The notes beneath the pieces are model-generated. The model did no database searches. It saw only the letters and a list, made by a program, of their open reading frames with translations, and was not told where the DNA came from. A DNA stretch of 64,000 nucleotides from the NCBI GenBank assembly GCA_049889275.1, contig JBMHDS010000085.1, positions 153,470 through 217,469 of the forward strand. Reading direction: 5' to 3'. Within the stretch, counting starts at the first letter, position 1; the number at the start of each line of letters is the position of its first letter. The stretch is from Bradymonadia bacterium (GTDB lineage: Bacteria > Myxococcota_A > Bradymonadia > UBA7976 > UBA1532). The position numbers and the translations under genes are program-made. Positions 1 to 64,000 of the stretch are shown in pieces.

Positions 1-164
1 CCCACTCGCGGCATCCAACCGGTATCTAATTTGTTTTTTGCAAAAACAAAGTCACCGGGTTTCAAGGCGGGACGCATGGAGTCGCCGGCCACGCGAAGAC
101 GCAGCCGACGGCCAATCAGCCATGCTAACAAATCGCGAGGTGACATCGCGCAACCAGACGTTGT

Positions 165-638
165 TCAGCTGGCGGTGTACCAAGCGACGTCTCGGCCTTT
201 GGTCGCCCAAAAGATCGTATGGATTTCTTTGATCGCATCCATCAGCTCTTGTGCATGCTGCGTGCTCACCTCGACTTTGACAGCCGAGCACAGTTTCGCT
301 GCTGTCCAAAAAGTCGTGTGCAGTTGTGGATAAGCTTCGAGGTGGTGTGGCTTGAAGTAATCGGTCCAGAGCACCAGAAGTTCCTCTTTGGCGAGGTGCG
401 CCTGCTCTTCCTTGATCGCGACGTATCGAGACAGGGTGTTGAGGTAGGCTGCCATGGCACCTGCATCAGACGCATCTGGTACCTGAAGGCCGACGATCTT
501 CTTGGTCATCGAAACAGCCGCTTCAGCCGCGATTCGCGCCGACGCTGGGTCATACACGCCGCACGGTCCATCGCAGTGTGCGTCAACTTGTGTCGCTGGC
601 TGGACACGCTCTAATGCTGATACGAGTTTCTTTAACAT
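165..638 (-). CDS. sodN: Nickel superoxide dismutase (NiSOD) precursor
   Basis: N-terminal propeptide followed by the Ni-hook HCDGPCGVYDP motif; about 157 aa, typical of the SodN precursor that is cleaved before His. Confidence 0.85.
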   Translation of the reverse strand: MLKKLVSALERVQPATQVDAHCDGPCGVYDPASARIAAEAAVSMTKKIVGLQVPDASDAGAMAAYLNTLSRYVAIKEEQAHLAKEELLVLWTDYFKPHHLEAYPQLHTTFWTAAKLCSAVKVEVSTQHAQELMDAIKEIHTIFWATKGRDVAWYTAS

Positions 639-801
639 CTCTCACTCCTACGTGAAGGTTCTAAAAATTATCTTCGTCCCAATCAACCAAGCTCGATCCA
701 CGTCGCGTCAGTGCGACCGGGTCGAGACGGCGATCGTCTCGTGTGTGGGACACTAACAGCCGGTTTGCGGCTGTTCAATACCAGAATGCCACGCCAACGC
801 G

Positions 802-1848
802 ATGAATGACGAGCCGCTGCGGTTACTGGCAGGTTTTGAATCGGCTGGTCGAATCGTCTTGGGTAATGGGCCGGTGTTTCGTATGGTGGCTCGATGCGCA
901 TTTGACGCGTTGATTTGCTTGGGAGGAATCGACACAATGGCCGTACCGTATCGCCACATAACCCAACAAGGCGCCGTTCTTGGCGCACTCGGACGCGTCG
1001 CGCTCGCAGCGGCCAGCCAATCGTTTCGCTCGCTGCAAAAGACCGATTTGACCATGCCTGGTCCAAGATTCGAACAGATTGTCGAGGCGCGCTCGGATGC
1101 ACTCGTCGACGATTTCATCCGCTGGTCCGGTGGCGATCCCAAGGCATGGCAAGGAAAAGTGCCACCCACACTCTTTCCACAGTGGGCATTTCCCCTACTC
1201 GGCCAAACCCTGACTGAAATCCCTTATCCACTCACGAAAGTGCTCAACGGCGGTTGCCAGGTCTGGTGTCATGAACCGATTCCGAGAGGGCAAGACCTGC
1301 ATCTGAGCGCCTATCTCAGTGATATCGACGACAACGGCAGCCGGGTGATTCTGACTCAGCACCTTACAACGTCGTCTCTGGATGGCCGAAAGTTGCTCAC
1401 AGCGAACGTGCAGATGGTGATTCCAGCATCGGTAAAGAGTAGACCGAAGGGGCAGAAAAAAACGTCGATCTGCGTTCCCATCAGTGCCAAACCGATATCC
1501 GACTGGCGGATTCCACCCAATGCGGGCCTCAGTTTTGCTTGCCTGACAGGCGACTTCAACCCGATCCATTGGCTCGGCCCCTATGCAAAGCTGGCCGGTT
1601 TCGGTCGAACAATCCTACATGGCTTTGGCTCTCTCGCCGGCACGATGGAGCGGATACGACGCATTAGATGGGCCGGCGCAACAGACATGCCAGCCTATTT
1701 TGATGTTCGCTTTACGCGGCCGCTTAAAGTCCCTGCGAAAGTCACAATTTTCCTGGACGGCGACGCGTTCTTTTTGGGTCAAAGTCCGGGTGGGCGGGCT
1801 TATCTACAGGGCCACCTTAATCAACCCGAAGGAGTAACCAATGTCTGA
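802..1848 (+). CDS. MaoC-like (R)-specific enoyl-CoA hydratase/dehydratase, hotdog fold
   Basis: C-terminal DFNPIHW...GFGRTILHG hotdog motif; overlaps the downstream reductase gene by 8 nt, suggesting an operon; start codon uncertain. Confidence 0.7.
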   Translation: MNDEPLRLLAGFESAGRIVLGNGPVFRMVARCAFDALICLGGIDTMAVPYRHITQQGAVLGALGRVALAAASQSFRSLQKTDLTMPGPRFEQIVEARSDALVDDFIRWSGGDPKAWQGKVPPTLFPQWAFPLLGQTLTEIPYPLTKVLNGGCQVWCHEPIPRGQDLHLSAYLSDIDDNGSRVILTQHLTTSSLDGRKLLTANVQMVIPASVKSRPKGQKKTSICVPISAKPISDWRIPPNAGLSFACLTGDFNPIHWLGPYAKLAGFGRTILHGFGSLAGTMERIRRIRWAGATDMPAYFDVRFTRPLKVPAKVTIFLDGDAFFLGQSPGGRAYLQGHLNQPEGVTNV

Positions 1849-3262
1849 CACCCTCGTTGAGCTCAGTACCAACCCTTGGTTCCGCCAAGGCGTGAAACAA
1901 TTGGGTTTGCCGATCCCAACCCCGCAAAAGCTCAAGCGTTCTCGACATGCCCGGACCGCTCGGCCATTGACCGATATGACCGTTGAGATACGCAGCACTG
2001 GGGCGCTTGACAAGCCACTCGCAGCCGGCATCACCGCAGCAGGTGCAAACGTGGCGATTCAGCACACTCAAGGCCTCTCCAAACACTGGCAAATGATGGG
2101 AGAGGCGCACGGCCAATCTGTCCGGTTCGAAACCGAGCTAACAGACACCGACAAGCCCATCAATGGTCTGATCTTTGATGCGACAGACTTTCAAAATCCG
2201 AGCGACCTCAGAGCGCTTTACGAATTTTTCAATCCACGTTTGAGCCGGCTGGCACGCTGTGGCCGTATCGTGGTGCTTGGTCGACCACCGGAGGAACTTA
2301 AGAATCCCGCACGGGCCGCAGCCCACGCAGGCCTCGACGGCTTTGTACGATCAATCGCCCGAGAGGTTGGCCGGAAAGGTGCAACGGCCAATGTCGTTTA
2401 CGTCGCCCAAAAAGCCGAAGGGCGCGCGCAGCCACTGATACATTTTTTGATGTCGCCGCGGTCTGCTTTTATTTCTGGACAGCCGTGGCGTATCAATCGA
2501 CGCGTCACGGAGGTCGCGACAGATAACCTGATTCAACCCTTGGAGAACCGCTTGGCTCTCGTCACAGGTGCAGCGCGCGGCATCGGTGCAGCGACAGCGA
2601 GACTGCTCGCCGCCGAGGGGGCTCACGTTATCTGCCTAGACCGTCCCGGTGATGAAGATGTCACCAGCCGCATCGCAGGTGAGGTCGGCGGAACGCCGCT
2701 CATGGTAGACATCACCGCGGAGAACGCTGCAGAGCTGATTCAGAACGCACTGGATGGCCGAAAGTTAGATGTCCTCATTCACAATGCTGGCATCACACGG
2801 GATAAGACTCTGGCGCGGATGCGACCGGAATGGTGGGATCAGGCGGTCGATGTCAATCTGGGTGCCGTGATTCGGATTAATGAACACCTTTTTGATGAGC
2901 ACCTCGCCGATAAAGCACGCATCGTATGCCTCTCATCCGTTGCCGGACTGGCAGGTAATGTTGGACAGACAAACTATGCTGCCTCAAAAGCCGGCATTGT
3001 CGGCTACGTCCGCAGCGCCGCGCCAAGACTTTCTAAACGCGGCATCGCGATCAACGCCGTAGCGCCCGGTTTTATCGAGACACGCCTCACCCAGGCGATC
3101 CCTGTCGTCACCAGGGAAGCAGGTCGACGGATGTGTGCTCTGGGGCAAGGCGGCGAACCTCACGATGTTGCCGAATTGATCAGTTTCTTGGCAACACCAG
3201 GCGGTGGTTGCTTAACAGGGCAAGTAATGCGCGCTTGCGGCGGCATGTTTCTCGGCGCTTGA
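1841..3262 (+). CDS. Two-domain high-molecular-weight 3-oxoacyl-(ACP/CoA) reductase, FabG4-like SDR
   Basis: 473 aa; C-terminal classical SDR with TGAARGIGAA Rossmann motif, NAG and YxxxK (NYAASKAG); N-terminal degenerate non-catalytic Rossmann-like domain as in mycobacterial FabG4. Confidence 0.8.
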   Translation: MSDTLVELSTNPWFRQGVKQLGLPIPTPQKLKRSRHARTARPLTDMTVEIRSTGALDKPLAAGITAAGANVAIQHTQGLSKHWQMMGEAHGQSVRFETELTDTDKPINGLIFDATDFQNPSDLRALYEFFNPRLSRLARCGRIVVLGRPPEELKNPARAAAHAGLDGFVRSIAREVGRKGATANVVYVAQKAEGRAQPLIHFLMSPRSAFISGQPWRINRRVTEVATDNLIQPLENRLALVTGAARGIGAATARLLAAEGAHVICLDRPGDEDVTSRIAGEVGGTPLMVDITAENAAELIQNALDGRKLDVLIHNAGITRDKTLARMRPEWWDQAVDVNLGAVIRINEHLFDEHLADKARIVCLSSVAGLAGNVGQTNYAASKAGIVGYVRSAAPRLSKRGIAINAVAPGFIETRLTQAIPVVTREAGRRMCALGQGGEPHDVAELISFLATPGGGCLTGQVMRACGGMFLGA

Positions 3263-3275
3263 TACAGGAGCACAC

Positions 3276-4574
3276 GTGACAAAGACAAAAAATGGACGAC
3301 GAGCGGTCATCATCGGCGGTGTTCGCACACCTTTCGTAAAGGCCTTTAAAGAGTTTATCGACCTCGATTCCATCGCTCTCGCTGACGCGGCTGTGAGTGG
3401 TTTGATAGAGCGCTTCGCTGTACCACGCAACGAAATTGACAGCATCGTCTGGGGTGGGGTCATCCTACCGAGCGCCGCGCCCAATATTGCCCGGGAGGTT
3501 GCGCTCGACCTAGGCCTGCCCAGCCGCGTCGAGGGTATGACCGTGACACGCGCATGTGCCTCGGGCCTTCAGGCCGTCACCCTCGCCGCTGCGGCAATTG
3601 AACGGGGTGAATATGACGTCGCCATCGCGGGCGGTTCTGACTCGACGAGCAACGGTGAGCTCAAGGTGCCACAGAAATTTGTGCGCACTGTAGGTCCGGT
3701 CGTGATGGGTGGTAGAGCGACGCCGGCCGATTATTTACAAGTCGTCGCTCAGCTCGCCCCTTTCACGGATCTTCTCCCGAAAATGCCTCGTATCGCAGAA
3801 CGTACGACCGGCCAAGTGATGGGAGAGGCCGCCGAAAGTATGGCAATGCGAAACGAGATCTCTCGCGATGCCCAAGATGCATTTACGCTCGCATCACATC
3901 AACGAGCTGCCGCGGCGATCGCGTCAGGCCGATTCGATGAAGAGATCACCCCAGTGGAAACCCGCCGCGGCCGGGTCTACACCGACAGCCTCGTTCGAGG
4001 CGACACAAGCTTGGAAAAGTTGGGACGCTTACGGCCCGTATTCGCAAAGGCCGGTACACTGACAGCAGGTAATTCAAGCCCGCTGACCGACGGCGCTTCG
4101 TCCGTTTTACTGATGAGCGAGGAGAAGGCGTTAGCCCTTGGTTACAAGCCAAAAGCTGCATTTCGCTCTTGGGCATACCGTGCCGTTGATCCTGCCGACC
4201 AATTGTTGATGGGACCCGCACTCGCAATGCCAGCGGCCCTAGATGCCGCCGGTCTCACGCTCGATGATATCGGTCTTGTGGACATGCATGAAGCTTTTGC
4301 CGCTCAAGTGCTCAGCGTCCTTAAGATGCTCGGAAGTGACGCATTCGCGCAGTTACGACTCGACCGTTCAAAGGCGGTCGGCGATGTGGACCACGACCGA
4401 TTGAACGTACACGGCGGCTCGATTGCGCTCGGCCATCCATTCGGCGCCACCGGTGCCCGAATGGTCACCACTATGGCGAATGAGCTCGCGATGGGCCAAC
4501 ACGAGACAGCGCTGCTGGGTATCTGTGCCGCGGGCGGACTCGGCGCTGCCGCCGTGCTCGAACGGGTCGCATAG
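3276..4574 (+). CDS. Acetyl-CoA C-acyltransferase (thiolase)
   Basis: GTG start preceded by AGGAG; thiolase active-site Cys motif VTRACASGLQAV and C-terminal GxGxG(A) thiolase signature; 432 aa. Confidence 0.9.
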   Translation: MTKTKNGRRAVIIGGVRTPFVKAFKEFIDLDSIALADAAVSGLIERFAVPRNEIDSIVWGGVILPSAAPNIAREVALDLGLPSRVEGMTVTRACASGLQAVTLAAAAIERGEYDVAIAGGSDSTSNGELKVPQKFVRTVGPVVMGGRATPADYLQVVAQLAPFTDLLPKMPRIAERTTGQVMGEAAESMAMRNEISRDAQDAFTLASHQRAAAAIASGRFDEEITPVETRRGRVYTDSLVRGDTSLEKLGRLRPVFAKAGTLTAGNSSPLTDGASSVLLMSEEKALALGYKPKAAFRSWAYRAVDPADQLLMGPALAMPAALDAAGLTLDDIGLVDMHEAFAAQVLSVLKMLGSDAFAQLRLDRSKAVGDVDHDRLNVHGGSIALGHPFGATGARMVTTMANELAMGQHETALLGICAAGGLGAAAVLERVA

Positions 4575-4576
4575 TC

Positions 4577-6082
4577 GTGGCGCAAGACAGCGACACAGGC
4601 CGCCATCCGACTGCACGAACTCGAACGTTCTACCTTGCTTACGCTGCCATCGTTCTCGGAGGCTTGGTTCTGCTCGGTGCACTACTGGTCGACGATAAGG
4701 AAACCGCGACAGAGCAATTAGAGGCTTCCAGTGCGCGTTCGGTAGAGAATCCAAAAGGCGGCCACAGCGCTGAAGCCACCAAAAAGGGCGACGAGTTCAA
4801 GGCCAAAAGACCATCGCCTGCAGAGGTATCCACACGAGAGCCCCTCCCGTCTCAGCCCCCTCAGGACACCGTCGTTGCACCACCCCCGCCCACCGAGACG
4901 GGGGCACAAACCAGTCTGATTAAGCCCGCCATTGCGCGCAAGAATCCTGACCTGATGCCAAAAGGAAACCCAAGTCCGCTCATCAAGTCAGGTGAGCTTG
5001 GACGCGGGCAAACCGTTGGTGGCGCCCTCCAGAACTTTGGCGTTGGACATCAGACGGTGACCGGCATCATCGCAGCGCTTGACGGCCTGTATGACTTCCG
5101 AATCGCTCAGCCTGGTGCACGCTTTGAAGTGCAACTCACCCCCGAGGGCCAACTCAAGCGATTTCAATTTGAGCATGATCTCATGGAGGTGTACGTCGTC
5201 GAGAGAGACGCACAAGGAAAGTATCGTGGCCGACAAGCGCTCGTGCCTGTCACCACCACGGTCGAGGCTATCGGTGGTCGTGTCAAAGGGAGCCTGTATG
5301 CCACGATTAAGGCATTAGGTGAATCATCGAGCCTGGCGAGTAAACTTGTGAGCGTCTTTGCCTGGGATCTGGATTTCTACAAGGACAGTCGAGAAGGCGA
5401 TCGCTTTAAGCTTGTCGTAGAGAAGCACTATAAAGACGGTGATTTTGTTCAATATGGACGTGTACTCGCCGCCGAGTATGTCGGTAAAAAGGGTATATTC
5501 CAGAGTTTTTGGTTTAAGCCCAGCGATCAAAATGACGGCGGTTACTTTCTAAAAACTGGCGAGAGTGCAGAGAAGGTCTTTCTCGCAACCCCGCTCAAGT
5601 TCGCCCGTGTCTCAAGCGGCTTTAATCGCAAACGCAAACATCCGATTCTTGGCTATACCAAGGCTCATCTGGGCGTTGACTATGCAGCACCGCGCGGAAC
5701 CCCGGTCTGGGCCATGGCTCGCGGCAAGGTGCTCTTTTCAGGACGAAAGGGGCCCAGTGGAAACCTTGTGCGCATTGACCATGGCAACGGCTTGGTGAGC
5801 GCATATGCCCACCTGCATCGGATCAGAAAAGAGGTCAGGAAAGGGGTCTCTGTAAAACAAAAACAGGTCATCGGGTATGTGGGCTCAACGGGTAGAAGTA
5901 CTGGCCCACATCTGCACTTCGCGATTCGCAAGAAAGGCAGATATGTCAACCCCCGTGATGTGAAGGTCGGACGCCTCAAGTCGGTGCCCAAAAGGCACAA
6001 TCGTAAGTTCCGCAAGGTCGTCAAGGAGCGGATGAAGCAGCTTGAAAAACTCGATGTGAGTCAACCGACCGGTGCTCAATGA
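4577..6082 (+). CDS. M23 family metallo-endopeptidase (MepM/EnvC-like) with N-terminal TM anchor and Pro-rich linker
   Basis: HLGVDYAAP, GNLVRIDHGNG, GSTGRSTGPHLHF M23/LytM motifs; N-terminal hydrophobic helix. Confidence 0.85.
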   Translation: MAQDSDTGRHPTARTRTFYLAYAAIVLGGLVLLGALLVDDKETATEQLEASSARSVENPKGGHSAEATKKGDEFKAKRPSPAEVSTREPLPSQPPQDTVVAPPPPTETGAQTSLIKPAIARKNPDLMPKGNPSPLIKSGELGRGQTVGGALQNFGVGHQTVTGIIAALDGLYDFRIAQPGARFEVQLTPEGQLKRFQFEHDLMEVYVVERDAQGKYRGRQALVPVTTTVEAIGGRVKGSLYATIKALGESSSLASKLVSVFAWDLDFYKDSREGDRFKLVVEKHYKDGDFVQYGRVLAAEYVGKKGIFQSFWFKPSDQNDGGYFLKTGESAEKVFLATPLKFARVSSGFNRKRKHPILGYTKAHLGVDYAAPRGTPVWAMARGKVLFSGRKGPSGNLVRIDHGNGLVSAYAHLHRIRKEVRKGVSVKQKQVIGYVGSTGRSTGPHLHFAIRKKGRYVNPRDVKVGRLKSVPKRHNRKFRKVVKERMKQLEKLDVSQPTGAQ

Positions 6083-7593
6083 GTGATGAAGCGGTCGACA
6101 GCGACGAGCAGGCGATGCCGCCAACATGGTTGGATCGGGTCATTCGAAGGTACAAACGTCTGCTTTTCTTTGGTGGACTCACTTGGGTAGGCTTACTCCT
6201 CGCCGGCGGCATTGTACTCAGTAGCGTGGAGGCGAGAAATGGCCTCAACATCTTTGGACAAAAAGAGTGGCTCGCGGGCCAGCACACCGCCTTTCGCGTC
6301 AGCTTAGAGGATCTTCAATTTGGCACACGACGACCGCTTTCGAAGGTGAAGGTTCGCCTGAGCAACGTCAACATCCCGTACTCTGACGCTACGTTTGTCT
6401 TGACTGAACGCGTAGGAGACTACGTACAAGGCACCATTCCTGTGCCAAAGGAGCCCGGCAAATGGCAGGTGGAGTTTGAGACCGAAGACGTCGACACCCC
6501 CCTGTTTGCGCGGACTGAAGTCAGCGTTGTCAAAGGCGAGGAGACAGTTCTCGAGCACCCACTTACGTTATTTAAGAAAGGTGAACGACAAGAAGGACCA
6601 AGGTTACTGAATCTACGGCCCCTGCATGGTGAACTCCCAAGCGAGCTTGAGTCTAAGGTTGTCGTCTATTCATCGGTTGAGGGTACAGATCTAGCCGAGC
6701 CGATCGACTTGGATGTTCGCGAGGGAGCCAGCAAAAAGCCACTACCCACCCAGGTACGAGTGAAAGAGAATGGACTGCGTGTACTCGATATACAGTCCGT
6801 CCGTCCTGCCTGGGCCATTGAACTTTCAACGGCGAGCAGCCGTGTTGAGACCGCGTTGTACCCAAAACCGCATCAATTTGGGATAGAACTACCCAGTTTG
6901 ACCGATCAGACAGAAATTGAGGTCTCTGTGACGTCTATCGCAAAAACGGGACCGATCTTCTTTGACATCTGGTTCAACGGATATTGGCTGCTGACTCAAG
7001 CGGGGGTACTGGAAGACGGTGCTTATGCCGGCCGCCTTCGGCTGCCCCCTAGCCTGCCACAGGGTCAGCCAGTCTGGCTCCAGGTCTATAACAACACCTA
7101 CCAGCCTGGAAACAACCGCGCGGGACGTCACATCATAATCGGCGATAAGCAGGACCATCGTGTTCTCGAAACATTGGTGGCGATGTTTAGGGTTGAGAGA
7201 CCCGCGACTCGCCATTTCCTCAAGAACTTGGTGGGCGATATCGAGAATGCGGCTTTTCTACTGGGTCTGATCAAGTGGCCGATCCATGATCCGCCGCTCC
7301 TGGCAAACTCTGGGCTAACGGTTCGACAAACGGTGAGCACAGTGAAGGGCATGTGGCAGCGTCGCCTCGCTTTTGCGTTTATCGCGACGGCAATCGCTCT
7401 ATTGCTGGGCATTTTATTTTTGCTGAGACAAAATCAAAGAGACGTGACCCATGCTTGGAATCAACTCTCAGACAGCGCTGGTATCGAGGTTGGCACGAGA
7501 CGCCGTGCATGGCTCGATGCGGCCCTTCTCATCGTTGTTGTGATCTTGTTTTTGGGCGGACTGCTCGCCATCGTTAATTTCGTAAGATGGTAG
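6079..7593 (+). CDS. Hypothetical membrane-anchored protein (N-terminal TM, large extracytoplasmic domain, C-terminal TM pair)
   Basis: ATGA overlap with the preceding M23 peptidase gene (translational coupling); hydrophobic segments at both ends; no recognisable catalytic motif. Confidence 0.55.
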   Translation: MSDEAVDSDEQAMPPTWLDRVIRRYKRLLFFGGLTWVGLLLAGGIVLSSVEARNGLNIFGQKEWLAGQHTAFRVSLEDLQFGTRRPLSKVKVRLSNVNIPYSDATFVLTERVGDYVQGTIPVPKEPGKWQVEFETEDVDTPLFARTEVSVVKGEETVLEHPLTLFKKGERQEGPRLLNLRPLHGELPSELESKVVVYSSVEGTDLAEPIDLDVREGASKKPLPTQVRVKENGLRVLDIQSVRPAWAIELSTASSRVETALYPKPHQFGIELPSLTDQTEIEVSVTSIAKTGPIFFDIWFNGYWLLTQAGVLEDGAYAGRLRLPPSLPQGQPVWLQVYNNTYQPGNNRAGRHIIIGDKQDHRVLETLVAMFRVERPATRHFLKNLVGDIENAAFLLGLIKWPIHDPPLLANSGLTVRQTVSTVKGMWQRRLAFAFIATAIALLLGILFLLRQNQRDVTHAWNQLSDSAGIEVGTRRRAWLDAALLIVVVILFLGGLLAIVNFVRW

Positions 7594-7594
7594 T

Positions 7595-8278
7595 CTAGCG
7601 CTGCTTCGCGCTGAGGCACAGCACGTGCTCCGTGAGGGCGTTGATCCCCGCTTCCAAGAATCGAGGTGGTATATTCTCAACCTGATGGGAGTCCAGAACC
7701 TGGACATCGAACTCTGGTGAGAAAAGTTCTTTTACCGCCTGAACAGGAACAGAAAATGGCGGTCCTTCGGTCAGGTTTTGATCGTATTCGAGGGTGACCA
7801 TAAGGCCTCGACCACCTGGTTTAACCAAAGACTTCAGAACATTTACGTATGCCACGCGCATCGTTTGTGGAAGCGCAACGATGGCTGCGCGGTCAAAGAA
7901 CGCATCGAAAGTTCCAATCGATTGTGCGGTCAGCTCTAGAAAATCACCACAAATGAGTGTGAGGTCCCCATTCTCAAATAACTCATAGTCGCGCTGCACT
8001 GTCTGTTCACAATGCCAATCATGCTCATCGATAAACTTTTCGATCGCGCGACGCGACAACTCAACCCCCACCGTCGAGTGCCGTTCAGAAAGCCAGTTGA
8101 GATCGAGGGATTTACCGCACAGCGGTACGAGAACTCGACGCTTTTGCTCGGACGTGATGTCTGACCACCATTTGGTCAGATTCGGATTCACGGACTCTCG
8201 ATGAAAACCAATCCGATTAGATGCCCACCGCTCTTGCCAAAACTCTCTCTTCATCTCTCGTTCCTCGTTGAGCTCCAT
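7595..8278 (-). CDS. tpm: Thiopurine S-methyltransferase family (Tpm) SAM-dependent methyltransferase
   Basis: FWQERWASNRIGFH...NPNLTKWW...RVLVPLCGKSLDLNWL motifs characteristic of the TPMT family. Confidence 0.75.
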   Translation of the reverse strand: MELNEEREMKREFWQERWASNRIGFHRESVNPNLTKWWSDITSEQKRRVLVPLCGKSLDLNWLSERHSTVGVELSRRAIEKFIDEHDWHCEQTVQRDYELFENGDLTLICGDFLELTAQSIGTFDAFFDRAAIVALPQTMRVAYVNVLKSLVKPGGRGLMVTLEYDQNLTEGPPFSVPVQAVKELFSPEFDVQVLDSHQVENIPPRFLEAGINALTEHVLCLSAKQR

Positions 8279-8293
8279 AGACTCGATACTCAG

Positions 8294-8335
8294 CCAAAAA
8301 AAAGGCCAATTGGATACAAACCCAACTGGCCTTCT
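8294..8335 (-). terminator. Rho-independent terminator downstream of dnaK
   Basis: On the minus strand, AAGGCCAGTTGG...CCAATTGGCCTT hairpin followed by T8, 25 nt after the dnaK stop. Confidence 0.6.
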
Positions 8336-8358
8336 TTAAAGTGAGCAATCAACCGTTC

Positions 8359-10260
8359 CTAGGTGGTTTCCTCAAAGTCAGCATCGATGACATCATCATC
8401 GTTGCCACCCGGAGGATCCATATCTGGTCCTGGTGCACCGCCAGCATTAGGTGCTCCCTCTGGCCCGGCCTGGTAGAGCTTCTCCGCGAGCGCATGGCTC
8501 TTCTTGGTGACCTCTTCAATCGCCGCCTCGATAGCAGTCGTTTCATCACGCTCTACAGCTTCTCGGAGAACGGTCAACGCTGCCTCGATGTCACTCTTCT
8601 CAGCCTCGTCAACCTTATCGCCGAGTTCGGTCAGCAGTTTTTCAGTCTGATACACCAACGAGTCACCTTGATTGCGGGTATCGATGGCCTTGCGCTTCTC
8701 GGCATCAGCCGACGCATGCTCCTCGGCGTCGCGAACCATATCTTCGATGTCAGTGTCACTGAGACCACTCGACGCGGTGATCGTCACTTTCTGCTCTTTA
8801 CCCGTCGCCTTGTCGACAGCGCTGACTTTGACAATACCGTTGGCATCAATATCGAATGTCACCTCAACCTGCGGTACAGCACGCGGAGCCGCGGGAATGC
8901 CCTCGAGGTTAAACTTGGCCAAGGTTCGGTTCTGAGGCGCCATCGGCCGTTCACCCTGAAGGACATGAACTGTCACCGCGCTTTGATTATCTGCCGCTGT
9001 CGTAAAGATCTGACTCTTTTTCGCAGGAATCGTTGTATTCCGTGGGATCAGAGTTGTCATGACTTCGCCAAGCGTCTCGATACCGAGAGAGAGTGGTGTC
9101 ACATCCAACAAGAGAATATCTTGGACGTCACCAGCAAGAACGCCAGCTTGAATCGCCGCCCCTAGAGCCACGACCTCATCAGGATTGACACCCTGGTTGG
9201 CTTTTTTACCAAAGAATTTCTCAACCTCGGCTTGCACGAGCGGCACCCGAGTAGAGCCGCCGACCAAGATGACTTCGTCGATGTCGCCCGCCTTCTTTTT
9301 TGCATCCGCGAGCGCTTTCCGACAAGGCTCAAGGGTACGCGCCACTAGATCGCTGATCAGCTGTTCGAACTTCGAACGACTCAATCTCAAATTGAGGTGT
9401 TTCGGGCCTGTCGCATCCGCGGTCAAGAATGGCAAATTAATGTCTGTTTCAGGTACACTCGAAAGCTCGATCTTCGCCCGCTCTGCTGCTTCCTTCAGAC
9501 GCTGCAAGACCATCCGATCTTGGCCAACATCGATGCCTGATTCTTTCTTAAACTCAGCGATGAGGTAATCGATGAGGACGTCATCGAAATCGTCACCTCC
9601 AAGGTGTGTATCACCATTTGTCGCTTGGACCTCGACGACCTCTTCGCTCACCTCTAGAACCGAGACGTCAAAAGTACCGCCACCAAGGTCGTAGACGACG
9701 ATCGTTTCATCCTTCTTCTTGTCGAGACCGTACGCCAACGCAGCAGCGGTGGGTTCGTTGACAATGCGCTTGACTTCAAGTCCTGCGATCTTGCCCGCAT
9801 CTTTGGTGGCCTGTCGCTGGGAATCATTGAAATACGCCGGCACGGTGATCACCGCCTCGGTGACTGGCTCGCCGAGGTATTTTTCAGCGGCACGCTTCAA
9901 TTTCTGCAGAATTTTCGCTGAGATCTCAGGTGGAGCGAGTTTCTTATCGCCTATCTCAATAGCGACGCTGTTGTTCTTGCCAGCGACCACCTTGTAAGGC
10001 GTCCGTGCCGCCTCTTTTGAAGCTTCTTCATAACGAAGCCCAACGAATCGCTTTACACTAAAGACTGTATTTTCTGGATTCGTGATCGCTTGGCGACGAG
10101 CAACCTGCCCCACCAAAACCTCATCATTTTGGTCCCATGCAACTACCGACGGCGTTGTACGCGCGCCCTCTTCATTCGTAATGACTTTCGGTTCCCCACC
10201 ATCCATGACTGCGATGACGGAGTTCGTCGTTCCTAGGTCGATACCGATGATCTTGCCCAT
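8359..10260 (-). CDS. dnaK: Molecular chaperone DnaK (Hsp70)
   Basis: [33 protein letters not shown] signature motifs; 633 aa. Confidence 0.97.
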
Positions 10261-10529
10261 CTGGCTAATCCTTTCGAAACATGCTCGGAAACGGTTTGCG
10301 GGAGATCTGGCTCCCAGACGCTGGGAAAATAATCACCGGCATTCGGGTGTCAACTGATGAAGCAAAAAAAATTATGTCCGATTGTTCTACATCGAATAGG
10401 CGACACATTCTTGGTCGCGAACATGTACTCGGAGCAAGCCCGGGCTCTCGGCGCGGTCATTTGGGTGTTCGATGCCGCTTGCGCTACGGTCACACCGACA
10501 GACATCTAGATGGGAAGACGCAGACGGAA

Positions 10530-11333
10530 TCAAAAATCGCCATTGATGGTGATTGAACTCTCCGATTCGTTGCCATGAAGCGCAATCAGCCCTCCATCAC
10601 CGAAGAGCGCGAGGGAAAGACCGCTCAGCAACGCTGCGGCCCCCACTCCAAAAGCAATATTCGCAGCAAAAGCCATGTCCTCGGCTTGGTCGCTCAATCG
10701 CCCAAAATCTCGTCGATATGTGCTGCGGATCTCTTTCGATGAGGCCTCTTCCGCTATGCTAAGGGCCCGTGTGCCGAAAAATGCGCCTACGCCAATACTG
10801 ACGAGGCCACCGGCAGCTGTCGCAGCGCCGATGTCCGACATTGACCATTTGCGCCAACGAAAACTGCTGCCGCCATCGCCCTCCTCATCGCCCAGTTCAA
10901 GCGGCCAAGTGACCTCCGTTAAACGGCCCGGGCTGGCATTGACCTTCGTGCTTCCTGTAATTTTAGCGCCTGTCTTGAAGACCACTTTATGTGCGCCAGG
11001 GGCGAGTGTCCAAGCTCCAGGCAGTGGCGTCTTACCAATAACCTCACCATCGAGTTCGACGGTGTAGCCGGGCTTATCTGTGCGGACACTGAGTTGGGTG
11101 GGCGCACTGGCGCGTGTCTTAGACTGTTTTTTCTTGTGCGAAGCGCCCGCCGCCTGAGTTTCAGTTTTTTGTTTTGCTTTGGCCTCGCCTTTAGCGGCCG
11201 TGCCAACAACGGGCTGAGCGAGCGCGGCGCTCGTTACCCACAACAGTCCAACAAAGGCTAGGCGCGCACATAACGTGCTATTCCTGTAAAAACATTGATT
11301 CAAATGGGTCACGAAACAACCACCTCTCCACAT
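10530..11333 (-). CDS. Secreted/membrane PEGA-domain protein
   Basis: Start moved to an internal ATG with a GGCGGAG ribosome-binding site (RBS) 15 nt after the lnt stop; signal-like hydrophobic N-terminus; PEGA-like motif YTVELDGEVIGKTPLPG; C-terminal TM segment. Confidence 0.5.
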   Translation of the reverse strand: MWRGGCFVTHLNQCFYRNSTLCARLAFVGLLWVTSAALAQPVVGTAAKGEAKAKQKTETQAAGASHKKKQSKTRASAPTQLSVRTDKPGYTVELDGEVIGKTPLPGAWTLAPGAHKVVFKTGAKITGSTKVNASPGRLTEVTWPLELGDEEGDGGSSFRWRKWSMSDIGAATAAGGLVSIGVGAFFGTRALSIAEEASSKEIRSTYRRDFGRLSDQAEDMAFAANIAFGVGAAALLSGLSLALFGDGGLIALHGNESESSITINGDF

Positions 11334-11347
11334 CGCTCCGCCAGCAT

Positions 11348-13039
11348 TCAGACCGCCCGCCGGCGTATTCGGCCCCAAAGGTACCACATTAGTGCCAAAG
11401 CAACAGCCATCCACGGAAAGAAGTCTCCGATCCGTTGATATATCGTTGCATTCGTGAGCAATGGAACCGACCACATGATTCGCTCCGGCTCATACATTCG
11501 CGTTGATTTGACAACCCGCCCATTTACATCCACAAAAGCACTCACACCGGTCAAAGTGCTGCGCACAAATGCAGTCCGATGTTCGATTGCTCGCGGTACA
11601 GTGAGCGCAAAATGGAGATAGCGTTCAGCGGTCTTTCCAAACCAATCGTCATTGGTCAAATTCGCGATAAAGTGGGCCCCCTTACCACTCAAATTCCGAG
11701 CAAAACCGGGCAAAATCCCCTCATAACAGATCAACACGCCAATACGAACTTCACCGACATCTGGAAACTCGGCCGACAGTACGTTGACTTTATCACCTGG
11801 CTCGAGTCGACCCGCTGACGGTATATATTTGTAGAACCAGGGCATCCATTCGATGAATGGCACATATTCTCCGAATGCCAGCAGGTACACTTTGTCGTAG
11901 GCACCGCTGACTCGCCCCTCTCTATCGAGCAAAAACGCGGTATTTCTTGGGATGTACGGTCCATCCCCTTCCCATCGCGGACCATTTGACGGTGCAATGC
12001 TCGTCGTGCCGAATAAAAGTGGAACGTCGAATCCCCGCTGAGGCGAGTTACGATCTTTGACCGGTGTACTGCGATCGTCGCGCCATCCCTTTGCCAACGG
12101 CACCATCGATCGGGGAAATGAGCTCGCGTTGCGATTTAATGGCCTTGCTCGATAGGCACTCTCAGGCCAGATGATAAGATCAGCCCCCTCCTCTGCCAAC
12201 TCTTGCGAAAGCCTCTGTTGGATCAATAAGTGGTCTCGTTGACGTTCAGCAGATTCAACTTGAAAAATGCCGACGTCGCCCTCTGCCACCCCGACGTTCA
12301 GCCGCTTCGCTTTGTGCATTTGTTCGTCAAAGTGAGCCATTCGAAAGAACCCATAAACCAGCGTCGAAGCCAGCATTAACACGGTCAGGTAAGTGGCCCT
12401 CATCGGCTTTGAACGGCCCTCGAGAAAAGCGCGCAGCCACAGGTAGAGTACGGCATTGACGCGATAGATCAGAAAGGTCACGGCACCAATACCAAAGATA
12501 TCGACGATCTGCATAATCGGTGGAAAAAGGTACTGACTGTTTCCCATGTACGCAGGGAATATGCGCGGCATCAAGAACTCAATCGCCACCATGACCATGG
12601 GCACAGACCACTCCACAGGCACCGATGTCGTATTGCTGATGCGATTGACAAGCCAGGCCCAGATGCCCCAAATCAAGCCCAGCTGAAGACTGTGTAGCAG
12701 CATAATCAGTATCGCGACCGGCCAGGGTAGCGCACCAAAGGTCTTCAACATTGAGGCCATCCAGTAATAGCCGCCCGTGTTGATTAAGAAACCGCAAGAG
12801 AGGCCCCAGCCGAAAGCTGCGCGGGGGGATTTCGTCCGCAACAAGAATAGAAGCGGTACATGGCTGACCCAAATCAGAGGCCAGAATGTGAATTCGGGTG
12901 CGAGTTCGGTTGGAAAAGACATGAATGTGGCGACCGCGGCCACCGAACATAGGACAACATCTGCAGGCCGCAAACTGACGATACGCTTCAGCAAAACGCC
13001 CTCGCCTGAGGCCCTGAGCACACGGTGAGCGCTGAGCAC
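11348..13039 (-). CDS. lnt: Apolipoprotein N-acyltransferase
   Basis: Multi-TM N-terminal domain plus CN-hydrolase domain (LIIWPESA, ICYEGILPG); start ambiguous (GTG/TTG candidates overlapping the upstream gene). Confidence 0.85.
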   Translation of the reverse strand: MLSAHRVLRASGEGVLLKRIVSLRPADVVLCSVAAVATFMSFPTELAPEFTFWPLIWVSHVPLLFLLRTKSPRAAFGWGLSCGFLINTGGYYWMASMLKTFGALPWPVAILIMLLHSLQLGLIWGIWAWLVNRISNTTSVPVEWSVPMVMVAIEFLMPRIFPAYMGNSQYLFPPIMQIVDIFGIGAVTFLIYRVNAVLYLWLRAFLEGRSKPMRATYLTVLMLASTLVYGFFRMAHFDEQMHKAKRLNVGVAEGDVGIFQVESAERQRDHLLIQQRLSQELAEEGADLIIWPESAYRARPLNRNASSFPRSMVPLAKGWRDDRSTPVKDRNSPQRGFDVPLLFGTTSIAPSNGPRWEGDGPYIPRNTAFLLDREGRVSGAYDKVYLLAFGEYVPFIEWMPWFYKYIPSAGRLEPGDKVNVLSAEFPDVGEVRIGVLICYEGILPGFARNLSGKGAHFIANLTNDDWFGKTAERYLHFALTVPRAIEHRTAFVRSTLTGVSAFVDVNGRVVKSTRMYEPERIMWSVPLLTNATIYQRIGDFFPWMAVALALMWYLWGRIRRRAV

Positions 13040-13950
13040 ACGAGAGAGAACTCCGCCGGCAGTTGACCCGCTCGTTCCCCATCGGTCTCGATGAGCACTG
13101 GCGCATCACCGAGCGGCTCTGCACGAATGACCCTTGCCCGATGCAAGGTCACTTTGTCGCGCTCTAAGTGGGTCCCGGCGAACAGTGCCGGTGTGCCCTT
13201 CGCGATCTCCCAAGTCGTTAAATTACCTAAACAAACAACGTCAAAGACGCCATCTGTCATCGACGCCTGCGGCGCAACATGCATACCGCCACCAAAGAAC
13301 TGGGCGTTGGCCACGACGCCATTGTAAAATGTGCCACTTAGCACAATCTCGTCGGGCTCACCTGGATCGAGAATAATGCGCATTGGCTGGTTTTTATACT
13401 TGAGTGTCCCGCGCGCCACGCCCATTAGAAAACTCGCCTTCCCGCCCAAGGCCTTCGATGACGTATTCACCGCTTCGACGACGTGGCCGGAGACACCAAA
13501 GCTCGAGATGTTAATAAATGCCCCCGTCTCCTGGTCACCGCAAGCCGTCGTGTATGCGATTCGACCGATGTCCACTCGACGTGGGTTCTCACCAACGTAT
13601 TGAACCGCATCAACAGCCGAATCTGGTAAGCCGAGACTCCGTCGAAAGTCTCCTCCGGTGCCCGTGGGTAGTATCGAAAGCACCACATCATCAACAACGG
13701 TGCCATCATCGGTCAAGCAGCCATTGACCACTTCATTATGTGTTCCGTCCCCTCCGACCGATACAATTGACCGATAGCCCGCCTCAAGCGCTTGTCTTGT
13801 CAATGTGGTGGCATGACCAGGGGCCTTCGTTTCAAAGATCTGAAAGTCCGAAACCTTGGCGCGCAATGCTTGCGCGAGACGCGGCCAACGTTTGCCGGTT
13901 GCGCCATTTGCACTCGCAGGGTTCAGAATGACAGCATACCCCTCGCTCAT
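12988..13950 (-). CDS. DAGK_cat-family lipid kinase (YegS/BmrU-like)
   Basis: AVILNPASANG...GKRW and SVGGDGTHNEVVNG motifs of the diacylglycerol-kinase catalytic domain family. Confidence 0.8.
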   Translation of the reverse strand: MSEGYAVILNPASANGATGKRWPRLAQALRAKVSDFQIFETKAPGHATTLTRQALEAGYRSIVSVGGDGTHNEVVNGCLTDDGTVVDDVVLSILPTGTGGDFRRSLGLPDSAVDAVQYVGENPRRVDIGRIAYTTACGDQETGAFINISSFGVSGHVVEAVNTSSKALGGKASFLMGVARGTLKYKNQPMRIILDPGEPDEIVLSGTFYNGVVANAQFFGGGMHVAPQASMTDGVFDVVCLGNLTTWEIAKGTPALFAGTHLERDKVTLHRARVIRAEPLGDAPVLIETDGERAGQLPAEFSLVCSALTVCSGPQARAFC

Positions 13951-14993
13951 GCGCTCTCCTCCATCCCTAAGCTTGCGAGCAAGAGACTGCTCAGTCGAGA
14001 AACCTGCCTTTTGTGTAACGAGTTTCTAAGGTGTCTTGAGCAGCCGCCTAACGCAACGATATGACTTGATTCAACATCTTCAAACAGGTCTTCTCCCATC
14101 CGCGCACCCAGCTCCGGATAGCGTCCCGCGAAGCCATCGCCTGCACCGCAACACGCCGCACGGTCCGCGTTGAGTAAAGTCTCTTCGACAGCACCCGTAG
14201 TCAGTCGTGACAAGATCTCGCTTACGATACCAAGCCACCTTGGCTCAGCAAACAGACGACAGGGATGCACGGGCACCATTGGAGCCTCGGTCACCGCTGC
14301 GATCTGCTCCATCTGATCCTCGACAAGAGACAGCACAAAGACCACCGATACGCTCTCTCGAAGCGGATCGTAAGTCGGTGACATGAGAGTCCGATAGTCG
14401 TCGGGGTCGAGACACACGATACTCTGGCAACCAACGGCTTGCGTAGTTACATGGCGTACGTGCTTAGCAAACAGGTCTGCGCGTCCTGCCTGCAAAAAAC
14501 GGCCACCGCTGTGCCAAAAAAACTCGTCAGTATAAGCATTGTCGATATCGAGGCACTTTAGAACACCGGCCCATTCTCTCAGTTCTTCGGGTTCGAGTTG
14601 GCCGGGCAGTATCAGACAATCTCCCTCGGCCGGCCACATCTCGAACGACCTTGTCAAACCCAGCTGGGCCAGCTCGTGTTCGAGCTGCGGGTTGTCGGTC
14701 CGCATACTGGCTGTCTGTACGCGTAATTTTTGAACAGCCTCGTGTACCGGATTGTCGTGTTTGCAGTGGGCTGTGCACGCGCCGCAACCAGCGCAATGGT
14801 CCCAAATCTCTGCAACGGAAGCATCGAGTTTTACAAACCCGCGCCGTACGTCATCGGCCAAGGTCATTAAGCCCCAAGGCGTCACTGCCTCACGACCCTC
14901 AGCCTCGGCTACGCCACAAGCGAATCGACATAACTTTGGGCAGAAAACACATGTCTCTACAATATCTGCAAGGTCTTCTAAATCGAGCTTCAT
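13947..14993 (-). CDS. Fe-S oxidoreductase subunit (GlcF/GlpC-like, CCG domains)
   Basis: CxxCxxxCxxxC and CAGCGACTAHC ferredoxin-like cysteine clusters plus a CCG motif (ACCGAG); start set at the internal ATG (MKLDLEDL) directly abutting the upstream gene stop. Confidence 0.7.
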   Translation of the reverse strand: MKLDLEDLADIVETCVFCPKLCRFACGVAEAEGREAVTPWGLMTLADDVRRGFVKLDASVAEIWDHCAGCGACTAHCKHDNPVHEAVQKLRVQTASMRTDNPQLEHELAQLGLTRSFEMWPAEGDCLILPGQLEPEELREWAGVLKCLDIDNAYTDEFFWHSGGRFLQAGRADLFAKHVRHVTTQAVGCQSIVCLDPDDYRTLMSPTYDPLRESVSVVFVLSLVEDQMEQIAAVTEAPMVPVHPCRLFAEPRWLGIVSEILSRLTTGAVEETLLNADRAACCGAGDGFAGRYPELGARMGEDLFEDVESSHIVALGGCSRHLRNSLHKRQVSRLSSLLLASLGMEESA

Positions 14994-15973
14994 CGAGCCC
15001 CCTCCCCCGCTGCAAGATGCTCTTCGAACTTGGCTGCAAGCGCCCGCCACCCATCATCAGCTCCCGTATCGAGGCGCCCAACACAAAGGACTGCCCCGGG
15101 TTTGAAGTCAAAGGCAGGCTGACCTTCCCACGTCCCAGCCTCGATCCAAGAGGGCCTTTGACTCGGCCGTTCGTAAGGTACGCGCTCGACCCGCTCTAGA
15201 GCTGGAAAGCACGCTCGCAAGTACGTCTCCACATCCTTCACGAGACAGCTCGATGAGAATGTTCCGGTCAACTGCCAAACAGCGCCAACGCGCTCTCCCT
15301 GCCAGTAATCAGGCTGAAGTCCGCGTGCCTGGATCGAGTTGACCGCGTCCAATAAACGTCCTCGTTCGTCAAACTCGAGACGTACAGAAATTTGCGTAGT
15401 CTCAAGCGGCCATAGCTGGAGCACGCATTCACTCAGAATGACGCCTCGCGCCCGCGGCGTCATCATGCATCGAGCGAGGTCAGGCCCCATCGAACGGCGC
15501 GGTGCTAAAGCACATCGCGTCAGCCCGGTAGCCGTCGCCGCCGTCAGCGACAAGACCATATCTCTCACAGCTCCATAGCGCGGTGAAGGGCGTGGGATGT
15601 ACTCACTTGACAGCATATCGTGAACGGTGCCACGCCGACATCCGTCGGATAACGGTCCAAGCGTGAACCCTTCATGGCGGGCCGCGGTCTCGACCGCCGC
15701 CACTGATGCCGCTGCCCCAACAACGGCGTAGCAACCCTTCCGGCTGATTCGAAGAATGCCATTCAGCGCAGAAATGTCGACCTGAATCACCGCTGGGTCA
15801 AAGTCGAAGGCCGGCGTCGAGACAACCTGCCAACGTTCAGTCGCTTGCTGAAGCCCAGTCAGTAATGAGACCGCCTCCTCATCTGATTGGACGGCGACCA
15901 CACGCGCGCCCTCACTGGAGACCAATGCGCTCCAACCGCCGAGTAAGGTGACCCTCTTCCACCGCTGAGCCAT
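14990..15973 (-). CDS. GlcE-like FAD-binding subunit (degenerate PCMH domain)
   Basis: GPDLARCMMTPRARGVILSECVLQLWP resembles the FAD-linked oxidase motif (GYDL..GSEGTLG..) but with substituted glycines; TAATG overlap with the upstream oxidase gene. Confidence 0.5.
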   Translation of the reverse strand: MAQRWKRVTLLGGWSALVSSEGARVVAVQSDEEAVSLLTGLQQATERWQVVSTPAFDFDPAVIQVDISALNGILRISRKGCYAVVGAAASVAAVETAARHEGFTLGPLSDGCRRGTVHDMLSSEYIPRPSPRYGAVRDMVLSLTAATATGLTRCALAPRRSMGPDLARCMMTPRARGVILSECVLQLWPLETTQISVRLEFDERGRLLDAVNSIQARGLQPDYWQGERVGAVWQLTGTFSSSCLVKDVETYLRACFPALERVERVPYERPSQRPSWIEAGTWEGQPAFDFKPGAVLCVGRLDTGADDGWRALAAKFEEHLAAGEGAR

Positions 15974-17496
15974 TAGCGCATGACCTTCCCTGGGTTCATG
16001 ATACCCACTGGGTCGAGGGTTGACTTCAATGCGCTAAAAACATCTACAGCAGAGCCGTTTGCTGCCGCCATGTGTGACATTCTCGATAGCCCAACGCCGT
16101 GATGATGCGCGATGGCGGCACCGGCCTGCAGTGCCGCATCGAGGCCAGCATGCCAAGCCGCACGGTATTTTGTGCGGATTTTTTCAACGCTAGGCGCGCT
16201 TCCTGCCATGGTAAAATAAATGGAACACCCACCTGGATACACGTGAGAGAAGTGGGCCATGACGACCACATAAGGGGCCATCGCCCGCCTGACAGTATCG
16301 TAAACTTGATAGACATTTTCCCAAGTGGTGGCCACCTCAAAGGTGTCGACGAAACAGCCTGCGCGATACAGTTTACTCTGCTTGAAGCTCACATCGTAAC
16401 GATGGTTCATCCAGGCCCGGGCTGGACCTTCTCCCTGGTCTTCTCCGCCGTGCTCACGAGCAATATGGGCGAGGCTATCTGCGGTCATTCGCGACTCTTC
16501 AATACTGCCCTCGGACACCGTGATCGCTAACACAGGCCCTCGCCAGGCTCTCACAAAGGCATTCGATAAGCGTGCCTGACCGAGCGCGAAACGAAGCGCC
16601 CCCTTCTTAGACGTCCCCCCTCGGGACGGCCCGCTGAGTAACCCTCTCAAACGACCCGAGAGCCCATTCATGGACTCGTTGGGATCGGCGCCAACCATCC
16701 GCGTATCGAGTGGGTCGTACATTCTGAGTACAGCTGGCCGTAAACCACCGATCATAGCATCTCGAAAGAATCCGAGACCCGACTGAATATCCGGCATCAG
16801 CCACGCTCTGAAGTGCCGGGCTGCTGGAAATTGGTGCAGACGCAAAGTCGCCGCGGTGATCACACCGAGTGTCCCCTCACTCCCGATGAAGACTTGGTTC
16901 CAATCCAAGCCATCAATTTGACTCGGCGTCTTTCGAACTAGCCCATCAGCTGTGACCACTTCGAGGCTCTCGACCATGTCTTCGATCTTACCGTAGCGCG
17001 AGCTGCATTGGCCCGCCGACCGAGTCGCAACCCAACCACCTACGGTCGAACACAAGATGCTCGACGGGAAATGACCCAAAGACAGGTCACGCCGATTTAG
17101 CCAACGTTCAAAACGTTCCCCGTTATATCCAGCTTCGACTTCTACAATGCGTTTCGTCGTGTCGAGTGCGCGAATGCGTCTGAGACCTTTCAAGTCAAGC
17201 ACCACTGAGCCCTTGGCCGGCACAGTACCGCCACAGACACCGCTGCCGGCGCCGAAGGGTACAATGGGTACGCGCTGATTGCGGCAAACATCGATCACCC
17301 GGGCCACCGACGCGACATCATTTGGATAAGCCACATACTGCGGCGGAGTGAGTTCATCACCGCACAGGCGGTCGAGTTGCATCTGTGGCCAGAGATCGCG
17401 GGCGTAGGCCCGTTTGGTCGCCTCACCGAGGCACACTTGTGCATCTGAGAGCGCGCCGACGAGGCCGCGATATAGTTCGGTGCTTGCTTCGGTCAT
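15973..17496 (-). CDS. FAD-linked oxidase, VAO/PCMH family (GlcD / D-lactate dehydrogenase / alkyl-DHAP synthase-like)
   Basis: PFGAGSG...GGTVP FAD-binding PCMH domain, GSEGTLGVIT, and C-terminal IAHHHGVG (a His-His-His variant of the usual SxEHGxG motif). Confidence 0.8.
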   Translation of the reverse strand: MTEASTELYRGLVGALSDAQVCLGEATKRAYARDLWPQMQLDRLCGDELTPPQYVAYPNDVASVARVIDVCRNQRVPIVPFGAGSGVCGGTVPAKGSVVLDLKGLRRIRALDTTKRIVEVEAGYNGERFERWLNRRDLSLGHFPSSILCSTVGGWVATRSAGQCSSRYGKIEDMVESLEVVTADGLVRKTPSQIDGLDWNQVFIGSEGTLGVITAATLRLHQFPAARHFRAWLMPDIQSGLGFFRDAMIGGLRPAVLRMYDPLDTRMVGADPNESMNGLSGRLRGLLSGPSRGGTSKKGALRFALGQARLSNAFVRAWRGPVLAITVSEGSIEESRMTADSLAHIAREHGGEDQGEGPARAWMNHRYDVSFKQSKLYRAGCFVDTFEVATTWENVYQVYDTVRRAMAPYVVVMAHFSHVYPGGCSIYFTMAGSAPSVEKIRTKYRAAWHAGLDAALQAGAAIAHHHGVGLSRMSHMAAANGSAVDVFSALKSTLDPVGIMNPGKVMR

Positions 17497-17658
17497 TGAT
17501 AGGGATTAACCGGTCAGGGCCCTCGGATCAAGGCATTCTTACCGTTGCGACTCGGCGTGGTTAAACCTTGACGCAGGCACGCTGTCCCTGGATGCGCGGA
17601 CGACAACTGTTGATGATATCTTGATGCATTAATCACCCAAGCTGCTTATGCTGCCAGT

Positions 17659-18366
17659 ATGAGCCGAAGTTTAATCATAGCAGCGCTGCTCTTCGCCTGG
17701 ACAGAGGGGGTCGCACGAGAGCCTCTCCGCAACGATAGAGACCCGATCCTAGATTCCGAACAAGCACCTGAAAACAAACGACTCAAGCGCCCAGACTCAG
17801 CGCCCAATGGGCTCATCGTTCGCAGCAGTGGCTTAATCTACTTCGGAGACGTCCACAGCTACCTCTTACCGGAGCAAAGTCGTCTACTATCGGGTGCTCG
17901 CCCGGGTCTCGGGTTTGGACTCGGCGCCCGTGTCGGGGCCCGTTTAGAGTTGGCTGTTGATGTGAGCCTGGGGTTAGGCAAGACCTTCGAGATCGACAGG
18001 CCTCAAGGGAAGAGCGCCTTTGATGTGCTCATCGATCCCCGCGTACACATCCATGTCGTAGAGCATGACCCGTTGAGTGTTTATGCGGGCCTTGGTGTCC
18101 TCTTTGGCCTCTTTGACCTTGAGAAGTCTGGCGTGAGCCAAGCTGGACTCGGCCCCAGTCTATCCGTTGGAGCGCTGCTCGCAATCGACCGTCACTTCGG
18201 CCTGTTTATTGATTTGAGCGGCTCTTATTTCTACGACGCGCTCGCCTATTCATATCGTGAAGATGAGACGGGCTTTGGACAATCAATGGAACGTCTGTCC
18301 AAGGAAGAAGGCGACTGGTTCAGAATATATCGCATGACCTTGGGATTACGTTTGGCTGGTTTTTAA
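17659..18366 (+). CDS. Small outer-membrane beta-barrel protein (hypothetical)
   Basis: Signal peptide; alternating hydrophobic pattern; C-terminal beta-signal ...LGLRLAGF ending in Phe. Confidence 0.5.
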   Translation: MSRSLIIAALLFAWTEGVAREPLRNDRDPILDSEQAPENKRLKRPDSAPNGLIVRSSGLIYFGDVHSYLLPEQSRLLSGARPGLGFGLGARVGARLELAVDVSLGLGKTFEIDRPQGKSAFDVLIDPRVHIHVVEHDPLSVYAGLGVLFGLFDLEKSGVSQAGLGPSLSVGALLAIDRHFGLFIDLSGSYFYDALAYSYREDETGFGQSMERLSKEEGDWFRIYRMTLGLRLAGF

Positions 18367-18749
18367 GTGGCAAAAAGTGGCCGTCGAAGAGGGAGCTGTC
18401 AGCGCGACAAGCTCCTTTCTTCGACGGAAGATATCCACCTTGGGCAGTGGCGAATACCAACGGAGGATTCGCTGTTCATCACAAAGCAGCGAGTGGGTAT
18501 TTTCACCTTCTCAGGCGTTGGGCAATACCCGCACATGGTACGAATCGAAAAGGTCTCACAATGTGTAAGACACGGAGACTCGTTCCATCTGCGCGTTTGC
18601 CCATCAGCGATGAAGCTCGGCGGTCGACATCCGAAGTGGGTGTCATCGCTAGATGGCCTCATTCGCGTTGAGGCCAATCTAAGCATTCATAGGCCACCGA
18701 TAGTCACCAACCCTGCGGGGCCACCGCCGGGCTGGTAACACGGCAGTCT

Positions 18750-19793
18750 TTAGCCAACCGCAGCCGTAGTGGTTTGTTCCACCGACTTGGAAGATGAGAA
18801 CATTTGACTGTACATCTTCACACTTTCGATAGACTCAAGCCCAAGAATCTCGGCCAGAGCGACGGGGTCTTCATTCTGTGCCCAGTACTGCAACGCAAAT
18901 GTATTGCGCAACAGCTGGGGCGAGGCTGTCACCCGCGCGAAGGTTGCGTGTTTGCGTACAACTCGCTGCACACCATTGATGCTCAAGCGACCACGCTCAC
19001 CCACGAACAGCGGCCAGTCACTCAGAGGCCCCATCGCATCGAAGGGCATCGGTGAGTTTGGCAGCGTCTTCAAAGCCGGTACCTGTGCCGGGTTCGGTGG
19101 TTCAATGCTGTCAGAAGGAGGCCAACCACCACTTGCAGGCAGCACGATCTCACCATCGGCCGGCAACTCGAGCAATCCGCGTTCACCAAGACTCCAAGCG
19201 AGTTTGCGTGCCGCTCGAGTCGGTAACGGCACCACCCGGGTGTACTTTGAACGCACCGTCAACTCACCGCTTCCGAAATCCACGTCGCCCACATCGAGGT
19301 CGACAAGTTCGCTGATACGCATACCGCTATCGAGTAACGCGTAGATAATTGCTTGGTCTCTAAAGCAGCCTCGACGGTCAACGTAGTTGAGCAGTTGGTG
19401 GACATCCTCTGCGGGCATTACACGCGGTGCACGCTCGGCTCTCTTCAGCTTTGCTTCATCGCGTATCGCGCTCACAGTCACGTCATCCACGAGCCCGTTC
19501 GCCCCTAACCAGACAACATAGCTTCGTGCGAAAGCCAGTCGGCGTAATACGGTTGATGGGCTACGGCCTTTTCGCTCCGAATCCCGCCGCCAGCCAGCGA
19601 CCACATTGGCCGAGAGCGCGAGTCCGTCGAATGTCTCACCTTCGCTGCGACGGTACCAGATGGTGAGGTCCTGCCAATCTGAACGGTAAGACCGTGTTGT
19701 CGATGCGCGTCGACCACGCAGTTCCAACCATCCAAGGAATTCATCGAAGCGCTCACACTCAGCAGGTGTCGCAAATCGGTTTGAAATCGTCAT
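18750..19793 (-). CDS. Tyrosine recombinase / phage-integrase family protein (recombinase A), with substituted catalytic histidines
   Basis: SAM-like N-terminal domain (TTRSYRSDW), box I GMRISEL, LLRNTFA and C-terminal ...VKMY; His positions of the canonical HxLRH...GH...Y pattern read Q/N and L. Starts 82 nt downstream of the flagellin A stop on the same strand. Confidence 0.8.
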   Translation of the reverse strand: MTISNRFATPAECERFDEFLGWLELRGRRASTTRSYRSDWQDLTIWYRRSEGETFDGLALSANVVAGWRRDSERKGRSPSTVLRRLAFARSYVVWLGANGLVDDVTVSAIRDEAKLKRAERAPRVMPAEDVHQLLNYVDRRGCFRDQAIIYALLDSGMRISELVDLDVGDVDFGSGELTVRSKYTRVVPLPTRAARKLAWSLGERGLLELPADGEIVLPASGGWPPSDSIEPPNPAQVPALKTLPNSPMPFDAMGPLSDWPLFVGERGRLSINGVQRVVRKHATFARVTASPQLLRNTFALQYWAQNEDPVALAEILGLESIESVKMYSQMFSSSKSVEQTTTAAVG

Positions 19794-19875
19794 GTCTATC
19801 TCCTGGCAAATTCTGAGGAAGCCGTAGGACTCAGCCTACGGCCGGTTTGATTCACTGCGACCGAATGTCACGCCT

Positions 19876-21288
19876 TTACTGAAGGAGAGACAGGGCCTGC
19901 TGTGGTACCTGGTTTGCCTGTGCCAGGATGGTCGTTGCAGCCTGTGTAAGGACCTGATTCTTAGCTAAGTTTGCTGACTCTGCAGCGAAATCAGCGTCCA
20001 AGATACGGCTTTTCGCTGCTGCTGCATTCTCTGAAACCGATGACAGGTTGTTGATCGTGCTCTGCATTCGGTTCTGCACAGCACCCAACTCGGCTCGGTC
20101 AGAAGCGATCTGTTGAATCGCGCGGTCTAAGATGAGCAAGGCATCATTAGCGCCCGGCCTCGTGGTGACATCGATGGTATCAACGGTGTTATTGGCTGTG
20201 ACGGCGACGATGGCATTTGGCACCATACCGATCTCGCCTTCACCACCCCCACTGACCTCAAACTGTGAGTCGGAGACAAGACGCAATCCGGCCCGAGTCA
20301 CGTCGCTATTGAGACCGGTAACAGCACCCGCGTTACCGACCACATTCACTTCAATGTTACGCCCATCGGCGGCCACCAATTCAATCCGTCCGTCATCGTC
20401 TCGGCGAGCCAATACACCCGTTTCGGTAAGGTCGGCGTTGATTGCATTGATGAACTTCTCATCGGCATCATCCTGCTGCACGCTGAATCCAGTAAAGATT
20501 CGACCGTTAATTTCCACATAGTTGGACTCGTCCAAGACACCACCGCCAATATCACCTGTCGCTGCACGCTCCGTCTCGGTCACGTACGCCGTCACCCCGG
20601 TGAACTCAGTGAAGTCATTGATCGCAGCTGCCTTAGCGATAGCCGATGCTGTTCGCTGAGTGGTACTGATTTGGTCGTCCACAAGCTGTGTTGCACGGAC
20701 CGTGACACCGTTGATTGTCAAAGCGTCATTGCCAATGCCATTCGCACTCACCGGACCCGACTGAAAGCTCGCGACTCGGCCAATGGTTTGGGAGCGGGCA
20801 TCTCGCACACGGACTCGGATACGCTCTTGGAAGTTCATACCGATATGGAAGAACTTATCATTGAAGGTGCCGTCTAGGAGTTTTTGCTGGTTAAACGTCG
20901 TCGAGTCACCGATACGCTGCAATTCGTCCGTGAGCTGCTTCACTTCGTTTTGAATCGCTTCACGATCGGCGGCCGTATTGACGTCCGATGCTGCCTGAAC
21001 TGCGAGCTCGCGCATTCTTTGTAGTACTGCAGTCGACTCTTGCAACGCACCCTCGGCGACCTGTACCAAGCTGATGGCGTCGTTGGCGTTCCGAATCGAC
21101 TGGTTCAACCCGCGCACCTGGCTGTTGAACCTCTCACTGATGGCCAGACCTGCCGCATCATCAGCGGCGGAGTTGACTCGCAAACCGCTCGACAAGCGCT
21201 GGAAGCTTGTACCGAGTCTCTTGCTGCTACCGAGCAAGTTGCGCTGTGCATTGTTGGCGAAAGAATTCGTATTAATGAAAAGGCCCAT
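19876..21288 (-). CDS. fliC: Flagellin (flagellin A)
   Basis: Canonical D0/D1 N-terminus (INTNSFANNAQRNL...LSSGLRVNSAADDAAGLAISERF) and C-terminus (LAKNQVLTQAATTILAQANQVPQQALSLLQ); variable central region; GGAGGA RBS 7 nt upstream. Confidence 0.95.
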   Translation of the reverse strand: MGLFINTNSFANNAQRNLLGSSKRLGTSFQRLSSGLRVNSAADDAAGLAISERFNSQVRGLNQSIRNANDAISLVQVAEGALQESTAVLQRMRELAVQAASDVNTAADREAIQNEVKQLTDELQRIGDSTTFNQQKLLDGTFNDKFFHIGMNFQERIRVRVRDARSQTIGRVASFQSGPVSANGIGNDALTINGVTVRATQLVDDQISTTQRTASAIAKAAAINDFTEFTGVTAYVTETERAATGDIGGGVLDESNYVEINGRIFTGFSVQQDDADEKFINAINADLTETGVLARRDDDGRIELVAADGRNIEVNVVGNAGAVTGLNSDVTRAGLRLVSDSQFEVSGGGEGEIGMVPNAIVAVTANNTVDTIDVTTRPGANDALLILDRAIQQIASDRAELGAVQNRMQSTINNLSSVSENAAAAKSRILDADFAAESANLAKNQVLTQAATTILAQANQVPQQALSLLQ

Positions 21289-21650
21289 GATTTGTCCTCC
21301 GTGACAAATTACGCATCACATCCATGCGATCCGTATCAAGTTGGCCGAGCGATGACCTTCATCACTCGAACCGGTTAAAATGGCGGCGCCCTCAACTGCC
21401 CTCGAGCACGTCGCCTAAAAAATTTCTTCATCGATAAGTCGCACCTCGCCTGTTTGTGCTGACGCAAGCGCCGCACGGGGCCAGAACGACTGGTCTAAAC
21501 TGTTTTTTTCTGCCCGGATTTTCGGGTAGAAGCAGAGCAAGCGTCTCGGTCGTTCAACTCGCCCCCCGGTCAACTTAAGTGGGGGGTCAACGAGATGACT
21601 TCAGCGAGCCGCAGCTCCTTGAGTAAGCCGTAACTTACCCAATTGGATCG

Positions 21651-21950
21651 CTACACCTTAGTGTCGTACCAAGTTGGGCGACGTCCGCTTTGCTTCGCGG
21701 CGATAGCACTCCAAAAATTATCTCCGGTCTGCCCTGTCACCTGCGCAAGACGTACATCCAAGTCTTTGTCTGTATCGCGCAACAGTGCTGCAACCCGTTG
21801 TGTAAACTGTGTTATGGTCTTGAGCATACTCTCGTTACGACCGATTCCCGCGGCGTTAAGTGCCAATGAAATCTCATCGATTTCATGTCGGTTTTTCCCT
21901 GCCATATCGCACCTCCTTGTGCACGCTGTAGCGCCGCTCACGCGGCCCAC
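21651..21950 (-). CDS. Hypothetical small protein (uncertain)
   Basis: ORF only; no recognisable motif; possible shorter start at MAGKNRHE. Confidence 0.25.
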   Translation of the reverse strand: MGRVSGATACTRRCDMAGKNRHEIDEISLALNAAGIGRNESMLKTITQFTQRVAALLRDTDKDLDVRLAQVTGQTGDNFWSAIAAKQSGRRPTWYDTKV

Positions 21951-22202
21951 ATATTTTGGCTAGACGGGTTGCGTTGAACTCACGCTTACCGTGCGAACGT
22001 CGCCCATCCATATCGCCTATTTTTAGTTCATTCGAGCAGCTAGATTCGTGACCACCATCGCTTGAAGCAAGGATGGTGGTTTGTCCGAACCAAGCCATCG
22101 TCCCACTGAACCCAAGTGCCTACTCGCACTCAACTCGGACTGGTCAGCTCAAGTTGCTGCCTGCCCTGCTTCAGTTTTCCTGTTCGAGTTTCCATGTCTT
22201 TT

Positions 22203-23063
22203 TCAAGTGCCGAACATGTAAAACTCTCCTCGGTTCCAAAAGCGCTGATGACAGCGCTTAAGGCCCCAAATTGTGACGCTCATGGCGTCGTAATTTCGCT
22301 GTTTTTCGAGCTCGATTAGACCACACACCACGCGTCGGTTGCGCGGCGGTCTCCGCCTTCTAAAGCCGACGGGCAGCCCAGACCATTTCACCCCAACAAG
22401 ACCGGCGTCAACGTCGCCTGCCGCACAGGCTACCGGCTCCTCGGCATTCACCTCTGAAGACCTCCTGAATGCGTCAGTCCGCCTGTCTAGGTTCGACTCG
22501 ACACAGTCATTGCGACTCGGGCCACCACGTGTGGGCGAAGCCAATTCGAGCACGCTCTGCCCTTCGTTTGCGCCCGGCGACTGTTCGACACCGGGTCTCG
22601 CGCTATCGTGATGGGCATTCAGGCTCACCACTGGAGCGAGCATCGTCTCTCCTCGTAGCGCGCCCACGCTATCGCCAGCCGGTAGCTGCCTCCCGCTCGA
22701 CCCCGTATCGTCATCAGCAGTCGCTGTGACGTGCTCGCGGTCAATGTTTGGAAACTTGATAACTCTTGCCTCGGGGCGGACCTCCGAACCGGTACGCTTC
22801 GATTGAACCCGCCCGTGCAATGCATCGTGAGCCGTCTGTCCAACGCTCATATGCACATTTGTCGGCTTCGATTCGGAGGCGCCGCCGCGGAGCGTGACAC
22901 CCTGGACTGAGACGGCCGCCCACTGGTTCTCCCACTCAGCGCGCGAGAACTCACCATGTCCAAGAGCTGTGAACCAGCTCACCGATGGCAGAGCACCAAG
23001 CGCCCCATCTAAAGGCGTCATGTTACTCGAATCGCGTTTCAGTGTTTGATTAGAAGTGTACAC
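22203..23063 (-). CDS. Hypothetical protein, predicted disordered (uncertain whether coding)
   Basis: Longest ORF in the 1.4-kb region between flagellin A and recombinase B; low-complexity composition; overlapping alternative-frame ORFs on the other strand. Confidence 0.25.
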   Translation of the reverse strand: MYTSNQTLKRDSSNMTPLDGALGALPSVSWFTALGHGEFSRAEWENQWAAVSVQGVTLRGGASESKPTNVHMSVGQTAHDALHGRVQSKRTGSEVRPEARVIKFPNIDREHVTATADDDTGSSGRQLPAGDSVGALRGETMLAPVVSLNAHHDSARPGVEQSPGANEGQSVLELASPTRGGPSRNDCVESNLDRRTDAFRRSSEVNAEEPVACAAGDVDAGLVGVKWSGLPVGFRRRRPPRNRRVVCGLIELEKQRNYDAMSVTIWGLKRCHQRFWNRGEFYMFGT

Positions 23064-23364
23064 CGTCTATCTCCAACACGCCCCGTTTGTTACATCGGAG
23101 CACTACATACTTACGCTCATACAGCCCACGCTGTAGTCACAATCTCTACGTTATCCCCAAGACCCATTCGTCAGACGTCCAATCCTTGGGGTTTCACTCG
23201 AACTCACCGTACACTCAAATGGGTGACACGAGAGTTCGACTCAATGTTTTCAACCTGTCCTATCGTATCCTGAATACTGAGGTCGCACCTCGCCTCTTGG
23301 CTGCTGCAACAACCTGAACTCATGGACACATCTACTTGATATCAACTGCGGTATCGTACCGAGC

Positions 23365-24333
23365 TTAATGCCCTTCGCCGCCGCCTACGACCATCGCTGG
23401 CCCCTGAGCGGTGAATCGGTCATCACCCACTGCCTCATTCATCTCATCACTGTTCAGATACAAGCGAGTTGTCTCCAAGCTCTCATGGCCAAGCATGTCT
23501 GCGAGTGCCACGACGTCGCCATCAGCAGCGAGAAAACTACTCGCGAAAGTATGGCGCAGCGTGCTCGGTGAGACCTTGACCTTCGCGAATCCACAGTACT
23601 TCCGAACAATTCGCTGAATCGCATTCGGTGTCAAAGGTCCACGTTCACCAAGGAACACAAGTCCTGTAGAACGGCCGCGATAAATCAGGTACTGACGGAG
23701 CTTCCGCTTTGCATGACCGCTGATGGTCAAACGTCGGATACGCGTCCCGTGCGGCTTGTAGTCATGCACTAAGATGGTGCAACGATTACCGTTGTTAATC
23801 ACCTGGCTCATGTCTAACTCAGCCAGCTCACTGACTCTCAACCCTGTACCCAGAAGCGTGTAAATGATCGCCTGGTCTCTGGGTGATGCCCTGTGTTCGA
23901 CAGAACGAAGGAATCGCTTTAACTCGATGTCAGACAAACCCTTTGGTCGGCGCGGCGCTTGAGGCACAGGCTTCACTTTTCGAATCGACTCAGCCAAATC
24001 GCTGTTGACCAATCCGCGGGTCGCAGCCCAGCCCACATACCGCTTTGTGAATACAAGCTTCCGATTAATGGTTGCTGGCCGCATGCCCTGGTCGACAAGA
24101 AAGGCAACGTAAGCCTTGACTTGTTCGACACTGACAAGACCTAGGGTAAACGGCTGGCCGCTGTATTCAACGCACCACTCATTGAGTCCAATCCAATCAC
24201 TGCGATACGAACCGATGGTTTTTGGAGCGCGTCCGCGTCCCCGCAACTCATTGACGAACCCAGCAAATAGAGCCTTTTCATCTTGATGCTCACCTGTCGT
24301 TATCGCCAGGCTGTTTTTAGAATCCTGTTTCAC
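23365..24333 (-). CDS. Tyrosine recombinase / phage-integrase family protein (recombinase B)
   Basis: GTG start with AAGGAG RBS; TIGSYRSDW N-terminal SAM-like domain, GLRVSEL, TLRHTFA, LGHESLETTRLY catalytic region; paralog of recombinase A; starts 132 nt after the flagellin B stop. Confidence 0.85.
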   Translation of the reverse strand: MKQDSKNSLAITTGEHQDEKALFAGFVNELRGRGRAPKTIGSYRSDWIGLNEWCVEYSGQPFTLGLVSVEQVKAYVAFLVDQGMRPATINRKLVFTKRYVGWAATRGLVNSDLAESIRKVKPVPQAPRRPKGLSDIELKRFLRSVEHRASPRDQAIIYTLLGTGLRVSELAELDMSQVINNGNRCTILVHDYKPHGTRIRRLTISGHAKRKLRQYLIYRGRSTGLVFLGERGPLTPNAIQRIVRKYCGFAKVKVSPSTLRHTFASSFLAADGDVVALADMLGHESLETTRLYLNSDEMNEAVGDDRFTAQGPAMVVGGGEGH

Positions 24334-24465
24334 TTTGTATCTCCTTTGTCACTGACACTTTGCTAGGGCGCACACACCTGTCCTGTTCGACACGGCTCAA
24401 GCGAGCTGTCGTCGGAGAGCGCGCGCGCTCAGTTTTGCTTTAGTCGTTCACTTTGGTGCTAAGGC

Positions 24466-25887
24466 TTAGCCACCCTGTAGGAGACTCAGAACCTGCTGTG
24501 GACCAGCATTTGCCTGAGACAAGATTGAGATACCTGCTTGTTGCAATACGTTATTTTTCGCGAGGTCGGCTGACTCAGCGGCAAAGTCAGCGTCGCGAAT
24601 TCGACTTCGCGCCTGCTCTGCTGATTCGAGTACACCACCCAAGTTAGAAATCGTCGACTGCATCCGATTTGACACAGCACCCAATTCGGCACGGTCACTG
24701 GTGAGCTGAGCGATGGCTCGGTCTAGCCTGAGAATCGCTTCATTGGCTGTGAAGCGCGTCAATACATCCATGCTCGCCACGTTCTCACTTGTGTTCACAC
24801 CAACGAAGTCATTGTCCGCAAAGCCTACAAATGACTCGTTATTGCCGCTCAATTGGTACTGCGCCTCGCTGTACATATTGATCTGCGCGGTCTGTACTGT
24901 CGATGCACCTAGACCGGTGATCAAGCCGGCATTACCCGATGTTTGGATCTCAATGTTTCGACCGTCCTCAGCCTCGAGCGTGAGATGCCCACGCCTGTCG
25001 AGTGAAGCGGTGACACCGGTGATCGGAGACTCTGCATTAATGGCTCGGACGAGTGTCTGTGTCGCATCATCGGACTGAACATCGAACCCGACGATCGAGA
25101 CCCCGTTAATCACCACGAAGTCAGTCGCATTGAGGGTACCGCCCGTAACACCTGCGGCCGCAACAAACTCAGTTGGCATCGCTCGCGCAGTGACACCATG
25201 AAACTTGGTGGTATCGTTAATCGCTTTCGCTTTGGCAACGGCCGAGGCGGTGGAGAAACTCGTCGACAGCGTATCATCCGCGGGTACAGTCGCCCGAACG
25301 GTGATGTTGTTGATAAGTAAATCTCCCGCCGCCAACGGGTCGGTACTGACGACGTTCCCTGTCTTGACAGCTTGCCGCGCCAGCACATCCGACCGGCTAT
25401 CTCGGATACCCACTTGGACCGTCTGTCTCGCAAACGCCCCCACTTGGAAGAAACTATTTACGAAAGAGCCGTCGAGAAGCTTGGTACCGTTAAAGGATGT
25501 GTTCTCGCCGATGCGTGTCAGCTCTTCTTTGAGCTCCTCAATCTCGTCGTTGATTGCCGCTCGGTCCCGCGCATTATTAATGTCGGAAGCTGATTGAACA
25601 GCAAGTTCGCGCATTCTTTGTAGGATGTTTGTTGATTCGCTGAGAGCTGATTCCGCCAATTGAGCAAGTGAAATTGCATCGTTCGCATTGCGAAGAGCCT
25701 GCCCAAGACCACGAATCTCGCTCGTGAAACGCTCGCTGATTGCGAGGCCAGCCGCGTCGTCACCTGCGTTGGTGATGCGAAGGCCGCTGGAGAGTCGTGC
25801 AAAGTTACGGCCGAGTCGGCTCTGGCTCTGCATCAAGTTGCGCTGTGCGTTCATCGACGCAACGTTTGTGTTTACGTAAAGTCCCAT
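24466..25887 (-). CDS. fliC: Flagellin (flagellin B)
   Basis: Start set at MGLYVNTN (GGGAGGA RBS); N-terminal NAQRNL...LSSGLRITNAGDDAAGLAISERF and C-terminal LAKNNVLQQAGISILSQANAGPQQVLSLLQGG; central domain unrelated to flagellin A. Confidence 0.95.
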   Translation of the reverse strand: MGLYVNTNVASMNAQRNLMQSQSRLGRNFARLSSGLRITNAGDDAAGLAISERFTSEIRGLGQALRNANDAISLAQLAESALSESTNILQRMRELAVQSASDINNARDRAAINDEIEELKEELTRIGENTSFNGTKLLDGSFVNSFFQVGAFARQTVQVGIRDSRSDVLARQAVKTGNVVSTDPLAAGDLLINNITVRATVPADDTLSTSFSTASAVAKAKAINDTTKFHGVTARAMPTEFVAAAGVTGGTLNATDFVVINGVSIVGFDVQSDDATQTLVRAINAESPITGVTASLDRRGHLTLEAEDGRNIEIQTSGNAGLITGLGASTVQTAQINMYSEAQYQLSGNNESFVGFADNDFVGVNTSENVASMDVLTRFTANEAILRLDRAIAQLTSDRAELGAVSNRMQSTISNLGGVLESAEQARSRIRDADFAAESADLAKNNVLQQAGISILSQANAGPQQVLSLLQGG

Positions 25888-26350
25888 CTTTATCCTCCCT
25901 GGATAATCCCGCTCGAACCATCGAGTCGGGTAGGCGTCCATGCCTGTTTCGTGGAATTAACCGGTTGGCCCTTGCCCACCGTATGTAACTGTTTTCGATG
26001 AGGAATCTGCCGTCTTGGCCTGTTCCGTCTCGCTTCACCCTAGTCATCGTCATACGCGCCGCCAACTTGAGAAAAAAGTGCATCATTATGTGTTTTTTTT
26101 TCGTGATACCGATCCAACTAGCTTATCCGGCCAGTTTAAGTACCCCCTGATATAGTTATGGTGCGAGCCCTCACCCCTAAAAGAATCAAGCCTAGTAAAA
26201 TCAAGCACTTAAAGAACACTCAAAACAGCGGAACGGACATCAAAATTATCCACGTGCGACCATGATAGTGGTAAATATTGGCGATAAATAACTGCATTGT
26301 ATAACGCAGATAATTTTTCGGATGACTTTTTATGCGGCCAGTATGCGGGC

Positions 26351-26379
26351 TTCAAAATCAAGTTGCTTGCCCTTATAAT
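26351..26379 (+). promoter_or_regulatory. Sigma-70-like promoter candidate (TTCAAA-17-TATAAT)
   Basis: -35 TTCAAA at 26351-26356, 17-nt spacer, perfect -10 TATAAT at 26374-26379, about 36 nt upstream of the ORF starting at 26415; lies in an AT-rich tract. Confidence 0.35.
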
Positions 26380-26414
26380 TGCACCACATATCAATCTTGG
26401 CGGGCGGGTGAACG

Positions 26415-26768
26415 ATGCGACTAAGCACAATCTTAAAATGGGGACTCGTCGCGATCGGTGTGTTCGTTGCTGTTCAATTCGCAAGCGTCTATGTGACGCG
26501 CACGCAGCTCAGCCATATCATTGAGACCGTTGCGATCGAAGCACGTCGCAAACAGATGACTCGGTCGGAGATTAAGACGGCGCTCTTAAACGAGATGAAT
26601 CAGAACAACACAGAGCTACCGATGCAATTGCAGATCACGAGCGAGGGCATCGGCGAACGCAAACGACCACTTAGAATCACGCTCGACTACGAACACGTCG
26701 TGGATTTGAAGGTGATGGAAGTGACAGTATCAATGTCAGCGAGCGGGGATTCGAAACCCGCTCTCTAA
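26415..26768 (+). CDS. Small membrane protein (hypothetical)
   Basis: N-terminal TM helix (ILKWGLVAIGVFVAVQFA); 117 aa. Confidence 0.45.
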   Translation: MRLSTILKWGLVAIGVFVAVQFASVYVTRTQLSHIIETVAIEARRKQMTRSEIKTALLNEMNQNNTELPMQLQITSEGIGERKRPLRITLDYEHVVDLKVMEVTVSMSASGDSKPAL

Positions 26769-26772
26769 GAGA

Positions 26773-29406
26773 TTAAAGGCCTTGCGTCAGCAGGTCCGGC
26801 ACAGATGCGATGACGCGTTCGAGCGCTTCAACGTCCTTACCACCCCCCTGCGCGAAATCGGGTCGACCACCGCCCCGTCCATCCAATTGGCCAGTAATCG
26901 CTTTGACGAGTTGACCTGCGTGGAATCGGGGGTCGCCCTTAAGCTGGGGACCGGTAGCAGCAATGATCACAGCAGCACCGTCTAGCTTTGCCCCGAGCGC
27001 GATCACCGCGCCCGGTGCTTTATCCCGAAGACGGTCGACCAGAGCCGCGAGGGTCGGCCGTGCATCGACCTCGACTGTGCGCGCGACCACCGGTACACCA
27101 TCGACTTGGCTTGCTTCGGCTAGCCACGCATCAATGTCCTGTCCTCCCCCGCTCTTGCGCGCCTTGTCCAGCGCCTTGCGCAGCTGTTTCAATTCGTCGA
27201 CCAATCCGGCGACACGCTCAACAAGATTGCCCGGGTCGGTCTTTAAAACGTCCGATGCCGCGCGAAGGGTCTGGCGCTCATCGATCGACCGAGCATCGGC
27301 AGCGTGGCCCACCACCGCTTCAATCCGTCTGACACCGGCTGCAACCCCCGTCTCTGAGGTCACGCGAAATGAACCGATTTCACCCGTTGCTTTGACGTGA
27401 TTGCCACCACAGAGTTCGAACGACATCGGACCCGCTTTGACGGTTCGGACCGTATCACCGTACTTTTCACCGAAGAGGGCAACAGCGCCTTGGTCGCGAG
27501 CCTCATCAATTGACACACCTTCGTGAATCTCGACGGTGTGATTGTCACGAATCTGCTGGTTAACGATATGCTCAATACGCAAGAGCTGCTCGTCGCTCAG
27601 CGGGGCGTTATGACTGTAGTCAAAACGCAATCGATCTGGTTCAACCACGGAGCCCTTCTGCTCCACGTGCTCTCCAACCACATCTTGCAGCGCACTGTGC
27701 ATGAGATGCGTCGCTGTGTGGTGGATGGTCTTCATCGCTCGTCGGGCCGTGTCGACATGGACCAAAACAGGCCCATCAACATGCCCCTCGAGCGAACCGT
27801 CCGTCAAAACTCCAAAGTGGTGTACGATACCGGTCAACTTTTGAACGTCGTCTATCCGTACACGCCAGTGGTCTGTCGTCAGCGTACCGAAATCCGCAAC
27901 CTCACCACCACTCTCCGCATACAGGGGCGTCTCTGCGAGCACAAACTCGACGCGCTCGCCTTTCTGCCGATAACGCATGATGTGAGTGGATAACTCAGTC
28001 AAGCCATATCGGGCGAAGCCATCACCGCCACCTTCACGCACGATGTGCCAATCGCCACCGTCCTGATCATAAAACTTAGCGGCCTGTTTAGACTTTGCTT
28101 TCTGGCGCTTCATCTCACGGTCAAAGCCATCAGTGTCCACAATAAAGCCATGATCAGCCGCCTCGATCTCTGTGAGTCCAACGGGAAATCCGAAGGTATC
28201 GTAGAGTTCAAAGGCTTCCTGGCCTGTGATCAACTTGTCGTCTTGCTTCTGCGCCATCATGGCATGGATCCGACCCATCCCTCGGTCGATGGTACGGAAG
28301 AAGCGCGCTTCCTCGTCTTTGATCGCTGTCGCGGTGTTGTCCAAGATATGAGCGGGTAAATCGTATACGCCATCAAAGACTTCAGCGATCGTGGGCATAA
28401 GCGTGGATAAGAAGGGTCCATCAAAACCTAAACGTCGCCCGTGACGGACCGCTCGTCTGAGAATTCTTCGAAGTACATACCCGCGTCCTTCATTAGAAAA
28501 CTGTCCACCCTCGCTGACCACAAAGGTGAGCGTGCGTAGGTGGTCGGCGATCACCTGCATATCGACTCGGCGGTCATCGTTGGTCCGGTCAGCGCCCGAC
28601 AACCGTGCAATGTGTCCTATGATCGGCTGGAAAATATCCGTATCAAAAACATTCGTCTTGCCCTGGAGGATCATTGTCATGCGCTCAAGACCCATGCCGG
28701 TGTCCACCGATTGGAGCGCCAATGGGGTCAACTCGCCGGCGTCGTCGCGGTTCGACTGCATGAACACATTATTCCAGAATTCCATATAGCGGTCGCCCTC
28801 GCCGCCCATGTAATCTTCTGGTCCTGTGCCAGCCTCTGGGCCGAGGTCGTAGAAGAGCTCTGTGCACGGTCCACAAGGCCCTACAGGGCCCATCGACCAA
28901 AAATTTTCGTCATCACCTTGAGCGAGGTCGCCAAACCGATAAATCCTCTGCTCCGGAAACCGTATTTCATCGCGCCAGATTCCGAAGGCCTCTTCGTCAT
29001 CTTTGTAAATGGAGACGTAGAGTCGTTCCGGATCCAGCCCGAAGACGTTGACCGATACATCCCAGGCCATCTTGATAGCATCTCGTTTGTAATAGTCACC
29101 GAAAGACCAGTTCCCCAACATCTCGAAGAGGGTGAGATGCCGGCCATTCTTGCCCACCGCATCGAGGTCGTTATGCTTACCGCCGGCTCGTACACATTTT
29201 TGAACAGAGCAAGCGCGCGTGTAGTCGCGTTTCTCTTCGCCGAGCAGTAGAGACTTGAATTGATTCATACCCGCATTGCAGAATAGTAAGGTGGGGTCAT
29301 CCCTCGGAATCAGGGGAGACCCTTCGACTTCCTTGTGCGGCAGGGTGGTATTGTCTGCAAAGTAATCGAGAAACTTTCTTCGAATGCTTTTATGAGTCCA
29401 TGTCAT
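26773..29406 (-). CDS. alaS: Alanine--tRNA ligase
   Basis: DPTLLFCNAGMNQFK, VRAGGKHNDLD, and the HxxxH/CxxxH editing domain; 877 aa. Confidence 0.97.
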   Translation of the reverse strand: MTWTHKSIRRKFLDYFADNTTLPHKEVEGSPLIPRDDPTLLFCNAGMNQFKSLLLGEEKRDYTRACSVQKCVRAGGKHNDLDAVGKNGRHLTLFEMLGNWSFGDYYKRDAIKMAWDVSVNVFGLDPERLYVSIYKDDEEAFGIWRDEIRFPEQRIYRFGDLAQGDDENFWSMGPVGPCGPCTELFYDLGPEAGTGPEDYMGGEGDRYMEFWNNVFMQSNRDDAGELTPLALQSVDTGMGLERMTMILQGKTNVFDTDIFQPIIGHIARLSGADRTNDDRRVDMQVIADHLRTLTFVVSEGGQFSNEGRGYVLRRILRRAVRHGRRLGFDGPFLSTLMPTIAEVFDGVYDLPAHILDNTATAIKDEEARFFRTIDRGMGRIHAMMAQKQDDKLITGQEAFELYDTFGFPVGLTEIEAADHGFIVDTDGFDREMKRQKAKSKQAAKFYDQDGGDWHIVREGGGDGFARYGLTELSTHIMRYRQKGERVEFVLAETPLYAESGGEVADFGTLTTDHWRVRIDDVQKLTGIVHHFGVLTDGSLEGHVDGPVLVHVDTARRAMKTIHHTATHLMHSALQDVVGEHVEQKGSVVEPDRLRFDYSHNAPLSDEQLLRIEHIVNQQIRDNHTVEIHEGVSIDEARDQGAVALFGEKYGDTVRTVKAGPMSFELCGGNHVKATGEIGSFRVTSETGVAAGVRRIEAVVGHAADARSIDERQTLRAASDVLKTDPGNLVERVAGLVDELKQLRKALDKARKSGGGQDIDAWLAEASQVDGVPVVARTVEVDARPTLAALVDRLRDKAPGAVIALGAKLDGAAVIIAATGPQLKGDPRFHAGQLVKAITGQLDGRGGGRPDFAQGGGKDVEALERVIASVPDLLTQGL

Positions 29407-29448
29407 AACGGGTTGCCTCCCAATCGATCACACGGTCCAAATGAACCC

Positions 29449-29477
29449 TTGACGGCTATGGTCATACAAGATGGTAT
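29449..29477 (+). promoter_or_regulatory. Sigma-70-like promoter candidate (TTGACG-17-TGGTAT)
   Basis: Located in the divergent alaS / lipoprotein intergenic region, upstream of the ORF at 29523. Confidence 0.3.
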
Positions 29478-29522
29478 GCCGCTTAGAGCCACAGCTCGTC
29501 GACTCAGAAACGAGACCATCAG

Positions 29523-29966
29523 ATGGACGACACTACTAACCAAATCGATACGCCAAAACAATGGTTTAAGCGGTTCGCCCTCGCCTTTTGTCTTGTTTCA
29601 GTATCCTGCGGTGGCAATCCTAGAGAAGAAGTATACGGCCGCTATCGCATCGACTTGGCGCATCAACTCGACAACTTGCGCTACGAGGAACTCAAGCCAG
29701 CCGTGCAGCGAACCTTCAAACGACTGACAACAACACTCGCCCAGCATGCCACCTATCGGTTTTCCGCTGAGGGTTGTGCTCGCGAGATCGGCGGCGTCGA
29801 GAAGTCATTTACCTGTGAGTTCCTTCGGGTGGAAAAGCGCCGGACCGTTGTTTATCGCTCAGTGGATGATGCCGGCAGAACTCGCTATCTGCGGTTGACA
29901 CCAACCGAACGGGGTGTGAGGCTCGATAACGGTATATTTGATCGAGAATTGGAACGGATTCCATAA
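29523..29966 (+). CDS. Hypothetical secreted/lipoprotein (family member 1)
   Basis: Signal peptide with LVSVSCG lipobox-like motif; first of three tandem small secreted proteins. Confidence 0.45.
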   Translation: MDDTTNQIDTPKQWFKRFALAFCLVSVSCGGNPREEVYGRYRIDLAHQLDNLRYEELKPAVQRTFKRLTTTLAQHATYRFSAEGCAREIGGVEKSFTCEFLRVEKRRTVVYRSVDDAGRTRYLRLTPTERGVRLDNGIFDRELERIP

Positions 29967-29981
29967 GAGCTGAGCCTAAGG

Positions 29982-30386
29982 TTGTTCATGAAATTTCTCT
30001 CTACGCTATTGTTGTGTTCGCTGATGACGATTGGTTGCGGAAGCGAAACCGAATTCCTCGAAGGCAAATGGCAGGTAGATGTTGAGCGCACCATCATGGC
30101 GAATTTGGAGTCGCTCACGCCCATGTCGCGCCACTCCATGGCTGATGTCACGCGGCAACTGACCGATCTCGAACTTCATTTTGGTGAGTCGGGACGTCTG
30201 ACGGTGGCGCGAGGTCGTCACTCAGTGAAAGCTGAATATGGACTCAAACAAAACAAGCCTAACTTTATCGAACTGTGGGTAACAGATGGTGCACGTCGCG
30301 AATCGTTGGGTGTACGCATGGATAATGCCACCCTCTGGTTGATGAACGGTGGTGACTTGATCGCACTGAATCGCAAATCACTATGA
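29982..30386 (+). CDS. Hypothetical lipoprotein (family member 2)
   Basis: LLLCSLMTIGCGSE lipobox; sequence similarity to the next ORF (KWQVDVERTI / RWALDAKRTL; GRLTV / GRLFF). Confidence 0.5.
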   Translation: MFMKFLSTLLLCSLMTIGCGSETEFLEGKWQVDVERTIMANLESLTPMSRHSMADVTRQLTDLELHFGESGRLTVARGRHSVKAEYGLKQNKPNFIELWVTDGARRESLGVRMDNATLWLMNGGDLIALNRKSL

Positions 30387-30823
30387 AGAATCTCAAGCGA
30401 CTCGCCCTCTCCACGACCATAGCCGTAGGGCTGATGATTGCGTTGAAGGTGAGTGGGGTTGAGTTCAGCTCTAAGCCGCCGGAAGAACGTCTCGTTGCCA
30501 GGTGGGCACTCGATGCGAAACGAACGCTGTTCGAATCAGTACCCACCGACGCATTACGCAGTACCTATTCTGCCGTTGGCGCGAACCTCTCAGACTTGCG
30601 ATACCAGTTCACCAATGACGGCCGATTATTTTTTGGTCCTCAAGTAAAGCTGGCTCACATCGCCAACTATGAAGTCGCCGGTATTTTACCCAACGGCGTG
30701 CAGTTGCAGCTCAAATATGTGGATGGACGCGCAGGCACCGTGGAGAAAGCGACTGTGACTTTTCCCGACTCATTCATGGCGTTCAAGCGCGGCGACCACG
30801 TCGCCGTTTGCGCGCGCGATTGA
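30383..30823 (+). CDS. Hypothetical secreted protein (family member 3)
   Basis: Signal peptide; 4-nt overlap with the previous gene; paralogous to 29982-30386. Confidence 0.5.
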   Translation: MKNLKRLALSTTIAVGLMIALKVSGVEFSSKPPEERLVARWALDAKRTLFESVPTDALRSTYSAVGANLSDLRYQFTNDGRLFFGPQVKLAHIANYEVAGILPNGVQLQLKYVDGRAGTVEKATVTFPDSFMAFKRGDHVAVCARD

Positions 30824-30833
30824 ATCCGCTGGC

Positions 30834-31658
30834 TCAGCCCTTGACGCCACCCGCCGTCAAGCCACCGACAAGATGCTTCTGGAGCGCAAAGAAGAGCGCC
30901 ATTACTGGAATCGATACGATCAAGCTGCCCGCGGCGAATAGCCCCCATTCGGTCGAATAATCACCGACGTACTGTTGCAACCGGACCGGCAGGGTGTAGG
31001 CGCGCTCGTCACTCATGAACGTGGCCGCAAGAATGTACTCGTTCCAAGCAGTCATGAAACTAAAGAGCGCCGTCACAGCGATAGCGGGACGCGACAGCGG
31101 CACAATAATACGCCAAAAAATTGTAAAAGGAGATGCCCCATCCATGACCGCGCTCTCCTCCAATTCGATGGGAATCGTGTCGAAATAGCCCTTCAACATC
31201 CAAACGCAGAACGGAATCGCGGTCGTCGAATAAACGACGATTAAACCGAGCGCCTGGTCGAGTAGACCGAGCCAATCGATGATCTGATAGAGAGGAATCA
31301 TCATCATCGTCCCTGGAAACATTTGGGTCATCAGGAGTGCCATCATGCCTGCGCGTCGCCCCGGAAACCGATAGCGGCTGAATGCATAGGCCGCAGTACA
31401 CGACAAAAAGATGCCCACCACCGTCGTCGCAACCGAGATGAGAACACTGTTGAAAAGCTGCTGCCAAAAATAGGGCGCATCCATGACCTCACGGAAGTTC
31501 GACAAGTCAAAGTGACTTGGAATCAGCGTCAGACTGGTATCAAAGTCTTGGCTTGGTCGAAGCGCCATTTTGAAGACCGCGACCACAGGAAAGAGCGTCA
31601 GCGCTGTCAGCGGCACGAGGAGTAAGTGAAGATGCCATTGTGGGCGAGTCTGCTTCAT
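30834..31658 (-). CDS. Carbohydrate ABC transporter permease (MalG-like)
   Basis: Six TM segments; EAA-loop region (ESAVMDGASPFTIFWRIIVPL). Confidence 0.85.
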   Translation of the reverse strand: MKQTRPQWHLHLLLVPLTALTLFPVVAVFKMALRPSQDFDTSLTLIPSHFDLSNFREVMDAPYFWQQLFNSVLISVATTVVGIFLSCTAAYAFSRYRFPGRRAGMMALLMTQMFPGTMMMIPLYQIIDWLGLLDQALGLIVVYSTTAIPFCVWMLKGYFDTIPIELEESAVMDGASPFTIFWRIIVPLSRPAIAVTALFSFMTAWNEYILAATFMSDERAYTLPVRLQQYVGDYSTEWGLFAAGSLIVSIPVMALFFALQKHLVGGLTAGGVKG

Positions 31659-33298
31659 GATGCCGACGCCTCGCTTTCACGACCCGCCCGCTGCGTGAGC
31701 GCGCTATAGGCGAGCAATACGAAGAAGATGACGAGTGAGTACGCAGCGGCATAACCGTAGCGCTCACGCTCGAATGCCCAACGATAGGCTTCAGTGATCA
31801 AAATATCGGTGCTGCCGTCGGGACGCCCTCCGCTCACCAAGTAGACAATATTAAACATATTGAAAGTCCACACGGATCCCATGATCACGGCTGGCAGAAG
31901 CGCCGGCCGCAGCAGTGGAATGGTGATGTGTCTGAACGCTTGCCATCGACTCGCGCCGTCGACTTCGGCTGCTTCGTAGAGGTCGGCCGGAATGCTCTGG
32001 AGTGCCCCCAAGGTGACCACCATCATAAAGGGAAAACCAAGCCACGTATTCGTCGCAACATTCGCGCTAAATGCAGTACCGAAAGAACCGAACCAATCCA
32101 CCGGCGAACTCCCAAGTTGAGTGAGCAGTGCATTGATCACGCCAAATTGTTGATTGAACATCCCCTTCCATACCAGCGCCGTGATGTAACTCGGGACAGC
32201 CCAAGGTACAATGAGTAACACGCGGTACACCCCCTTAAGCTTGAGGTCGGGTCGATTTAATAGCAAAGCGAGCGCGAGCCCGATTGCGACATGTAAAAAC
32301 ACATTAAGCGCCGTCCACAAAACGGTCACCCCAAGGGTGAAATAGAAATTGAGTGGATGGAGAAGCGGATAGTCTTGATTGGTGAGAATCTCTATAAAGT
32401 GGGCCAACCCAACCCAACTAAAGTCTCCCTGGCTGAACCTAAAGAACGAAAGACACACGCCAAATAAAAACGGCAGTAGCACCAAAACGCTGAGACCGAT
32501 AACCGCTGGGGCGATGTATGTGTAAGCCACGCGATTTGGACTTGCTTGGCCTTGATTTATCCAGCCTTGAATCGCACTCCATATGAGTGGCATGAGCGGC
32601 AACGCGAAGACCGCGTAGTGCCGCGCGCCCCATCCGAATTCGGGCGTGCCCAACAGATTCGCCGCCCCTGCTTCTAGTTCGGCGAGAACCATGAGCAGCA
32701 AAGCCGACATGCCCATTGCAGTAACGATGGGTCCGAAAAGCGTACGCACCGGTCTCGATTGTCCCTGTTTGAGCAGCCAGCCCCACACACACAATCCCGC
32801 CAGCATCGTCAGAAACAACCAAAGATAAGCCGATCCTAAGTCGGCTCCCCTCACTTTGCCCTCGACAATGATCGCGCGATTCGGCGGCACGAACTGCAAA
32901 CCTCTTAAATGAGCGCCATCAGCCATGAAGCGACGGCCGAGTTCGGCTGCGACCCAAAGATTGGCGTCAGTTTTGTTTACGCCGTCGAGACGTTTCTCGG
33001 AGACAGCCAAATCGACGTAAGAAAAGCTTCGTAAGAAAGCGTATTGATTATCGCGGCTTTTGGTCTCGATTATACGGACTTCGTAACCAGCCTCGCGTGC
33101 TGAACCCAGCGCGCGCTGAACACTTGAGGGTGCATCCTCAGCCAATGCCGAGGCTAAGCCAACGACGGCCGCGCGATCTGTCTCTCCGACGATGAAGTCC
33201 CCGTAGTAACTCAGAACAACTGCCGCTAATCCAAGCGCGATGAGGGTTGAAGCGATGGGTCCGAAGAGAGCGACTTGATTTGGCCTGTGTGTCGTCAT
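31655..33298 (-). CDS. Carbohydrate ABC transporter permease (MalF-like, extended N-terminal periplasmic region)
   Basis: EAAEVDGASRWQAFRHITIPL EAA motif; 547 aa with additional N-terminal TM and loop region as in MalF. Confidence 0.85.
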   Translation of the reverse strand: MTTHRPNQVALFGPIASTLIALGLAAVVLSYYGDFIVGETDRAAVVGLASALAEDAPSSVQRALGSAREAGYEVRIIETKSRDNQYAFLRSFSYVDLAVSEKRLDGVNKTDANLWVAAELGRRFMADGAHLRGLQFVPPNRAIIVEGKVRGADLGSAYLWLFLTMLAGLCVWGWLLKQGQSRPVRTLFGPIVTAMGMSALLLMVLAELEAGAANLLGTPEFGWGARHYAVFALPLMPLIWSAIQGWINQGQASPNRVAYTYIAPAVIGLSVLVLLPFLFGVCLSFFRFSQGDFSWVGLAHFIEILTNQDYPLLHPLNFYFTLGVTVLWTALNVFLHVAIGLALALLLNRPDLKLKGVYRVLLIVPWAVPSYITALVWKGMFNQQFGVINALLTQLGSSPVDWFGSFGTAFSANVATNTWLGFPFMMVVTLGALQSIPADLYEAAEVDGASRWQAFRHITIPLLRPALLPAVIMGSVWTFNMFNIVYLVSGGRPDGSTDILITEAYRWAFERERYGYAAAYSLVIFFVLLAYSALTQRAGRESEASAS

Positions 33299-34485
33299 TG
33301 GCTCGCTTTTCTAATCGCTTTTTCGGCCTCGAGGATCGCGTTATCAACGGCCTTACCTCGAACGATCGTCTGGGATAGCAGTCGACTCAGCGGCGACCAC
33401 AAATGCCTTACCATCGGGTCATTACTCAATGGCTGAGTGCGCGAAAGCTGGGCTCGGAACGCCTTCGCAAAGTGGTCATTGCGCACGTCTGCGCGATCAT
33501 ACACTGCGCGGTTGGCCACCAGTTGGCGACCAGTAGACCAGCGCGACAACGCTTCTGAATCTGAGGTAATGAAACGTGCCGCGATGAGCGCTGCCTCCTT
33601 TACCGGACTACGGGCGCTCAGCATCAAGGCTTCAACACCGAGAAATGGTCTGAGCGCCTTACCCGTTTCACTGAGCTCAGGGAGAGGTGCGACCCCCCAT
33701 TTGGCATGGCCTCTGAGCGCATTCTCGAACCAGGGCCCGTCGATAACGAACGCAAGCTTGCGCTGCTTAAAAAGTGCCGCGATCTGTGCTGCTGCGGCCC
33801 CTTTGGGCATCAGGCCGTCGGTGAGCAGTCGCCGCATGTATGCCAAACTCGACCGCATACCGGGCGAATCGACCCGCACCTCTTGCTTCTCGTTGAGCAC
33901 CTGTCCTTCAAATGCATGCAGCCATGGCGCGTGGTAGTAAAAGCTATCTACGGCAAACCCAATGCCCCAATGTTCGCTCGAGCGCTTTGCGGCGCCCGCT
34001 GCCTGCCGCAGTAAGGCCTGCGATGTCGCCGGCACTTCATCTACCAGCGTCGCATCATAGTATAAAGCCAACGTTTTGAAGCCCATCGGCAACCCGTAGA
34101 GCGTACTATGATAGACCAACGCGTTGAGCGTCTCATCGAGGAACACGCTGAGTTCATCGCCCGTCAACCAGTAATCAAGCGGTTCAATTAAACCACCCCG
34201 GGCCCAATCGCCAACTTGATCATGCGCAAAGATGAAAAGATCGGGCCCATTACCCCGCGGTACTGCGACGCGCAATTTATTCGCGAAAGCGTCGTATGGA
34301 AGCGCGACGAGACGTAGTGGCTGCGCCGGATGCAACTCATTGTAGCGTTTAGCTGACGCCACGAGAGCCTCTGCCTCAGCGCCGCGGTACGCATGCCACA
34401 AAACGATCGATTTTTTGGACGGATTCGACGCATCGCAGCCCAAGACGGCGACGCATGTGACCATGAGTAAAAGATGCCGAATCAT
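33295..34485 (-). CDS. Extracellular solute-binding protein (maltose/maltodextrin MalE-like)
   Basis: Signal peptide/lipobox (LGCDAS); family-1 solute-binding protein fold pattern; sits within a permease/ATPase operon. Confidence 0.8.
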   Translation of the reverse strand: MIRHLLLMVTCVAVLGCDASNPSKKSIVLWHAYRGAEAEALVASAKRYNELHPAQPLRLVALPYDAFANKLRVAVPRGNGPDLFIFAHDQVGDWARGGLIEPLDYWLTGDELSVFLDETLNALVYHSTLYGLPMGFKTLALYYDATLVDEVPATSQALLRQAAGAAKRSSEHWGIGFAVDSFYYHAPWLHAFEGQVLNEKQEVRVDSPGMRSSLAYMRRLLTDGLMPKGAAAAQIAALFKQRKLAFVIDGPWFENALRGHAKWGVAPLPELSETGKALRPFLGVEALMLSARSPVKEAALIAARFITSDSEALSRWSTGRQLVANRAVYDRADVRNDHFAKAFRAQLSRTQPLSNDPMVRHLWSPLSRLLSQTIVRGKAVDNAILEAEKAIRKASQ

Positions 34486-35540
34486 AACCGCGCTTCAGTA
34501 TCGGCGTCGAACAGATGAAAACAATCATTGTCCACTCGAACACAGAATATATCACCCGGCCGGGGCGTCAGTTCGTGCGAGAGTGCCCGTAAGGTCAATT
34601 CACCACAGCGCAGGTGAATGAGGGTCTCATGTCCCATCGGCTCAATGAAATCTACTGTATACCGGCATTCGTCCTTGGCCGCACCGTCCGGAGAGACCAA
34701 AGTCAGGTCGTGTGGGCGTATACCGACGGTTACAGCCATGTCGTTGAGCTCGTCCCGAGAACCACAGCGCCAGCCACTCACCTCAATCTGCCCACTGTTC
34801 ACAGTACCGTCCAAGATGTTCATCGTCGGATGCCCAATAAAGCCAGCCACAAAGACATTCTCGGGTTTGGAATACAAATCCATGGGCGCGCCGACCTGCT
34901 GCACAACCCCATCCCGCATCAGCACGATTCGGTCGGCCAGGGTCATCGCCTCAACTTGGTCGTGGGTCACATACAGGCTGGTTGCTCCCAGCTCTCTGTG
35001 CAAACGCCCAAGCTCCATTCGCATATGAGTTCTCAGGCGCGCATCGAGATTGGAGAGGGGTTCATCGAATAGAAATACCTTAGGTTGGCGAACGATAGCC
35101 CGACCCATTGCAACACGCTGACGTTGACCGCCGGACATCTGACCTGGTTTTCGGTCCAATAGCTCTGTCAGCCCAAGTGCCGCCGCAGCCGTCGATACCC
35201 TCTTCTGAATCTCAGCCGCATCAAGCTTCTGAATGCGTAACCCGAACGCCATATTCTCTCGAACCGTCATATGCGGGTACAACGCGTACGACTGAAACAC
35301 CATCGCGACGTTCCGGTCTCGCGGCGAGACATTGTTCACTTCCACACCGTCGATCAGCAAAGCGCCGGTGGTGATGGATTCAAGCCCGGCCACCATGCGA
35401 AGTGTTGTCGTCTTGCCGCAGCCCGACGGGCCGAGCAAGGCAATGAACTCGCCTGCCTTTATGTCGACATTGACCCCTTTTACCGCTTGAAAACCGTTTG
35501 GATAGGTTTTGGTCATATTTTGGAGGGTGACTTGCGCCAT
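34482..35540 (-). CDS. Sugar ABC transporter ATP-binding protein (MalK/UgpC-like)
   Basis: Walker A GPSGCGKTT, LSGGQRQR signature, Walker B LFDEPLSNLD, C-terminal TOBE regulatory domain. Confidence 0.9.
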   Translation of the reverse strand: MAQVTLQNMTKTYPNGFQAVKGVNVDIKAGEFIALLGPSGCGKTTTLRMVAGLESITTGALLIDGVEVNNVSPRDRNVAMVFQSYALYPHMTVRENMAFGLRIQKLDAAEIQKRVSTAAAALGLTELLDRKPGQMSGGQRQRVAMGRAIVRQPKVFLFDEPLSNLDARLRTHMRMELGRLHRELGATSLYVTHDQVEAMTLADRIVLMRDGVVQQVGAPMDLYSKPENVFVAGFIGHPTMNILDGTVNSGQIEVSGWRCGSRDELNDMAVTVGIRPHDLTLVSPDGAAKDECRYTVDFIEPMGHETLIHLRCGELTLRALSHELTPRPGDIFCVRVDNDCFHLFDADTEARL

Positions 35541-36029
35541 AGAGGACCTGTTTCATCAAGTTGTACTTATCGTCTGCGCTTCTAGGAATGGTCCTCGGCG
35601 GACCAAAGTCGTATCCTCATCTGTCAGGCGACGTGCACAATTCTCAAAGGCTCAACGAGTTAGCAACCCTAAACTGAGTCACGAGTGTAATTTTTGTATT
35701 TTTTTCGTCTGTCAGGTCTTGATTTACTCAACGTCTTGCTAGCTGCCGGCGGCATGCCTATGCCCACCAACCCCACCATGCCAAAAAACAAAGCCTCATC
35801 TCCAAACCAATCCGCCCGGCCGAGACAACCTGCCGCCGATGGCCTAACAGACCATGAAAACGGCTATTTTCTGGTCATTATTCGCCTCGCGGTCAAGGAA
35901 CGAGTATACAAAAAACATGCACCCCAACCGGCACCAATAATTATTTCGCTTGGCAAGACCTCGGAAATCATAGGTTTTTCATTAAAACAAGGCGGCCGAC
36001 TGAAAAACCGCTGGCACAAAAGGACTTAA

Positions 36030-36272
36030 TTCGTAGCCTTATAAGTGGACATGGGGCATGAGGAGTGTGAGGGCAGCAGTAATATCCCGTTACCATAAGC
36101 CCGGGAGCGGTCACTGACGATGGTGAGCAAGCCGACCAAAGTAGTCGGAAGCCTAAAGTCGTTACTTACTGAACCCACCTAGTGAGGTCCACGGGTATTT
36201 CACGTCCCAAGACTCACTTCACGTGATGACCAAATCCAATACGGGGTGCCCACGGGCGCCCCGTTTTTTTTT
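36030..36272 (+). ncRNA. Candidate unannotated small RNA (identity unknown)
   Basis: 730-bp coding-poor interval (35541-36270) with no convincing ORF, ending in a strong plus-strand intrinsic terminator; 5' end not determined. Confidence 0.25.
36243..36272 (+). terminator. Bidirectional rho-independent terminator (GGGGTGCCC-ac-GGGCGCCCC + T9)
   Basis: Perfect GC-rich stem followed by 9 T on the plus strand; on the minus strand it follows the dtd stop codon (A-run / stem / U-rich). Confidence 0.75.
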
Positions 36273-36738
36273 ACATCGTTTTCTCGGAATCAAACACGAT
36301 GGTGACCGGTCCGTCATTGGTGAGCGACACCTTCATATCAGCTTGAAATTGACCCGTTTCGACCACCGCCCCAAGTTCTTTCAATCGGCGATTAAACCGC
36401 CGGTATAGCTCGAGCGCTCGGTCCGGCGGTGCGGCCCGAACGAAGGATGGACGTCTACCCCGCTTACAGTCGCCATATAGCGTAAACTGGCTCACGCTCA
36501 AGATCGCCCCACGGACATCGAGAACGCTCAGATTCATCGCGCCGTTCGCATCACTGAAAATCCGAAGACCCACAAGCTTCTTCGCAATGTACTCCACGTC
36601 CTGTTCCGTGTCCTCAGAGCCTGCGGCGATAAGCACTAAGAGGCCTGCATCAATTTGTCCGACAATTTCGTCATCCACCGTAACCCGAGCTGTGGTTACT
36701 CGTTGTACAACCGCCCTCAAAATCAGCTCCAATTGCAT
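36271..36738 (-). CDS. dtd: D-aminoacyl-tRNA deacylase
   Basis: SQFTLY and NDGPVT motifs; 155 aa. Confidence 0.9.
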
Positions 36739-36806
36739 TGTTCGGGAGCTGAGTATGACAGATCTCGTTCACAATTTTACTCGTTTGTGATAATTCCTTC
36801 GAGCCT

Positions 36807-37394
36807 TTGGTATATCGATCGGTTAATTCAATGAGTGACCAAAATCGAAAAACGCTCCGTAGCTTCTATTGCCGGGACTATTTATGGGACCTCTTTGAGG
36901 TGATGACACGGGACCTCGGCTGCTCGGTCGATTACCTGATCAACGAATCGATGCGGCACTATGCGAGGAGCCGTAACTACAGCCTCACATCGGCTGCGGA
37001 AGCCGTCTCCAACGAGGCTCCACGCTCGCGTGAGCCTGGCAACGCACAGCGACGGCCTCCACCATTACCCCACGGTTCTCCACAATCCGGCAGGCGCCCG
37101 AAGGAAGCGGTTCGACCGAGCATGTACCTTCTGTTCAACGGCCAGAGATATCGTCTCGACAAAGACCGCTTTATCATCGGCCGTGGTAGTCAGGTCACCG
37201 ACCTTACGATTCGCGATGGAAACATTTCCCGTAAACATTGCGCGATCATTTATCGGGGCGGAAACTACTTCATCAAGGACCTCGATAGTACCAACGGCGT
37301 TGAGTACAACGGGAAGCGAGTTGAGCGAAAAAGGATAGAAGAGGGCGACACTTTTTACCTGTGTGATTACGAGCTCAGATTTACATTCCGCTAA
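36807..37394 (+). CDS. FHA-domain protein
   Basis: C-terminal FHA domain (FIIGRGSQVTDLTIRDGNISRKHCAIIYRGGNYFIKDLDSTNGVEYNG); possible alternative start at 36828. Confidence 0.75.
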   Translation: MVYRSVNSMSDQNRKTLRSFYCRDYLWDLFEVMTRDLGCSVDYLINESMRHYARSRNYSLTSAAEAVSNEAPRSREPGNAQRRPPPLPHGSPQSGRRPKEAVRPSMYLLFNGQRYRLDKDRFIIGRGSQVTDLTIRDGNISRKHCAIIYRGGNYFIKDLDSTNGVEYNGKRVERKRIEEGDTFYLCDYELRFTFR

Positions 37395-37461
37395 GAGACG
37401 TCCCCCAGCCCAACAACAGCTCAGATGACATCGATGCTCGGGGCATGATGCGCTCGCTTGC

Positions 37462-40098
37462 TCAATGCTCGAGCTTCTCCGGGTCCCGCACAAGCCTAAA
37501 GCCGTGGTCTAGGTTAGGTACATCCCTGAGCACAGCCTGCCGATGTGTCGTACGGCACGCTGGCCCTCCTTGGCTTAGATAGGAACCACCACGCACGACG
37601 CGCAGAGACTCATCGGCATCGAAGGTGCTGTCACAGTACTCGCGTACTAGGCCTGCCATATCGAAGACACCGTACGGTGAGCAATCAGTACTGAAACTGC
37701 CCACACGAGTCGGCATCGGAGACCCCGGAGTCGAACGCGCCATTTTGCAGAATGTTTCGTCGAAGGCATCACCCCAAGGATACCAACGGCCATCGACACC
37801 ACGTGCCGCTTTCTCCCACTCGAGCTCAGTTGGTAAGCGCACCGCGATTCCGGTTCGATTTCGATACCACTCAACATAGCGCTCAGCATCATCAAAACTC
37901 ACTCCGAAGACAGGCCAGTGAGCCGCCCACCGATAACCATGTCTGTCCATCTGCGGCCACACGATTCGACCTTCAGCACGGCCCCATAGCTGGCCACCAT
38001 CCGGTCTTGTACGAGGCGCCCGTTGAATGGCCTCCTCGGGCGCTGACTTATCGAGGTCACGGAGGAATGCGAGATATTCAGCGCAAGTCACCGGATAGCG
38101 TGCGACAAAGAAATCATCGAGTTCTTCAACCCTACGCAACATCGCCGCAGCCGAAGTCGGGTCACCGCCAGCGATGAATCGACCCGCTGGCACGTGTAAA
38201 TAATGAGTTCCGATTTCCTCGTCGGTGAATAAGCGACAGCTGATGTCGATAATCTCCGCACGCTGAACCAAAACTGGCATCGTCACGTTTCGATAACCAG
38301 GCGCGCTCACGTTGAGCTGCCAAGCCCCCTCTTCAATGGGATAAGCGCCGAGTGGCGTGGTGCCAAAGTTTATCGCAGGCTTGGTCCGCCATATGTGGCC
38401 ATCTTCATCGATCTGCCCAGCCTCAACTGTGGCAGTGATCGGTGCCGTGCGTATGTTGAGACGACTGACCCCCGTCAATTGTTCTGCATAAAGCCCCCTG
38501 TCGTAGGTGGCGACAAGTGCACGGAATCGCTGCGCGCCTTCTTTGTCACCGTCCTGCTCTGCCTGGGTCAATGCGGACCAATAGAGGCGCGCCAATTCGT
38601 TGCACGCTTCATCATTATTCGGGTTAAACCCAATCGCCTCCACGAGCGTTTTGACCGCCACTTCGAATGTCCGGTTCAATTCGGCTTCAAGCTGCCTCAA
38701 TCTTGACTGGCTCGCCCAAAGCGCAGACTTCGTCTGCTTGTCCGCGTAAGGCGGTGTATCCCATTCGAGGTCGAGTAATTCGTCACGACCCCGCAATGTC
38801 TCAGCCCGGGCCCTATGGTATTGGGCGATGAACTCTAAACTCGCCTCAAGGCGCTCTTCCGATTGCCTCTCGCGGCGGTCGCGGTCTTCGACACCTGACA
38901 AATAGGCATTGAGAGCTGTGAGCATGTCGGCAACAGACTGGTACCTGTCCTTAGGACGCTTCGCGAGTGCTTTGACGCATATTCCTTCTAATGCGGCTGG
39001 AATATTTTTATTGGGCGCGACCTCGGTTGGCGCTCGAAGCTGTTGGGTGATGACCGCCTTGAGCGTTTCCTTCTGGGTCTTCTCATGAAAGGGTCTGCGC
39101 AACGTGAGGATTTCGTATAAAACAGCACCGAGTGCATAGACGTCCGCCCGTCCATCCAGCCGGTCGATTCGCCCGGCGGCCTGCTCAGGCGGCATATATG
39201 AGGGCGTGCCGGTGATCAAGCCCATCATCGTCGCGTCGCCAGCCGTACTACGTTCGGTCTGCACCGCCTGTTCGAGGAGTTCTTCTTCACTCGATGTACC
39301 AAGCACTTTTGCGACGCCCCAGTCGAGCAACAGGACTTCACCAAAATCCCCAATCATGATGTTGGCAGGCTTGATATCCCGATGGATCACATTCCGGCTG
39401 TGCGCAAAGGCGATCGCCTGGCACATGCTGATGAACATACCGATGAGTCGCGTTCGACTAAATTCCCCCTGCACGCTGGCATCTTCTGTTCGTAAGGCAC
39501 GCAAGACTTCCTTCAGGGTTCGACCCTGAACGAGCTTCATCGTGAAAAACATTTCGCCATTCTTGAGATGACCAAACTCATGCACTGGAACGATATTGGG
39601 ATGCTCAAGTTGAGCTGTAATCTGAGCCTCTTCGACAAACTTATTGCGGACATATTCGGTGGCATCGTGCCCATCGATGAGTGTCTTCATCACAATCGTA
39701 CGCCTAAGGTCCTGATCGCGCACTAACGAGATACTACCGACACCGCCACGTGCAAACTCTCGTACAAACTCGAACCGCTCACCCGATTGAGCAGTGTGAC
39801 CATCCGCACGACTTCCTGACGGCGCATCCGTGGCTGGAGCAGAGTCAGCGTATTCATCTTGAAACATCTGCACGAGCTCTTCATCGACAGAATCCATTGT
39901 CGCTGTAAGCTCACTCTGCTCAGCTTCCTCAAGGGTCTCGACAGATACAGGCAGCAGCCGATAACCGATATCCTGGAGCGCATGAATTAGCTCTGCGACC
40001 TCCACGTCGGAGAGGCCTCGGCTTCTAATCAAATTCGCGAAGCGACTCGAAATGGATTTCTCGTCCACAAACACCTCACCCGGGGGTCGTTTTGGCAA
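37462..40098 (-). CDS. Ser/Thr protein kinase fused to a C-terminal FGE-sulfatase (SUMF1-like) domain
   Basis: Kinase motifs VMKTL, HRDIKPANIM, DFG, TPSYMPPE; C-terminal RLPTELEWEKAARG...GVFDMAGLVREYC...VVRGGSY formylglycine-generating-enzyme-like domain. Confidence 0.85.
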   Translation of the reverse strand: MPKRPPGEVFVDEKSISSRFANLIRSRGLSDVEVAELIHALQDIGYRLLPVSVETLEEAEQSELTATMDSVDEELVQMFQDEYADSAPATDAPSGSRADGHTAQSGERFEFVREFARGGVGSISLVRDQDLRRTIVMKTLIDGHDATEYVRNKFVEEAQITAQLEHPNIVPVHEFGHLKNGEMFFTMKLVQGRTLKEVLRALRTEDASVQGEFSRTRLIGMFISMCQAIAFAHSRNVIHRDIKPANIMIGDFGEVLLLDWGVAKVLGTSSEEELLEQAVQTERSTAGDATMMGLITGTPSYMPPEQAAGRIDRLDGRADVYALGAVLYEILTLRRPFHEKTQKETLKAVITQQLRAPTEVAPNKNIPAALEGICVKALAKRPKDRYQSVADMLTALNAYLSGVEDRDRRERQSEERLEASLEFIAQYHRARAETLRGRDELLDLEWDTPPYADKQTKSALWASQSRLRQLEAELNRTFEVAVKTLVEAIGFNPNNDEACNELARLYWSALTQAEQDGDKEGAQRFRALVATYDRGLYAEQLTGVSRLNIRTAPITATVEAGQIDEDGHIWRTKPAINFGTTPLGAYPIEEGAWQLNVSAPGYRNVTMPVLVQRAEIIDISCRLFTDEEIGTHYLHVPAGRFIAGGDPTSAAAMLRRVEELDDFFVARYPVTCAEYLAFLRDLDKSAPEEAIQRAPRTRPDGGQLWGRAEGRIVWPQMDRHGYRWAAHWPVFGVSFDDAERYVEWYRNRTGIAVRLPTELEWEKAARGVDGRWYPWGDAFDETFCKMARSTPGSPMPTRVGSFSTDCSPYGVFDMAGLVREYCDSTFDADESLRVVRGGSYLSQGGPACRTTHRQAVLRDVPNLDHGFRLVRDPEKLEH

Positions 40099-40275
40099 CT
40101 ATCGACCGAAGGTGTAGACGGGTCAAGGACATACCACGCCCAGCCCGTAGAAGGGCGTATACAGATGGTCTTGGCGTTGCGTACAAAGAGCCACCGTGCT
40201 AAGAGCCCGTCACGTTATAGGTGCCGGGTGTCCACGCGTCCGTTGCCCTTATTCAGCCAGTTTACAGGTGAGTTC

Positions 40276-41133
40276 ATGTACACGTTGTTTTTGGCCCTTG
40301 GTTTGAGCATTTTGATCTCGGTCGTGCCCGCACTGTTTGGGGTCTCTGCCATCTATACAGTGTTGCCGGGCACAGTGATCGGTATCTTTGCATTTGTCCT
40401 CATCGGGCGTCGAATATCCAAGCGCGTGGAGATGGTGACCCGCGCGGCGGATGCGGAGATGGCAAAAGCACAGAACATCGCGGCACGGTCCGGTGCAAAA
40501 GCTCAGTCGGTTATGATGCGCGCGATCGACGCCTCTGTCGCACGACTCAAGACGGGTATGGTGTTTGCAAAATGGCAGATCGGTGTCACGACGATGCTCA
40601 ATGCACGGATCGGAATGCTGCTTTACACCAAGTCACTGTTGCTGCAACAGGGTGGCAAGAAGAAGGGCGTTGCCGAGGCACTCAAGGCAGCGATCCCCTA
40701 CCTCGAAGCGAGTCAGGTGAAAGGTAAAAAAGCCAGACTGTTGCAAGCGCTATGGCCTGCTTGGGCAATGCTTGCAATCGCCCATTATCGAACCGACCAA
40801 GGCATCGACGGCGCCGTAGGTGTCTTAGAGAACACAGTCAAGGTGGCGCCAAAGAACGGGCTTCTGTGGTCTCTATACGCCTACCTGCTGTGGAAGAGTA
40901 AAAGGCTGGACGAGGCGTTAGATGTGCTCGTCCGCGGAAAGGCTCAGGCCGACGCGGATAAACGGCTCGATGAGAACCTCACGCTTCTACAGAACCGTAA
41001 GCCAATGAAAATGAGGGCTTATGGCGAGCAGTGGTACCAATTTGGCCTAGAGCAACCGAGAGCTGCGCAAGCACAAGCTCAAATGGGTCATGCCCGCATG
41101 CGAGGCAAAACGCGTGGTGGCCCTCGAAGATGA
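40276..41133 (+). CDS. Membrane protein with TPR-like C-terminal region (hypothetical)
   Basis: Start set at MYTLFLALGL (two N-terminal TM helices); helical repeat-like C-terminus. Confidence 0.45.
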   Translation: MYTLFLALGLSILISVVPALFGVSAIYTVLPGTVIGIFAFVLIGRRISKRVEMVTRAADAEMAKAQNIAARSGAKAQSVMMRAIDASVARLKTGMVFAKWQIGVTTMLNARIGMLLYTKSLLLQQGGKKKGVAEALKAAIPYLEASQVKGKKARLLQALWPAWAMLAIAHYRTDQGIDGAVGVLENTVKVAPKNGLLWSLYAYLLWKSKRLDEALDVLVRGKAQADADKRLDENLTLLQNRKPMKMRAYGEQWYQFGLEQPRAAQAQAQMGHARMRGKTRGGPRR

Positions 41134-41149
41134 AACGCCTTTGACCCAA

Positions 41150-43390
41150 ATGGAAAAGCTCGGTCGCTACACACTCATCCGTCGTCTCGCGTCGGGTGGA
41201 ATGGGGCAGGTGTATCTCGCTCGGACAGAGGGCGCCGCAAACTTCTCCAAGGAGTTTGCAATCAAACGCATTCTCCCGCATTTGAGCGATGAACCAGATT
41301 TCGTACGCAAGTTTATCGACGAGGCAAATGTGATGGTTCAACTCCATCACGGCAACATCGTTCCTGTCGTCGAGCTCGAGTCCACTGGATCAGAGTTATA
41401 CATCGTCATGGAGTATCTGCCTGGACGAGACCTCAAAAATGTCATGAGGGCCTGTCGCGAACGCGGCATTCAATTTCCACTACATTTAGCCCTCTGGCTC
41501 ACCCATCAAGTACTGATGGGTCTTGAGTATGCCCACCGTAAGCAAGACCAAGCAGGTCAAAGCCTCAACATCATTCACCGCGATGTGAGCCCGGCAAACA
41601 TCATGCTCGGCGCAGGCGGCGCGGTGAAGTTGATCGACTTTGGAATCGCCCAAGCACGGGGCCGCTTACAGCAAAGTGCCTCTGGGACGCTTCAAGGTAA
41701 ATTTGTTTACATGAGTCCAGAGCAAGCTGTCGGACGCACACTGACACCGGCGACCGATATTTTTTCAGCGGGTCTCATTTTATATGAACTCATCTGCAAT
41801 TTAAGACCCTTCGACGCCGACAGTGAAACAGAAACCCTAAGGCTCGTACGTGCGTGCGACGTGAAGGCGCCAAGGGTATACGTGCCGCAACTACCAGAAG
41901 CGGTTGATACCCTTATCATGAAGGCTCTCTCCGCCGCCCCCTCGGAGAGATTCGAGTCAGCGGGTGCAATGGCCCGGGCTATTCAGCATTTTCTGGTGCT
42001 CGACGACAGCCAGGCCGGGCCAGGGGCGTTATCCGACTTTCTGCGCGAGGTGTTTCCAAATGGTGTCGTTCCAACCGAAGCACCACAGCCTCGCACTTTA
42101 GACGATGCGCTCTTAAATCAACTCGATGCCTTTACGCCAAGCTTCGCGAGGGTCGAACATACACAAACGCAAACGAAGACATCCGGCATCGAGCGTGTGT
42201 CCATCGTTGCCGATCCCCTGCCCGACGATGGTTCAAGTCGGCCTTCAGCGCCGCTAGAAAATACTCACGACGCGAATCCAAGTTCGAACGTTTCGGTCGT
42301 CCAGGGGCCGCCGACCGGTCGAAAACGAATGCTCGCATTTGGCTTATTGCTGGGCATCCTGGGAACGATTATCCTGCCGTTGACGACGAGTACACCACCG
42401 GCGGTTCCCTTGCGGGTGATCGTACAACCAGAATCTGCCCAGCAGGTCGATATCACTGTCGATGGCGCACCGCTCGTAGACAACGACAGTTTCCGAATCG
42501 GAAGAGCCCACACAATTTGTGCACAAGCCGCCTATTTTGAGAAGACCTGTAAGCGCCACATGCACTCAGAAGATAACGCTGAGGTGACGCTGCGGCTTAT
42601 CCCCTTCCCTCGTCTGGAACCTCAAGTCACACCAAAAGGTGTACCCCATCGGGTCCTAGTCGATCGCGTGGTGACCAGTCGATGGCCGCTCAGCTTAGAG
42701 CCAGGTAAAGAGTACGTCGTATGTGTCGAATCTCAGGCGTACTCGGCAGAACCACCGTGCCAAAGAGTCCGCTCGAACAAGCCGACTCTGAGACCCGCGT
42801 TTCAACTCACCAAGCGAACCCAACAAGCCTCGCTCCAGACGCCTACCGCGACGCCGACCCCCGAGCAAAACTTGGCAAACACCAAGCCGGCAAACGCAAA
42901 ACAGGACCCCCGTAAGCAGGTGGCCAAAACAACACCGTCGACGGCGAAGAAAGACACGCCAAGGTTCGTCACGCTTCGCAGCATCCCGAGCGCAACAGTT
43001 TTCCGTCTGGGCCAAGAGGTCGGGGTGACGCCGTACAAAGTCAGACTCGACAAAAAACGTCACATGATGACGCTCAAAGCAAAAGGCTACGCAGACACCG
43101 ATGTGAAAGTCGATTCAAACACGCCGATCGGAACAAAAACCGTGATTCTAAGGAGACCTGGCTACCTCACGGTGCGCGTCAAACCGTCAGCGAGCACCAT
43201 CTACATCGACGAGAAAAAGGTTGGGCGTGGGGTCCTCGTGAAACATCCGGTAAGGCCAGGAAAACACACCTTGAAGGTTGTTTATGCCGGTGGAACCAAT
43301 CAGCCTGGCTCAAGCCAAACGATGGTTTTCTCGGTAGATTCTGGCCAGCATCTGCGGCATCCTCCGGTAGAGATACGCTTAAGCAAATAA
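41150..43390 (+). CDS. Ser/Thr protein kinase with C-terminal PEGA domains
   Basis: Kinase motifs GGMGQVYLA, AIKRIL, HRDVSPANIML, DFG, YMSPEQ; TM segment; two PEGA-like repeats (FVTLRSIPSATVFRLGQEVGVTPYKV; YLTVRVKPSASTIYIDEKKVGRG). Alternative upstream start at 41090. Confidence 0.85.
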   Translation: MEKLGRYTLIRRLASGGMGQVYLARTEGAANFSKEFAIKRILPHLSDEPDFVRKFIDEANVMVQLHHGNIVPVVELESTGSELYIVMEYLPGRDLKNVMRACRERGIQFPLHLALWLTHQVLMGLEYAHRKQDQAGQSLNIIHRDVSPANIMLGAGGAVKLIDFGIAQARGRLQQSASGTLQGKFVYMSPEQAVGRTLTPATDIFSAGLILYELICNLRPFDADSETETLRLVRACDVKAPRVYVPQLPEAVDTLIMKALSAAPSERFESAGAMARAIQHFLVLDDSQAGPGALSDFLREVFPNGVVPTEAPQPRTLDDALLNQLDAFTPSFARVEHTQTQTKTSGIERVSIVADPLPDDGSSRPSAPLENTHDANPSSNVSVVQGPPTGRKRMLAFGLLLGILGTIILPLTTSTPPAVPLRVIVQPESAQQVDITVDGAPLVDNDSFRIGRAHTICAQAAYFEKTCKRHMHSEDNAEVTLRLIPFPRLEPQVTPKGVPHRVLVDRVVTSRWPLSLEPGKEYVVCVESQAYSAEPPCQRVRSNKPTLRPAFQLTKRTQQASLQTPTATPTPEQNLANTKPANAKQDPRKQVAKTTPSTAKKDTPRFVTLRSIPSATVFRLGQEVGVTPYKVRLDKKRHMMTLKAKGYADTDVKVDSNTPIGTKTVILRRPGYLTVRVKPSASTIYIDEKKVGRGVLVKHPVRPGKHTLKVVYAGGTNQPGSSQTMVFSVDSGQHLRHPPVEIRLSK

Positions 43391-43403
43391 TGGTGCCTTC
43401 CAA

Positions 43404-44780
43404 ATGACAGGTAAATCTCATTCTCGAACCGAGCATACCCGCACGAGCATGGCCCAGGGCTTCGACCGCCTCACGTCTCGTAACTATAGCCTCGTGGTCA
43501 CGAGAGGACCAGACGCAGGTAAATCTCTATCAGTAACGGGTCGAGTCGCACGCATTGGAACCAGTCCGGAGTGTGAATTCGAGCTCGATGATCCAACCGC
43601 GAGTCGCCAACATGCGCGGATTGAACTGGATGTGTATGGTTATCGCCTCTTCGACGAGAAGAGCAAGAACGGTACGACCATAAACGGGATACGTGTCAAC
43701 GATGCCTATCTTACACCCAACGCTCAGATCGGGCTCGGTGAGAATACCATCGAGTTCAGGCTCGGTCGTGATCCGGTCGAATTTCATCTCGCTAGGGACC
43801 ATCGCTTTGGCCGTATGTTGGGTCAATCACCAGCGATGCGAGAGATCTTCGCCATTTTGCAACGGGTTGCGCCAAGTGATACGACGGTCTTGGTCGAAGG
43901 TGAGAGCGGCACCGGTAAAGAACTGATCGCCGACGCCGTGCATGCGCACTCAAAACGGGCTTCAGGCCCGTTCGTTGTTTTCGATTGCTCAGCGGTCGCA
44001 GCGAACCTCATTGAGAGCGAATTATTCGGACATGTCAAAGGTGCCTTCACAGGTGCTGCGAGCAATCGTTCAGGCGCCTTCGAACGTGCCCACGGCGGCA
44101 CCCTGTTTCTCGACGAATTAGGAGAATTACCTCTCGATTTGCAGCCGAAGCTCCTGAGGGTTCTAGAGCAACGCGCCGTCCAGCCCGTCGGTGGAGATAA
44201 GGTCATACCCTGTGACGTACGAATCGTCGCAGCAACGAACCGTAACCTCAGAAAAGAGGTCGAATGTAGTCAGTTCAGGCAAGATTTGTATTACCGACTT
44301 GCTGTTATCCGAGTCGTTCTGCCGCCGCTACGACGACGTGTTGAAGACATTCCACTATTGGTTGATCACTTCTTGTCCGAACGAGAAAACGCGGGCGAGA
44401 AGATCCAGGTCGGCTATGAGACGATCTTAAAACTGCAAAATCATAAATGGCCCGGCAACATCAGAGAGCTCAAGAACTTCGTGGAGCGCGCAGCACTCTT
44501 GGCAACCGATCAACGCTTGGAGACAAAGCATCTCGTCGCACCCAGCTTTGGTGAAACCAAGGGACAGAGCCCCTCCGAGCCTTCTACCGAACAGCCTGCC
44601 CAATTTTTTGACGAAGACTTACCATTCAAGGATGCGAAAGCGAGACTGATCGAGCGTTTCGAGCGAGCATATTGGACGGCTTTGCTCGAGCGCACTAAAG
44701 GAAACGTCAGCGCAGCCGCGAGAGAAGCTGGAATCCATCGCAAGAGCGCTGAATACCTATTGAAAAAGCTCGACATCTGA
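43404..44780 (+). CDS. Sigma-54-dependent transcriptional activator with N-terminal FHA domain
   Basis: FHA (RIGTSPECEFELDDPTASRQHARIEL...SKNGTTING), AAA+ Walker A GESGTGKE, GAFTGA sigma-54 contact motif, C-terminal Fis-type HTH; alternative start at 43449. Confidence 0.85.
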   Translation: MTGKSHSRTEHTRTSMAQGFDRLTSRNYSLVVTRGPDAGKSLSVTGRVARIGTSPECEFELDDPTASRQHARIELDVYGYRLFDEKSKNGTTINGIRVNDAYLTPNAQIGLGENTIEFRLGRDPVEFHLARDHRFGRMLGQSPAMREIFAILQRVAPSDTTVLVEGESGTGKELIADAVHAHSKRASGPFVVFDCSAVAANLIESELFGHVKGAFTGAASNRSGAFERAHGGTLFLDELGELPLDLQPKLLRVLEQRAVQPVGGDKVIPCDVRIVAATNRNLRKEVECSQFRQDLYYRLAVIRVVLPPLRRRVEDIPLLVDHFLSERENAGEKIQVGYETILKLQNHKWPGNIRELKNFVERAALLATDQRLETKHLVAPSFGETKGQSPSEPSTEQPAQFFDEDLPFKDAKARLIERFERAYWTALLERTKGNVSAAAREAGIHRKSAEYLLKKLDI

Positions 44781-44924
44781 GCGCGTCTTGCCCACGGTTG
44801 GCCCATCTCGCCAAGCTGGCGAGCATTTAAGGTTGCTTGCTGCGACCGGTGCTTTCGTGTAAGGCTTTGCGGGCTCAGTGCACTCATCCGCCATTGCCAC
44901 AGAGCGCATCGCATCAGAGAGATC

Positions 44925-45437
44925 ATGTACCGACTTCAAATCATGCTCACGCTTCAAGTGCTCGCCCTGTTCGGCTGCGGGTCGGAGCGGACCTACTCCG
45001 GTATTTGGCAGGAAGCCGAATGCGCAGATACCAACGAAGATAACTGTCCAGCGCTCCTCCACGAATTGCATCTCGGTCGCTATGGACGCGCGCTCACGGG
45101 CATCATCGTACCGTACAAACGACAGCCCCGGCTCGACAGCTTCCAACGCGTTTATGCTTGCGATTGCCTCTTTATCCAGGGTGGACGTTCACAAGAACAG
45201 ACAATTACATTTGGTGCCTATCAACCGGATGAGCGATGTGAGGGTGCAGCGTCCGGATCCATGGACGAGCCTTGCAGTCATTGTCAGTGCCCGGATATGC
45301 GTTACGAGTTAAGAGAAGATGGTGACGATCTCATCGGCACCATCTATTGCGGCGTAACCAAACATCGGGATGTGCGTTTCAAGCAGGTGCCCGGCAGGTC
45401 TCGACGACAATGTAACGATATTCTCGAGTTACAATGA
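44925..45437 (+). CDS. Cys-containing lipoprotein (hypothetical)
   Basis: LALFGCGSE lipobox; 170 aa; 4-nt overlap with the next gene. Confidence 0.45.
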   Translation: MYRLQIMLTLQVLALFGCGSERTYSGIWQEAECADTNEDNCPALLHELHLGRYGRALTGIIVPYKRQPRLDSFQRVYACDCLFIQGGRSQEQTITFGAYQPDERCEGAASGSMDEPCSHCQCPDMRYELREDGDDLIGTIYCGVTKHRDVRFKQVPGRSRRQCNDILELQ

Positions 45438-46885
45438 TTATGCGGCGCTCTCTAGCCCATATTTTCATCGTGGTTGTCCCGTGTCTCATGGGTATCAAGG
45501 CCTCCGCAGCACCAAAAAGCGATGTTGCGCAGCTGAGAACCCAGCTGCCACCGAACTTTGAGCGCCAAGTCGTCAGTATTTTTCCGGCCACAGACTTTGC
45601 TCACCTCAAAAATCGACCAAGTACGGCAGCGCCATTGCCCAATTATGCAAAGCACCTGGCGAGGGCGCTCACCGCGTACCAGAATCTCCGGGTCTTCGGA
45701 CCGAAGAAGTCTATCCATAAGCTGCGGCGACAGGTCAATCGTCTGCCTCAGTTCAAGCGGACCATGAACCGTGTGCAGCGCGGGCAGAAGGCCTTCGAGG
45801 AGGTCAGGCTGAAAGACAGCGCGCGCCTACTGGGCGATGCGACAGCCGCACTCGTTGCGCTGCGCTATCATCTTATCGAGCCAGACAAGGTCGCTTCGAT
45901 TCTCGTGATGCGCGGTCAGGCTTTTCTCGAAAGTAAAAAGATGATTGAGGCTCAAACCGCATTCAGCCGAGCTTTGCAGTTTGCACCGGCTTACCGACTC
46001 AACAGAGAGTTAGAGCGCCCCGAATTAGTCGATGCATTCGAACAAGCAAGAATTCGACTGCTCCGCGCCCAAGGCGATAAGACGTTTGGGCGAGGGGTTG
46101 GCGTGACACAGGAGTTGCGCGCTTCCGAGATACGCGGTCACTCGTGGACAGGGCACTCTATTTACATGTCGGTGTTCGGAAAGCAGCTTGAGGTCGTTAT
46201 CGACTCGCCGCTCGGCGTGCAGATTGAGCGCCAAATGCTGACATCGAACACGGCGGACGATATTGCCCGCCTCGCAAGTCGAATTCACGCAACCATTCCG
46301 TTTGGGCAGGTCAAGAAAAGTCACCTCCCAAGTTCCTTCGCGTTTGACATCGCGATGACCGCTGGCGCTCACGCGACGACACCCGTAGGTCTCTTGCCAA
46401 ATTATGGTGTGGGTGGTGGGGTACGTCTGCGAACCACCGAAGGGATAACGATACGCGCTGGCGGCTTGGTCGCTTTAAGTAATCGCGATTTCCATGAACA
46501 TTTGCGCGAAAACATCGTGATCACGAGAGGCGACCTCTCAGGTGGTTATGAGTGGTCAGCAGCAAGGCTAAAGCTCGGCTTAAGCCTTGGCGTACAGTTC
46601 GAACGGTTGGGCGCGATCACGATGACCACGAATCCCGCCTGCAAATATTTCCCCTCCAGCAGTGACGTCCCAAGAGCACTGTGTGATTTTGATTTGGACG
46701 TTGAGTCACTTAAACCATCCTGGTCCGTCGGTCCGATGGCAAGCGGTGAGGTTGCATTTGCGTTGTCGAAGCGACTCTGGGTCACTGGTCGTCTTCAGAG
46801 CGCTGTGAGCCTGTTTAGGACCATAGAGACGGACTTTGATTGGCCCTTTATCGTGCACTTCGGCGTGAGCTACAACGTCGATTAG
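45434..46885 (+). CDS. Secreted hypothetical protein with TPR-like region
   Basis: Signal peptide (VVPCLMGIKASAAP); no catalytic motif recognised. Confidence 0.45.
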   Translation: MIMRRSLAHIFIVVVPCLMGIKASAAPKSDVAQLRTQLPPNFERQVVSIFPATDFAHLKNRPSTAAPLPNYAKHLARALTAYQNLRVFGPKKSIHKLRRQVNRLPQFKRTMNRVQRGQKAFEEVRLKDSARLLGDATAALVALRYHLIEPDKVASILVMRGQAFLESKKMIEAQTAFSRALQFAPAYRLNRELERPELVDAFEQARIRLLRAQGDKTFGRGVGVTQELRASEIRGHSWTGHSIYMSVFGKQLEVVIDSPLGVQIERQMLTSNTADDIARLASRIHATIPFGQVKKSHLPSSFAFDIAMTAGAHATTPVGLLPNYGVGGGVRLRTTEGITIRAGGLVALSNRDFHEHLRENIVITRGDLSGGYEWSAARLKLGLSLGVQFERLGAITMTTNPACKYFPSSSDVPRALCDFDLDVESLKPSWSVGPMASGEVAFALSKRLWVTGRLQSAVSLFRTIETDFDWPFIVHFGVSYNVD

Positions 46886-47532
46886 GCGACACGAACCGGG
46901 TTCTCAAGACGCCGCAGGCAATGTCCTTCCAGATTCACTAACTCGATGCCGACAAGATCGCCATCACTCAGTTTATCGACGCCATGTGGCGTGCCGAGGG
47001 ACACGATGTCGCCAGCCTCTAGAGTCATGAAGTGGCTGACATAAGCCAGTAGCCTCCCGGGCGTAAACACCATCGTTGACAGCGCACCATATTGCCGCTG
47101 AACACCATTGACCACCGTACGCACCGCTACCTGACGCCAATCAGCGATGTCGATAAATTCTGGGTGAAGCGGACAGAAGGAATCAAAATTTTTCGCGCGC
47201 GTGAAGCGACCAGCGTCTGCCCTCTGTAGGTCACGCGCGGTGACATCATTGAGCACTGACCAGCCACCGATAGCATTGTAGGCTTGGGCCTCCGAGGCGC
47301 GTGTCAGGGACGCAGAAAGCCTGACTGCAATCTCGCCTTCATGCTGCACTAAAGCAGACTGCTCAGGCAGAATGATCGCATCGCCCGGGCCGATCAAAGC
47401 GGATGGTGCCTTCAAAAAAAATATTGGATCGGTTGGCACTTCATTGCCGAGTTCTGCCGCATGCTTCGCAAAGGTACGAGCCAGACAGACAATTTTGCCC
47501 GGGTTAAGATCTCGAATACTGGATTGAATCAT
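46882..47532 (-). CDS. Fumarylacetoacetate hydrolase (FAH) family protein
   Basis: GKIVCLARTFAKHAAELG...FFLKAPSALIGPGDAI, HEGEIAV motifs of the FAH / 2-keto-4-pentenoate hydratase family. Confidence 0.8.
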   Translation of the reverse strand: MIQSSIRDLNPGKIVCLARTFAKHAAELGNEVPTDPIFFLKAPSALIGPGDAIILPEQSALVQHEGEIAVRLSASLTRASEAQAYNAIGGWSVLNDVTARDLQRADAGRFTRAKNFDSFCPLHPEFIDIADWRQVAVRTVVNGVQRQYGALSTMVFTPGRLLAYVSHFMTLEAGDIVSLGTPHGVDKLSDGDLVGIELVNLEGHCLRRLENPVRVA

Positions 47533-47615
47533 TGGTTCGATGAGGCAGCTGGCTCACATGTGAGGTGTTGAGCTTTGGTGCCACGATACGTGCGCACCGA
47601 CTCTCTCCGACGGTT

Positions 47616-48656
47616 CTATTTCTTGTCGGCGGACGTACCTTCGGCTGGCTTCGCTTCCTGGCCTGGAGGGATTCGCTTGCAAGCGCACTCGGTGACAGCA
47701 ACCTGACGCTTGCTCGCCTCTTGGTAGTGCTTTTCACACGGACCGTTCTCTGGGAATTGGAGCTCTTCCTTTTGTTCCGCGTCGTACAAGAACCAGTATT
47801 CACACGGCGCAGCAAAGAGCTCGGCATTTTTCACGAACTTATATTCGCCGCTCGTGCCGTCTTTGGTCCAGATGTGCTTACCGCCAACCACATAGCTATA
47901 AGGCAGGTAGCCCTCGCGCTCGACCGTGATCATGTACACCTTTGAAATATCCAGGTTTAAGATATTCATTGGTGTCAGCCTCGGCTGTTTGATGCCATTC
48001 GCCTTGCTCGCCGCTGCTACAGCAGCTTCACCGGCGCTCTTGGTCTCACCTTGATTAAGGTCTACCTCACTCGCCGCACCCGACGCATCCATTACGCGCA
48101 TCGTAACCGAGGCCCGATCCGGCGTACTCTCGACGCGCAGAACCCCATAGCTCTTTTGCTTTTTAGCCTGTAGCCGCGTGTGATTTTCTTCGAGTGCCAC
48201 TCGCTTGAGTCGTTTGCGTTCAAGTGTCAGGTCGGATGCTTCGTAATCGTACTGCACCATACCGATGCCTGTGACACCTACGAGCAAAACCAGAAGAACA
48301 AGATTCACGAAAGCACGACCGCGCCCGCCTGAGGCGTCGCTTAGGTCAATGTCATCGCTGGGCCGCGTGAGCATACGGGTCACGCTGCCGTGGTCTTTCT
48401 CCACAGGCCAATACTCAAACGTCTCACCGCTTGAGGCTTTTGCGGAGGACTCAATCGTTGTTGCCTCTTCGGCCTTGTCCGAAGCTGCCTCAGCAGCGAC
48501 TGCGTCCGTTTGCTCTTCCGAAGCGTCTGCTTCAGTGGTTACGGTCGCATTTTCCTCTTCATGATTTTGCTTGTCGTCAGTCATTATCGTTCCATTGCTG
48601 GTGTAGCGCGAATACCACGATGAGCGGAGTATCCGAGATCTTTCGTCAAGGTGCAA
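47616..48656 (-). CDS. Membrane-anchored hypothetical protein with acidic N-terminus and PEGA-like segment
   Basis: Single TM (FVNLVLLVLLVGVTGIG); VESTPDRASVTMRV PEGA-like motif; start uncertain (internal ATG at 48584 possible). Confidence 0.4.
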   Translation of the reverse strand: MHLDERSRILRSSWYSRYTSNGTIMTDDKQNHEEENATVTTEADASEEQTDAVAAEAASDKAEEATTIESSAKASSGETFEYWPVEKDHGSVTRMLTRPSDDIDLSDASGGRGRAFVNLVLLVLLVGVTGIGMVQYDYEASDLTLERKRLKRVALEENHTRLQAKKQKSYGVLRVESTPDRASVTMRVMDASGAASEVDLNQGETKSAGEAAVAAASKANGIKQPRLTPMNILNLDISKVYMITVEREGYLPYSYVVGGKHIWTKDGTSGEYKFVKNAELFAAPCEYWFLYDAEQKEELQFPENGPCEKHYQEASKRQVAVTECACKRIPPGQEAKPAEGTSADKK

Positions 48657-48861
48657 TAACGAGTTTCAAAGATTGCAACAAGTGCGGCAATTTGCACCGC
48701 GCCACGCTTAAATAAGCATTCGGATCTGAAACAAGAGCAATGAATACATGTCTAGGGATGAGAGCGGTCTGTCTCCTTGACGCTCACTCGCTTGTCTCGT
48801 AGATTGTGAAGGAGCGCTTTCAATTATAGAACAAACTGTAGACACATCCGATCGAAGCACC

Positions 48862-49806
48862 ATGACCTCCGAGAACAAAGGTAACAAAGATTTGGTGTCC
48901 TTGAGCGAGCTTAAGGATATCACGGAAGAAGCCGGAGCGCAGGCCAAGCGAACGGCCAGCGCCCCGAAACAGCGTCGCACGTCATCATTTATCGATGACG
49001 CCGACTCGTTGTTGGCGGATATTCGCTCCGAGGTCGACCTTGCCGTGACAACAGGAGCAGCTGCACTCAAAGACCGTAAGACGGCGAATATGGAGGCCTT
49101 AGAACTCCAGCGACGCGAAGCAGAACTGAAGCAACAGGCGGAGGTTGAGGCACAGTTAGCTGCTGAGGCTGCTCGGCAACAGGCTGCCGCGGACGAGCGA
49201 GAATATCGCAGACGCACTCTGTCAGGTGACCCGCATCCGGAAGAAGTGGCCGCTGCTGCCGCACTTGAAGCTGAACAGGCTCGACAAGCAGCGTTGGCGG
49301 CTCAAGCGGCGGCACAGGTGCAAACGCCTGTCAATGAACCGGAGCCCCCTAAAAAGCGTGGAGCGGGCTTTTATGTCGCGATCGTCGGCGCACTGCTCGG
49401 CCTGCTCGGCGCAGCGGCGTTCTTCGTATCCGGAGAGCAGCCGAAACCACAGCCGACTCCCGTTGTGAAGACACAGGCAGAGAAAGCGCCTAATCGACAG
49501 ATCGGCGGCGCCTCAACAACAAAGACAGAAAAGCCAAAGACGGTAGCCGAGACAGCAAAAACAAAACCCGTCGGTATCGATGACCCCAAAGCTGCCGCTG
49601 ATAAACCGAATCAAGCTCAACAAGCGGAAAGTGCTGTCACTCGTCAGCCAAAGACAAAGAAACCGGCACGTACCAAATCGAAGAGTCGCAGCCGCTCGAC
49701 ATCATCCAAGAAAGCCGCTCGAAAGAAGGTCCGCTCGCGGCCCACAAAGGCGAAGAAGCCAAAGCCCAAAAAGAAGAAGCTCAAACTCAACCTGGGCGGT
49801 TTCTAA
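48862..49806 (+). CDS. Hypothetical coiled-coil / Ala-rich membrane protein with Lys-rich C-terminus
   Basis: Central TM (FYVAIVGALLGLLGAAAFFV); EAQ/AAQ repeats; C-terminal basic tail. Confidence 0.45.
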   Translation: MTSENKGNKDLVSLSELKDITEEAGAQAKRTASAPKQRRTSSFIDDADSLLADIRSEVDLAVTTGAAALKDRKTANMEALELQRREAELKQQAEVEAQLAAEAARQQAAADEREYRRRTLSGDPHPEEVAAAAALEAEQARQAALAAQAAAQVQTPVNEPEPPKKRGAGFYVAIVGALLGLLGAAAFFVSGEQPKPQPTPVVKTQAEKAPNRQIGGASTTKTEKPKTVAETAKTKPVGIDDPKAAADKPNQAQQAESAVTRQPKTKKPARTKSKSRSRSTSSKKAARKKVRSRPTKAKKPKPKKKKLKLNLGGF

Positions 49807-51719
49807 GTGCTTGGGCTGGCGCTGGTTCTGCGCTCTTCTAGTTCGGCCCATCGTTCATATTTAGCTGAGATGGCAAGTTGCAGGGACTCCAACTGCGCGG
49901 TGAGTTGTTTGACCTCGCCAGGATCACGTCGGTATAGCTCAGGGTCCGCTAACCTCGCCTCCAGAACCCCTTGCTCTTTTTCGAGTTTCTCCAAAGTCTC
50001 AGGCAGTTCAGCGAGCTCTCGCTTCTCTGCATAACTCAACTTGAATTCCGACTTTTTCGGTTGATTTTGTTTCTGCTTTGGTGGGTTTGCCTCAATTAAG
50101 CTATCGGTTTCCGACAACTGCGCCGTGGGCCGCTGCTGCAGCCAGTCTGCATACCCACCCGCATACCGCCGAAAAATACCATCCGAATCATATGCGAGGG
50201 TACTCGTCACCACATTATCGAGGAAAGCGCGGTCGTGACTCACGAGCAATACCGTCCCTTGGTAATCAAGAAGGACAGCTTCCAGGAGTTCAAGCGACTC
50301 TGCGTCCAAGTCGTTGGTTGGCTCATCGAGAATCAGCACGTTCGAGGATTTTTTGAACAATCGAGCCAGTAACAAGCGGTTGCGTTCACCACCGGAGAGC
50401 ACACGCACAGGTGACCGAGCACGTAATGGCGAAAACAAAAAGTCCTTGAGATATCCAATAACGTGACGCGGCTTACCACCCACAACGACCGTATCGTTAC
50501 CGTCTGCGATATTTTCAGAGACCGTAGCATCAAGATCAAGCTGACCTCTGAGCTGGTCAAAGTAGAGCAGTTCAAGCTTTGTCCCAAGACGAACCCGTCC
50601 CCCCTGAGGGTCTAACTGCCCCAAGATCAACTTGAGCAGCGTGCTCTTACCACAGCCATTAGGGCCCACAATTCCAATACGATCGCCCCGCTGAATACGA
50701 ATCGAAAAGTCCTTTACAATCGTCTTGTCTGGCCACGCAAAAGAGACATTGTTCGCAACGACGACATCACGCCCAGACAGTTGTCCCTGCGATGCCTCAA
50801 GCTTCATGGTCCCAATCCGCTCTCGTCTTGATGCTCTTTCTTTGCGCAATCGGGCAAGCGCACGGACGCGGCCTTCGTTTCGTGTCCGACGGGCCTTTAT
50901 ACCCTGCCGAATCCATGCCTCTTCTTCAGCTAGGTGTTTGTCAAAACGACGCCATTCATTTTCTTCAGCCTCCATCGCAGCATGCTTTCGCGACTTATAG
51001 GTTTCAAAATCGCCTGGCCAACTGGTCAGACGACCGCGATCCAAATCCACTATGCGGGTTGCCACGCGCTGAAGAAATTGCCGGTCGTGGGTCACAAACA
51101 GTATCGCGCCCTGAAAATGCACCAAAGTCTCCTCGAGCCATTCGATCGAATCGATATCGAGGTGATTAGTAGGCTCATCGAGCATCAATAGCTGCGGTTG
51201 TTTGAAAAGCGCCTGAGCGATGAGCACTCGCCTCTTCATGCCACCAGAAAGCGAGTCAAAAGGCTGCGTCCCATCGAGCTTAAATCGCTTTAGGGCGTTG
51301 TCGACATGCCGCGCGACATCCCAGCCATTCGCCTCGTCAATCTGGGTTTGTAATGCTTCTAGGCGTTCGTACATATCGGGCGTTGAATGCTCATTGAGTT
51401 GCCCCGCGAGGGTCTCATATGCTCGTACGAGTTGGAGCGTTCGGGAGCACGCCTGCTCCAATAAATCGCGCACGCACCCAGCTGTGCCTTCGGGTACATC
51501 CTGTGGCACATAAGCGATCTCGGCATCTGGCTTGCGCCAAACTTCACCCTCGTCAGGCTTGAGCGTGCCGAGCAGAAGACGCATCAGCGTGGACTTACCC
51601 TGGCCATTGCGGCCGACGAGGCACACGCGCTCACCGGTCTCGATCACTAATTCGGCGCCGTCAAAAATAGGCTCAGCGCCAAACGATAAGTTGATATTTT
51701 TGAGACGAACGATGGCCAT
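49803..51719 (-). CDS. uup: ABC-F family ATPase (Uup-like)
   Basis: Two ABC cassettes (GRNGQGKST / GPNGCGKST; LSGGMKRR / LSGGERNR) without TM domains; C-terminal coiled-coil; start set at MAIVRLKN, which matches the Uup N-terminus. Confidence 0.88.
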   Translation of the reverse strand: MAIVRLKNINLSFGAEPIFDGAELVIETGERVCLVGRNGQGKSTLMRLLLGTLKPDEGEVWRKPDAEIAYVPQDVPEGTAGCVRDLLEQACSRTLQLVRAYETLAGQLNEHSTPDMYERLEALQTQIDEANGWDVARHVDNALKRFKLDGTQPFDSLSGGMKRRVLIAQALFKQPQLLMLDEPTNHLDIDSIEWLEETLVHFQGAILFVTHDRQFLQRVATRIVDLDRGRLTSWPGDFETYKSRKHAAMEAEENEWRRFDKHLAEEEAWIRQGIKARRTRNEGRVRALARLRKERASRRERIGTMKLEASQGQLSGRDVVVANNVSFAWPDKTIVKDFSIRIQRGDRIGIVGPNGCGKSTLLKLILGQLDPQGGRVRLGTKLELLYFDQLRGQLDLDATVSENIADGNDTVVVGGKPRHVIGYLKDFLFSPLRARSPVRVLSGGERNRLLLARLFKKSSNVLILDEPTNDLDAESLELLEAVLLDYQGTVLLVSHDRAFLDNVVTSTLAYDSDGIFRRYAGGYADWLQQRPTAQLSETDSLIEANPPKQKQNQPKKSEFKLSYAEKRELAELPETLEKLEKEQGVLEARLADPELYRRDPGEVKQLTAQLESLQLAISAKYERWAELEERRTSASPST

Positions 51720-51829
51720 GAATTGGCAAATACGAGATCGGAGCTCAAATGCCCAGGTAAAAAATAGGAATGACGGTTGTTTAGTGGCTGGTGCCACAAC
51801 GGGTGATGCGCATCGGCGAGTTCTTCGCC

Positions 51830-53050
51830 CTAACGCAAAACCCTTAAGACCGTATCTATGTCGAAGGCCGCCTGCGTCTGCACGGCTTGGACAGGCGTCT
51901 CAGCGATCGCCTGTGCTGCCTCTTCTGCGACCTTAGTCGCTTCAGTTGCGTCTGCAAGTCGCGGCACAGCGGTTCTGAGCGACACCTTGTCCAAAATGTC
52001 TCGGCTCCTCTGCTTCGCCTCCTGAGCCAACTGAGCCACGCTCTCATCGACCGTGGCAGTGAGCGCCTGAGCGCTGTCGATAGCACGCTTCGTTGCCTGT
52101 TTCTCTGCTTCGCTGCCGAGGCGGATATCTCTCGGATCGAGCAGGGTTGGCTTGTTTTCAATGACCGGTTCCCTCGCCGACTCGGATTGTACCTCCGGCT
52201 CCACTCGAGGGCTGGGTACAATGCTCAGCGTTGATTTTGGCACTACAGGGACCTCGGTCAGATCATCTTTCCGCACCTTCGCTGCTGCGTCGCGCCTGTT
52301 CAAGTCAAGCTGCCGCCGCCTAGCGCCTTGGTCAGCTAACGCCTCTTTGAGCTTCTGCTCAGCAGCAACAACTGCCTGCGCCGCTTTCTTGGCCTTCGCC
52401 TCATCTTCGGTGGCAACAAAGGCTGCAGCGTCATCGAGGTCTCTTTGAAGTTCCAGCATGATGACTTCGGCGTCACTCGACACGCCAAGTATTTCTGCGA
52501 TCGCAGAGAGGTCACTTGCACTCGCAGCCTCGGCCTTTCGATCATCGGCGAGCTGCTGCAGCTGGGCTTGCTTGGCAGACTTCGCTTCTATCGCAGCCTG
52601 CTCAGTCTTCTCGAATCGTGCTCGCGCTGCCTGCCGCTCTCCGTCCAAGCGTTGGTCATTTTCTACACGCACTTGACGTTCTTCCGCGAGCTCTGCACGC
52701 CGCGCTTTGCTCTCCGCAATCTGTCCAAAAACGCTGGCCATATTGTAGGTTTCTAGAACGACCTCTTTCTGAGTTTTCTGCGAGTCGAGCGTCGCTTTGT
52801 CGACACGTTCAAGCTCAAGCGACCGTTTCTCAGCCGCCTGCACTTTCTCTTTCGCAGTTTCTTCGACGGCCAAAAAGTCAGGCCGCCCCGTCTCTTCTGC
52901 GACCCGCTCGGGCGCACTGGTGTCGACAGTTTCTTGTTTTTTCATCTGAGCAGCCTTGGTCTGCTCAGCGAGGACTCTCTTTTGCGCAGCTACATCGATG
53001 TTAGCTTGCGTCTTGGAGACTTGCGTAGCCATGCGTTTCTCCGAAATCAC
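51830..53050 (-). CDS. Hypothetical coiled-coil protein (Ala/Glu/Lys/Gln-rich)
   Basis: ORF with strongly helical, charged composition; no domain recognised. Confidence 0.4.
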   Translation of the reverse strand: MISEKRMATQVSKTQANIDVAAQKRVLAEQTKAAQMKKQETVDTSAPERVAEETGRPDFLAVEETAKEKVQAAEKRSLELERVDKATLDSQKTQKEVVLETYNMASVFGQIAESKARRAELAEERQVRVENDQRLDGERQAARARFEKTEQAAIEAKSAKQAQLQQLADDRKAEAASASDLSAIAEILGVSSDAEVIMLELQRDLDDAAAFVATEDEAKAKKAAQAVVAAEQKLKEALADQGARRRQLDLNRRDAAAKVRKDDLTEVPVVPKSTLSIVPSPRVEPEVQSESAREPVIENKPTLLDPRDIRLGSEAEKQATKRAIDSAQALTATVDESVAQLAQEAKQRSRDILDKVSLRTAVPRLADATEATKVAEEAAQAIAETPVQAVQTQAAFDIDTVLRVLR

Positions 53051-53258
53051 CTATCCGTGTGACTCAATTGCCCGCAATTCTAGTCAAAGACTGCTCGGAT
53101 CTCAAGCCTATGGTGGGAATTTCCAATCCACGCACATGCTTATGGCAATTCAATCAAAGCAACAATCTATGTCTCGTGTGTGGCGCTGTAACACATGGTT
53201 CTAAGTCATCGATGAGACGAATTGACTCCACAATATCAGCCAGGCAGCGACCAAAATA

Positions 53259-54383
53259 CTAGCGGCCTTTGATACACCTCACGACAACAAAGCGAGGGTG
53301 CTTTGAGAGCGTATCAACGCTCCCAAACAAACGACGCAGGGGCCTTAAGTAGCTGAGATGTCGATTGAACACGACGTACAGCTCGCCGTCGGTAACTAAG
53401 CATCGGTGTGCATCTCTGAACATACGTTGAGCCGTCCCGGTCTCAATCGCATGCCCCCGATGAAAAGGTGGATTGCAGAGGATTAAGTCGTATCTCTCAT
53501 TCATACATCCAGTGAGACAGTCGTTAGAAATGAACCGTGCCCTGCTCTCGTCAAGGCCATTCGCGAGCCAGTTTGCCTCTGCCATACGAACCGCCGCAAA
53601 GGAATCATCGACGAAATCAACGCTGCTTGTTTTTACCAGAGACGCATAAACGAGACCGAGGGGGCCCGCGCCACAGCCGAGGTCACACACCGAGGAGTGA
53701 CCATGTATGGGCAGATGCTTCAACATGACTGCGCTACCGGGATCGAGCCCCGTGGATGCAAAAACCGAAGGTGACGTCGAAACTGTCAGCTTCGTTCCCG
53801 GAATCGTGTATTCTTTTTGGCGAGTTGCTGACCCTCCAGAGGGGGCTTTTAGCTTCCCGGTGACCAATCGCGCCTTACCGACCGCCCGATGCACCTCGAC
53901 AGACGCCAAGGAGTGCTCGAGCACGTCATAAACAGAGCGAGTGATGTACTTGTTCATGCCACCAAACGTCACGCGAACACCTTGACCGTAACGAGTCGCC
54001 AAGATGCTCAGCTGCTCGGTCAGCAAGTTATGATTCTTTGGCAATTTAATGACGACATCCTGAACACCCGCGGGCGCTTCGGCCAGCTCACGTACAACCG
54101 TAAAGCTTCCAGGTTCGACGCCATTATTCTGAGCGTTTTGTTGAATCGCAGTGCGACAAAGGTGGCTATCCACCACAGAGATCGGCTGTCGATAATGTAA
54201 GGCTAGGGTCAGAGCACCAAACATCTCGTTTAGTAAGAGAAGGCGACCATCACGCCCTGGTAAAGACTGCAGATGCTCGCTGATGAGCTGATCTGCGCGG
54301 TCCCAAGCCATCAAATTGCCACCATCCTGGCCATCGTAGCGTTTCAAAACATAATCACGTAGATGCCGCCTGATTGATTTCAT
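53259..54383 (-). CDS. rRNA (guanine-N2)-methyltransferase, RlmG/RsmC family
   Basis: SAM motif DLGCGAGPLG and catalytic LILCNPPFH (NPPF) motif; two-domain size (374 aa). Confidence 0.8.
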   Translation of the reverse strand: MKSIRRHLRDYVLKRYDGQDGGNLMAWDRADQLISEHLQSLPGRDGRLLLLNEMFGALTLALHYRQPISVVDSHLCRTAIQQNAQNNGVEPGSFTVVRELAEAPAGVQDVVIKLPKNHNLLTEQLSILATRYGQGVRVTFGGMNKYITRSVYDVLEHSLASVEVHRAVGKARLVTGKLKAPSGGSATRQKEYTIPGTKLTVSTSPSVFASTGLDPGSAVMLKHLPIHGHSSVCDLGCGAGPLGLVYASLVKTSSVDFVDDSFAAVRMAEANWLANGLDESRARFISNDCLTGCMNERYDLILCNPPFHRGHAIETGTAQRMFRDAHRCLVTDGELYVVFNRHLSYLRPLRRLFGSVDTLSKHPRFVVVRCIKGR

Positions 54384-54575
54384 AGCGCTCGCTCTCTCAC
54401 TGGCTCAAAACTGTGACGCCTGACATTAAGTACCTCATCTTGTCATCACCCCTGTAATCAGGCCGACCAGCCTCTACCACGCACATTTTTCCACGACCAA
54501 TTCGAATCGCATCACAGCGCAACGCTTACCTGACTGCACGTAAAACTATTGGATTAGACATTTCTTCATCGACGG

Positions 54576-56312
54576 CTAACGGTCATCCAGACAGAAACCA
54601 TATGCCCAAGCGTCGTCTTGGTAACAACGACCTGTTGGACACGGTGTCATGCCCGTTCGACAGAGTCGCACACATCGCTTGTCTCCGCCGATTTCAATAC
54701 AGAGGTCTTGCTCCCGACAGTCATCGCTGGTGACACAACGACCGCCGGTGGAGACCGCCCCTCGCCTGCGACATTGGCCCATCGACGTCCATAAAGTGTG
54801 TGGTTCACATACCCCCGGCGTACATGCTGTCACGCCAATTTCACAATCGCTGGCCAAACATAACGCCAAATCATAACCAGATTGGTCCTGATCAGAGTTT
54901 GGCCTTGCGACTCTCGCGCAAGCTTGTCCGACCGGACAAAACTGCCCATTCGGCCTGCACACTGCGCGACATGTCCCCTGTCCTGGCGTGGGATAGATAG
55001 GCACGAGTGGATCATCGGGATCATCCCAGCAGAGTGTCCCCGCTTCACAACGAAAGGCCACACTATCGAGGTCTCGCCCAACACGCTGTGCATCACAGCC
55101 CTCGCCCAGCATCGCTAAGCCACCTTCTCGACAATATCCACCGTGATGCGATGCAGCGACCGACAAGGTCGGCAGGCACGTGCCAAGATGACCCGATGCC
55201 TGACTAAATCTGCATACATCATACATCTCGAGTGGGTCGTCTTGTGCACACCCAACAGGGAGGCAAGCGCCCCATTGTAGGTCACAAGTTCGATTGAGCG
55301 GACAATCGGTGTCGTTTCTGCATACAACAGCACAGATGTTGCGCGTGCCATCTATGGGTGTACAACGTTGTCCTTGCGCGCAGTCATCGACGCTTTGACA
55401 GTGAACACTTTCGCCCCGAATACAACGCCCATCAAAGCAGGTGTCCGTCGGATTGCAGTGATAGTCTGAAACACACGAACCATTTCGCCTAACGCAGCGC
55501 CCGGAAACACATGACTCGCCCACACGGCAAGGGTAAGGACAGGGAACATTCGAGCGACTACAATGGCCTGAATCTTCATCACACAGGCCCTGCCCGGGGC
55601 AGCCTTGCAGGCGGCAATCACGTTCGCAATAACCTGAATTAGAGTTGTCCGACATCACGCAAAATGAGTCGGCTTCACACTGCTCTGTTCCACGACAACG
55701 TCTTCTGCATTCCCCCACTTCGTCGTTCATGGCGCATACGCCTTCATCGCAGGCTTCGTCGGTCGCGCATGAGACGCGACAGATCCCGAAGGATGGGCGA
55801 GACGAACCCGCACTCCATTCACAATAGCCAACCTGGCAATCCAAAGTCGTCAAGCAGGTCCCACCAGGTCGACCAAAGTTGCGCGGCACACACATCCTCA
55901 GCGGCCCATAACAGCGCTCTCGAATTCCACAAACGATGTCTTCGCAAGCCTCGATAGCGGCGTCCAAAGACCCTATATCATAACCCAAATCTCGAACACC
56001 GGCCTCTTCACTGAGTACCGCAATATCTCCGTTGCGCGTGTCCATCGGCACGCTCGCATCCGTAGGGGTAAGCCCGCATTCAGTATGTCTCTGCTCAACG
56101 GTGCCATCGGTGCAATAGCCTTGTTTGCACACACCTTGCCGGCTAATTCCACCTGGAATCGCGAGGCCGCAGCAAACGCCTTGTAAACCGTTTTCCAATT
56201 CGCATTTAGGCGGACCCGAATCATCGCAACTCAAAAGGCTGATACACGCGAGAGAAACAAACGTACGCGCGCGACAAATCTGTCCGAATCCACTTGTCAT
56301 TATCTCCCTCAT
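54576..56312 (-). CDS. Cys-rich secreted lipoprotein (hypothetical; about 70 Cys)
   Basis: Signal peptide with LACISLLSCDD lipobox; repeated CxxGxC / CxxDxDC patterns as in myxobacterial Cys-rich repeat proteins. Confidence 0.55.
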   Translation of the reverse strand: MREIMTSGFGQICRARTFVSLACISLLSCDDSGPPKCELENGLQGVCCGLAIPGGISRQGVCKQGYCTDGTVEQRHTECGLTPTDASVPMDTRNGDIAVLSEEAGVRDLGYDIGSLDAAIEACEDIVCGIRERCYGPLRMCVPRNFGRPGGTCLTTLDCQVGYCEWSAGSSRPSFGICRVSCATDEACDEGVCAMNDEVGECRRRCRGTEQCEADSFCVMSDNSNSGYCERDCRLQGCPGQGLCDEDSGHCSRSNVPCPYPCRVGESCVSGRCVRRNGSCVSDYHCNPTDTCFDGRCIRGESVHCQSVDDCAQGQRCTPIDGTRNICAVVCRNDTDCPLNRTCDLQWGACLPVGCAQDDPLEMYDVCRFSQASGHLGTCLPTLSVAASHHGGYCREGGLAMLGEGCDAQRVGRDLDSVAFRCEAGTLCWDDPDDPLVPIYPTPGQGTCRAVCRPNGQFCPVGQACARVARPNSDQDQSGYDLALCLASDCEIGVTACTPGVCEPHTLWTSMGQCRRRGAVSTGGRCVTSDDCREQDLCIEIGGDKRCVRLCRTGMTPCPTGRCYQDDAWAYGFCLDDR

Positions 56313-56334
56313 TTGTTTCAGCCGCGCGCTGCGG

Positions 56335-56363
56335 TTGACGTGCGCCGAGTCGGTCCCTATTGT
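56335..56363 (+). promoter_or_regulatory. Sigma-70-like promoter candidate for asd (TTGACG-17-TATTGT)
   Basis: -35 TTGACG at 56335-56340, 17-nt spacer, -10 TATTGT at 56358-56363; about 48 nt upstream of the asd start. Confidence 0.4.
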
Positions 56364-56410
56364 AGCGCGCGTCGCGCCTCTGGTGCATTCGAATTCAGGA
56401 AGTTAGCACG

Positions 56411-57427
56411 ATGAACAAAGCAGATCTAACCGTCGCGGTCGTAGGTGCCACAGGCGCCGTTGGCGAAGAGATGATTCAAGTCCTAAGCGAAAGACGATTT
56501 CCGGTTAAACAATTGGTGCCCCTGGCATCCAAGCGCACGGCCGGCACCACCATCGAGTGGCGTGGTGATGACGTGGTTGTCCAGGAACTGAATGATGACT
56601 CTTTCGAAGGCGTCGATGTCGCACTGTTCTCAGCCGGCGCTGAGGTCAGTTTACAATATGGACCTATCGCCGCAGCTGCGGGCGCGGTCGTGATCGATAA
56701 CAGCCGTGCATTTCGTATGGATCCTGAGGTCCCTCTGGTGGTGCCAGAGGTCAATCCCGACGCGCTCAATGAAAAAGCGATGATCATTGCGAACCCGAAC
56801 TGTTCAACCATTCAAAAGGTCGCGGCTCTTCAGCCATTGCATGCGGTCGCAGGCCTTAAGCGAGTGGTTGTAAGCACCTACCAATCCGCGTCCGGCGCGG
56901 GCCGCGAAGCCATGGACGAACTACGCGACCAAACCACCGCTCTTCTCGGCTTTCGCGAGGTCAAGACCAAACACTTCGCGCGCCGGTTGGCCTTCGACAC
57001 GATCCCTCAAATCGATCGATTCGAGGATGACGGCTTTACCCGCGAAGAACACAAAATGATCTTCGAGACGCGCAAAATTATGGCAAAGCCTGAACTCCCA
57101 GTGTGTGCCACCTGCGTGCGCGTACCCGTGTTTGTCGGTCATGCGATGTCCATCAATGCCGAATTTGAAAACGAAATCAGCGTGGAGTCAGCCGTGGAAG
57201 CCCTCCGCAAGGCACCTGGGATCATTTTGAAGGATGAGCAGGCTGAGTTCCCAACGGCGGCGGACGCTGCAGGTCAAGACGAAGTGTTTGTAGGCCGACT
57301 GCGAACCGACCCTTCTGTAGCCCACGGTCTGGTATTTTGGGTGGTGGCTGACAACCTGCGTAAAGGTGCTGCAACCAATGCAGTCCAAATCGCTGAATGT
57401 CTTCTAGAGAAAGGCCACCTCAACTGA
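56411..57427 (+). CDS. asd: Aspartate-semialdehyde dehydrogenase
   Basis: VAVVGATGAVG NAD(P)-binding motif, active-site NPNCSTI, 338 aa. Confidence 0.95.
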   Translation: MNKADLTVAVVGATGAVGEEMIQVLSERRFPVKQLVPLASKRTAGTTIEWRGDDVVVQELNDDSFEGVDVALFSAGAEVSLQYGPIAAAAGAVVIDNSRAFRMDPEVPLVVPEVNPDALNEKAMIIANPNCSTIQKVAALQPLHAVAGLKRVVVSTYQSASGAGREAMDELRDQTTALLGFREVKTKHFARRLAFDTIPQIDRFEDDGFTREEHKMIFETRKIMAKPELPVCATCVRVPVFVGHAMSINAEFENEISVESAVEALRKAPGIILKDEQAEFPTAADAAGQDEVFVGRLRTDPSVAHGLVFWVVADNLRKGAATNAVQIAECLLEKGHLN

Positions 57428-57627
57428 TCGCGACCCCGCCTCAGAGTTTGAGTTTCCTGTGCCAATTTGTCCTTAGATAGAACAAGGCCTGCCAACCTGA
57501 CACACCGAGCGATGGCATCGTCAGCTCCATTGAGCGAGAATCTGCCTGATGAACGTCATCGCAAATTTGGTACGATTCGTGTAAGGAACGTGGTGTAGCT
57601 AAGATGTCCGATGCGTTTGGAGTAAAA

Positions 57628-58665
57628 ATGAGTCTAAAAACCTTCGCTGCGGTCTTGTGTGCAACCGTCGGTTTCTGCGCAACCGCGATCGCCCAACCAA
57701 CCATCGCGTTTGGCACCGAACCGGCGCCGATTGGCTTAAATGACTGCGCCGATCGCCTGAACGACGTGATTACGCTGACCGGAGCCGCCAACGTTGATTC
57801 GGACAACGGCTTCGTTATGCGTTTGGTCATGTTCAATGCTGAAGACTCAACGTCGGCCGACGAGTGTCTCGACATGGTGACCGGATGTCCGCAAACGTAC
57901 ATCACTGAGACAGCAGCTTGTGGCTGTATCGCAGAGGGCGATGAAGAGCAGCAGACGTTGAATTCAACGTTGAATAGCGGTATCGCCGGCCTTAACCCCG
58001 CTGGTACCACCGCTGACAACGAGCTGGTCAACTTCTTGTGCGCGAGTGACGGAACAATTCAGTTTAGAGCAGATATACGCGGCGTCGAACCCGCAGACGG
58101 CAGCATGGCCGTTGCTGAACAAGACGCTGAGTCAGATACCATCTCGATGGTCATCGATATCACGCCACCGCCTGCCCTGTCAGTGGACCCGACGGTTACG
58201 GCTGCCGAAAATGCCTTAGTCGTGACAATCGACAACGCCGACCGCGGTGTCGAAGATATTGAAGCACATGAGGTCTGTGTTCAAATCGCGGGCACCAATG
58301 CGAGTACTGAATCAGCCAGTAATGACTTAGATGCCTTGAGAAATGGATTTTCTGCATCTGGATGCAAGCGCACCACACAGCTCAAGAATGGCGACGAATA
58401 CCGATACGAAAACTTAAACAACGATGTTGAATACGCACTCATTGTCGCAGCGTTCGACGCCGCGGGAAACCGAAGCGAAAACAGTACAATCATTAAAGCG
58501 TCGCCCTCTGATTTAATGGACTTCGCTGAGCTGTATACGGCCCGTCTCGGCGGTGCGGTTGGAGAGACAGGTGGCTGCAACGCCTTCGGCGAAAGCACAA
58601 CCCAGTGGCTTCTCGGCCTGCTCCTCTTAGGCGGCGCTTTCATCCGGCGGAGACCATCCAAATGA
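57628..58665 (+). CDS. Secreted protein with MYXO-CTERM-like C-terminal sorting tail
   Basis: Start set at MSLKTF (GGAG RBS); signal peptide; C-terminus ...GGCNAFG...WLLGLLLLGGAFIRRRPSK (Cys, hydrophobic helix, RRR), resembling the MYXO-CTERM tripartite tail. Confidence 0.6.
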   Translation: MSLKTFAAVLCATVGFCATAIAQPTIAFGTEPAPIGLNDCADRLNDVITLTGAANVDSDNGFVMRLVMFNAEDSTSADECLDMVTGCPQTYITETAACGCIAEGDEEQQTLNSTLNSGIAGLNPAGTTADNELVNFLCASDGTIQFRADIRGVEPADGSMAVAEQDAESDTISMVIDITPPPALSVDPTVTAAENALVVTIDNADRGVEDIEAHEVCVQIAGTNASTESASNDLDALRNGFSASGCKRTTQLKNGDEYRYENLNNDVEYALIVAAFDAAGNRSENSTIIKASPSDLMDFAELYTARLGGAVGETGGCNAFGESTTQWLLGLLLLGGAFIRRRPSK

Positions 58666-59375
58666 ATATCAAACTGTTCACCATTGTCGTGTTCGCCGTG
58701 ACCCACCCCGTGTTGACACACGCCCAAAGCGAGTCGCCTGACTACACGTTTGAGGTTCAAGCGGGCAGCTACATGCCAAACATTGACTCTCAATTTGAGA
58801 GTTCACAAGGTTCAGTGAGACCGCCATATGAAGAAGCTTTTGGGGGAGACCCGAGCCTTGTGCTGCGATTGAAGTTGCAACGTAACTTGGCAGCGCCATT
58901 TGGTACGATCGGTTTGGGAAGCTCCATTGGCTATTGGTGCAAAGAGGGTAAAGCAATCGCGCCAACCGGTTCAGATGCCAGCGACACAACCGAAATGGTG
59001 ATCTATCCGATTCAACTTGAAGCATCGTATCGGCTGGATCGCTGGGTCGAGTACTTCCCGCTCGTGCCAATGGTCCGAGGTGGTCTGAGCTACTATTACT
59101 GGCGTATTTTCGATGGAGCTGACGACCTTGCATCGTTCTCCACCGGCCAAGATGCACAAGGTGGCACACTTGGCTGGCACGTCGCCCTCGGTGTTCACAT
59201 CCTTCTCGATGCCTTTGACCAAGAAGCTGCCATAGACTTCGAGCGCGACGCCGGTCTGGTCAACACCTACTTCACCATCGAGTATCAAATGTCCAGAGTT
59301 GATGATTTTGGCTCAGCAGAGTCCTTTCGTTTGGGCGATGATGTCCTTCTCTTCGGGCTCGCACTGGACTACTGA
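58662..59375 (+). CDS. Outer-membrane beta-barrel protein (hypothetical)
   Basis: ATGA overlap with the preceding gene; signal peptide (MNIKLFTIVVFAVTHPVLTHAQS); amphipathic beta pattern; C-terminal ...LFGLALDY. Confidence 0.5.
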   Translation: MNIKLFTIVVFAVTHPVLTHAQSESPDYTFEVQAGSYMPNIDSQFESSQGSVRPPYEEAFGGDPSLVLRLKLQRNLAAPFGTIGLGSSIGYWCKEGKAIAPTGSDASDTTEMVIYPIQLEASYRLDRWVEYFPLVPMVRGGLSYYYWRIFDGADDLASFSTGQDAQGGTLGWHVALGVHILLDAFDQEAAIDFERDAGLVNTYFTIEYQMSRVDDFGSAESFRLGDDVLLFGLALDY

Positions 59376-59377
59376 GT

Positions 59378-60163
59378 GTGAATCCAGCCACCTATCCGCC
59401 GCGTCGAGTTGCCTTTCGGGTTGAGTACGACGGCACCGGTTTCAGCGGGTGGCAGAAACAAAACAACACCCCCACGACGATTCAGCAGTCACTCGAGGAA
59501 GCTTGGTCGGCCTTTGTTGGTCACGATGTGGCGATTCAAGGTGCGAGCCGTACGGATGCAGGCGTTCATGCCCGCGGCCAGCTCGCAGCGGTCACAGTCC
59601 AACATCCCGCACAACTCAGTGGCATGATTAAGGCTGTAAACGCTAAGTTGACCCGTCAAATCGCTGTTCGAGACCCAGTGTTAGTCACCTCCGACTACAA
59701 CCCCCGATTTGGGAACGACGGCAAGGCGTATAGCTATCACATCTACACGGATACACTTCGCCGTCCCCTTCTCGACCGCTGGGCGACACGCTGCCCTTGG
59801 TTACTCAACCTGGAAGATATGAACCGAGCTGCGGGATATTGCACCGGCACACATGATTTCACTAGCTTCGCCGCAGCTGATGGCAGCCATAAGACAGCTG
59901 TTCGCACGATCGATAAATTCTCGTGCACAGCACTCGATACTGGTCTCATCCGTTTCGACGTGCGGGGGACCGCTTTCATGAAGAATATGGTCCGTATTCT
60001 GGTCGGTACGATGCTTGAGGTGGGCCGAGGTCGGATCCCCGCTTGTCAGATCCCTCAAATGATTGCTGCCGAAAACCGTCAGGCGGCAGGCCCGACTGCA
60101 CCTCCGCAAGGTCTTTGCCTCGAAGAAGTGTTTGCTGAATTTCAGGAAATTTCGACCGGTTAG
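59378..60163 (+). CDS. truA: tRNA pseudouridine(38-40) synthase
   Basis: RVEYDGTGFSGWQKQ and catalytic-Asp region GASRTDAGVHA; 261 aa. Confidence 0.9.
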   Translation: MNPATYPPRRVAFRVEYDGTGFSGWQKQNNTPTTIQQSLEEAWSAFVGHDVAIQGASRTDAGVHARGQLAAVTVQHPAQLSGMIKAVNAKLTRQIAVRDPVLVTSDYNPRFGNDGKAYSYHIYTDTLRRPLLDRWATRCPWLLNLEDMNRAAGYCTGTHDFTSFAAADGSHKTAVRTIDKFSCTALDTGLIRFDVRGTAFMKNMVRILVGTMLEVGRGRIPACQIPQMIAAENRQAAGPTAPPQGLCLEEVFAEFQEISTG

Positions 60164-60186
60164 CCGAAAGACCACCTCAAGCGAGA

Positions 60187-61809
60187 TTAGAAGTTAAGCT
60201 CTAAACCAAAGCTGACATCGAGGTGATAGCTCGGCGAGGCGCCAAACATATGGAGGTAATCAGGGCTCAAAGTAAACGCGAGCGTGTCATTGAAGTCATA
60301 TGAGTATGTCATGCCCAATGATACGTGTCCGATGCCCTCTAGAGTGGTATCCAGACGATTTCCCAGCTTGACTAAGTGTCGGACATGACCGACGCCGCCG
60401 CCAACCCTGAGGCGGGTACCATGGGCACCGGAGTCACTCATACGATACTGGAATCGGCCACCGCCTAAAAATGCGAATTCAACGATTTGAATTCGGGCAA
60501 AGCCACCCACCGAAAAGTCACGGGAGACCCAAAAGTCAGCCGACACGAGCGTATGAAAAGGTGCAGGTGCCAGGCCTGGCTTCTTTAAGCGAGCACCTTT
60601 CTGTGTCACAGGTTTGGCGAACTCCTTGACCCAGCCAACGCCTCCCCCCATTTGTGCGCCCAAGGTAAAGTAGGTTCTGCCTTCACCATCATATCGCTCA
60701 TAATCGCTGCCATCGAGGGATGAGCCAGAAGCAATCTCGGGAGCGCCCAGAGTATCTCCAGAAATTTGGATCAAATAAGGCCGTGACGCACTGCCAAGTG
60801 ATGCGATCGGGTTGTCGCGTCGATCTTCAGCTTGGAAGTAGTAGCGAACCTGGCTCCCGATCATGTAATCACGTGGAATGCGGGCGACAAAAGTATTGCC
60901 GCGCCCAGGTCGCATCTCTATCTTCTGGCGAACATCAGTGCGTGCGGTATTGAAGTACAGCATAACGACGCCAACATCTCGATAGATGCGCTCACTGACG
61001 GTCACTTCGAGTTTAAGCGCCAGACCGCTCCTTGCACCTCGCGGTGCGACGTGGGTCAGCGAGTTCTCTCTTCGTTGCCTTTGGCCACGGCCCCGGCCGT
61101 CATCCTCACGTCGCGACGCGCGACGGTCGTCTCGCCGATCACGATATACATCGCGTGAGCCACGACGGCTGTCTCGACCGCCCCGATAATCGTCATCGCG
61201 ATAGTTGCGCCTGTCATCATTGCGATAATCATCGCCACCACGGCCACGGTCTCGCCCTCCACTTCTGGAGCGGTCCCTGCGTTCGTCTCTGTAATCGTCT
61301 CGGTAGCTTTCATCACGACCGTCACGCCGTCCCCCTCGGTCTCGGTCGTTATATCCCGAACCTCGGCGGTCATCATATTGATTGCGCGACCGTCGCGAGC
61401 CACCTCTTGCGTTATTTCGAGCGTTGTTAAAAACCCGCTTAAGGCTCGGCGTGACCACCATCGGGTCCAGCTCTGCCCTGTCATCATATTCGAGTGCGCG
61501 CTCGAAGTCTTCCTGAGCTGAGCGCGTGTCCTGATTCTGAACATAGGCGATAATACCGCGCTGCATATAGACCAGAGCGGCTAAACTTCGTCCATTGTCT
61601 GAGTCGACGCCGAAACGCTCAATCAACTTGATCGCTTCATCAATAGCCGTTTGAGCGCGACTCAGTTCAAGGTTGTCGTATGACCGCTGCGCTTGGCGCA
61701 GTAAGCGGCCAACCTTGCGCTCCGCCTCGAAGGCGTTTCTCTGCGCATGCACACTCGCCGCCGGTATGCTCATCAGTGCGATCAGGAGAATGACATGGGT
61801 CCGCAGCAT
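60187..61809 (-). CDS. Outer-membrane beta-barrel protein with TPR-like N-terminus and about 110-aa Arg/Asp/Tyr/Gly-rich low-complexity insert
   Basis: Signal peptide; RD/RDD/RGG repeats (RRDGRDESYRDDYRDERRDRSRSGGRDRGRGG...); C-terminal beta-signal ...FGLELNF. Confidence 0.55.
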   Translation of the reverse strand: MLRTHVILLIALMSIPAASVHAQRNAFEAERKVGRLLRQAQRSYDNLELSRAQTAIDEAIKLIERFGVDSDNGRSLAALVYMQRGIIAYVQNQDTRSAQEDFERALEYDDRAELDPMVVTPSLKRVFNNARNNARGGSRRSRNQYDDRRGSGYNDRDRGGRRDGRDESYRDDYRDERRDRSRSGGRDRGRGGDDYRNDDRRNYRDDDYRGGRDSRRGSRDVYRDRRDDRRASRREDDGRGRGQRQRRENSLTHVAPRGARSGLALKLEVTVSERIYRDVGVVMLYFNTARTDVRQKIEMRPGRGNTFVARIPRDYMIGSQVRYYFQAEDRRDNPIASLGSASRPYLIQISGDTLGAPEIASGSSLDGSDYERYDGEGRTYFTLGAQMGGGVGWVKEFAKPVTQKGARLKKPGLAPAPFHTLVSADFWVSRDFSVGGFARIQIVEFAFLGGGRFQYRMSDSGAHGTRLRVGGGVGHVRHLVKLGNRLDTTLEGIGHVSLGMTYSYDFNDTLAFTLSPDYLHMFGASPSYHLDVSFGLELNF

Positions 61810-61828
61810 CTGGCCTCGTCCCTACTGA

Positions 61829-62908
61829 TCACTTGCCAATGATGTGGAATTCAACGCGCCGGTTCATTTCACGGCCTTCGGCGTGACGGTTATCACCGAT
61901 CGGACGTTCTTCACCCCAGCCCTCAGACTCCATTCGGTCAGAGGCAACTCCCTTGCCCACTAGGTAAGCCATCACGCTCGCCGCGCGTCGTTCAGACAGC
62001 GATTTATTGTAGGCATCAGAGCCACGACTATCGGTGTGCCCTTCGATACGCACTCGCAGCGTCTTTCTCGACGAAAGCGCCTGGGCGACTTCATTTAACA
62101 ACCCGAATGATTTACTCAAAATCTCGTCGCTTGCAGTCGCAAAGAAAATCTTCTGCTTTAATTCGATACGATCTTCGCGAATCACGATGGTCTTATAGAT
62201 GTCTGGGCAGCCATCTTCGTCAGCGTCGTTGTCGTAATCCTCGGGTTCATCTGGACATCGATCGAGGGAGTCCGGAATCTTATCTTTGTCGTTGTCAGTG
62301 TCTGGGCAACCATCGCCATCTTCAAACCCATCTTTATCTTCAGGCTTGTCCGGACAGGCATCGACCTCATCCAAGAAACCATCTCCGTCGCGGTCTTTTG
62401 TCAGGTCTGGACAACCGTCTTCGTCTTCGACACCGTCCTTGTCTTCCGGTTCCCGCGGACACCGGTCACGGCTATCAAGGATCCCATCACCATCCGTATC
62501 TTGGTCTTCCGGGCATCCATCGCCATCCTCGAATCCATCAAAATCCTCAGGCTGTTCGGGGCACTGATCCTTCGTGTCTATAATGCCGTCGCCATCTTTA
62601 TCCTCTTCACATTCAGGTCGCCCCTGCATTCCCTGAGCGACCTTCGCAGCTTTTTCAGCCACGATCATGTGCTCGCTCGCTCGTAACAACGCGCCCTGCT
62701 CCAATTCAAGTAGGGTAAACTTAAGGTGAGCCCTCGCTTTTGCTAAGTCGCGGGCGGCACATCTCATGGCTGGCTTTTGCGCAACCACCAGCTTCGCCTC
62801 AATATCTGCGACTTTGGCACGGAGCACTTGGCCCTTAACGCATCCACTCAAACCACCGAGCAGCAGTACGATGAACGCTCTGACGCAGATCTTCATCCTG
62901 GACTTCAT
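61829..62908 (-). CDS. OmpA-family protein with thrombospondin type-3 (TSP3) Ca-binding repeats
   Basis: Multiple DxDxDGxxDxxDxCP repeats followed by the OmpA_C domain (RIEGHTDSRGSDAYNKSLSERRAASV). Confidence 0.85.
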   Translation of the reverse strand: MKSRMKICVRAFIVLLLGGLSGCVKGQVLRAKVADIEAKLVVAQKPAMRCAARDLAKARAHLKFTLLELEQGALLRASEHMIVAEKAAKVAQGMQGRPECEEDKDGDGIIDTKDQCPEQPEDFDGFEDGDGCPEDQDTDGDGILDSRDRCPREPEDKDGVEDEDGCPDLTKDRDGDGFLDEVDACPDKPEDKDGFEDGDGCPDTDNDKDKIPDSLDRCPDEPEDYDNDADEDGCPDIYKTIVIREDRIELKQKIFFATASDEILSKSFGLLNEVAQALSSRKTLRVRIEGHTDSRGSDAYNKSLSERRAASVMAYLVGKGVASDRMESEGWGEERPIGDNRHAEGREMNRRVEFHIIGK

Positions 62909-63252
62909 CTTGCCGACCTCTTCTTCAGTGCTTTCCGGCGCTCGGGGTCAATGCGCTGGAGTGGGTCACCGCCAGCCGCCGTTTTTGCGTACGCCGTCTC
63001 GGCTAACTTAAGCGCTTCCTTCGCAAGGTCCATCGCTGCCTGATAGTCAGAGTAGCCCTGCTCTTCGCGTGCTTTCTTGTAGCGTTCGAGAGCCCCAAAA
63101 AGCTCATAGGGCGCACCAATATTAGCGCCCTCTTTTTCGGCCTTGTCTATTGCGACCCGAGCCTCCTTGATGAGGCCTTGGGATGTAATCGGGCCACAAC
63201 CCACCAAGCTAACAATGCCAATCAGTATAATTCTCGTAATACTTCTGCACAT
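62905..63252 (-). CDS. Small lipoprotein (hypothetical)
   Basis: IGIVSLVGCGP lipobox; 4-nt overlap with the downstream OmpA gene. Confidence 0.45.
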   Translation of the reverse strand: MCRSITRIILIGIVSLVGCGPITSQGLIKEARVAIDKAEKEGANIGAPYELFGALERYKKAREEQGYSDYQAAMDLAKEALKLAETAYAKTAAGGDPLQRIDPERRKALKKRSAR

Positions 63253-63465
63253 GAAATCTTACTCTCAGAATGCCGGACGCGGAGCACCGATGTAAATACG
63301 GAAAGAGACTCGTGTCAAGCGATCACCAGCCTCATCTTGTCGGTTGTCGTTGTACCACAGGGGCGGAGGTAACGCCACGTATTAGACGGCAATGGTTGGC
63401 CGCTTCGAGCCAAATAACAACTCGGGTCTTGTTTATGACGCCCTGGAGTGGTCAAACGGACGTTT

Positions 63466-63990
63466 CTAGCCGAGAACTTGCTCTATGGAGTCTCTGACTT
63501 CATCGGCTGTTCGACCCTCTGCGACCGAGATTTCCTGAACGAGTAGCTCCATCGCCATTTCGTAGACCCGTCTCTCGCCGTAAGACAACTGTTTATCGGA
63601 CCGAGTCAGGTGTAAGTCTCGAAGGACTTGGGAGACGTCCGCCAAGCTTCCACTTTGGATCTTCTCAACATAGCGCCTGTACCGACGGTTCCAGTTCGGT
63701 TCCTCGATCGCGATTTTCTCCGCGGTCAGGACCGTCATGACCTCCGCAATCTCGTCGTCGTTGACGAGGGGTCGCAGTCCAACGCGCTCAACGTTGGCCA
63801 CGGGCACACGAATCGTGTCATCCGAATCGAGGCGACGGAGAACGTAGAAGCGACTGCTCATACCGGCTATTTCAATCGTTTCGATGCCGAGTATCTCCGT
63901 CACGCCTTGGACCGGATAAACAGCCATATCTCCGACGTTGAAAGTCGTAGTCACAATCACCTCGCGAGTCTTGTTTCGCCTATGCCGCAC
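63466..63990 (-). CDS. cdnL: CarD/CdnL-family RNA polymerase-binding transcription factor
   Basis: N-terminal Tudor-like RNAP-interacting domain (FNVGDMAVYPVQGVTEILGIE); about 165-174 aa; start may lie near the window edge. Confidence 0.8.
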   Translation of the reverse strand: MRHRRNKTREVIVTTTFNVGDMAVYPVQGVTEILGIETIEIAGMSSRFYVLRRLDSDDTIRVPVANVERVGLRPLVNDDEIAEVMTVLTAEKIAIEEPNWNRRYRRYVEKIQSGSLADVSQVLRDLHLTRSDKQLSYGERRVYEMAMELLVQEISVAEGRTADEVRDSIEQVLG

Positions 63991-64000
63991 GCGGCTTATT

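Follow-up and report, generated by a model that had tools for sequence, protein, structure and literature searches.

A predicted Fe–S-coupled complex of AGPS-family flavoproteins encoded with a lipid kinase in a Bradymonadia bacterium

In a 64,000-nt stretch of DNA from a Bradymonadia bacterium (the window), we identified an operon whose first three genes, g1–g3, are predicted to encode a redox-coupled complex of the alkyl-dihydroxyacetone-phosphate (alkyl-DHAP) synthase (AGPS) family. The complex would act on a glycerolipid headed by DHAP or glycerol-3-phosphate (G3P), a reading to which we give slightly less than an even chance. The locus and its linkage to the lipid kinase encoded by g4 point to an undescribed glycerolipid pathway, and our literature search found no account of this Fe–S-coupled AGPS-like clade or complex.

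Organization of the operon

The six minus-strand open reading frames (positions 10530–17496) of the original prediction are all present (Table 1), and Pfam and NCBIfam profile matches bore out its domain calls for every gene. The tight coupling it had described holds at the first three junctions, with overlaps of 1–4 nt: g1 and g2 share a TAATG (1-nt overlap at 15973), and both g2/g3 and g3/g4 share an ATGA (4-nt overlaps, with starts at 14993 and 13950). At the g4/g5 junction the Lnt start is either TTG at 12994 or GTG at 13039, giving an overlap of 7 to 52 nt with the kinase stop. The abutting start proposed for g6 was wrong: the ATG at the Lnt stop (TGAATG, 11347) lies in another frame and begins an ORF of only 12 codons, and the in-frame start of the PEGA gene is the ATG at 11333, 14 nt past the Lnt stop. 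Identical overlapping junctions were found in two relatives (loci L088 and L090), and because the same order and the same overlaps recur in relatives, the arrangement is not a matter of chance. The divergent region upstream of g1 is the sole sizeable non-coding gap flanking the six genes; a scan of it for the sigma-70 consensus gave no match, and promoter and terminator scans returned background levels only.

Table 1 Features of the six-gene operon and its upstream region
Feature	Position	Strand or location	Description
g1	15973..17496	-	Predicted AGPS-family FAD flavoprotein, catalytic alpha subunit, 507 aa
g2	14990..15973	-	Predicted beta subunit, FAD-less relic of a duplicated AGPS-like protein, 327 aa
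g3	13947..14993	-	Predicted gamma subunit, GlcF/GlpC-type Fe–S protein, 348 aa
g4	12988..13950	-	Predicted DgkB/YegS/Rv2252-family soluble lipid kinase, 320 aa
g5	11348..13039	-	Apolipoprotein N-acyltransferase Lnt; start 12994 or 13039
g6	10530..11333	-	PEGA-domain protein; N-terminal signal-like and C-terminal hydrophobic segments
Divergent intergenic region, 162 nt	17497..17658	Upstream of g1	Presumed operon promoter region

An AGPS-family catalytic subunit

The g1 protein comprises FAD_binding_4 and FAD-oxidase_C domains (Pfam), and its best PDB sequence match is Dictyostelium AGPS (2uuu; 7e-53 over residues 46–505). A Foldseek search with its AF2 model (pLDDT 81.8) returned AGPS as the top match (4bby; TM 0.80), with D-lactate dehydrogenase nearly as close by fold. 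The IAHHHGVG motif described for this protein is present, and the proposed likeness of its His triad to AGPS extends to the Tyr and Arg positions: H464–H466 within this motif correspond to H615–617 of guinea pig AGPS, Y427 (SIYF) to the catalytic Tyr (Dictyostelium Y508, guinea pig Y578) and R258 (VLRMYD) to Dictyostelium R352 and guinea pig R419, all of them invariant in the family alignment A1. HHH[GA]xG is carried by 135 of the 150 g1-family representatives.

The g1 motifs HHHGVG, SHxYxxGxxxYF and LRxYD are AGPS signatures, in place of which GlcD has GEHGIG and HAGDGNMH, and the signature columns are kept across the g1 family, unlike in E. coli GlcD. Scores against the GlcD equivalog models lie far under their cutoffs (TIGR00387, 160 against 567.9; NF008408, 104 against 897), and the BLASTP alignment to E. 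coli GlcD is confined to the FAD domain and the final 54 residues, leaving the cap domain unaligned. A small NJ tree, with weakly supported deep nodes, splits all AGPS-like sequences from GlcD by a long branch with 100% support. The oxidase thus does not cluster with GlcD, AGPS being closer, and given the sub-cutoff scores, replaced motifs and separate branch we rejected its assignment as GlcD.

By sequence, g1 is an AGPS-family flavoprotein but not a canonical AGPS. It shares with AGPS (EC 2.5.1.26; 2uuu, guinea pig 4bby, bacterial MXAN_1676) the two-domain VAO/PCMH fold, the HHH loop, the Tyr and the Arg, but is only 28% identical to the Dictyostelium enzyme and 28–31% identical to members of the canonical clade. 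In the NJ tree that clade (Dictyostelium plus a Streptomyces enzyme linked to acyltransferase and SDR genes) has 99% support and excludes g1. The N-terminal gating domain of AGPS is absent: residue 46 of g1 is the first to align and pairs with residue 132 of 2uuu, which leaves g1 about 85 N-terminal residues short. Moreover, Q373 of g1 (SFKQS) stands in the position of Dictyostelium R447 (PYIRD), a residue important for catalysis whose equivalent is kept in canonical AGPS and in Rv2251-type proteins; the consensus of the g1 clade there is SY[KR]Q, with some members having no basic residue. Because the equivalent of R447 is a Gln and is not conserved in the clade, the head group of the substrate may differ from acyl-DHAP.

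A catalytically dead paralogue and an Fe–S partner

The g2 protein has only a partial match to FAD_binding_4 (9e-11; Pfam) and none to NCBIfam models; its best PDB match is AGPS (1e-6), and its BLASTP match to E. coli GlcE spans 93 residues (1e-4). The FAD loop (GxGS) and the HFPSS motif are gone from it, as are the cap domain and the HHH, and its relatives form a graded series up to full-length AGPS-like paralogues in four loci (L003, L030, L052 and L061). We therefore read the original proposal of a degenerate GlcE-like subunit as right about the loss of conserved glycines, the GxGS of the FAD loop being gone, and mistaken about descent, which goes back to an AGPS-like paralogue, not to GlcE; g2 is predicted to be the FAD-less relic of a duplicated AGPS-like subunit.

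The g3 protein carries a Fer4_8 domain (Pfam) and two 4Fe–4S motifs, with a partly degenerate CCG region. Of 28 g3-family members, 27 match Pfam CCG. The copy in the window does not match this model, and no cysteines are left in its first CCG domain. By hhalign, the g3-family alignment A2 shows full-length homology to both E. coli GlcF (99.1%) and GlpC (99.3%), and PDB relatives of the family are an 'iron-sulfur-binding reductase' and HdrB; g3 is accordingly classed as a predicted GlcF/GlpC-type Fe–S protein.

Fusions of the g1 and g2 types occur in protein P0046 and in 44 of the 150 family representatives, and four proteins (P0212, P0254, P0263 and P0266) are triple fusions in which a g3-type gamma follows alpha and the beta relic. 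These natural fusions indicate that all three gene products form one enzyme.

Flavin use in canonical AGPS involves no net redox change. Since an electron-transfer subunit is often fused to alpha here, a net redox step is implied. We considered instead that g1 is an ordinary, non-redox alkyl-DHAP synthase making ether lipids, with the relic and the Fe–S protein serving to stabilize it, anchor it to the membrane or keep its flavin oxidized. The retained HHH loop, Tyr and Arg would fit such an enzyme, JGI and some NCBI records call homologues alkyldihydroxyacetonephosphate synthase, AGPS requires oxidized FAD, and myxobacteria make ether lipids, the main M. xanthus route (ElbD) having no assigned AGPS. 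We nonetheless regard this as rather unlikely, as g1 lies outside the well-supported canonical clade and has lost the R447 equivalent and the gating domain, and its genomic context is different. Canonical bacterial AGPS genes are accompanied by FAR, GNPAT or reductase genes, as in MXAN_1674–1676, or stand in an SDR–acyltransferase–AGPS set, as in Streptomyces, but no FAR, GNPAT-type acyltransferase or reductase gene recurs within 10 kb in 80 loci or occurs in the window. Compared with canonical AGPS, g1 alone has dead-paralogue and Fe–S partners, often fused to it. The 120 proteins closest to that of the Myxococcaceae MAG also include no homologue from cultured Myxococcus.

Linkage to a lipid kinase

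The g4 protein has DAGK_cat and YegS_C domains (Pfam), contains the GGDGT motif (VGGDGT) and scores 120.3 against TIGR00147 (YegS/Rv2252/BmrU lipid kinase family; cutoff 118.65). Its best PDB matches are DgkB-type diacylglycerol kinases, and it is predicted to be a lipid kinase of the DgkB/YegS/Rv2252 family. The g5 protein matches TIGR00546 at 228 bits (cutoff 132.9) and has LNT_N and CN_hydrolase domains (Pfam), with its WPES, YDK and ICYE aligning to the Glu, Lys and Cys positions of solved Lnt structures. The g6 protein matches PEGA (PF08308) at 25.5 bits (cutoff 20.8).

The order AGPS-like gene, relic, Fe–S gene and DgkB/YegS-type kinase recurs in Myxococcota, Bdellovibrionota and Planctomycetota. 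An Fe–S gene is present in 38 of 67 loci and missing from 29, and all recovered loci of the Fe–S type come from MAGs. The kinase was found in 27 of 33 Fe–S-positive loci compared with 0 of 26 Fe–S-negative ones, and Lnt follows the kinase in 12 of the 30 Fe–S-positive loci with at least 7 kb of downstream sequence. Linkage in relatives is thus widely kept for the kinase and kept in a substantial minority for lnt. GlpA/GlpD-type G3P dehydrogenases lie upstream in loci L003, L013, L015, L027, L028, L043, L045 and L046; there is no glpA next to the six-gene cluster in the window. Upstream in L088, and in translational coupling, stand genes for an aldehyde dehydrogenase and an Fe-alcohol dehydrogenase. 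The linked genes of more remote cousins encode xylulokinase, GlpK, UgpC and glycerol dehydrogenase, and because xylulokinase and GlpK are kinases of soluble substrates, the wider family need not be lipid-directed.

These upstream genes raise the alternative of a GlpABC-like dehydrogenase for a small soluble substrate (sn-glycerol-1-phosphate, G3P or another polyol phosphate), with the kinase only loosely related. In its favour, g3 is as close to GlpC as to GlcF, in several relatives GlpA-type genes immediately precede the AGPS-like gene, with a GlpB-type gene as well in L028, where the AGPS-like gene comes right after GlpA–GlpB, and the cousins add their soluble-substrate partners. We find it distinctly unlikely, however: the flavoprotein to which the Fe–S subunit is fused is AGPS-like and not GlpA or GlpB, the kinase that co-varies with the Fe–S gene belongs to the DAGK_cat/YegS family with diacylglycerol kinases as its nearest solved structures, AGPS, the characterized enzyme closest to alpha, has a long-chain lipid as its bound substrate, and adjacent GlpA/GlpD, where present, already covers G3P oxidation.

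That the kinase, Lnt and PEGA genes merely lie beside the redox module, with no functional link to it, is very improbable. Such a view could draw on the limited spread of Lnt, which has a known housekeeping role, on the PEGA homologues, found after Lnt only in the two closest loci (L001 and L002), and on the unrelated genes that separate the Fe–S gene from the kinase in some loci. It is opposed by the tracking of the kinase with the Fe–S form, by the 1–4-nt junction overlaps in the window and its relatives and by an independent pairing of flavoprotein and kinase in Actinobacteria.

That pairing is found in a GlpD–TetR–flavoprotein–YegS/Rv2252-family kinase cluster (Tsukamurella and Streptomyces), which amounts to a similar set of flavoprotein, kinase and G3P dehydrogenase. 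Its flavoprotein shares 30–35% identity with g1 and carries HHH, Tyr and Arg; its gene is in translational coupling with that of a DAGK-family lipid kinase, and the G3P dehydrogenase gene lies alongside. Unlike the window operon, the actinobacterial cluster has no relic and no adjacent Fe–S gene, and its flavoprotein keeps the R447 equivalent and groups with canonical AGPS in the NJ tree (65% bootstrap). The published gene order of M. tuberculosis Rv2249c–Rv2252 is that of this cluster, and from this synteny we infer that Rv2251 belongs to the same flavoprotein clade.

Relation to other flavin and Fe–S oxidoreductases

The closest match in overall plan is E. coli GlcDEF (b2979, b4468 and b4467), in which genes for an FAD subunit, a second FAD-domain subunit and an Fe–S subunit are likewise tightly coupled. 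The GlcDEF Fe–S subunit has two 4Fe–4S motifs and two CCG domains, and the window g3 lacks the cysteines of one CCG domain; g1 is without GEHGIG and HAGDGNMH, and g2 comes from an AGPS-like paralogue and has no FAD loop. In fused FAD/Fe–S 2-hydroxyacid dehydrogenases such as E. coli YdiJ, a VAO-type flavoprotein is joined to a Fer4 and CCG module, an architecture that probably resembles the triple fusions of this family, but g1 matches the YdiJ model through the FAD domain only and the catalytic domains sit on different branches.

Some records annotate the complex as a dehydrogenase of the GlcDEF type, acting on glycolate or D-lactate (2-hydroxyacids). Its D/E/F-like gene order and Fe–S subunit, the name glycolate dehydrogenase given to a Minicystis rosea homologue and the rank of glcD as the top NCBIfam match of g1 by score might suggest as much. 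This reading has scarcely any chance of being correct, in view of GlcD scores far under cutoff, the replacement of the Glu-His and HxxDGNxH motifs of E. coli GlcD by AGPS motifs, a cap domain that cannot be aligned and the fully supported branch between the two groups. The original proposal of a lipid-directed complex in place of a glycolate oxidase is supported: neither of the results that it named as refuting, an oxidase placed firmly within GlcD and a kinase/lnt linkage conserved in no relative, was obtained. Its 2-hydroxyacyl option fares less well, since 2-hydroxyacid dehydrogenases have metal-binding motifs that are missing here. From gene context we infer that the substrate of the g1–g3 complex is a lipid.

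Proposed reaction

In the redox-coupled AGPS-family complex that we favour, g1, g2 and g3 would form one heterotrimer on the GlcDEF plan, with a catalytic subunit from the AGPS branch of the VAO/PCMH flavoproteins. Alpha (g1) would bind FAD, its active site having kept the AGPS Tyr, Arg and HHH loop; beta (g2), a catalytically dead duplicate of alpha, is probably a scaffold; and gamma (g3) would carry electrons to or from the flavin, with the membrane quinone pool as the most likely partner. An active site of the AGPS type that binds DHAP would host a net redox step, most likely the interconversion of 1-acyl- or 1-alkyl-glycerol-3-phosphate and the corresponding acyl- or alkyl-DHAP, after which the C1 substituent may be exchanged or released in AGPS-like fashion; the pathway could run towards ether-lipid synthesis or breakdown. 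The g4 kinase would provide the phosphorylated glycerolipid from mono- or di-radylglycerol, and the upstream G3P dehydrogenase of several relatives would link this set of genes to the G3P/DHAP node. We take the genes for Lnt and the PEGA protein to be lineage-specific envelope genes that are expressed together with the module but lie outside its core.

A bolder extension, which we put forward as speculative and on balance unlikely, is a hitherto unrecognized AGPS-type pathway with redox coupling, in which the glycerol ether bond would be formed or cleaved with no need of FAR and GNPAT: the kinase would phosphorylate a radylglycerol, and the complex would oxidize the G3P backbone to the DHAP level and then exchange or release the C1 substituent. 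If so, a released substituent such as a fatty alcohol would be consumed by the adjacent alcohol and aldehyde dehydrogenases. The pathway would be common, in simplified form, to Actinobacteria, including M. tuberculosis (Rv2251–Rv2252), and could fill the missing ether-bond-forming step in bacteria without the canonical set of AGPS partners.

Organization of the six-gene cluster

The original prediction had described a cluster on the minus strand encoding a FAD-linked oxidase, a degenerate second FAD subunit, an Fe–S subunit, a lipid kinase, apolipoprotein N-acyltransferase (Lnt) and a PEGA protein, and searches with Pfam and NCBIfam bore these domain calls out. We refer to the six genes as g1 (alpha, 507 residues), g2 (beta, 327 residues), g3 (gamma), g4 (a lipid kinase of the DgkB/YegS/Rv2252 family), g5 (Lnt) and g6 (PEGA). 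The junctions, read from the window sequence, overlap at g1/g2 (TAATG, 1 nt), at g2/g3 and g3/g4 (ATGA, 4 nt in each case) and at g4/g5, where the Lnt start, either TTG at 12994 or GTG at 13039, overlaps the kinase stop. At g5/g6, contrary to the original prediction, the ATG that abuts the Lnt stop lies in another reading frame, and the PEGA protein starts at 11333, 14 nt further on. A scan of 10200–17800 for sigma-70 consensus promoters and terminators gave background-level matches only and was uninformative. The cluster is closely followed by a gene for DnaK (HSP70), both here and in L088, a second Bradymonadia metagenome-assembled genome (MAG), which suggests that local synteny is kept beyond the operon.

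Coordinates of features in the window and in loci of relatives
Feature	Sequence	Position	Strand	Remark
MaoC-dehydratase-like, SDR and thiolase genes, then M23 peptidase	window	802–4574	plus	in a row; SDR with N-terminal extension of ~235 aa
DnaK (HSP70)	window	8359–10260		
Six ORFs (g1–g6)	window	10530–17496	minus	fill the whole interval
g3	window	13947–14993	minus	within the cluster
Tyrosine recombinase (Phage_integrase)	window	18750–19793	minus	pair, copy 1
Flagellin	window	19876–21288	minus	pair, copy 1
Tyrosine recombinase (Phage_integrase)	window	23365–24333	minus	pair, copy 2
Flagellin	window	24466–25941	minus	pair, copy 2
AGPS-like gene within glpA–glpB-like operon	L028 (3.4-Mb deltaproteobacterial MAG)	3866–13224		
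Glutamine-synthetase-like, Fe-alcohol dehydrogenase and aldehyde dehydrogenase genes, then AGPS-like	L088 (Bradymonadia MAG)	4984–9004		
DnaK (HSP70)	L088	16888–18795		
Aspartyl-tRNA synthetase	L083 (Tsukamurella)	12782–13362		~5 kb downstream of GlpD–flavoprotein–kinase cluster

An AGPS-type flavoprotein outside canonical AGPS

With 160 bits for a cutoff of 568 and 104 bits for one of 897, g1 fell short of both GlcD equivalog models, and BLASTP aligned it with Escherichia coli GlcD solely over the FAD domain, at 31% identity, and in the last 54 residues. Among all PDB sequences the best match was the alkyl-DHAP synthase (AGPS) of Dictyostelium (7e-53, residues 46–505), a member of the family that catalyses the committed step of ether-lipid synthesis, followed by guinea pig AGPS; D-lactate and D-2-hydroxyglutarate dehydrogenases matched chiefly through the FAD domain. 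The AlphaFold model of g1 (pLDDT 81.8) also had AGPS as its first Foldseek match (E 7e-31, TM 0.80), with mouse D-lactate dehydrogenase (D-LDH) so near behind (TM 0.76) that the fold by itself is no discriminator. Judged by alignment, sequence signatures, unlike the fold, do discriminate: g1 and all its relatives carry LRxYD, SHxYxxGxxxYF and HHHGxG, where GlcD has LEMMD, FHAGDGNMHP and GEHGIG. In a small neighbour-joining tree GlcD stood apart from all AGPS-like sequences with 100% support. The model scores, the replaced motifs and this separation uphold the earlier suspicion that g1 is not a glycolate oxidase.

Three residues of Dictyostelium AGPS are important for catalysis, R352, R447 and Y508, the last being the proposed base (AGPS review). 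With a SEQRES offset of 3, R352 and Y508 are kept in g1 as R258 and Y427, and R447 is not, corresponding to Q373; the PYIRD of AGPS is SY[KR]Q in the g1 clade. About 85 N-terminal residues, the region of the AGPS-specific gating domain, are also missing. In the tree, a Streptomyces protein joins Dictyostelium AGPS at 99% support; its gene adjoins SDR and lysophospholipid acyltransferase genes, the canonical context. Within the same set g1's own group shares 40–55% mutual identity, and g1 only 28–31% with the canonical enzymes. Deep nodes of the bootstrap tree are weak, the firm groupings being only AGPS-like versus GlcD, the canonical clade and a clade of the Rv2251 type. The database and fold matches, kept signatures, lost R447 and gating domain, tree position and low identity together place g1 outside canonical AGPS, yet with a predicted active site of the AGPS type.

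Alpha, beta and gamma are one enzyme

Pfam detected in g2 no more than part of a FAD_binding_4 domain, and among solved structures AGPS is again the best match. An alignment with g1 and with the second subunits of other loci shows that g2 has lost the HFPSS motif and most of its cap domain, along with the HHH loop and the pyrophosphate loop PFGAGSG. Second subunits in other lineages display every intermediate stage of decay, and those of loci L003, L030, L052 and L061 are full-length AGPS-like paralogues (E ~1e-100 to g1). On this comparison, we regard g2 as a dead paralogue. Its AF2 model, built from a shallow 8-sequence alignment, is of low confidence (pLDDT 58.9), and the Foldseek matches (TM ~0.35) indicate only membership of the D-LDH/AGPS fold.

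The third protein, g3, is an Fe–S subunit of the GlcF/GlpC type. When 28 members of its family were aligned, CxxCxxxCxxxCP and CxxCxxCxxxC appeared, followed by two CCG domains; the resulting profile aligned end-to-end with E. coli GlcF (99.1%, 7e-19) and GlpC (99.3%, 1e-20) and, against the PDB, matched an "iron-sulfur-binding reductase" (4e-39) and HdrB. Pfam CCG was found in 27 of the 28 members, the sole exception being the window's protein, whose first CCG domain is without its cysteines, as is that of its closest relatives at loci L001 and L002. The second domain of window g3 retains C...CCG...C, and the electron path of this sub-clade may be simpler as a result of the loss.

Searching 1.84 billion representative proteins, clustered at 50% identity, gave a family of 1128 clusters at E≤1e-30. 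Among the best 150 of these, 135 representatives carry HHH[GA]xG, 44 proteins are 780–1020 residues long and 4 exceed 1020. The 780–1020-residue proteins examined with Pfam and custom HMMs (for example, P0121 and P0130) are alpha–beta fusions, as is P0046 from the window's own clade, and in P0212, P0254, P0263 and P0266 a single chain joins alpha and the relic of beta to a gamma of full length, which the g3-family HMM matches at E 1e-67 to 1e-77. These double and triple fusions demonstrate that alpha, beta and gamma are one enzyme. On the same grounds we rejected the idea that the Fe–S subunit serves GlpA only.

Linkage to lipid kinase and G3P dehydrogenase genes

In a scan of one genome per GTDB species, at least 593 species genomes matched the seed patterns, and we analysed 80 of the loci, clustering their ORFs and querying these with the window proteins. 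Of the 67 loci whose downstream sequence extends for 3 kb or more, 38 have an Fe–S gene within 8 kb downstream on the same strand. Among Fe–S-positive loci with enough sequence, the lipid kinase is present in 27 of 33 and Lnt in 12 of 30; none of the 26 Fe–S-negative loci has a lipid kinase downstream. The association of oxidase, kinase and lnt noted in the original prediction therefore recurs in relatives. Lnt, whose catalytic triad is intact in g5, is a lineage-specific companion and no core part, and PEGA follows it in L001 and L002 only.

The carriers, MAGs throughout for the recovered Fe–S-type loci, include Bradymonadia, Microvenator, Kofleriaceae, Haliangiales, Archangium- or Myxococcaceae-labelled MAGs, Bdellovibrionota and Planctomycetota, and in Wallbacteria and Cloacimonadota the Fe–S gene comes immediately after alpha. 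Myxococcota (including Bradymonadia) and Bdellovibrionota, which account for many carriers in the sample, are largely predatory groups. Gene calls on two further contigs, L090 and L088, gave the same gene order with overlaps of 1–4 nt.

A G3P dehydrogenase of the GlpA/GlpD type lies upstream in eight loci. The order in L028 is HAD phosphatase, lipid kinase, GlpA, GlpB-like, AGPS-like and other redox proteins; downstream, a C_GCAxxG_C_C 'putative redox-active protein' stands in place of the GlcF/GlpC-type subunit. In L088 the aldehyde dehydrogenase gene overlaps the AGPS-like gene by 4 nt, and the upstream genes there may hint that the complex is tied to alcohol or aldehyde (or ethanolamine) metabolism.

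Polyangiaceae, Sorangium and Polyangium (L007, L024, L064 and others) have a stand-alone AGPS-like form of ~680 residues with an internal insertion of ~180 residues and no Fe–S or kinase partner, its gene following those for phosphatidylserine decarboxylase and a large methyltransferase-domain protein. In Myxococcota loci L013, L027, L043–L046, L057, L065 and L077, the gene for aspartyl-tRNA synthetase precedes the GlpD/AGPS-like cluster by a few kb; in Tsukamurella it lies downstream of the corresponding cluster.

Actinobacterial and more distant counterparts

Plasmid records searched with tblastn contained AGPS-family proteins 30–33% identical to g1. Those of Tsukamurella and Streptomyces fungicidicus are encoded in clusters of G3P dehydrogenase, TetR, FAD-binding oxidoreductase and YegS/Rv2252-family kinase genes, in the same order as that published for Mycobacterium tuberculosis/BCG, namely Rv2249c (glpD1), Rv2250c, Rv2251, a flavoprotein adjoining the kinase, and Rv2252 (diacylglycerol kinase). 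From this synteny we infer that Rv2251 itself belongs to the same clade; the agpS of mycobacteria is Rv3107c, distinct from Rv2251. A literature search on the function of Rv2251, Rv2250c and glpD1 gave no relevant result. More distant cousins accompany GlpK and GlpD in Microbacterium, and xylulokinase, UgpC and glycerol dehydrogenase in Roseibium. Given these GlpD, GlpK and polyol-kinase linkages, glycerol, G3P and DHAP chemistry is the theme common to the whole AGPS-like superfamily, with the lipid kinase an extra feature of the g1-type and Rv2251-type clades.

Proposed reaction and alternatives

In canonical AGPS, flavin N5 forms an adduct with the DHAP moiety and the net redox change is nil (AGPS review). 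The permanently attached GlcF/GlpC-type Fe–S subunit argues that the present complex, unlike canonical AGPS, transfers electrons, and we propose a quinone-linked dehydrogenase or reductase whose substrate would be a DHAP- or G3P-headed glycerolipid. It would interconvert acyl- or alkyl-G3P and acyl- or alkyl-DHAP, possibly followed by an AGPS-like step in which the C1 substituent is exchanged or released, and g4 may supply the phosphorylated substrate. A catabolic role is hinted at by the alcohol and aldehyde dehydrogenases of L088, a single genome. All these functional statements are drawn from sequence and context.

A plain AGPS would fit the kept signatures and Y427, and is unlikely given the low identity, the lost R447 and the missing gating domain. 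Somewhat less probable again is a soluble polyol-phosphate dehydrogenase, which would suit the polyol-kinase neighbours of distant cousins better than the lipid kinase of the g1-type clade. Mere juxtaposition of the redox genes with those for the kinase, Lnt and PEGA is very improbable, the kinase tracking the Fe–S form of the loci, and a true GlcDEF complex, despite the Fe–S subunit's likeness to GlcF, has the least claim, a glycolate or D-lactate dehydrogenase identity being rejected on the motifs and GlcD model scores.

Two myxobacterial ether-lipid routes have been described, one through the MXAN_1676 AGPS operon with its FAR–GNPAT protein and one through ElbD, with "no apparent AGPS candidate". 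We considered whether the complex supplies the AGPS that the ElbD route of M. xanthus lacks, and dropped the idea because none of the 120 homologues closest to the Myxococcaceae-MAG protein comes from a cultured Myxococcus. A 2025 study reported an AGPS phylogeny without signal. The searchable literature yielded no Fe–S-linked three-subunit AGPS-like enzyme and no link of one to a lipid kinase, and a search on ether lipids of Bradymonadales gave no relevant result.

Other loci in the window

The two integrase–flagellin pairs have the look of a module that was duplicated, possibly one for flagellin switching or inversion, and the presence of flagellins in a member of the Bradymonadia is noteworthy in itself. 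The row of MaoC-like, SDR and thiolase genes looks like a beta-oxidation-like trio.

Implications

Database names for these AGPS-like genes are conflicting or generic ("FAD-binding oxidoreductase", "glycolate dehydrogenase", "alkyldihydroxyacetonephosphate synthase"), and their present annotations are uninformative or wrong. The system is real, widespread and uncharacterised, and our work supplies concrete, testable substrates for biochemical assay. AGPS is the textbook example of a flavoenzyme whose FAD undergoes no net redox change; in contrast, an AGPS-type active site is here permanently wired, and often fused, to an Fe–S subunit, with a lipid kinase and a G3P dehydrogenase as companions. 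A related flavoprotein–kinase pair appears to exist in M. tuberculosis. The arrangement points to an undescribed bacterial pathway for glycerolipids or ether lipids.

Follow-up and report, generated by a model that had tools for sequence, protein, structure and literature searches.

In Salmonella Hin/fljBA, as at the Bradymonadia locus described here, a recombinase gene adjoins a flagellin gene. Hin is a serine invertase that acts on hix inverted repeats around the promoter, and it differs in protein family, chemistry and architecture from the products of the two recombinase-like genes at the Bradymonadia locus (rec1 and rec2). Closer to these is C. difficile RecV, a tyrosine-recombinase-family protein tied to control of flagellar gene expression, which inverts the flagellar switch, 154 bp of DNA bounded by inverted repeats and located upstream of the flgB operon (PMC5386303, PMC7446863). 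RecV has a canonical catalytic centre and its gene lies elsewhere, whereas rec1 and rec2 lie inside a flagellin array that has neither inverted repeats nor orientation variants, and their active sites are degenerate. The unilateral phase variation of E. coli H17 and the related flk/fll islets also involve a flagellin gene that is physically associated with a tyrosine integrase. In H17, excision of the flnA flagellin island by the integrase Int1157 changes the flagellin that is expressed (PMC3378880). That island is about 35 kb, horizontally acquired and irreversibly excised, while the Bradymonadia locus is vertically inherited and syntenic and bears no excision signatures. Given RecV and Int1157, the view in a first-pass annotation of this DNA that tyrosine recombinases are unknown for flagellin switching was mistaken.

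The closest sequence and structural relatives of rec1 and rec2 are XerC/XerD (XerA, XerH, XerS), with which they share an N-terminal SAM-like core-binding domain and a catalytic domain and, in the case of XerC/XerD, the organization as a paralogous pair. Unlike XerC/XerD, rec1 and rec2 fall under the family cut-offs, lack the beta-hairpin lysine and the box-II histidine, have a 50-residue insertion (in rec1) and are embedded in flagellin operons rather than linked to dif or FtsK. A further parallel is found in MrpR (YopR) and SroF, the master repressors of SPbeta-family Bacillus phages, which like the rec proteins have a two-domain tyrosine-recombinase fold with degenerate catalytic residues and a retained tyrosine. 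These repressors are DNA-binding regulators and not recombinases (PMC10516654; bioRxiv 10.1101/2025.11.27.690993); in MrpR the catalytic residues have been lost, the tyrosine is needed for DNA binding, and there is no recombination (PMC10516654). MrpR and SroF differ from rec1 and rec2 in that they are phage lysogeny repressors which act on repeated phage operators and share less than 25% sequence identity with recombinases, while rec1 and rec2 are chromosomal, clearly Xer-derived (E values of 1e-30 to 1e-42 with XerC models), paired as paralogues and located in flagellin operons, and their active sites, that of rec2 above all, are less eroded. Regulation is known for MrpR and SroF and is inferred for rec1 and rec2.

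The locus is the flagellin gene array on the chromosome of an aquatic, uncultured lineage of Bradymonadia-like Myxococcota. In the window, the 64-kb stretch of DNA that was analysed, its genes and their neighbours are as follows.

17659..18366, plus strand: orf235, signal-peptide protein convergent with rec1; conserved syntenic border gene
18750..19793, minus strand: rec1, Xer-like, 347 aa; R, Y, Q, R, L, Y at the six catalytic sites
19876..21288, minus strand: fla1, flagellin, 470 aa; orthologous to the array's last flagellin
21651..21950, minus strand: orf99, small conserved ORF with an amphipathic helix and a basic C-terminal tail; true start uncertain
22203..23063, minus strand: orf286, weakly conserved ORF within the hypervariable interval that follows rec2; without a family match
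23365..24333, minus strand: rec2, Xer-like tyrosine-recombinase-fold protein, 322 aa
24466..25887, minus strand: fla2, flagellin, 473 aa, with Pfam Flagellin_N and Flagellin_C; always the first gene of the array
26415..26768, plus strand: orf117, small membrane-like ORF divergent from fla2; conserved syntenic border gene beside alaS

The two flagellin-recombinase pairs of the first-pass annotation were recovered with the same coordinates, strand and gaps (82 nt between fla1 and rec1, 132 nt between fla2 and rec2, and 2,076 nt from the rec2 stop to the fla1 start), and Pfam assigns the families: Flagellin_N (E 1e-44) and Flagellin_C (E 1e-25) for fla1 and fla2, and Phage_integrase for the two recombinases (55 and 81 bits, cut-off 27.1), together with a weak N-terminal SAM-like domain. 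The flagellins are 55% identical to one another and the rec proteins 32%, with the insertion of about 50 residues on the rec1 side. rec2 has a GTG start codon and an AAGGAG Shine-Dalgarno sequence. An ATG at 25941 would give fla2 a longer ORF, but this codon is part of a leader hairpin that is conserved, so a start at 25887 is preferred. Scanned with profiles, the whole window yielded no additional flagellin or recombinase ORFs. In line with the first-pass annotation, Pfam scans found no flagellar structural genes among 29 other ORFs of the window or within 10 kb on either side of the locus in relatives.

Conservation of gene order argues strongly against a chance juxtaposition. In about 17 species-level Myxococcota/Bradymonadia MAGs and about 10 metagenome contigs with enough upstream flank, as well as in several look-ups, the common order is alaS, small ORF, flagellin, rec2, small ORF, zero to four flagellins, flagellin, rec1. 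The flagellin and rec genes are all co-directional and are set between housekeeping genes; in every species alaS lies upstream, while orf235, DAGK and lnt are found downstream. rec2 always follows the first flagellin, of which fla2 is the orthologue at every related locus, and rec1 always follows the last. The duplicated flagellin-recombinase module of the first-pass annotation thus keeps its order and orientation across the whole lineage, down to 38-46% recombinase identity. At most loci the small ORF orf99 occupies the space between rec2 and the flagellin that comes next; it has no Pfam match and is annotated as a gene, independently, in the source records. The interval after rec2 is hypervariable, with lengths between 0.4 and 3.6 kb, and in other species it is rich in repeats; similarity of orf286 to the related locus L005 is confined to about 55 N-terminal residues. 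Of the 28 rec2-family loci that came from the scan and have enough upstream flank, 25 have a co-directional flagellin immediately upstream; within 9 kb on either side of about 61 generic tyrosine-recombinase control loci there is none. The pairing is far beyond chance, and the linkage is supported as functional rather than accidental. With the inclusion of two family proteins that were looked up directly (L009 and L011), the exceptions number five (L009, L011, L025, L026 and L033), all of them paralogues away from flagellins, and the family as a whole is therefore not restricted to flagellin control.

rec1 and rec2 are monophyletic (199 of 200 bootstraps), and they are vertically inherited, paralogous descendants of one Xer-like tyrosine recombinase that have become fixed in the array. 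Purifying selection acts on both, with dN/dS values of 0.05-0.29, similar to those of alaS (0.07-0.17), and both retain the two-domain recombinase fold, Arg-II and the tyrosine. Of 37 generic Xer relatives, 36 have the canonical R-K-H-R-H-Y active site, compared with one of 78 rec2-family proteins, among which the usual forms are RRSRHY, RRGRHY and KRQRHY. rec2 of the window has R166, R198 (for Lys), S257 (for His), R260, H283 and Y292, so that four catalytic residues out of six (R, R, H and Y) are intact. In the rec1 family the canonical pattern is absent from all 52 aligned proteins, and only Arg-II (52/52) and the tyrosine (50/52) are nearly invariant; three or four of the six residues are missing. 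The beta-hairpin lysine and the box-II histidine have been lost in both families, and rec1 mostly lacks His-III as well. Replacements of His-II vary (S, G, Q or T), which suggests relaxed constraint at a residue involved in chemistry. The AF2 model of rec1 (pLDDT 86) has an Xer/integrase fold whose best structural matches are XerA, IntI, XerH and Cre, and also the repressor SroF.

It is improbable that the rec proteins have a function unrelated to flagellin, such as serving as the XerC/XerD of the lineage in dimer resolution or organizing DNA, with the linkage being meaningless synteny. The closest family-level matches of the rec proteins are indeed XerC, XerD and XerA, the rec proteins form a pair of paralogues like XerC/XerD, and certain family members sit away from flagellins. 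The scores against the NCBIfam XerC/XerD models, however, are 92-144 bits, far under the cut-offs of 330-335, and the active site is non-canonical. Moreover, the positions after the first and last flagellins persist though neighbouring genes change, and rec1 may start as close as 20 nt to the flagellin stop, a spacing that is operon-like and unlike incidental synteny.

Signs of recombination or mobility were sought at the locus. No inverted repeats were found around its promoters or genes, no short repeats flank either module, and the loci share no att-like or dif-like repeats and lack attC-like ones. Orientation variants are likewise absent from more than 40 loci, all co-directional and collinear, which take in four assemblies of the organism of the window and, for two relatives, 8 and 18 contigs. 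The flagellin paralogues diverged long ago (they share 64-80% nucleotide identity and no exact match longer than 51 nt), their order is conserved between related species, and no gene-conversion tracts were found between the copies. The initial proposal that the flagellins are carried as cargo by small integrative elements is refuted by the fixed chromosomal context and the lack of a tRNA gene, flanking direct repeats or a G+C shift at the locus. The same evidence largely disposes of the wider notion of a mobile element with the rec gene as its integrase, or of an integron-like cassette platform, which we consider highly implausible. An integrase-family gene does lie beside each flagellin, IntI (2a3v) is among the best structural matches of rec1, and the rec1 insertion is placed roughly where integron integrases presumably carry their extra domain. 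Scores against integron-integrase models, however, are 39-44 bits with a cut-off of 265, and the rec genes are co-directional with the would-be cassettes rather than divergent from them.

The proposal of a recombinase-run variation or expression switch is not supported as it was stated, given the missing inverted repeats, orientation variants and gene conversion and the lost catalytic residues. A related possibility, which we regard as doubtful but deserving of weight, is that rec1 and rec2 have remained site-specific recombinases of an atypical but active kind, perhaps working as a heteromer in the manner of XerC/XerD, and generate flagellin variation by rare excision, insertion or duplication between rec2-proximal and rec1-proximal sites or by a small unrecognised switch. 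The tyrosine nucleophile and Arg-II are invariant, rec2 also has Arg-I and His-III, selection on the rec genes is strong, and the two genes bracket exactly the part of the array in which zero to four flagellins are found. Tandem arrays occur in the interval after rec2, which in one MAG also contains an inverted repeat of 322 nt. In addition, tyrosine recombinases control flagellar variation elsewhere (PMC5386303, PMC3378880), and Int1157 works without conserved sites. Against these points stand the family-wide loss of the general-acid lysine and His-II, the three or four residues missing from rec1, the lack of candidate sites, the collinearity of all loci and the age and conserved order of the flagellins.

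Several candidate cis elements are found in the locus, all on the coding strand of the array.

26109..26131, minus strand: conserved upstream block GCCGGATAAGCTAGTTGGATCGG with one C[CG][GC]ATAA box; candidate operator or activator site of the first-flagellin promoter
26044..26081, minus strand: sigma-28 (FliA)-type promoter GCACTTTTTT-CTCAAGT-N14-ACGATGA, about 160-195 nt upstream of the fla2 ATG
25888..26043, minus strand: long fla2 5' leader with GGA hairpin GGCATGGACGCC (25933-25944); GGA also in the Shine-Dalgarno sequence
24417..24430, minus strand: GC-rich palindrome GAGCGCGCGCGCTC directly after the fla2 stop codon
21442..21453, minus strand: locus-specific 12-nt motif ACAGGCGAGGTG, with coding-strand copies at 23286-23297 (one mismatch) and 24375-24386 (two mismatches)
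21289..21328, minus strand: fla1 5' leader with hairpins CGCATGGATGTGATGCG (21312-21328) and TTTGTCACGGAGGACAAA (21291-21308; carries the Shine-Dalgarno sequence)
19821..19842, minus strand: stem-loop GCCGTAGG-CTGAGT-CCTACGGC between fla1 and rec1

The sigma-28-type promoter, which is assigned from consensus resemblance alone, is kept at all loci and is found upstream of the first flagellin only. The block GCCGGATAAGCTAGTTGGATCGG is invariant in alignments of close relatives and occurs once in the window, and C[CG][GC]ATAA boxes are enriched in the 160 nt upstream of the first-flagellin promoter (19 observed at 15 loci versus 0.13 expected). These CSSATAA boxes look like the -10 element of sigma-28 promoters and may be bound by a factor other than the rec proteins. 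The GGA leader motif is conserved across loci, and predicted hairpins put GGA in loops (z = -2.2). The ribosome-binding site GTCA[CT]GGAGGAC recurs ahead of all internal flagellins. The palindrome GAGCGCGCGCGCTC is likely an attenuator or a 3'-stabilising stem-loop; GC palindromes of differing sequence follow the first flagellin at other loci too. Matches to ACAGGCGAGGTG with zero or one mismatch in the window are limited to the locus copies, and exact copies occur at the analogous sites of L005. No conserved DNA motif could be linked to the rec proteins.

The rec genes have no sigma-28 or sigma-54 consensus in front of them. rec1 starts 20-95 nt past the last flagellin and has its own Shine-Dalgarno sequence but no recognisable promoter. 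In relatives the spacer between fla1 and rec1 holds hairpins of other sequence or consists of a mere 20-66 nt with a Shine-Dalgarno sequence, implying that rec1 is co-transcribed with the last flagellin.

By analogy with MrpR and SroF, our best explanation, which we hold tentatively and at somewhat less than even confidence, is that rec1 and rec2 are exapted Xer-like DNA-binding regulators co-expressed with flagellin. The conserved architecture and its absence from generic recombinase loci, the decayed active site, selection, the single origin and the fold of the proteins, the operon-like spacing, the absence of recombination signatures and the locus-specific candidate cis elements lend this explanation a measure of plausibility. 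Besides MrpR, a precedent is B. subtilis XerD, which takes part in the unloading of SMC at XDS sites (PMC11894783). Against it, the Lys-to-Arg change in rec2 is conservative and four of six residues are kept, so that residual or specialised catalysis may persist; the invariant tyrosine and Arg-II would also be expected of an active enzyme; and the variable number of flagellins and the hypervariable stretch after rec2 are explained more directly by recombination. The conserved insertion of rec1 (GEIVLPASGGWPP...SPMPF) is about 50 residues long.

As exapted regulators, rec1 and rec2 would no longer be efficient recombinases but sequence-specific DNA-binding or DNA-bridging proteins that act at the flagellin locus. 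The first flagellin would be driven by the sigma-28-type promoter, and the CsrA-type GGA leaders would provide a separate, post-transcriptional layer of control. The rec proteins would be produced by read-through of flagellin transcripts, and because of this their level would report flagellin transcription and feed back on it, perhaps by choosing which of the flagellin genes are expressed or by insulating the array.

The locus consists of two flagellin genes and two genes of the tyrosine recombinase family, together with two ORFs lying between the modules. In order of transcription the genes are:

24466-25887, minus strand: fla2, flagellin of 473 aa, first
23365-24333, minus strand: rec2, recombinase-like gene of 322 aa, second
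22203-23063, minus strand: orf286, poorly conserved ORF of 286 aa, third
21651-21950, minus strand: small ORF, fourth
19876-21288, minus strand: fla1, flagellin of 470 aa, fifth
18750-19793, minus strand: rec1, recombinase-like gene of 347 aa, last

The first-pass annotation had described these as two complete flagellin genes, each followed by a tyrosine recombinase gene, with spacers of 82 and 132 nt, modules about 2 kb apart and other flagellar genes absent nearby, and this description holds throughout. Both flagellins match the Pfam helical domains Flagellin_N (E ~1e-44) and Flagellin_C (E ~1e-25) and score about 400 bits against NCBIfam flagellin models, and both recombinase-like genes match Phage_integrase in Pfam, with a weak SAM-like domain match at their N-termini. 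A profile scan found no further flagellin or recombinase in the 64 kb, and Pfam annotation of 29 other ORFs in the window revealed no flagellar structural gene; they include DnaK, Lnt, a YegS-like kinase, glycolate-oxidase-like subunits, AlaRS, ABC transporters, Ser/Thr kinases and a sigma-54 activator. The two flagellins share 55% identity, and the two recombinase-like proteins 32%, with an insertion of about 50 residues in rec1. The longest ORF for fla2 begins at an ATG at 25941, inside a conserved leader hairpin (GGCATGGACGCC); the true start is the ATG at 25887 (MGLYVNTN...), which is preceded by GGAGG.

No Pfam or NCBIfam family could be assigned to the small ORF or to orf286. The small ORF is about 70-100 aa long and combines a single amphipathic helix with a basic, Arg-rich tail, and its position between rec2 and the next flagellin is conserved (for example, 8964-9173 in the related locus L113 and 2796-3026 in L007). 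Possible roles for it are assisting the rec proteins as an accessory factor, or acting as a small flagellar regulator. A 22-nt match of positions 22126-22147 to the flagellin C-terminal coding region was rejected as a flagellin relic, the similarity stopping at 18 of 22 nt.

The association of flagellin with recombinase is robust and surprising. Look-ups of the exact proteins placed the window in metagenomes and identified four independent assemblies of its organism, which are collinear with it and 98.9-99.8% identical. The order flagellin, recombinase, further flagellin(s), second recombinase, beside alaS, is kept at the loci of rec2 homologues of 82%, 60%, 46% and 38% identity, and P0174, a member of the rec2 clade that was reached through the rec1 search, has the identical gene order. 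Flagellin, rec1, rec2 and border genes were mapped on all loci of a set comprising 22 from a scan of species-representative genomes and 79 from a scan of metagenomes. The consensus is alaS on the plus strand, the border gene orf117 on the minus strand, a fla2-type flagellin, rec2, the small ORF, zero to four flagellins, a fla1-type flagellin, rec1, and the border gene orf235 on the minus strand, with every flagellin and rec gene of the array co-directional. A flagellin lies directly upstream in 25 of the 28 rec2-family loci from both scans that have adequate upstream flank. The exceptions are diverged paralogues whose surroundings are unrelated and non-syntenic (L025, L026 and L033) and, from direct look-ups, L009 and L011; no common context links these paralogues that lie away from flagellins. 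As a control, about 61 generic tyrosine recombinase loci (25-35% identity) from the same scan were inspected, and none has a flagellin within 9 kb on either side. Chance juxtaposition, which a finding of these recombinases beside unrelated genes in relatives would have indicated, is thereby excluded. The scanned records are labelled as Myxococcales, Myxococcota, Bradymonadia or Nannocystaceae metagenome-assembled genomes (MAGs), recovered from marine or lake samples. Flagellins are highly expressed in MAGs of uncultured marine Myxococcota (PMC11937823), and cultured Bradymonabacteria are described as moving by type IV pili and as having a needle-less T3SS (PMC11509652).

A divergent relative (L010/L028, CAYLJJ010000001.1, 6666-12294) carries two flagellins, a 76-aa ORF, a single recombinase of the rec1 clade with overlapping start and stop codons, and a third flagellin that begins 12 nt after the recombinase. 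This array possibly represents an ancestral, single-recombinase state. Next to the locus, at 13947-17496, the window carries an inserted glycolate-oxidase-like block of three genes, for FAD_binding_4/FAD-oxidase_C, middle and 4Fe-4S subunits, which separates orf235 from the YegS/DAGK-lnt genes. The block is extra relative to the corresponding stretch of the closest relative, L005 (16170-19832), and the flagellin locus does not differ between the two.

Both rec proteins have the two-domain (core-binding and catalytic) fold of the tyrosine recombinase superfamily (PF00589), scoring 55.5 (rec1) and 81.4 bits (rec2) against Phage_integrase, for which the cut-off is 27.1. An AlphaFold (AF2) model of rec1 (pLDDT 86) has as its best Foldseek matches XerA, IntI (integron integrase), Tn1549 Int, lambda Int, XerH and Cre, and it also matches the phage repressor SroF. 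The nearest families are XerC, XerD and XerA, and the scores fall well short of the NCBIfam equivalog cut-offs for XerC (103 for rec1 and 144 for rec2 versus 335) and XerD (92 and 122 versus 330). The best or second-best PDB sequence match of both proteins is chain 14 of 9i5v, a 401-residue chain in a ribosome structure that was deposited as 'RaiA'. Its N-terminal ~290 residues are XerC/D-like with a fully canonical active site, for which a fusion or an odd annotation may account; a literature search found no paper on this chain.

The six catalytic positions were mapped by alignment to XerA (4a8e) and XerD (1a0p). The canonical set R-K-H-R-H-Y is present in 36 of 37 generic Xer relatives, in 1 of 78 members of the rec2 family and in none of 52 aligned sequences of the rec1 family. 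The commonest active sites in the rec2 family are RRSRHY (23), RRGRHY (19) and KRQRHY (11), while the rec1 family has R/K, R/W/P/Y/H, Q/H, R, L/N/H/Q and Y at the successive positions, with only Arg-II (52/52) and the Tyr (50/52) near-invariant. In the window, rec2 reads R166-R198-S257-R260-H283-Y292 and rec1 R-Y-Q-R-L-Y. Neither protein thus has the complete R-K-H-R-H/W-Y set of an active enzyme, the degeneration being partial in rec2 and extensive in rec1. Other parts of the proteins are conserved. The rec1 insertion (residues ~205-260, window ~19015-19180) retains GEIVLPASGGWPP...SPMPF...WPLFVGERG, and presumably sits about where integron integrases carry their extra domain. Beyond the Tyr helix, the C-termini of rec2 proteins (window 23365-23420) have the tail motif RPxx[VA]xGG in common, in a region that mediates protomer contacts in Xer and Cre. 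Values of dN/dS are 0.05-0.29 for rec2 and 0.13-0.22 for rec1, so that purifying selection on both genes is comparable to that on alaS (0.07-0.17). The rec1 and rec2 clades together are monophyletic relative to generic Xer relatives in 199 of 200 NJ bootstraps, and support is 100% for the rec1 clade, to which the single recombinase of the L010-type locus belongs. This single origin indicates that the flagellin and recombinase module was duplicated once, anciently.

Alternatively, rec1 and rec2 might have a role unrelated to flagellin, for example as housekeeping Xer proteins. Such a role is improbable, and it is weakened by active sites that depart from the canonical set, by scores below the family cut-offs and by an operon-like coupling to flagellin. 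No dif-like palindrome was found in the locus, and the GC skew of the window is monotonic.

The first-pass annotation had proposed either a recombinase-run flagellin switch or flagellins carried as cargo of small integrative elements, on the premise that tyrosine recombinases are not known in flagellar variation. The premise is wrong, since the C. difficile flagellar switch is inverted by RecV (PMC5386303, PMC7446863) and the flnA island of E. coli H17 is excised by Int1157 (PMC3378880). Apart from these two systems, a literature search turned up nothing relevant to an association of flagellin and recombinase and no description of the present one. Unlike the RecV and Int1157 systems, the window has its rec genes inside the flagellin array, as a conserved paralogous pair with degenerate active sites, and lacks an element that could be inverted or excised. 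Promoters and genes of the window locus, including the regions upstream of fla2 and fla1, are not flanked by credible inverted repeats; no inverted gene or segment occurs in any mapped locus; and independent assemblies, compared at the assembly level, are all collinear and free of structural variants. Models of tyrosine-type DNA invertases reach 19 bits, versus cut-offs of 221-222. An inversion-type switch of the FimB/FimE or RecV kind is not supported, in view of this lack of flanking inverted repeats and of the single orientation in all assemblies and related loci. An all-against-all comparison of the intergenic regions within each of 15 loci likewise revealed no att-like or dif-like site common to the loci, and no direct or inverted repeats that could serve as candidate sites flank the modules. 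All that the comparison yielded was the GTCA[CT]GGAGGAC ribosome-binding site of the flagellins, GC palindromes that follow their stop codons, and, after rec2, tandem repeats particular to each species. No gene-conversion tracts were found between the flagellin copies. Flagellin paralogues within a locus are 64-80% identical in DNA, and their longest exact match is at most 51 nt, so that there is no ongoing gene conversion or shuffling.

Carriage by a mobile element fares no better. The synteny is fixed across species, flanking direct repeats are absent, no tRNA gene or Rfam match was found at the locus, and its G+C content (52-58%) is the same as in the remaining window. The lack of a tRNA gene, an Rfam match or a G+C anomaly refutes the cargo proposal, and it is extremely improbable that the flagellin-recombinase pairs are such cargo.

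Two features of the array would fit a recombination model. The number of flagellins between rec2 and rec1 differs among species (0-4), and the interval after rec2 is hypervariable, ranging from 0.4 to 3.6 kb across loci. Examples of this interval are:

Window, 21951-23364: fast-evolving interval with the unconserved 286-aa ORF
L016, ~9950-11290: 1.3-kb array of ~54-bp tandem repeats
L013, 9564-10632: repeats of 33 and 99 bp, and a 322-nt inverted repeat in which 39-nt arms are nested
L023, ~9117-9222: 27-bp repeat

The inverted repeat of L013 was set aside as evidence, as it occurs in one MAG only and could be an assembly artefact or a MITE. The main alternative, conceivable and rather unlikely, is that rec1 and rec2 form an atypical yet active recombinase pair, a reading that draws on the retention of R, R, H and Y by rec2. 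A more specific proposal is that a heteromeric, chemically atypical pair builds or edits a chromosomal flagellin cassette array, in the manner of an integron or shufflon, which would explain why rec1 and rec2 bracket exactly the variable-number part of the array and why the interval after rec2 is hypervariable. This proposal appears highly doubtful. As to an integron proper, the integron integrase model scores 39-44 bits versus a cut-off of 265, the rec genes point the same way as the flagellins, and the intergenic comparison turned up no family of attC-like repeats. Independent metagenome assemblies of the window's organism break at 22561-22830, in orf286, and at 24532-24552, in the conserved 3' end of fla2; these breaks are weak evidence and may reflect repeats or strain heterogeneity.

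The regulatory anatomy of the locus centers on the region upstream of the first flagellin, where a promoter resembling GCAYTTTTTT-CTSAAGT-N13-15-CCGATGA, predicted to be of the sigma-28 type, lies 180-225 nt upstream of the gene in most loci and 123 nt upstream in L007. In the window the candidate elements are:

26109-26131, minus strand: 23-nt block, invariant in the window's clade and unique in the window
~26044-26081, minus strand: predicted sigma-28-type promoter with T-tract and A-tract, in the array present only before the first flagellin
24375-24386, minus strand: 12-nt motif ACAGGCGAGGTG, upstream of rec2
23286-23297, minus strand: the same motif, after rec2
21442-21453, minus strand: the same motif, upstream of fla1

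No sigma-28 consensus was found before the internal flagellins or the rec genes, and no sigma-54 consensus anywhere in the loci searched. One to four direct C[CG][GC]ATAA boxes lie upstream of the sigma-28-type promoter (19 observed versus 0.13 expected in 15 loci, a more than 100-fold enrichment). These boxes look like the sigma-28 -10 element and also, we presume, like the XerC arm of dif (GCGCATAA). The three copies of ACAGGCGAGGTG are direct repeats on the coding strand, and with no more than 1 mismatch the motif has no other match in the window. L005 has exact copies at analogous sites (9954, 12538), and the motif is not kept in distant relatives.

Transcription of the rec genes together with the flagellins by read-through is the simplest reading of the gene arrangement. 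Apart from L029, where the distance is 448 nt, rec1 starts 20-95 nt beyond the stop codon of the last flagellin, and the gene has its own Shine-Dalgarno sequence. Some species have a stem-loop between the two genes, whose sequence differs from species to species. The rec2 gene follows the first flagellin by 96-362 nt, with a GC palindrome before it. The flagellin leaders (21291-21328 and 25888-25944, minus strand; same in L005-L029) contain a conserved hairpin, GCATGGAYGC, with GGA predicted in the loop; the Shine-Dalgarno sequence, itself in a hairpin (GTCAYGGAGGAC), supplies a further GGA. CsrA sites such as those of Bacillus hag combine a GGA hairpin with a GGA at the Shine-Dalgarno sequence, and judged by their predicted folds, for which z-scores are modest (-1.8 and -2.2), the leaders may be built like flagellin mRNAs under CsrA/FliW control. 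In L013 and L014, rec2 is preceded by a similar GGA hairpin as well.

The locus is a flagellin array that is inherited vertically and bears no signatures of recombination. Two Xer-derived paralogues are dedicated to it and kept under selection, and their chemistry residues have degenerated systematically. The closest mechanistic precedent for such proteins would be MrpR/SroF of SPbeta phages, repressors with a recombinase fold that have lost catalytic residues, show no recombination activity and keep a Tyr important for DNA binding (PMC10516654; bioRxiv 10.1101/2025.11.27.690993). A further precedent is B. subtilis XerD, which also helps unload SMC complexes at XDS sites (PMC11894783). Recombinase fold and loss of catalytic residues are likewise combined in rec1 and rec2. 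By this analogy we tentatively favor, with rather less than firm confidence, the possibility that rec1 and rec2 act mainly as sequence-specific DNA-binding or DNA-bridging regulators. They would be produced along with flagellin through read-through transcription, and would bind or bridge DNA of the flagellin locus.

The clearest characterized recombinase-fold regulators found in the literature are the phage repressors MrpR/SroF. If regulation by rec1 and rec2 holds, the locus would provide a cellular example of Xer-type recombinases domesticated as gene regulators, in which two chromosomal paralogues are built into flagellin operons throughout a lineage. Multi-flagellin filaments would gain a new layer of control, and the partly to heavily degenerated active sites would offer a natural series in which to follow the conversion of a recombinase into a DNA-binding protein. 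Alternatively, if the proteins are active enzymes, they would constitute a new recombination-based system of flagellin variation in a group of Myxococcota that is predatory, abundant in the environment and still uncultured. In this phylum, gliding motility is better known than flagella. On either reading, the arrangement flagellin-rec2 ... flagellin-rec1 next to alaS is a precise marker for the locus.

Follow-up and report, generated by a model that had tools for sequence, protein, structure and literature searches.

What does a tyrosine-recombinase-like protein do inside a flagellin array when both of its catalytic histidines have been replaced? The question is posed by Recombinase A (RecA), encoded with its paralogue Recombinase B (RecB) in the stretch of DNA analysed here (64,000 nucleotides, the window). 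Both names are used throughout as shorthand for Xer-like tyrosine-recombinase-fold proteins. The genes, active-site codons and flanking features are collected in Table 1.

Table 1. Location in the window of RecA, its active-site positions, RecB and the surrounding flagellin array.
Feature	RecA residue(s)	Position (nt)	Strand	Remarks
glcD-like FAD oxidase		15973-17496		
orf235		17659..18366	+	Conserved neighbour in convergent orientation; has a signal peptide and a beta-barrel-like C-terminus; glcD-like genes come next (other array flank)
Recombinase A (RecA-family)		18750..19793	-	347 aa, Xer-like tyrosine-recombinase fold
Arg I	R159	19317-19319		Codon
Glu I	E162			
beta2-beta3 hairpin turn	R181-R186 (RSKYTR)	19236..19253	-	General-acid Lys site in canonical enzymes
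Pro-rich insertion, ~55 aa	204-260	19014..19184	-	ERGLLELP..LPASGGWPP..SPMPF..W
His II position	Q293	18915-18917		Codon
Arg II	R296			
Second His of HxLRH	N297			Asn instead of His
His III position	L319	18837-18839		Codon
Tyr	Y328	18810-18812		Codon
fla1-RecA spacer		19794..19875	-	82 nt, fla1 stop to RecA start
Flagellin fla1		19876..21288	-	470 aa; directly upstream of RecA; PF00669, PF00700, NCBIfam flagellin models
fla1 leader and promoter region		21289..21460	-	
orf99, orf71, orf286		21651..23063	-	Lineage-specific, fast-evolving ORFs filling the RecB-to-fla1 gap
Recombinase B (RecB-family)		23365..24333	-	322 aa; RecA paralogue without the insertion
Flagellin fla2		24466..25941	-	491 aa; immediately upstream of RecB, and the array's first flagellin; Pfam
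alaS (alanyl-tRNA synthetase)		26773..29406	-	Array flank; Pfam tRNA-synt_2c, E=8.6e-175

RecA belongs to the tyrosine recombinase superfamily by its match to PF00589 (E=7.9e-15, 55.5 bits against a cut-off of 27.1). Catalytic residues were mapped by phmmer against solved structures. The RecA segment SPQLLRNTFA aligned with SPHVLRHAFA of XerD (1a0p) and TPHQLRHSFA of archaeal XerA (4a8e), and ILGLESIESVKMY aligned with LLGHSDLSTTQIY and LLGHSNLSTTQIY of the same two proteins. A profile made of 50 orthologues gave the identical register. The resulting signature is R159-E162-(K183)-Q293-R296-L319-Y328. The tyrosine nucleophile and Arg II are thus in place, and the canonical signature is broken at Q293 and L319, with K183 a doubtful call. 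The initial annotation had read the histidine positions by eye as Gln and Leu, with Arg I, the Arg of the LR motif and the Tyr retained, and this reading was borne out by the explicit mapping, which placed no His at either position. A seventh catalytic residue, the lysine of the beta2-beta3 hairpin, lay outside that assessment. In RecA the hairpin turn aligns with the GKGNKER hairpin of XerD-like proteins, and the AlphaFold2 (AF2) model puts K183 in a predicted turn between strands 177-181 and 185-189.

The AF2 model of RecA (pLDDT 89.2) matched XerA, IntI4, lambda Int, Cre and XerH in Foldseek at probability 1.00, which supports a two-domain fold of core-binding (CB) and catalytic (CAT) domains superposable on Xer, Cre or Int. 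This architecture, with no arm-binding domain, is shared with XerC, XerD and XerA; XerA (4a8e and 5hxy) and XerD (1a0p) were the best sequence and fold matches. RecA differs from Xer proteins in its Pro-rich insertion, placed between the helix that follows the beta2-beta3 hairpin and beta4. The insertion breaks every PDB sequence match of RecA in two, has no counterpart in RecB or canonical Xer proteins, and is specific to the RecA clade. It is as conserved as the remaining RecA sequence (mean majority fraction 0.70, with 5 invariant columns among the 50 orthologues) and is modelled mostly as ordered coil (pLDDT 75–85).

RecB is 32% identical to RecA and matches PF00589 more strongly (81.4 bits, cut-off 27.1). 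Its mapped residues are R166, E169, S257, R260, H261, H283 and Y292, confirming that it keeps the second histidine and has Ser at the first. Its orthologues share the degenerate positions of RecA: Arg I is R or K, His II is S, G or Q, and the hairpin Lys is not conserved. His III and Tyr are kept in all of them, and RecB has a conserved C-terminal tail, P-V-A-L-x-G-G.

The departure from the canonical site extends across the RecA family. None of the 50 orthologues carries the full signature, and relative to Xer enzymes the replacements affect His II, His III and the hairpin Lys, and in many cases Arg I as well. Arg I is split evenly between Arg and Lys (R25/K25); His II reads Q38/H10/R2 and His III L25/H14/N9/Q2. 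A lysine in the hairpin turn is found in 10/50 orthologues, either K or R in 42/50, and neither in 8/50. One subgroup, K-H-R-L-Y with the hairpin NPWAR, combines Lys at Arg I and Leu at His III with a turn devoid of K or R. Arg II is invariant (50/50), Glu I is kept in 96%, and Tyr is present in all orthologues except that of P0049/L018, which has Leu (Y49/L1). In the nearest outgroup, 50%-identity representatives recovered by a family-profile search, 103/132 have the full R-E-H-R-H-H-Y set and a GKGxK hairpin, and the deviation of RecA therefore exceeds chance. The P0047 orthologue has a scrambled stretch around Arg I.

Variation at the Arg I, His II, His III and hairpin Lys columns is about that of an average RecA column. 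Among 323 core columns their entropy ranks were 161 (Arg I), 151 (His II), 200 (His III) and 221–302 (hairpin turn). On a neighbour-joining tree the minimum numbers of independent changes were 4, 3, 6 and 9–21, respectively, against a per-column median of 6. The remainder of the protein is under strong purifying selection, shown for the fold, the N-terminal core-binding domain, Arg II, Tyr, Glu I and the Pro-rich insertion of the RecA clade. Across 50 sequences with identity down to 43%, 41 columns are invariant, and intact ORFs of ~347 aa occur in >50 clusters. Comparison with the 74%-identity relative (L021) gave a dN of 0.22; synonymous sites were saturated, so dN is reported in place of a dN/dS ratio.

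Loss of the two histidines is by itself weak evidence of inactivity, since these are the most substitution-tolerant catalytic positions in Cre (PMC2943603). All but five substitutions of Cre His289 recombine in vivo, H289Q being nearly wild type; W315L is weakly active and R173K is active in vivo (PMC2943603). Strictly required in Cre are the Tyr and the hairpin Lys only, and Arg occupies the latter position in ~3.8% of natural tyrosine recombinases (PMC2943603). Judged by its own residues alone (R, E, K183, Q, R, L, Y), the RecA of the window might retain weak enzymatic activity.

The genomic setting is strikingly constant. The order alaS, flagellin, RecB, one to four flagellins, RecA, orf235, glcD was found in 16/16 informative loci from metagenome-assembled genomes (MAGs) of planktonic, uncultured Myxococcota (Bradymonadia-type) sampled in the sea and in lakes. 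It recurs in metagenomes, in 3 contigs of the window lineage and at least 10 contigs of the P0003 lineage, and is common to lineages down to 39% identity. RecA lies directly 3' of the last flagellin in all 16 loci; orf235 adjoins it in 14, and alaS is placed alike in L012, L013 and L020. Both RecA and RecB are present in the 13 loci with enough sequence, and the basal lineages L018 and L020 have one recombinase per array. The number of flagellins bracketed by the pair depends on lineage, and fla2 belongs to an orthologue group separate from that of fla1. The flagellin-to-RecA spacer in related loci measures 13–96 nt and carries a GGAGG Shine-Dalgarno sequence; at 13–47 nt in L007–L009 and L011–L019, it is often too short for a separate RecA promoter. 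In the window the spacer contains a hairpin, GCCGTAGG-CTGAGT-CCTACGGC, at 19821–19842 and an SD-like AGGAG. This hairpin was the one informative element in a promoter and terminator scan.

Searches for sites of recombination or binding were made in the same region. No conserved direct or inverted repeats that could serve as recombination sites were found in window positions 17000–26000 and six related loci. The best inverted repeat in the window (30 nt, 77%) has one arm within the RecB coding sequence, a 322-nt inverted repeat in L005 is confined to that lineage, and of the sole intergenic direct repeat (17 nt, copies at 21438 and 23282) the 74%-identity relative L021 does not retain both copies. 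The bracketing inverted repeats of an invertible-promoter switch of the FimB/FimE or RecV type were likewise not conserved in the window and six related loci. An excisable islet or integrative element does not fit either: the order from alaS to glcD is constant in all informative loci, and the window and six related loci yielded no att repeats. The window lineage (3 places) and at least 10 of 16 P0003 contigs contained no rearranged variant, all being collinear; metagenome assemblies give the majority arrangement, so rare rearrangements would escape detection. A k-mer search of non-coding motifs in 16 loci returned a Shine-Dalgarno hairpin, GTCAnGGAGGAC, and an GCCGATGA-like element only, with no DNA-binding site. 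Pairwise footprinting recovered leader and promoter blocks and no repeated dyad site. Rfam gave no match in 17000–27000, and PADLOC gave none for RecA, RecB, orf286, orf99 or orf235.

RecA and RecB are best explained as a small, vertically inherited Xer-like clade built into the Myxococcota flagellin array. The reading we favor, with a probability of roughly 45%, is that both arose from recombinases by domestication and now bind DNA at this array. On the sequence evidence, a DNA-binding factor of the flagellin locus, chromosomal and derived from a recombinase, is more likely than the integrase of a mobile element. Canonical strand cleavage and religation would be dispensable for the conserved function. 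The retained C-shaped CB+CAT clamp and its phosphate pocket (R/K, R, Q/H, Y) may grip specific DNA in or near the array. The two proteins would act as regulatory or architectural factors with a dose tied to flagellin transcription, for example in choosing which flagellin genes are expressed or in feedback. We are more tentative about a fuller proposal, in which both proteins, long fixed in the array, have ceased to be recombinases through a chromosomal, non-phage domestication and form a dedicated DNA-binding module, cotranscribed with flagellin and possibly sharing its CsrA-type translational control, that governs flagellin choice. The suggestion in the initial annotation of an impaired paralogue with a DNA-binding, regulatory or architectural role is thus partly supported, on grounds other than the two histidines: family-wide catalytic drift, a hairpin Lys that is mostly missing, one loss of Tyr, flagellin synteny, and no recombination sites or variants in the loci and contigs searched.

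A parallel is provided by MrpR/YopR, a DNA-binding repressor that keeps the Tyr and Lys, has lost the Arg and His residues and does not recombine (PMC10516654). The structures of YopR (8bj6) and SroF (9rd5) were among the Foldseek matches of RecA. SroF is known here solely as a DNA-bound recombinase-fold structure. Like this class, RecA combines a tyrosine-recombinase fold and a retained Tyr with several replaced catalytic residues that have been freed from constraint. MrpR has lost both arginines, whereas the RecA family keeps Arg II and has R or K at Arg I. Regulators of the MrpR/YopR kind control phage lysis-lysogeny, whereas RecA and RecB are linked to flagellin genes on the chromosome and inherited vertically; no sequence relationship is detectable beyond the fold. 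MrpR/YopR is the one bacterial protein of this fold for which we could document a loss of catalysis, SroF being maybe another, and nothing comparable to a flagellin-linked degenerate recombinase was found in the literature searched. If domestication is correct, the RecA clade would provide a case that is chromosomal, inherited vertically and connected with a defined cellular system, flagellin expression. Its natural active-site series (RQRLY, RQRNY, KQRHY, KHRLY and Tyr-less) allows residues for DNA binding to be compared with those for chemistry.

Several observations speak against a domesticated pair. Arg II is invariant, 49/50 orthologues keep Tyr, and the choice of residues is narrow at Arg I (R or K) and at His II (Q, H or R); an unusual active site that still works would leave the same pattern. 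The window RecA has K183, the Cre equivalent of its Gln at His II behaves almost like wild type (PMC2943603), and the 42/50 orthologues with K or R in the turn have counterparts in natural recombinases with Arg there. RecA and RecB might therefore still be active through a non-canonical site (R/K, Q/H, R, Y) whose general acid is Arg or some other residue. They would then rearrange the array infrequently, for example by altering the copy number of cassettes, by deleting and re-integrating segments or by switching flagellins. We consider such a slow, non-canonical recombinase less probable than domestication. In its favor, the substitutes at Arg I and His II can all still contact phosphate, Glu I is nearly always kept, the Cre substitutions cited above retain activity, and the number of flagellins between RecB and RecA varies. 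Set against it are the lack of conserved repeated sites in the window and six related loci and the single arrangement of the contigs. All flagellin genes of the array also point in the same direction, making a simple inversion switch unlikely. The K-H-R-L-Y/NPWAR subgroup has neither K nor R in its turn, yet the hairpin Lys is strictly required in Cre; one orthologue has no Tyr, and the catalytic columns evolve like average ones. Activity, if present, would show that tyrosine recombinases can work beyond their known limits, with Lys at Arg I and without the hairpin Lys, and would suggest a new route to flagellin-array rearrangement.

Flagellar variation under recombinase control has precedents, which also bear on this alternative. 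In Salmonella, the recombinase Hin drives flagellar phase variation. Tyrosine-recombinase excision at the flnA region of E. coli H17 and the recombinase-controlled RecV flagellar switch of C. difficile are further reported cases (PMC3378880, PMC5386303). All of these, like RecA and RecB, are site-specific-recombinase-type genes linked to flagellar or flagellin genes. Those systems have promoter-flanking inverted repeats, or att direct repeats around an excisable islet, but neither is conserved in the RecA/RecB array. Their enzymes have complete active sites, unlike RecA, and an alternative arrangement of the RecA/RecB array was not seen among the contigs examined.

A resemblance to integrons was also considered, as both feature a tyrosine recombinase beside a co-directional gene array. 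IntI4 (2a3v) was among the top fold matches, and the RecA insertion occupies the topological place of the IntI extra domain, a lead only, taken from an alignment to an IntI1 sequence. The analogy was ruled out by the integron integrase score (TIGR02249, 39.4 bits against 265) and by the lack of attC-like repeats or repeated hairpin sites in the flagellin array of the window and six related loci. IntI is also fully canonical, whereas RecA is not; integron cassettes are promoterless, whereas the array flagellin genes have their own leaders; and an integron integrase is divergent from its array, whereas the RecA and RecB genes lie inside and downstream of theirs.

RecA could instead be the non-catalytic subunit of a hetero-oligomer in which RecB performs catalysis, comparable to the division of labour between XerC and XerD, of which two paralogues in one region are reminiscent. 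The pair co-occurs in the 13 loci noted above, and RecB retains His III, Tyr and a conserved tail that could dock on a neighbour. RecB orthologues are themselves degenerate at Arg I, His II and the hairpin Lys, though, and the L018 and L020 arrays have one recombinase. Each Xer-type active site is built in cis, and the residues that RecA lacks could therefore not come from a partner. This arrangement is improbable, and the dependence of RecA on its partner, raised initially as an option, was not supported.

It is very improbable that RecA is an ordinary prophage or island integrase, or a housekeeping XerC/XerD, that lies beside flagellins by coincidence, as its Pfam name (Phage_integrase), the XerC or XerD labels given to relatives by their sources, and its best NCBIfam matches might suggest. 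Those matches, to XerC (TIGR02224), XerA and XerD (TIGR02225), scored 103.4, 98 and 92.4 against cut-offs of 335.15, 220 and 329.6. The flanks are housekeeping alaS and glcDEF-like genes in an order that is conserved across lineages, and neither att repeats nor genes of phage or defence systems are present. Xer proteins act at dif, whereas RecA and RecB are embedded in a flagellin array, in which a dif-like site was not identified. P0097 and P0102, the closest relatives outside the array, have no flagellin genes beside them, indicating that flagellin linkage is specific to the RecA clade. Automated annotation as XerC, XerD or integrase would falsely flag a mobile element or dimer resolution. 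A decaying, functionless gene is scarcely credible: the lost canonical residues and the scrambled P0047 stretch would fit, but the intact ORFs, invariant columns, dN and conserved insertion contradict it.

Upstream of fla1, the leader contains two GGA-in-hairpin motifs, CGCATGGATGTGATGCG and TTGTCACGGAGGACAA, the second overlapping the SD. Two blocks of the leader and promoter region, CTCGAGGGCAGTTGAG at 21391–21406 and AGGCGAGGTGCGAC at 21438–21451, are shared with the 74%-identity relative. Beyond them, the ORFs of the RecB-to-fla1 gap gave no Pfam or PADLOC matches. The corresponding gap of L008 and L005 contains tandem-repeat arrays, which were considered as possible clusters of binding sites. 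A fast-evolving gene with internal repeats is the likelier source, since the repeat periods are divisible by 3 and the window has no such arrays. The gap ORFs are 28–36% identical to their L021 counterparts, whereas RecA is 74% identical, and in other lineages the gap spans 0.4–3.6 kb.

RecA (recombinase A) matched PF00589, the catalytic domain of tyrosine recombinases (E=7.9e-15), and gave a weaker match to the SAM-like core-binding domain at its N-terminus. Alignment by phmmer to solved XerD (1a0p) and XerA (4a8e) set SPQLLRNTFA of RecA opposite SPHVLRHAFA, and ILGLESIESVKMY opposite LLGHSDLSTTQIY; a profile from 50 orthologues gave the same register. With the catalytic residues mapped in this way, the initial annotation was right that both catalytic histidines of RecA are replaced, by Gln and Leu (R159, E162, Q293 at His II, R296, N297, L319 at His III, Y328), and that its paralogue RecB has Ser at the first and keeps the second (R166, E169, S257, R260, H261, H283, Y292). 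K183 of RecA lies in the predicted hairpin turn RSKYTR, between strands 177-181 and 185-189 of an AF2 model (pLDDT 89.2). This residue set is unusual: when 1.84 billion proteins were searched with a profile, the full R-E-H-R-H-H-Y signature and a GKGxK hairpin occurred together in 103 of the 132 50%-identity representatives that lay closest. A more distant relative (P0169, 291 aa) reads K-E-Q-R-N-L-Y with the GKG hairpin Lys kept; it shares the RecA residues at His II, at position 297 and at His III, with Lys at Arg I, so the Q/N/L combination may have more than one origin. Among PDB sequences, 9i5v chain 14 (401 aa) matched RecA best. It is labelled 'Ribosome-associated translation inhibitor RaiA' and, in the alignment, is a canonical recombinase of XerC/D-like type (SPHVLRHSFA ... 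LLGHDSLSTT); it would be either mislabelled or a recombinase-like protein inside a ribosome structure.

Two missing histidines by themselves prove little about lost catalysis. Saturation mutagenesis of Cre found a strict requirement for the Tyr and the beta-hairpin Lys only; all His289 substitutions except five recombine in vivo, W315L has weak activity left, and R173K is active in vivo and inactive in vitro (PMC2943603). Cre H289Q is close to wild type, whereas the equivalent Flp H305Q is severely defective (PMC2943603). Judged by residue identity alone, RecA could still be a weak enzyme, since K183 is present and Cre is tolerant at the His positions.

A word-indexed search recovered ~55 near-full-length RecA orthologue clusters (43-96% identity), every one from metagenomic or MAG sequence of Myxococcota, and residues were counted in an alignment of 50 of them. 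None of the 50 carried the canonical catalytic set. Arg I was R or K (25 each), His II was Q (38), H (10) or R (2), and His III was L (25), H (14), N (9) or Q (2); Arg II was R in 50/50 and the Tyr was present in 49, with L in one. Any Lys in the hairpin turn was found in only 10/50, and neither K nor R in 8/50. By column entropy Arg II was invariant and Tyr and Glu I highly conserved, while Arg I, His II and His III ranked 161, 151 and 200 among 323 core columns and the hairpin-turn columns 221-302. By Fitch parsimony on an NJ tree, Arg I changed independently at least 4 times, His II at least 3 and His III at least 6, and the hairpin-turn columns 9-21 times at minimum (median per column 6). 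The same alignment has 41 invariant columns, the Pro-rich insertion at RecA residues 204-260 (LPASGGWPP ... SPMPF ... W) is conserved to the same degree as the catalytic domain, and dN to a 74%-identity relative is 0.22, with synonymous sites saturated. Since the catalytic positions vary while the rest of the protein is constrained, those other than Arg II, Tyr and Glu I are not what selection preserves in this clade. RecB orthologues have R/K at Arg I and S/G/Q/H at His II, retain His III and Tyr, and have no conserved hairpin Lys. The further suggestion that RecA may rely on RecB as a partner is weak, because the same positions are degenerate in RecB too. In a lineage with a single array recombinase, the protein (P0049, L018 9986-10999) has Leu at the nucleophile Tyr position in an intact ORF; its Arg I is K, and Asp-Leu replaces the G-H at His III.

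The minus-strand order in the window is alaS, fla2, RecB, three ORFs, fla1, RecA, followed by a convergent orf235 and glcD/E/F-like genes. RecA and RecB are 32% identical, and a ~50-residue segment of RecA is missing from RecB.

Positions of genes in the window and of small ORFs between the last flagellin and the recombinase gene in three related lineages
Feature	Sequence	Position	Strand	Description
alaS	window	26773-29406	-	
fla2	window	24466-25941	-	flagellin
RecB	window	23365-24333	-	322 aa, RecA paralogue
orf286, orf71, orf99	window	21651-23063	-	three small or fast-evolving ORFs between RecB and fla1
fla1	window	19876-21288	-	flagellin
RecA	window	18750-19793	-	ORF, 347 aa
Small ORF	L012	9603-10001		~60-130 aa
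Small ORF	L018	9797-9983		~60-130 aa
Small ORF	L020	9761-9989		~60-130 aa

A scan with one genome per species yielded 17 loci, all in uncultured Myxococcota/Bradymonadia/'Nannocystaceae' MAGs of seawater or lake origin. Wherever a locus was informative, the RecA orthologue came after the last flagellin of a same-strand tandem array, with the consensus order alaS, flagellin, RecB, 1-4 flagellins, RecA, (CheY-like receiver), orf235, glcD. The flagellin-RecA spacer is 13-47 nt in most lineages, with a GGAGG Shine-Dalgarno sequence, which leaves no space for a separate RecA promoter; the window's spacer measures 82 nt and contains a hairpin (19821-19842). L018 and L020, the most divergent two of the loci, have one recombinase between flagellins, about equally similar to RecA and RecB, and so suggest that an old capture came first and a duplication later. 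P0097 and P0102, the nearest relatives from outside the clade, have no adjoining flagellins. Between RecA and orf235, most relatives have a gene for a CheY-like single-domain response regulator, in one or the other orientation (L005 11039-11545 and equivalents); it is absent from L004 and from the window, where 384 nt (18367-18749) hold no convincing ORF. A mobile-element integrase was rejected, since the flanks are housekeeping genes and phage and defence genes are absent, as was a housekeeping XerC/XerD pair, NCBIfam XerC/XerD scores being far under their cut-offs. The IntI score was also far below cut-off. Both proteins belong to the tyrosine-recombinase fold family and fall outside canonical active-site, XerC, XerD and IntI membership.

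The evidence best supports a reading of RecA and RecB as recombinase-derived proteins whose conserved job would be independent of canonical catalysis. The main rival, which we consider less likely, is a non-canonical recombinase that works slowly to rearrange the flagellin array. Speaking for it are an invariant Arg II, a Tyr that is nearly so, the narrow choice of residues at Arg I and His II, and the varying number of flagellins between RecB and RecA. No convincing direct or inverted repeats were found around the array in the window, none were common to six related loci, k-mer and pairwise footprinting returned leader and promoter blocks only and no binding site, and Rfam had no match at the array. 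Contigs were collinear throughout (16 from one lineage, 3 from that of the window), none being rearranged, and the flagellin genes all face the same way. These results argue against an inversion switch or excisable islet, although rare events at short degenerate sites would go undetected.

In the preferred reading, RecA and RecB still have the C-shaped DNA clamp as well as a phosphate-binding pocket (R/K, R, Q/H, Y) and would be expressed along with flagellin; a putative role at the array in sequence-specific DNA binding, regulation or architecture is the most economical mechanism. We infer loss of catalysis from the relaxed catalytic columns, and regulation of the array from the clamp and co-transcription. 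The initial annotation had proposed an impaired RecA in such a role from its two histidines; it is family drift and array context that favour this. A documented precedent exists in MrpR/YopR, which has the tyrosine-recombinase fold, keeps Tyr and Lys without the Arg and His residues, and is a repressor that shows no recombination (PMC10516654). YopR and SroF were among the structural matches, and in proposed function RecA and RecB are most like MrpR/YopR and perhaps SroF; unlike these, they are chromosomal, ancient and paired, and lie within a flagellin array. The literature searched, on flagellin together with tyrosine recombinase/Xer and Myxococcota/Bradymonadia, did not describe a recombinase-flagellin linkage of this kind. 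Given the family and context evidence, the catalytic-residue observation deserves a bench test.

Every flagellin gene has leader GGA motifs shown in hairpin loops (window 21289-21345 and 25942-26010, minus strand; L005-L020). The first is CGCATGGATGCG-like, ~45 nt upstream, and the second, GTCAnGGAGGAC or GTTTCCAAGGAGGAAAC, embeds the Shine-Dalgarno sequence; the pair also occurs in RecB leaders of L005 and L006. These hairpins resemble binding sites for CsrA, of the kind used when CsrA-FliW controls flagellin translation. No family matched orf286, orf71 or orf99, and their identity to the counterparts in the relative whose RecA is 74% identical is only 28-36%; they form a very rapidly evolving insert within a locus that is conserved elsewhere. 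Large lineage-specific repeats occupy the gap from RecB to the next flagellin in L008 (4377-5727, a 54-bp unit x 24.9, 89% matches) and L005 (33-, 99- and 51-bp arrays at 6152-6518 and 7641-7962; a 322-nt inverted repeat, 89%, at 6442-6763/7189-7510); in the window, tandem repeats are absent from this gap. As all periods are multiples of 3, the arrays may be repeats within a fast-evolving protein gene. A 17-nt direct repeat, GTCGCACCTCGCCT(G/C)TT, flanks the 1.84-kb window insert at the intergenic positions 21438-21454 and 23282-23298; L021, the 74%-identity relative, keeps the fla1-proximal copy in position and not the pair. A 16-nt block, CTCGAGGGCAGTTGAG, at 21391-21406, ~100 nt upstream of fla1, is identical in L021-L026 of that lineage despite diverged surroundings and, with its partial dyad symmetry, is a candidate promoter or operator element.

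Follow-up and report, generated by a model that had tools for sequence, protein, structure and literature searches.

6S RNA is among the few near-universal bacterial regulatory RNAs. In its published definition it is a transcript of 160-200 nt with a closing stem, a central bulge, an apical stem and its own terminator, and the definition also includes a hairpin opposite the central bulge and synteny at the level of the family (PMC8414754). The mechanism worked out for the 6S RNAs of E. coli and B. subtilis is the source of the functional proposal made below (PMC3299989, PMC8876501, PMC8414754). In E. coli the genomic context is zapA-ssrS-fau, where fau encodes 5-formyltetrahydrofolate cyclo-ligase and ssrS is co-directional with it.

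The locus compared with these systems lies in a 64-kb window, by which we mean the whole stretch of DNA analysed (64,000 nucleotides). Positions 36047-36237 of its plus strand are very probably an ssrS-type 6S RNA gene of an uncultured marine Myxococcota bacterium, as judged by sequence comparison. Its context is a sugar ABC-transporter operon on one side and a convergent dtd gene on the other, and it has a terminator of its own. The predicted RNA is 191 nt long, which is within the described length of ~160-200 nt; its predicted ends were taken from the positions of the promoter and the helices.

The gap between the malK-type gene and dtd

The RNA gene was found in a gap of 730 bp, positions 35541-36270, between the gene of a MalK-type ABC ATPase and dtd:

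34482-35540, minus strand: ABC ATPase of the MalK/CysA type, with ABC_tran and TOBE_2 domains
36271-36738, minus strand: dtd, D-Tyr-tRNA deacylase (Pfam E = 4.8e-59)

The ATPase gene is the first of an operon that also encodes a solute-binding protein and two permeases. The first-pass annotation had described the gap as free of convincing ORFs and lower in GC than its surroundings, with the upstream genes all on the minus strand, and these descriptions were borne out. The gap holds short ORFs only, none of them with a Pfam match; its GC content in 200-nt windows is 0.45-0.53, against ~0.55-0.60 in the flanking genes; and from 18750 to 35540 every gene of at least 200 aa is on the minus strand. 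With all upstream genes facing the other way, the case made for an independent transcript from the plus strand holds.

Relatives and synteny

The exact Dtd protein of the window was found on short metagenome contigs only, and homologues that are 96% (locus L084) and 86% (L085) identical to it were found on long contigs. Both of these loci have the order kinase, FHA gene, dtd, ~730-bp gap and malK operon. AlaRS, encoded ~7 kb away in the window, has its best named matches in MAGs labelled Myxococcota, Myxococcales or Bradymonadia, at 59-73% identity, and this protein comparison places the organism among uncultured Myxococcota. L090, from an NCBI Myxococcota MAG (GCA_036339195.1, JAYZCI010000155.1), has an AlaRS 70% identical to that of the window and the same dtd-gap-malK layout; in L089, where AlaRS is 68% identical, the layout is rearranged. 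A DNA pattern made from the invariant apical hairpin of the RNA found five more copies in JGI metagenomes, L091-L095, one of them truncated.

The RNA gene adjoins dtd at every locus. In six loci the two genes converge; in L089 and L092 they point the same way. In the latter two (L089 368-1160, L092 4150-5130) the 6S unit of promoter, RNA and terminator is inverted and lies downstream of dtd on the same strand, and a gene of 868-937 aa is inserted between the 6S unit and the malK operon. The dtd gene of L089 was called only as an 87-aa fragment, which could be a frameshift from long-read assembly or a real disruption.

Twenty dtd loci from other phyla served as controls, and none of the 20 had a 6S gene within +-3 kb of dtd, so that the linkage to dtd is specific to the Myxococcota clade studied. 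The controls came from a contig search with Dtd as bait, in which the best matches were at most 63% identical, came from many phyla and included no close relative; this search was unproductive because Dtd is too conserved across phyla. One of the control loci, L035 from an Acidobacteriota MAG, has two copies of Acido-Lenti-1 RNA (RF01687) near dtd, at 10-55 and 162-207, on opposite strands and scoring 55.5 and 62.7 bits.

Conservation of the gap

Between the window and L085, the core of the RNA at 36053-36238 is identical at 184 of 186 positions (98.9%). The flanking coding sequences are 78.8% (dtd), 80.5% (malK) and 84.6% (FHA gene) identical between the same two loci, and the rest of the gap is mostly 51-69% identical, with indels, apart from a block at 35630-35730 and the promoter stretch at 36011-36052, which are 83-86% identical. 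The only two substitutions in the RNA core of L085 are G36099>U in the 5' bubble and A36139>C in the apical loop. In these alignments the constraint on the conserved segment acts on RNA, not on protein.

The comparison bears on whether the gap encodes a small protein to which the terminator would belong, either the 111-aa ORF at 35694-36029 or one of the ORFs of 48-61 aa that overlap the conserved segment. ORFs of 48-111 aa do occur in the gap, and at the corresponding place on a short contig (L082) a partial ORF of 66 aa was called. Against this, the ORFs of 111, 77 and 61 aa are without a Pfam match, no gene was called in the gap of L084, L085 or L090, and the 98.9% nucleotide identity comes without the synonymous drift that is seen in the neighbouring genes. 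We give a small protein almost no credence, and prefer to read the conserved segment as an RNA gene.

The 111-aa ORF was also tried as a gene and rejected. Its substitutions against two relatives are spread evenly over the three codon positions (14/10/15 and 33/34/53), with gap columns and indels besides, and the coding controls gave 14/11/74 for dtd and 36/11/159 for malK. Since the ORF shows no excess at third positions, it is not coding. The first-pass annotation had already set aside the 111-aa and 61-aa ORFs, rightly as it turns out, and had named a small protein with conserved homologues as the finding that would speak against a small RNA here; a check of the gap revealed no such protein.

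A match to the 6S family just below the Rfam gathering score

An Rfam scan of the whole 64-kb window at default gathering thresholds gave no matches. With an E-value threshold, Infernal matched 36087-36195 on the plus strand to RF00013 (6S/SsrS) at 45.5 bits, which is 0.9 bit short of the gathering score of that family, 46.4 bits. The E-value of the match is 6.2e-6 when the whole window is searched, 8.7e-8 for a region of 901 nt and 2e-8 for the candidate alone, and no other Rfam family reaches E <= 0.05 in the window.

The match is confined to model positions 41-146, a local alignment that takes in the innermost pairs of the closing stem, both strands of the bubble and the entire apical stem; the Rfam model does not recognise the closing stem. 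The RNA was missed at the default threshold because its closing stem has drifted from the family seed. At the related loci the 6S score is 60.0 bits for L090, where the full model (1-187) aligns and the RNA lies at 654-822 of the locus, 48.4 bits for L085, 45.5 bits for L084 (the same as for the window) and 33.4 bits for L089. L085 and L090, both of them orthologues in the dtd/malK gap, thus exceed the gathering score of 46.4 bits.

An Rfam/Infernal scan was one of the checks that the first-pass annotation had proposed, and the match that it brought out is visible in E-value mode only. The same annotation had reported that the gap could not be matched to RNase P, tmRNA or SRP RNA. For tmRNA this agrees with an ARAGORN search of the window for tRNA and tmRNA, which found none, but a known identity does exist in 6S RNA, which had not been considered.

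A weak partial match was seen between the apical hairpin region, 36129-36166, and Legionella RNA 10 (LPR10, RF02824), at 18.9 bits and E = 0.3-1.3. It runs through the motif AAGCC..hairpin..GGAAGCCUAAAG, which LPR10 may share with 6S RNAs.

Predicted fold and covariation

The predicted RNA has the parts of a 6S rod in the following order:

36047-36237, plus strand: predicted 6S RNA (SsrS), 191 nt, from the inferred +1 at G36047 to the last base of the terminal helix
36047-36089, plus strand: closing stem, 5' strand, from the anchored helix table, RNAalifold and pair counts; helices H1 GGA/UGG, CAUG, H2 GGAGUG, H3 UG.GGGC, H4b AAUA and H4 CCCG
36090-36102, plus strand: central bubble, 5' strand, UUACCAUAAGCCC, which aligns to the unpaired 5' bulge of the Rfam 6S consensus
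36103-36176, plus strand: apical stem with internal loops, apical loop at 36137-36143; Rfam posterior probabilities mostly maximal
36177-36191, plus strand: central bubble, 3' strand, ACCUAGUGAGGUCCA
36192-36237, plus strand: closing stem, 3' strand, with CGGG, UAUU, GUCCCA, CACUUC, CGUG and CCA/UCC

Within the closing stem, the pairing of CAUG (36057-36060) with CGUG (36222-36225) comes from single-sequence folds. The fold was examined on an alignment, A3, made with MAFFT from eight full-length homologues, which represent only about five lineages. RNAalifold on A3 recovers the rod, with the closing stem, a central bubble of 13 nt on one side and 15 nt on the other, and the apical stem. It allows an additional pairing within the bubble, ACC.UA with UG.GGU, whose bases never vary.

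The canonical structure was compared on A3 with controls in which the pairing partners were slid. In the canonical structure 96.5% of cells are paired, against 34-45% with slid partners; six pairs are changed on both sides, against 0-3 in the controls; and the covariation score is 0.186, against at most 0.089 in the controls and reached by none of 500 shuffles. Apical helices 4-6 have 97.7-100% of their cells paired and include a double change from A-U to G-C at columns 75/116. The outermost helices were misaligned by MAFFT and were realigned by hand, with knowledge of the structure, using invariant motifs and the ends as anchors; in the helix columns anchored in this way, compensatory double changes number three in H1, four in H2, one in H4 and three in H4b. 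H1 reads GGA..UGG/CCA..UCC in the window and GAUCGG/CCGAUC elsewhere, and H2 occurs as GGAGUG/CACUUC, GGGGUG/CGCCCU and AGGCC/GGUCU across the homologues. A covariation analysis with relatives had also been suggested in the first pass, and its compensatory changes back the 6S rod.

Single sequences say less. Folded alone, the RNA has unremarkable stability (z = -1.5), and adding the terminator moves the z-score of the region to -2.9. The canonical inner closing helix did not emerge by itself from a constrained fold of the single sequence, and was taken from the Rfam alignment and the comparative data. Duplex energies did not discriminate between cognate and non-cognate arms of the closing stem, a comparison that is confounded because the arms of L089 and L092 are G+C-rich and the GAUCGG/CCGAUC ends are shared.

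In the closing stem, where 36067-36074 faces 36204-36212, all homologues have an invariant GUGAGGGC opposite GU(C/U)CCAAGA, with a bulged A and an asymmetric loop that contains AGA; the helices on either side of it covary. An invariant motif is unusual for the normally sequence-free closing stem of a 6S RNA, and this one may be a clade-specific contact site.

The 5' strand of the bubble and the adjacent strand of the closing stem are present and conserved. By analogy with described 6S RNAs, we infer that the 5' bubble at 36090-36102 is the region where initiation of the product RNA (pRNA) is to be expected. The 3' strand of the bubble can form a hairpin, ACCU (36177-36180) with AGGU (36185-36188), closed by a loop of 4 nt. 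Its stem is invariant in all eight homologues, and hence gives no covariation either way, and its loop varies among them (AGUG, GGUG, GCUG). Published 6S RNAs are described with a hairpin facing the 5' central bulge (PMC8414754).

If the RNA works as its counterparts do, it would mimic an open promoter and, in competition with promoters, occupy the active site of the RNA polymerase that carries the primary sigma factor, and this occupation would dampen housekeeping transcription as growth slows. Release would come later, when the polymerase transcribes a short product RNA from the 5' side of the bubble and the 6S RNA refolds; at that step the 3' bubble strand would form its ACCU/AGGU hairpin.

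Another small RNA, with a chance resemblance to 6S, could also score just below the Rfam gathering score and match the model only locally. Such an RNA might be a base-pairing regulator or be antisense to read-through from dtd, and a functional relation to dtd could be suggested by the position of the gene, which always adjoins dtd and, in six of eight loci, converges on it. L089 and L092, the two remaining loci, have the RNA gene in the other orientation, and an antisense relation is therefore not conserved. More generally, the 6S match has E = 6e-6 over the whole window with no competing family, the orthologues score 48.4 and 60.0 bits with one of them aligned to the full-length model, and the full rod with its central bubble is conserved and covarying. 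We regard another small RNA as very unlikely and retain the identification as 6S RNA.

Probable promoter, terminator and transcription unit

The RNA is flanked by two elements on its own strand:

36011-36039, plus strand: promoter-like element, with a -35-like CTGGCA (36011-36016), a 17-bp spacer and a -10-like TAGCCT (36034-36039)
36241-36272, plus strand: intrinsic terminator, with a stem at 36241-36264 of 10 pairs (8 of them G-C), a 4-nt loop and T9

The -10-like TAGCCT is followed by 7 nt and then G36047. In all eight homologues the pattern [TC]TGNC[AG]-N17-TANNNT-N6/7 ends at the first base of the terminal helix, and it has only 1-3 matches in +-1 kb on both strands. The hexamers are weak in comparison with the E. 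coli consensus; a sigma-70 consensus scan of 35300-36900 found no site, and the element was found only by comparing homologues. From this comparison we infer that CTGGCA-17-TAGCCT is a housekeeping-type promoter that sets the +1 at G36047. Measured from the promoter-defined +1, the terminal helix ends after 189-196 nt in the eight homologues; in the window the figure is 191 nt.

The T9 run of the terminator ends at 36272 and overlaps the stop codon of the convergent dtd gene. In L085 the terminator stem has a change from U.G to U-A, and each of the eight homologues has a G+C-rich terminator hairpin of its own, differing in sequence, at -21 to -30 kcal/mol and 3-6 nt past the terminal helix. 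These positions suggest that the 6S gene is its own transcription unit, with a transcript that would end at the hairpin and T9 and a primary length of ~220-226 nt.

The strong plus-strand terminator described in the first pass, with its 10-bp stem and T9, is real. It had been called bidirectional, and this half of the description fared less well: on the minus strand there is only a 5-bp sub-stem with a poor tail, ATTGGATTTG, and the full hairpin is followed by UAUUGGAUUU, a U-poor tail. Termination of dtd at the hairpin is possible but would be weaker than termination on the plus strand. The proposed independent plus-strand small RNA that ends at the terminator is likewise supported, with an extent of only ~36047-36272 instead of the whole gap.

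The overlap of the dtd stop codon with the T-run, and the place of the hairpin directly downstream of dtd, would also suit a hairpin that serves as the terminator of dtd, with no plus-strand transcript at all and a conserved block that is a DNA-level site or a remnant. Yet it is the plus strand that has the T9, with a poor tail on the minus strand; a DNA site would give neither compensatory changes in pairs nor a hit with an RNA covariance model; and in L089 and L092 the unit has its own terminator in the opposite orientation. This explanation seems extremely improbable next to that of a transcribed 6S RNA.

The remaining ~500 bp of the gap

By conservation and ORF content, the part of the gap before the RNA is a non-coding, poorly conserved spacer. 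It carries the promoter region of the 6S gene and presumably also that of the divergent sugar ABC-transporter operon. Rfam gave no match in 35541-36010, where two stretches stand out:

35936-35958, plus strand: upstream conserved motif, AATAATTATTTCGCTTGGCAAGA, about 90-110 nt before the +1, kept in L085
35630-35730, no strand assigned: conserved non-coding block, 86% identical in L085, against 51-62% in the adjacent gap

The upstream motif also occurs 5' of the 6S gene in L089 (about 780-812) and L092 (upstream of 4440), as ATAATTATTCGGG...TTTGGCAAGAAAAC, and across loci its form AATAATTATT(T)CG..TTGGCAAGA sits 25-110 nt upstream of the 6S promoter. L089 and L092 keep it even though their 6S gene is turned round with respect to dtd, so the motif moves together with the RNA gene. 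No conserved -10 follows the motif; it could be a distal promoter in degenerate form, an UP-like element or a factor-binding site.

The block at 35630-35730 is only loosely conserved in L095, L091 and L090. It contains an A/T-rich run and the motif CTCAAAGGC..GTTAGCAAC, has no Rfam match on either strand, and yielded no assignable sigma-54 or sigma-70 promoter for the malK operon when inspected by eye. The block lies outside the 6S gene and probably serves the divergent ABC-transporter operon as promoter or operator.

It is unlikely, though it deserves mention, that the clade-specific additions to the 6S gene, namely the GUGAGGGC motif, the AATAATTATT..TTGGCAAGA element and the strict linkage to dtd, reflect a partner protein or a regulatory input, and that, separately, 35630-35730 is an undescribed leader or operator of the ABC operon.

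Other features of the window

Beside dtd, at 36807-40098, are the gene of a small FHA-domain protein (195-aa ORF) and, convergent with it, that of an 878-aa Ser/Thr kinase with PEGA and FGE-sulfatase-like domains. This FHA/kinase pair is kept in L084, L085 and L095, and a second PEGA-containing kinase is encoded at 41090-43390.

At 18750-21288 and 23365-25941 are two modules, each with a flagellin gene (470 and 491 aa) and then a tyrosine recombinase gene on the same strand (Phage_integrase, 347 and 322 aa). The pairing of flagellin and recombinase is conserved in relatives (also L088, L089 and L090). The modules are reminiscent of recombinase-controlled flagellin switching. A repeat search of the modules found only a direct repeat of 98 nt, 70% identical, inside both flagellin genes, and no flanking inverted repeats.

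Significance for annotation

The identity is new for this locus and the family is well known: this is a new 6S RNA gene, and 6S RNA is an ordinary housekeeping RNA. The value of the finding is mainly one of annotation, in that standard Rfam/Infernal annotation misses this 6S RNA by 0.9 bit. The eight aligned homologues could provide a basis for a wider family model and for the annotation of ssrS in the Myxococcota clade, with the promoter, the terminator and the linkage to dtd as further anchors. The biology of 6S RNA as it is known is unchanged.

Comparison with known 6S RNAs

The closest relative in layout is the 6S RNA of L090. It has the same dtd/malK gap, promoter spacing, terminator arrangement and apical half as the window RNA. 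Its outer closing stem differs in sequence and yet pairs, with GAGGCC/GGUCUC where the window has GGAGUG/CACUUC and GAUCG/CGAUC where the window has GGA..UGG/CCA..UCC, and in this way it supplies covariation.

E. coli ssrS is 183 nt long, against 191 nt here, and both RNAs have a closing stem, a central bubble and an apical stem. Common to both are UACCA(U/C)AAG in the 5' bubble, CACCU at the 3' edge of the apical stem, and GGUGAGCA(A/U)GC and GAAGCCU(U)AAA, which flank the apical hairpin. They differ in the closing stem, which in the window is too divergent from RF00013 and E. coli for Rfam to align and has the clade-invariant GUGAGGGC with GU(C/U)CCAAGA.

Like published 6S genes, the gene described here seems to be monocistronic, with its own promoter and Rho-independent terminator, synteny at about the family level and a predicted hairpin that faces the 5' central bulge (PMC8414754, PMC8876501). 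The neighbours are different: rarA and uspA in Lactobacillales, dtd here, with no similarity outside the motifs that are family-wide. In B. subtilis 6S RNA is matured by RNase J1 (PMC10578484), which is not to be assumed for the window RNA.

Ms1 RNA of Actinobacteria, a look-alike, likewise folds into a 6S-like rod and binds RNA polymerase (PMC9130861). It binds the core enzyme, is longer, occurs in Actinobacteria only and forms a separate family, whereas the RNA of the window matches the 6S model.
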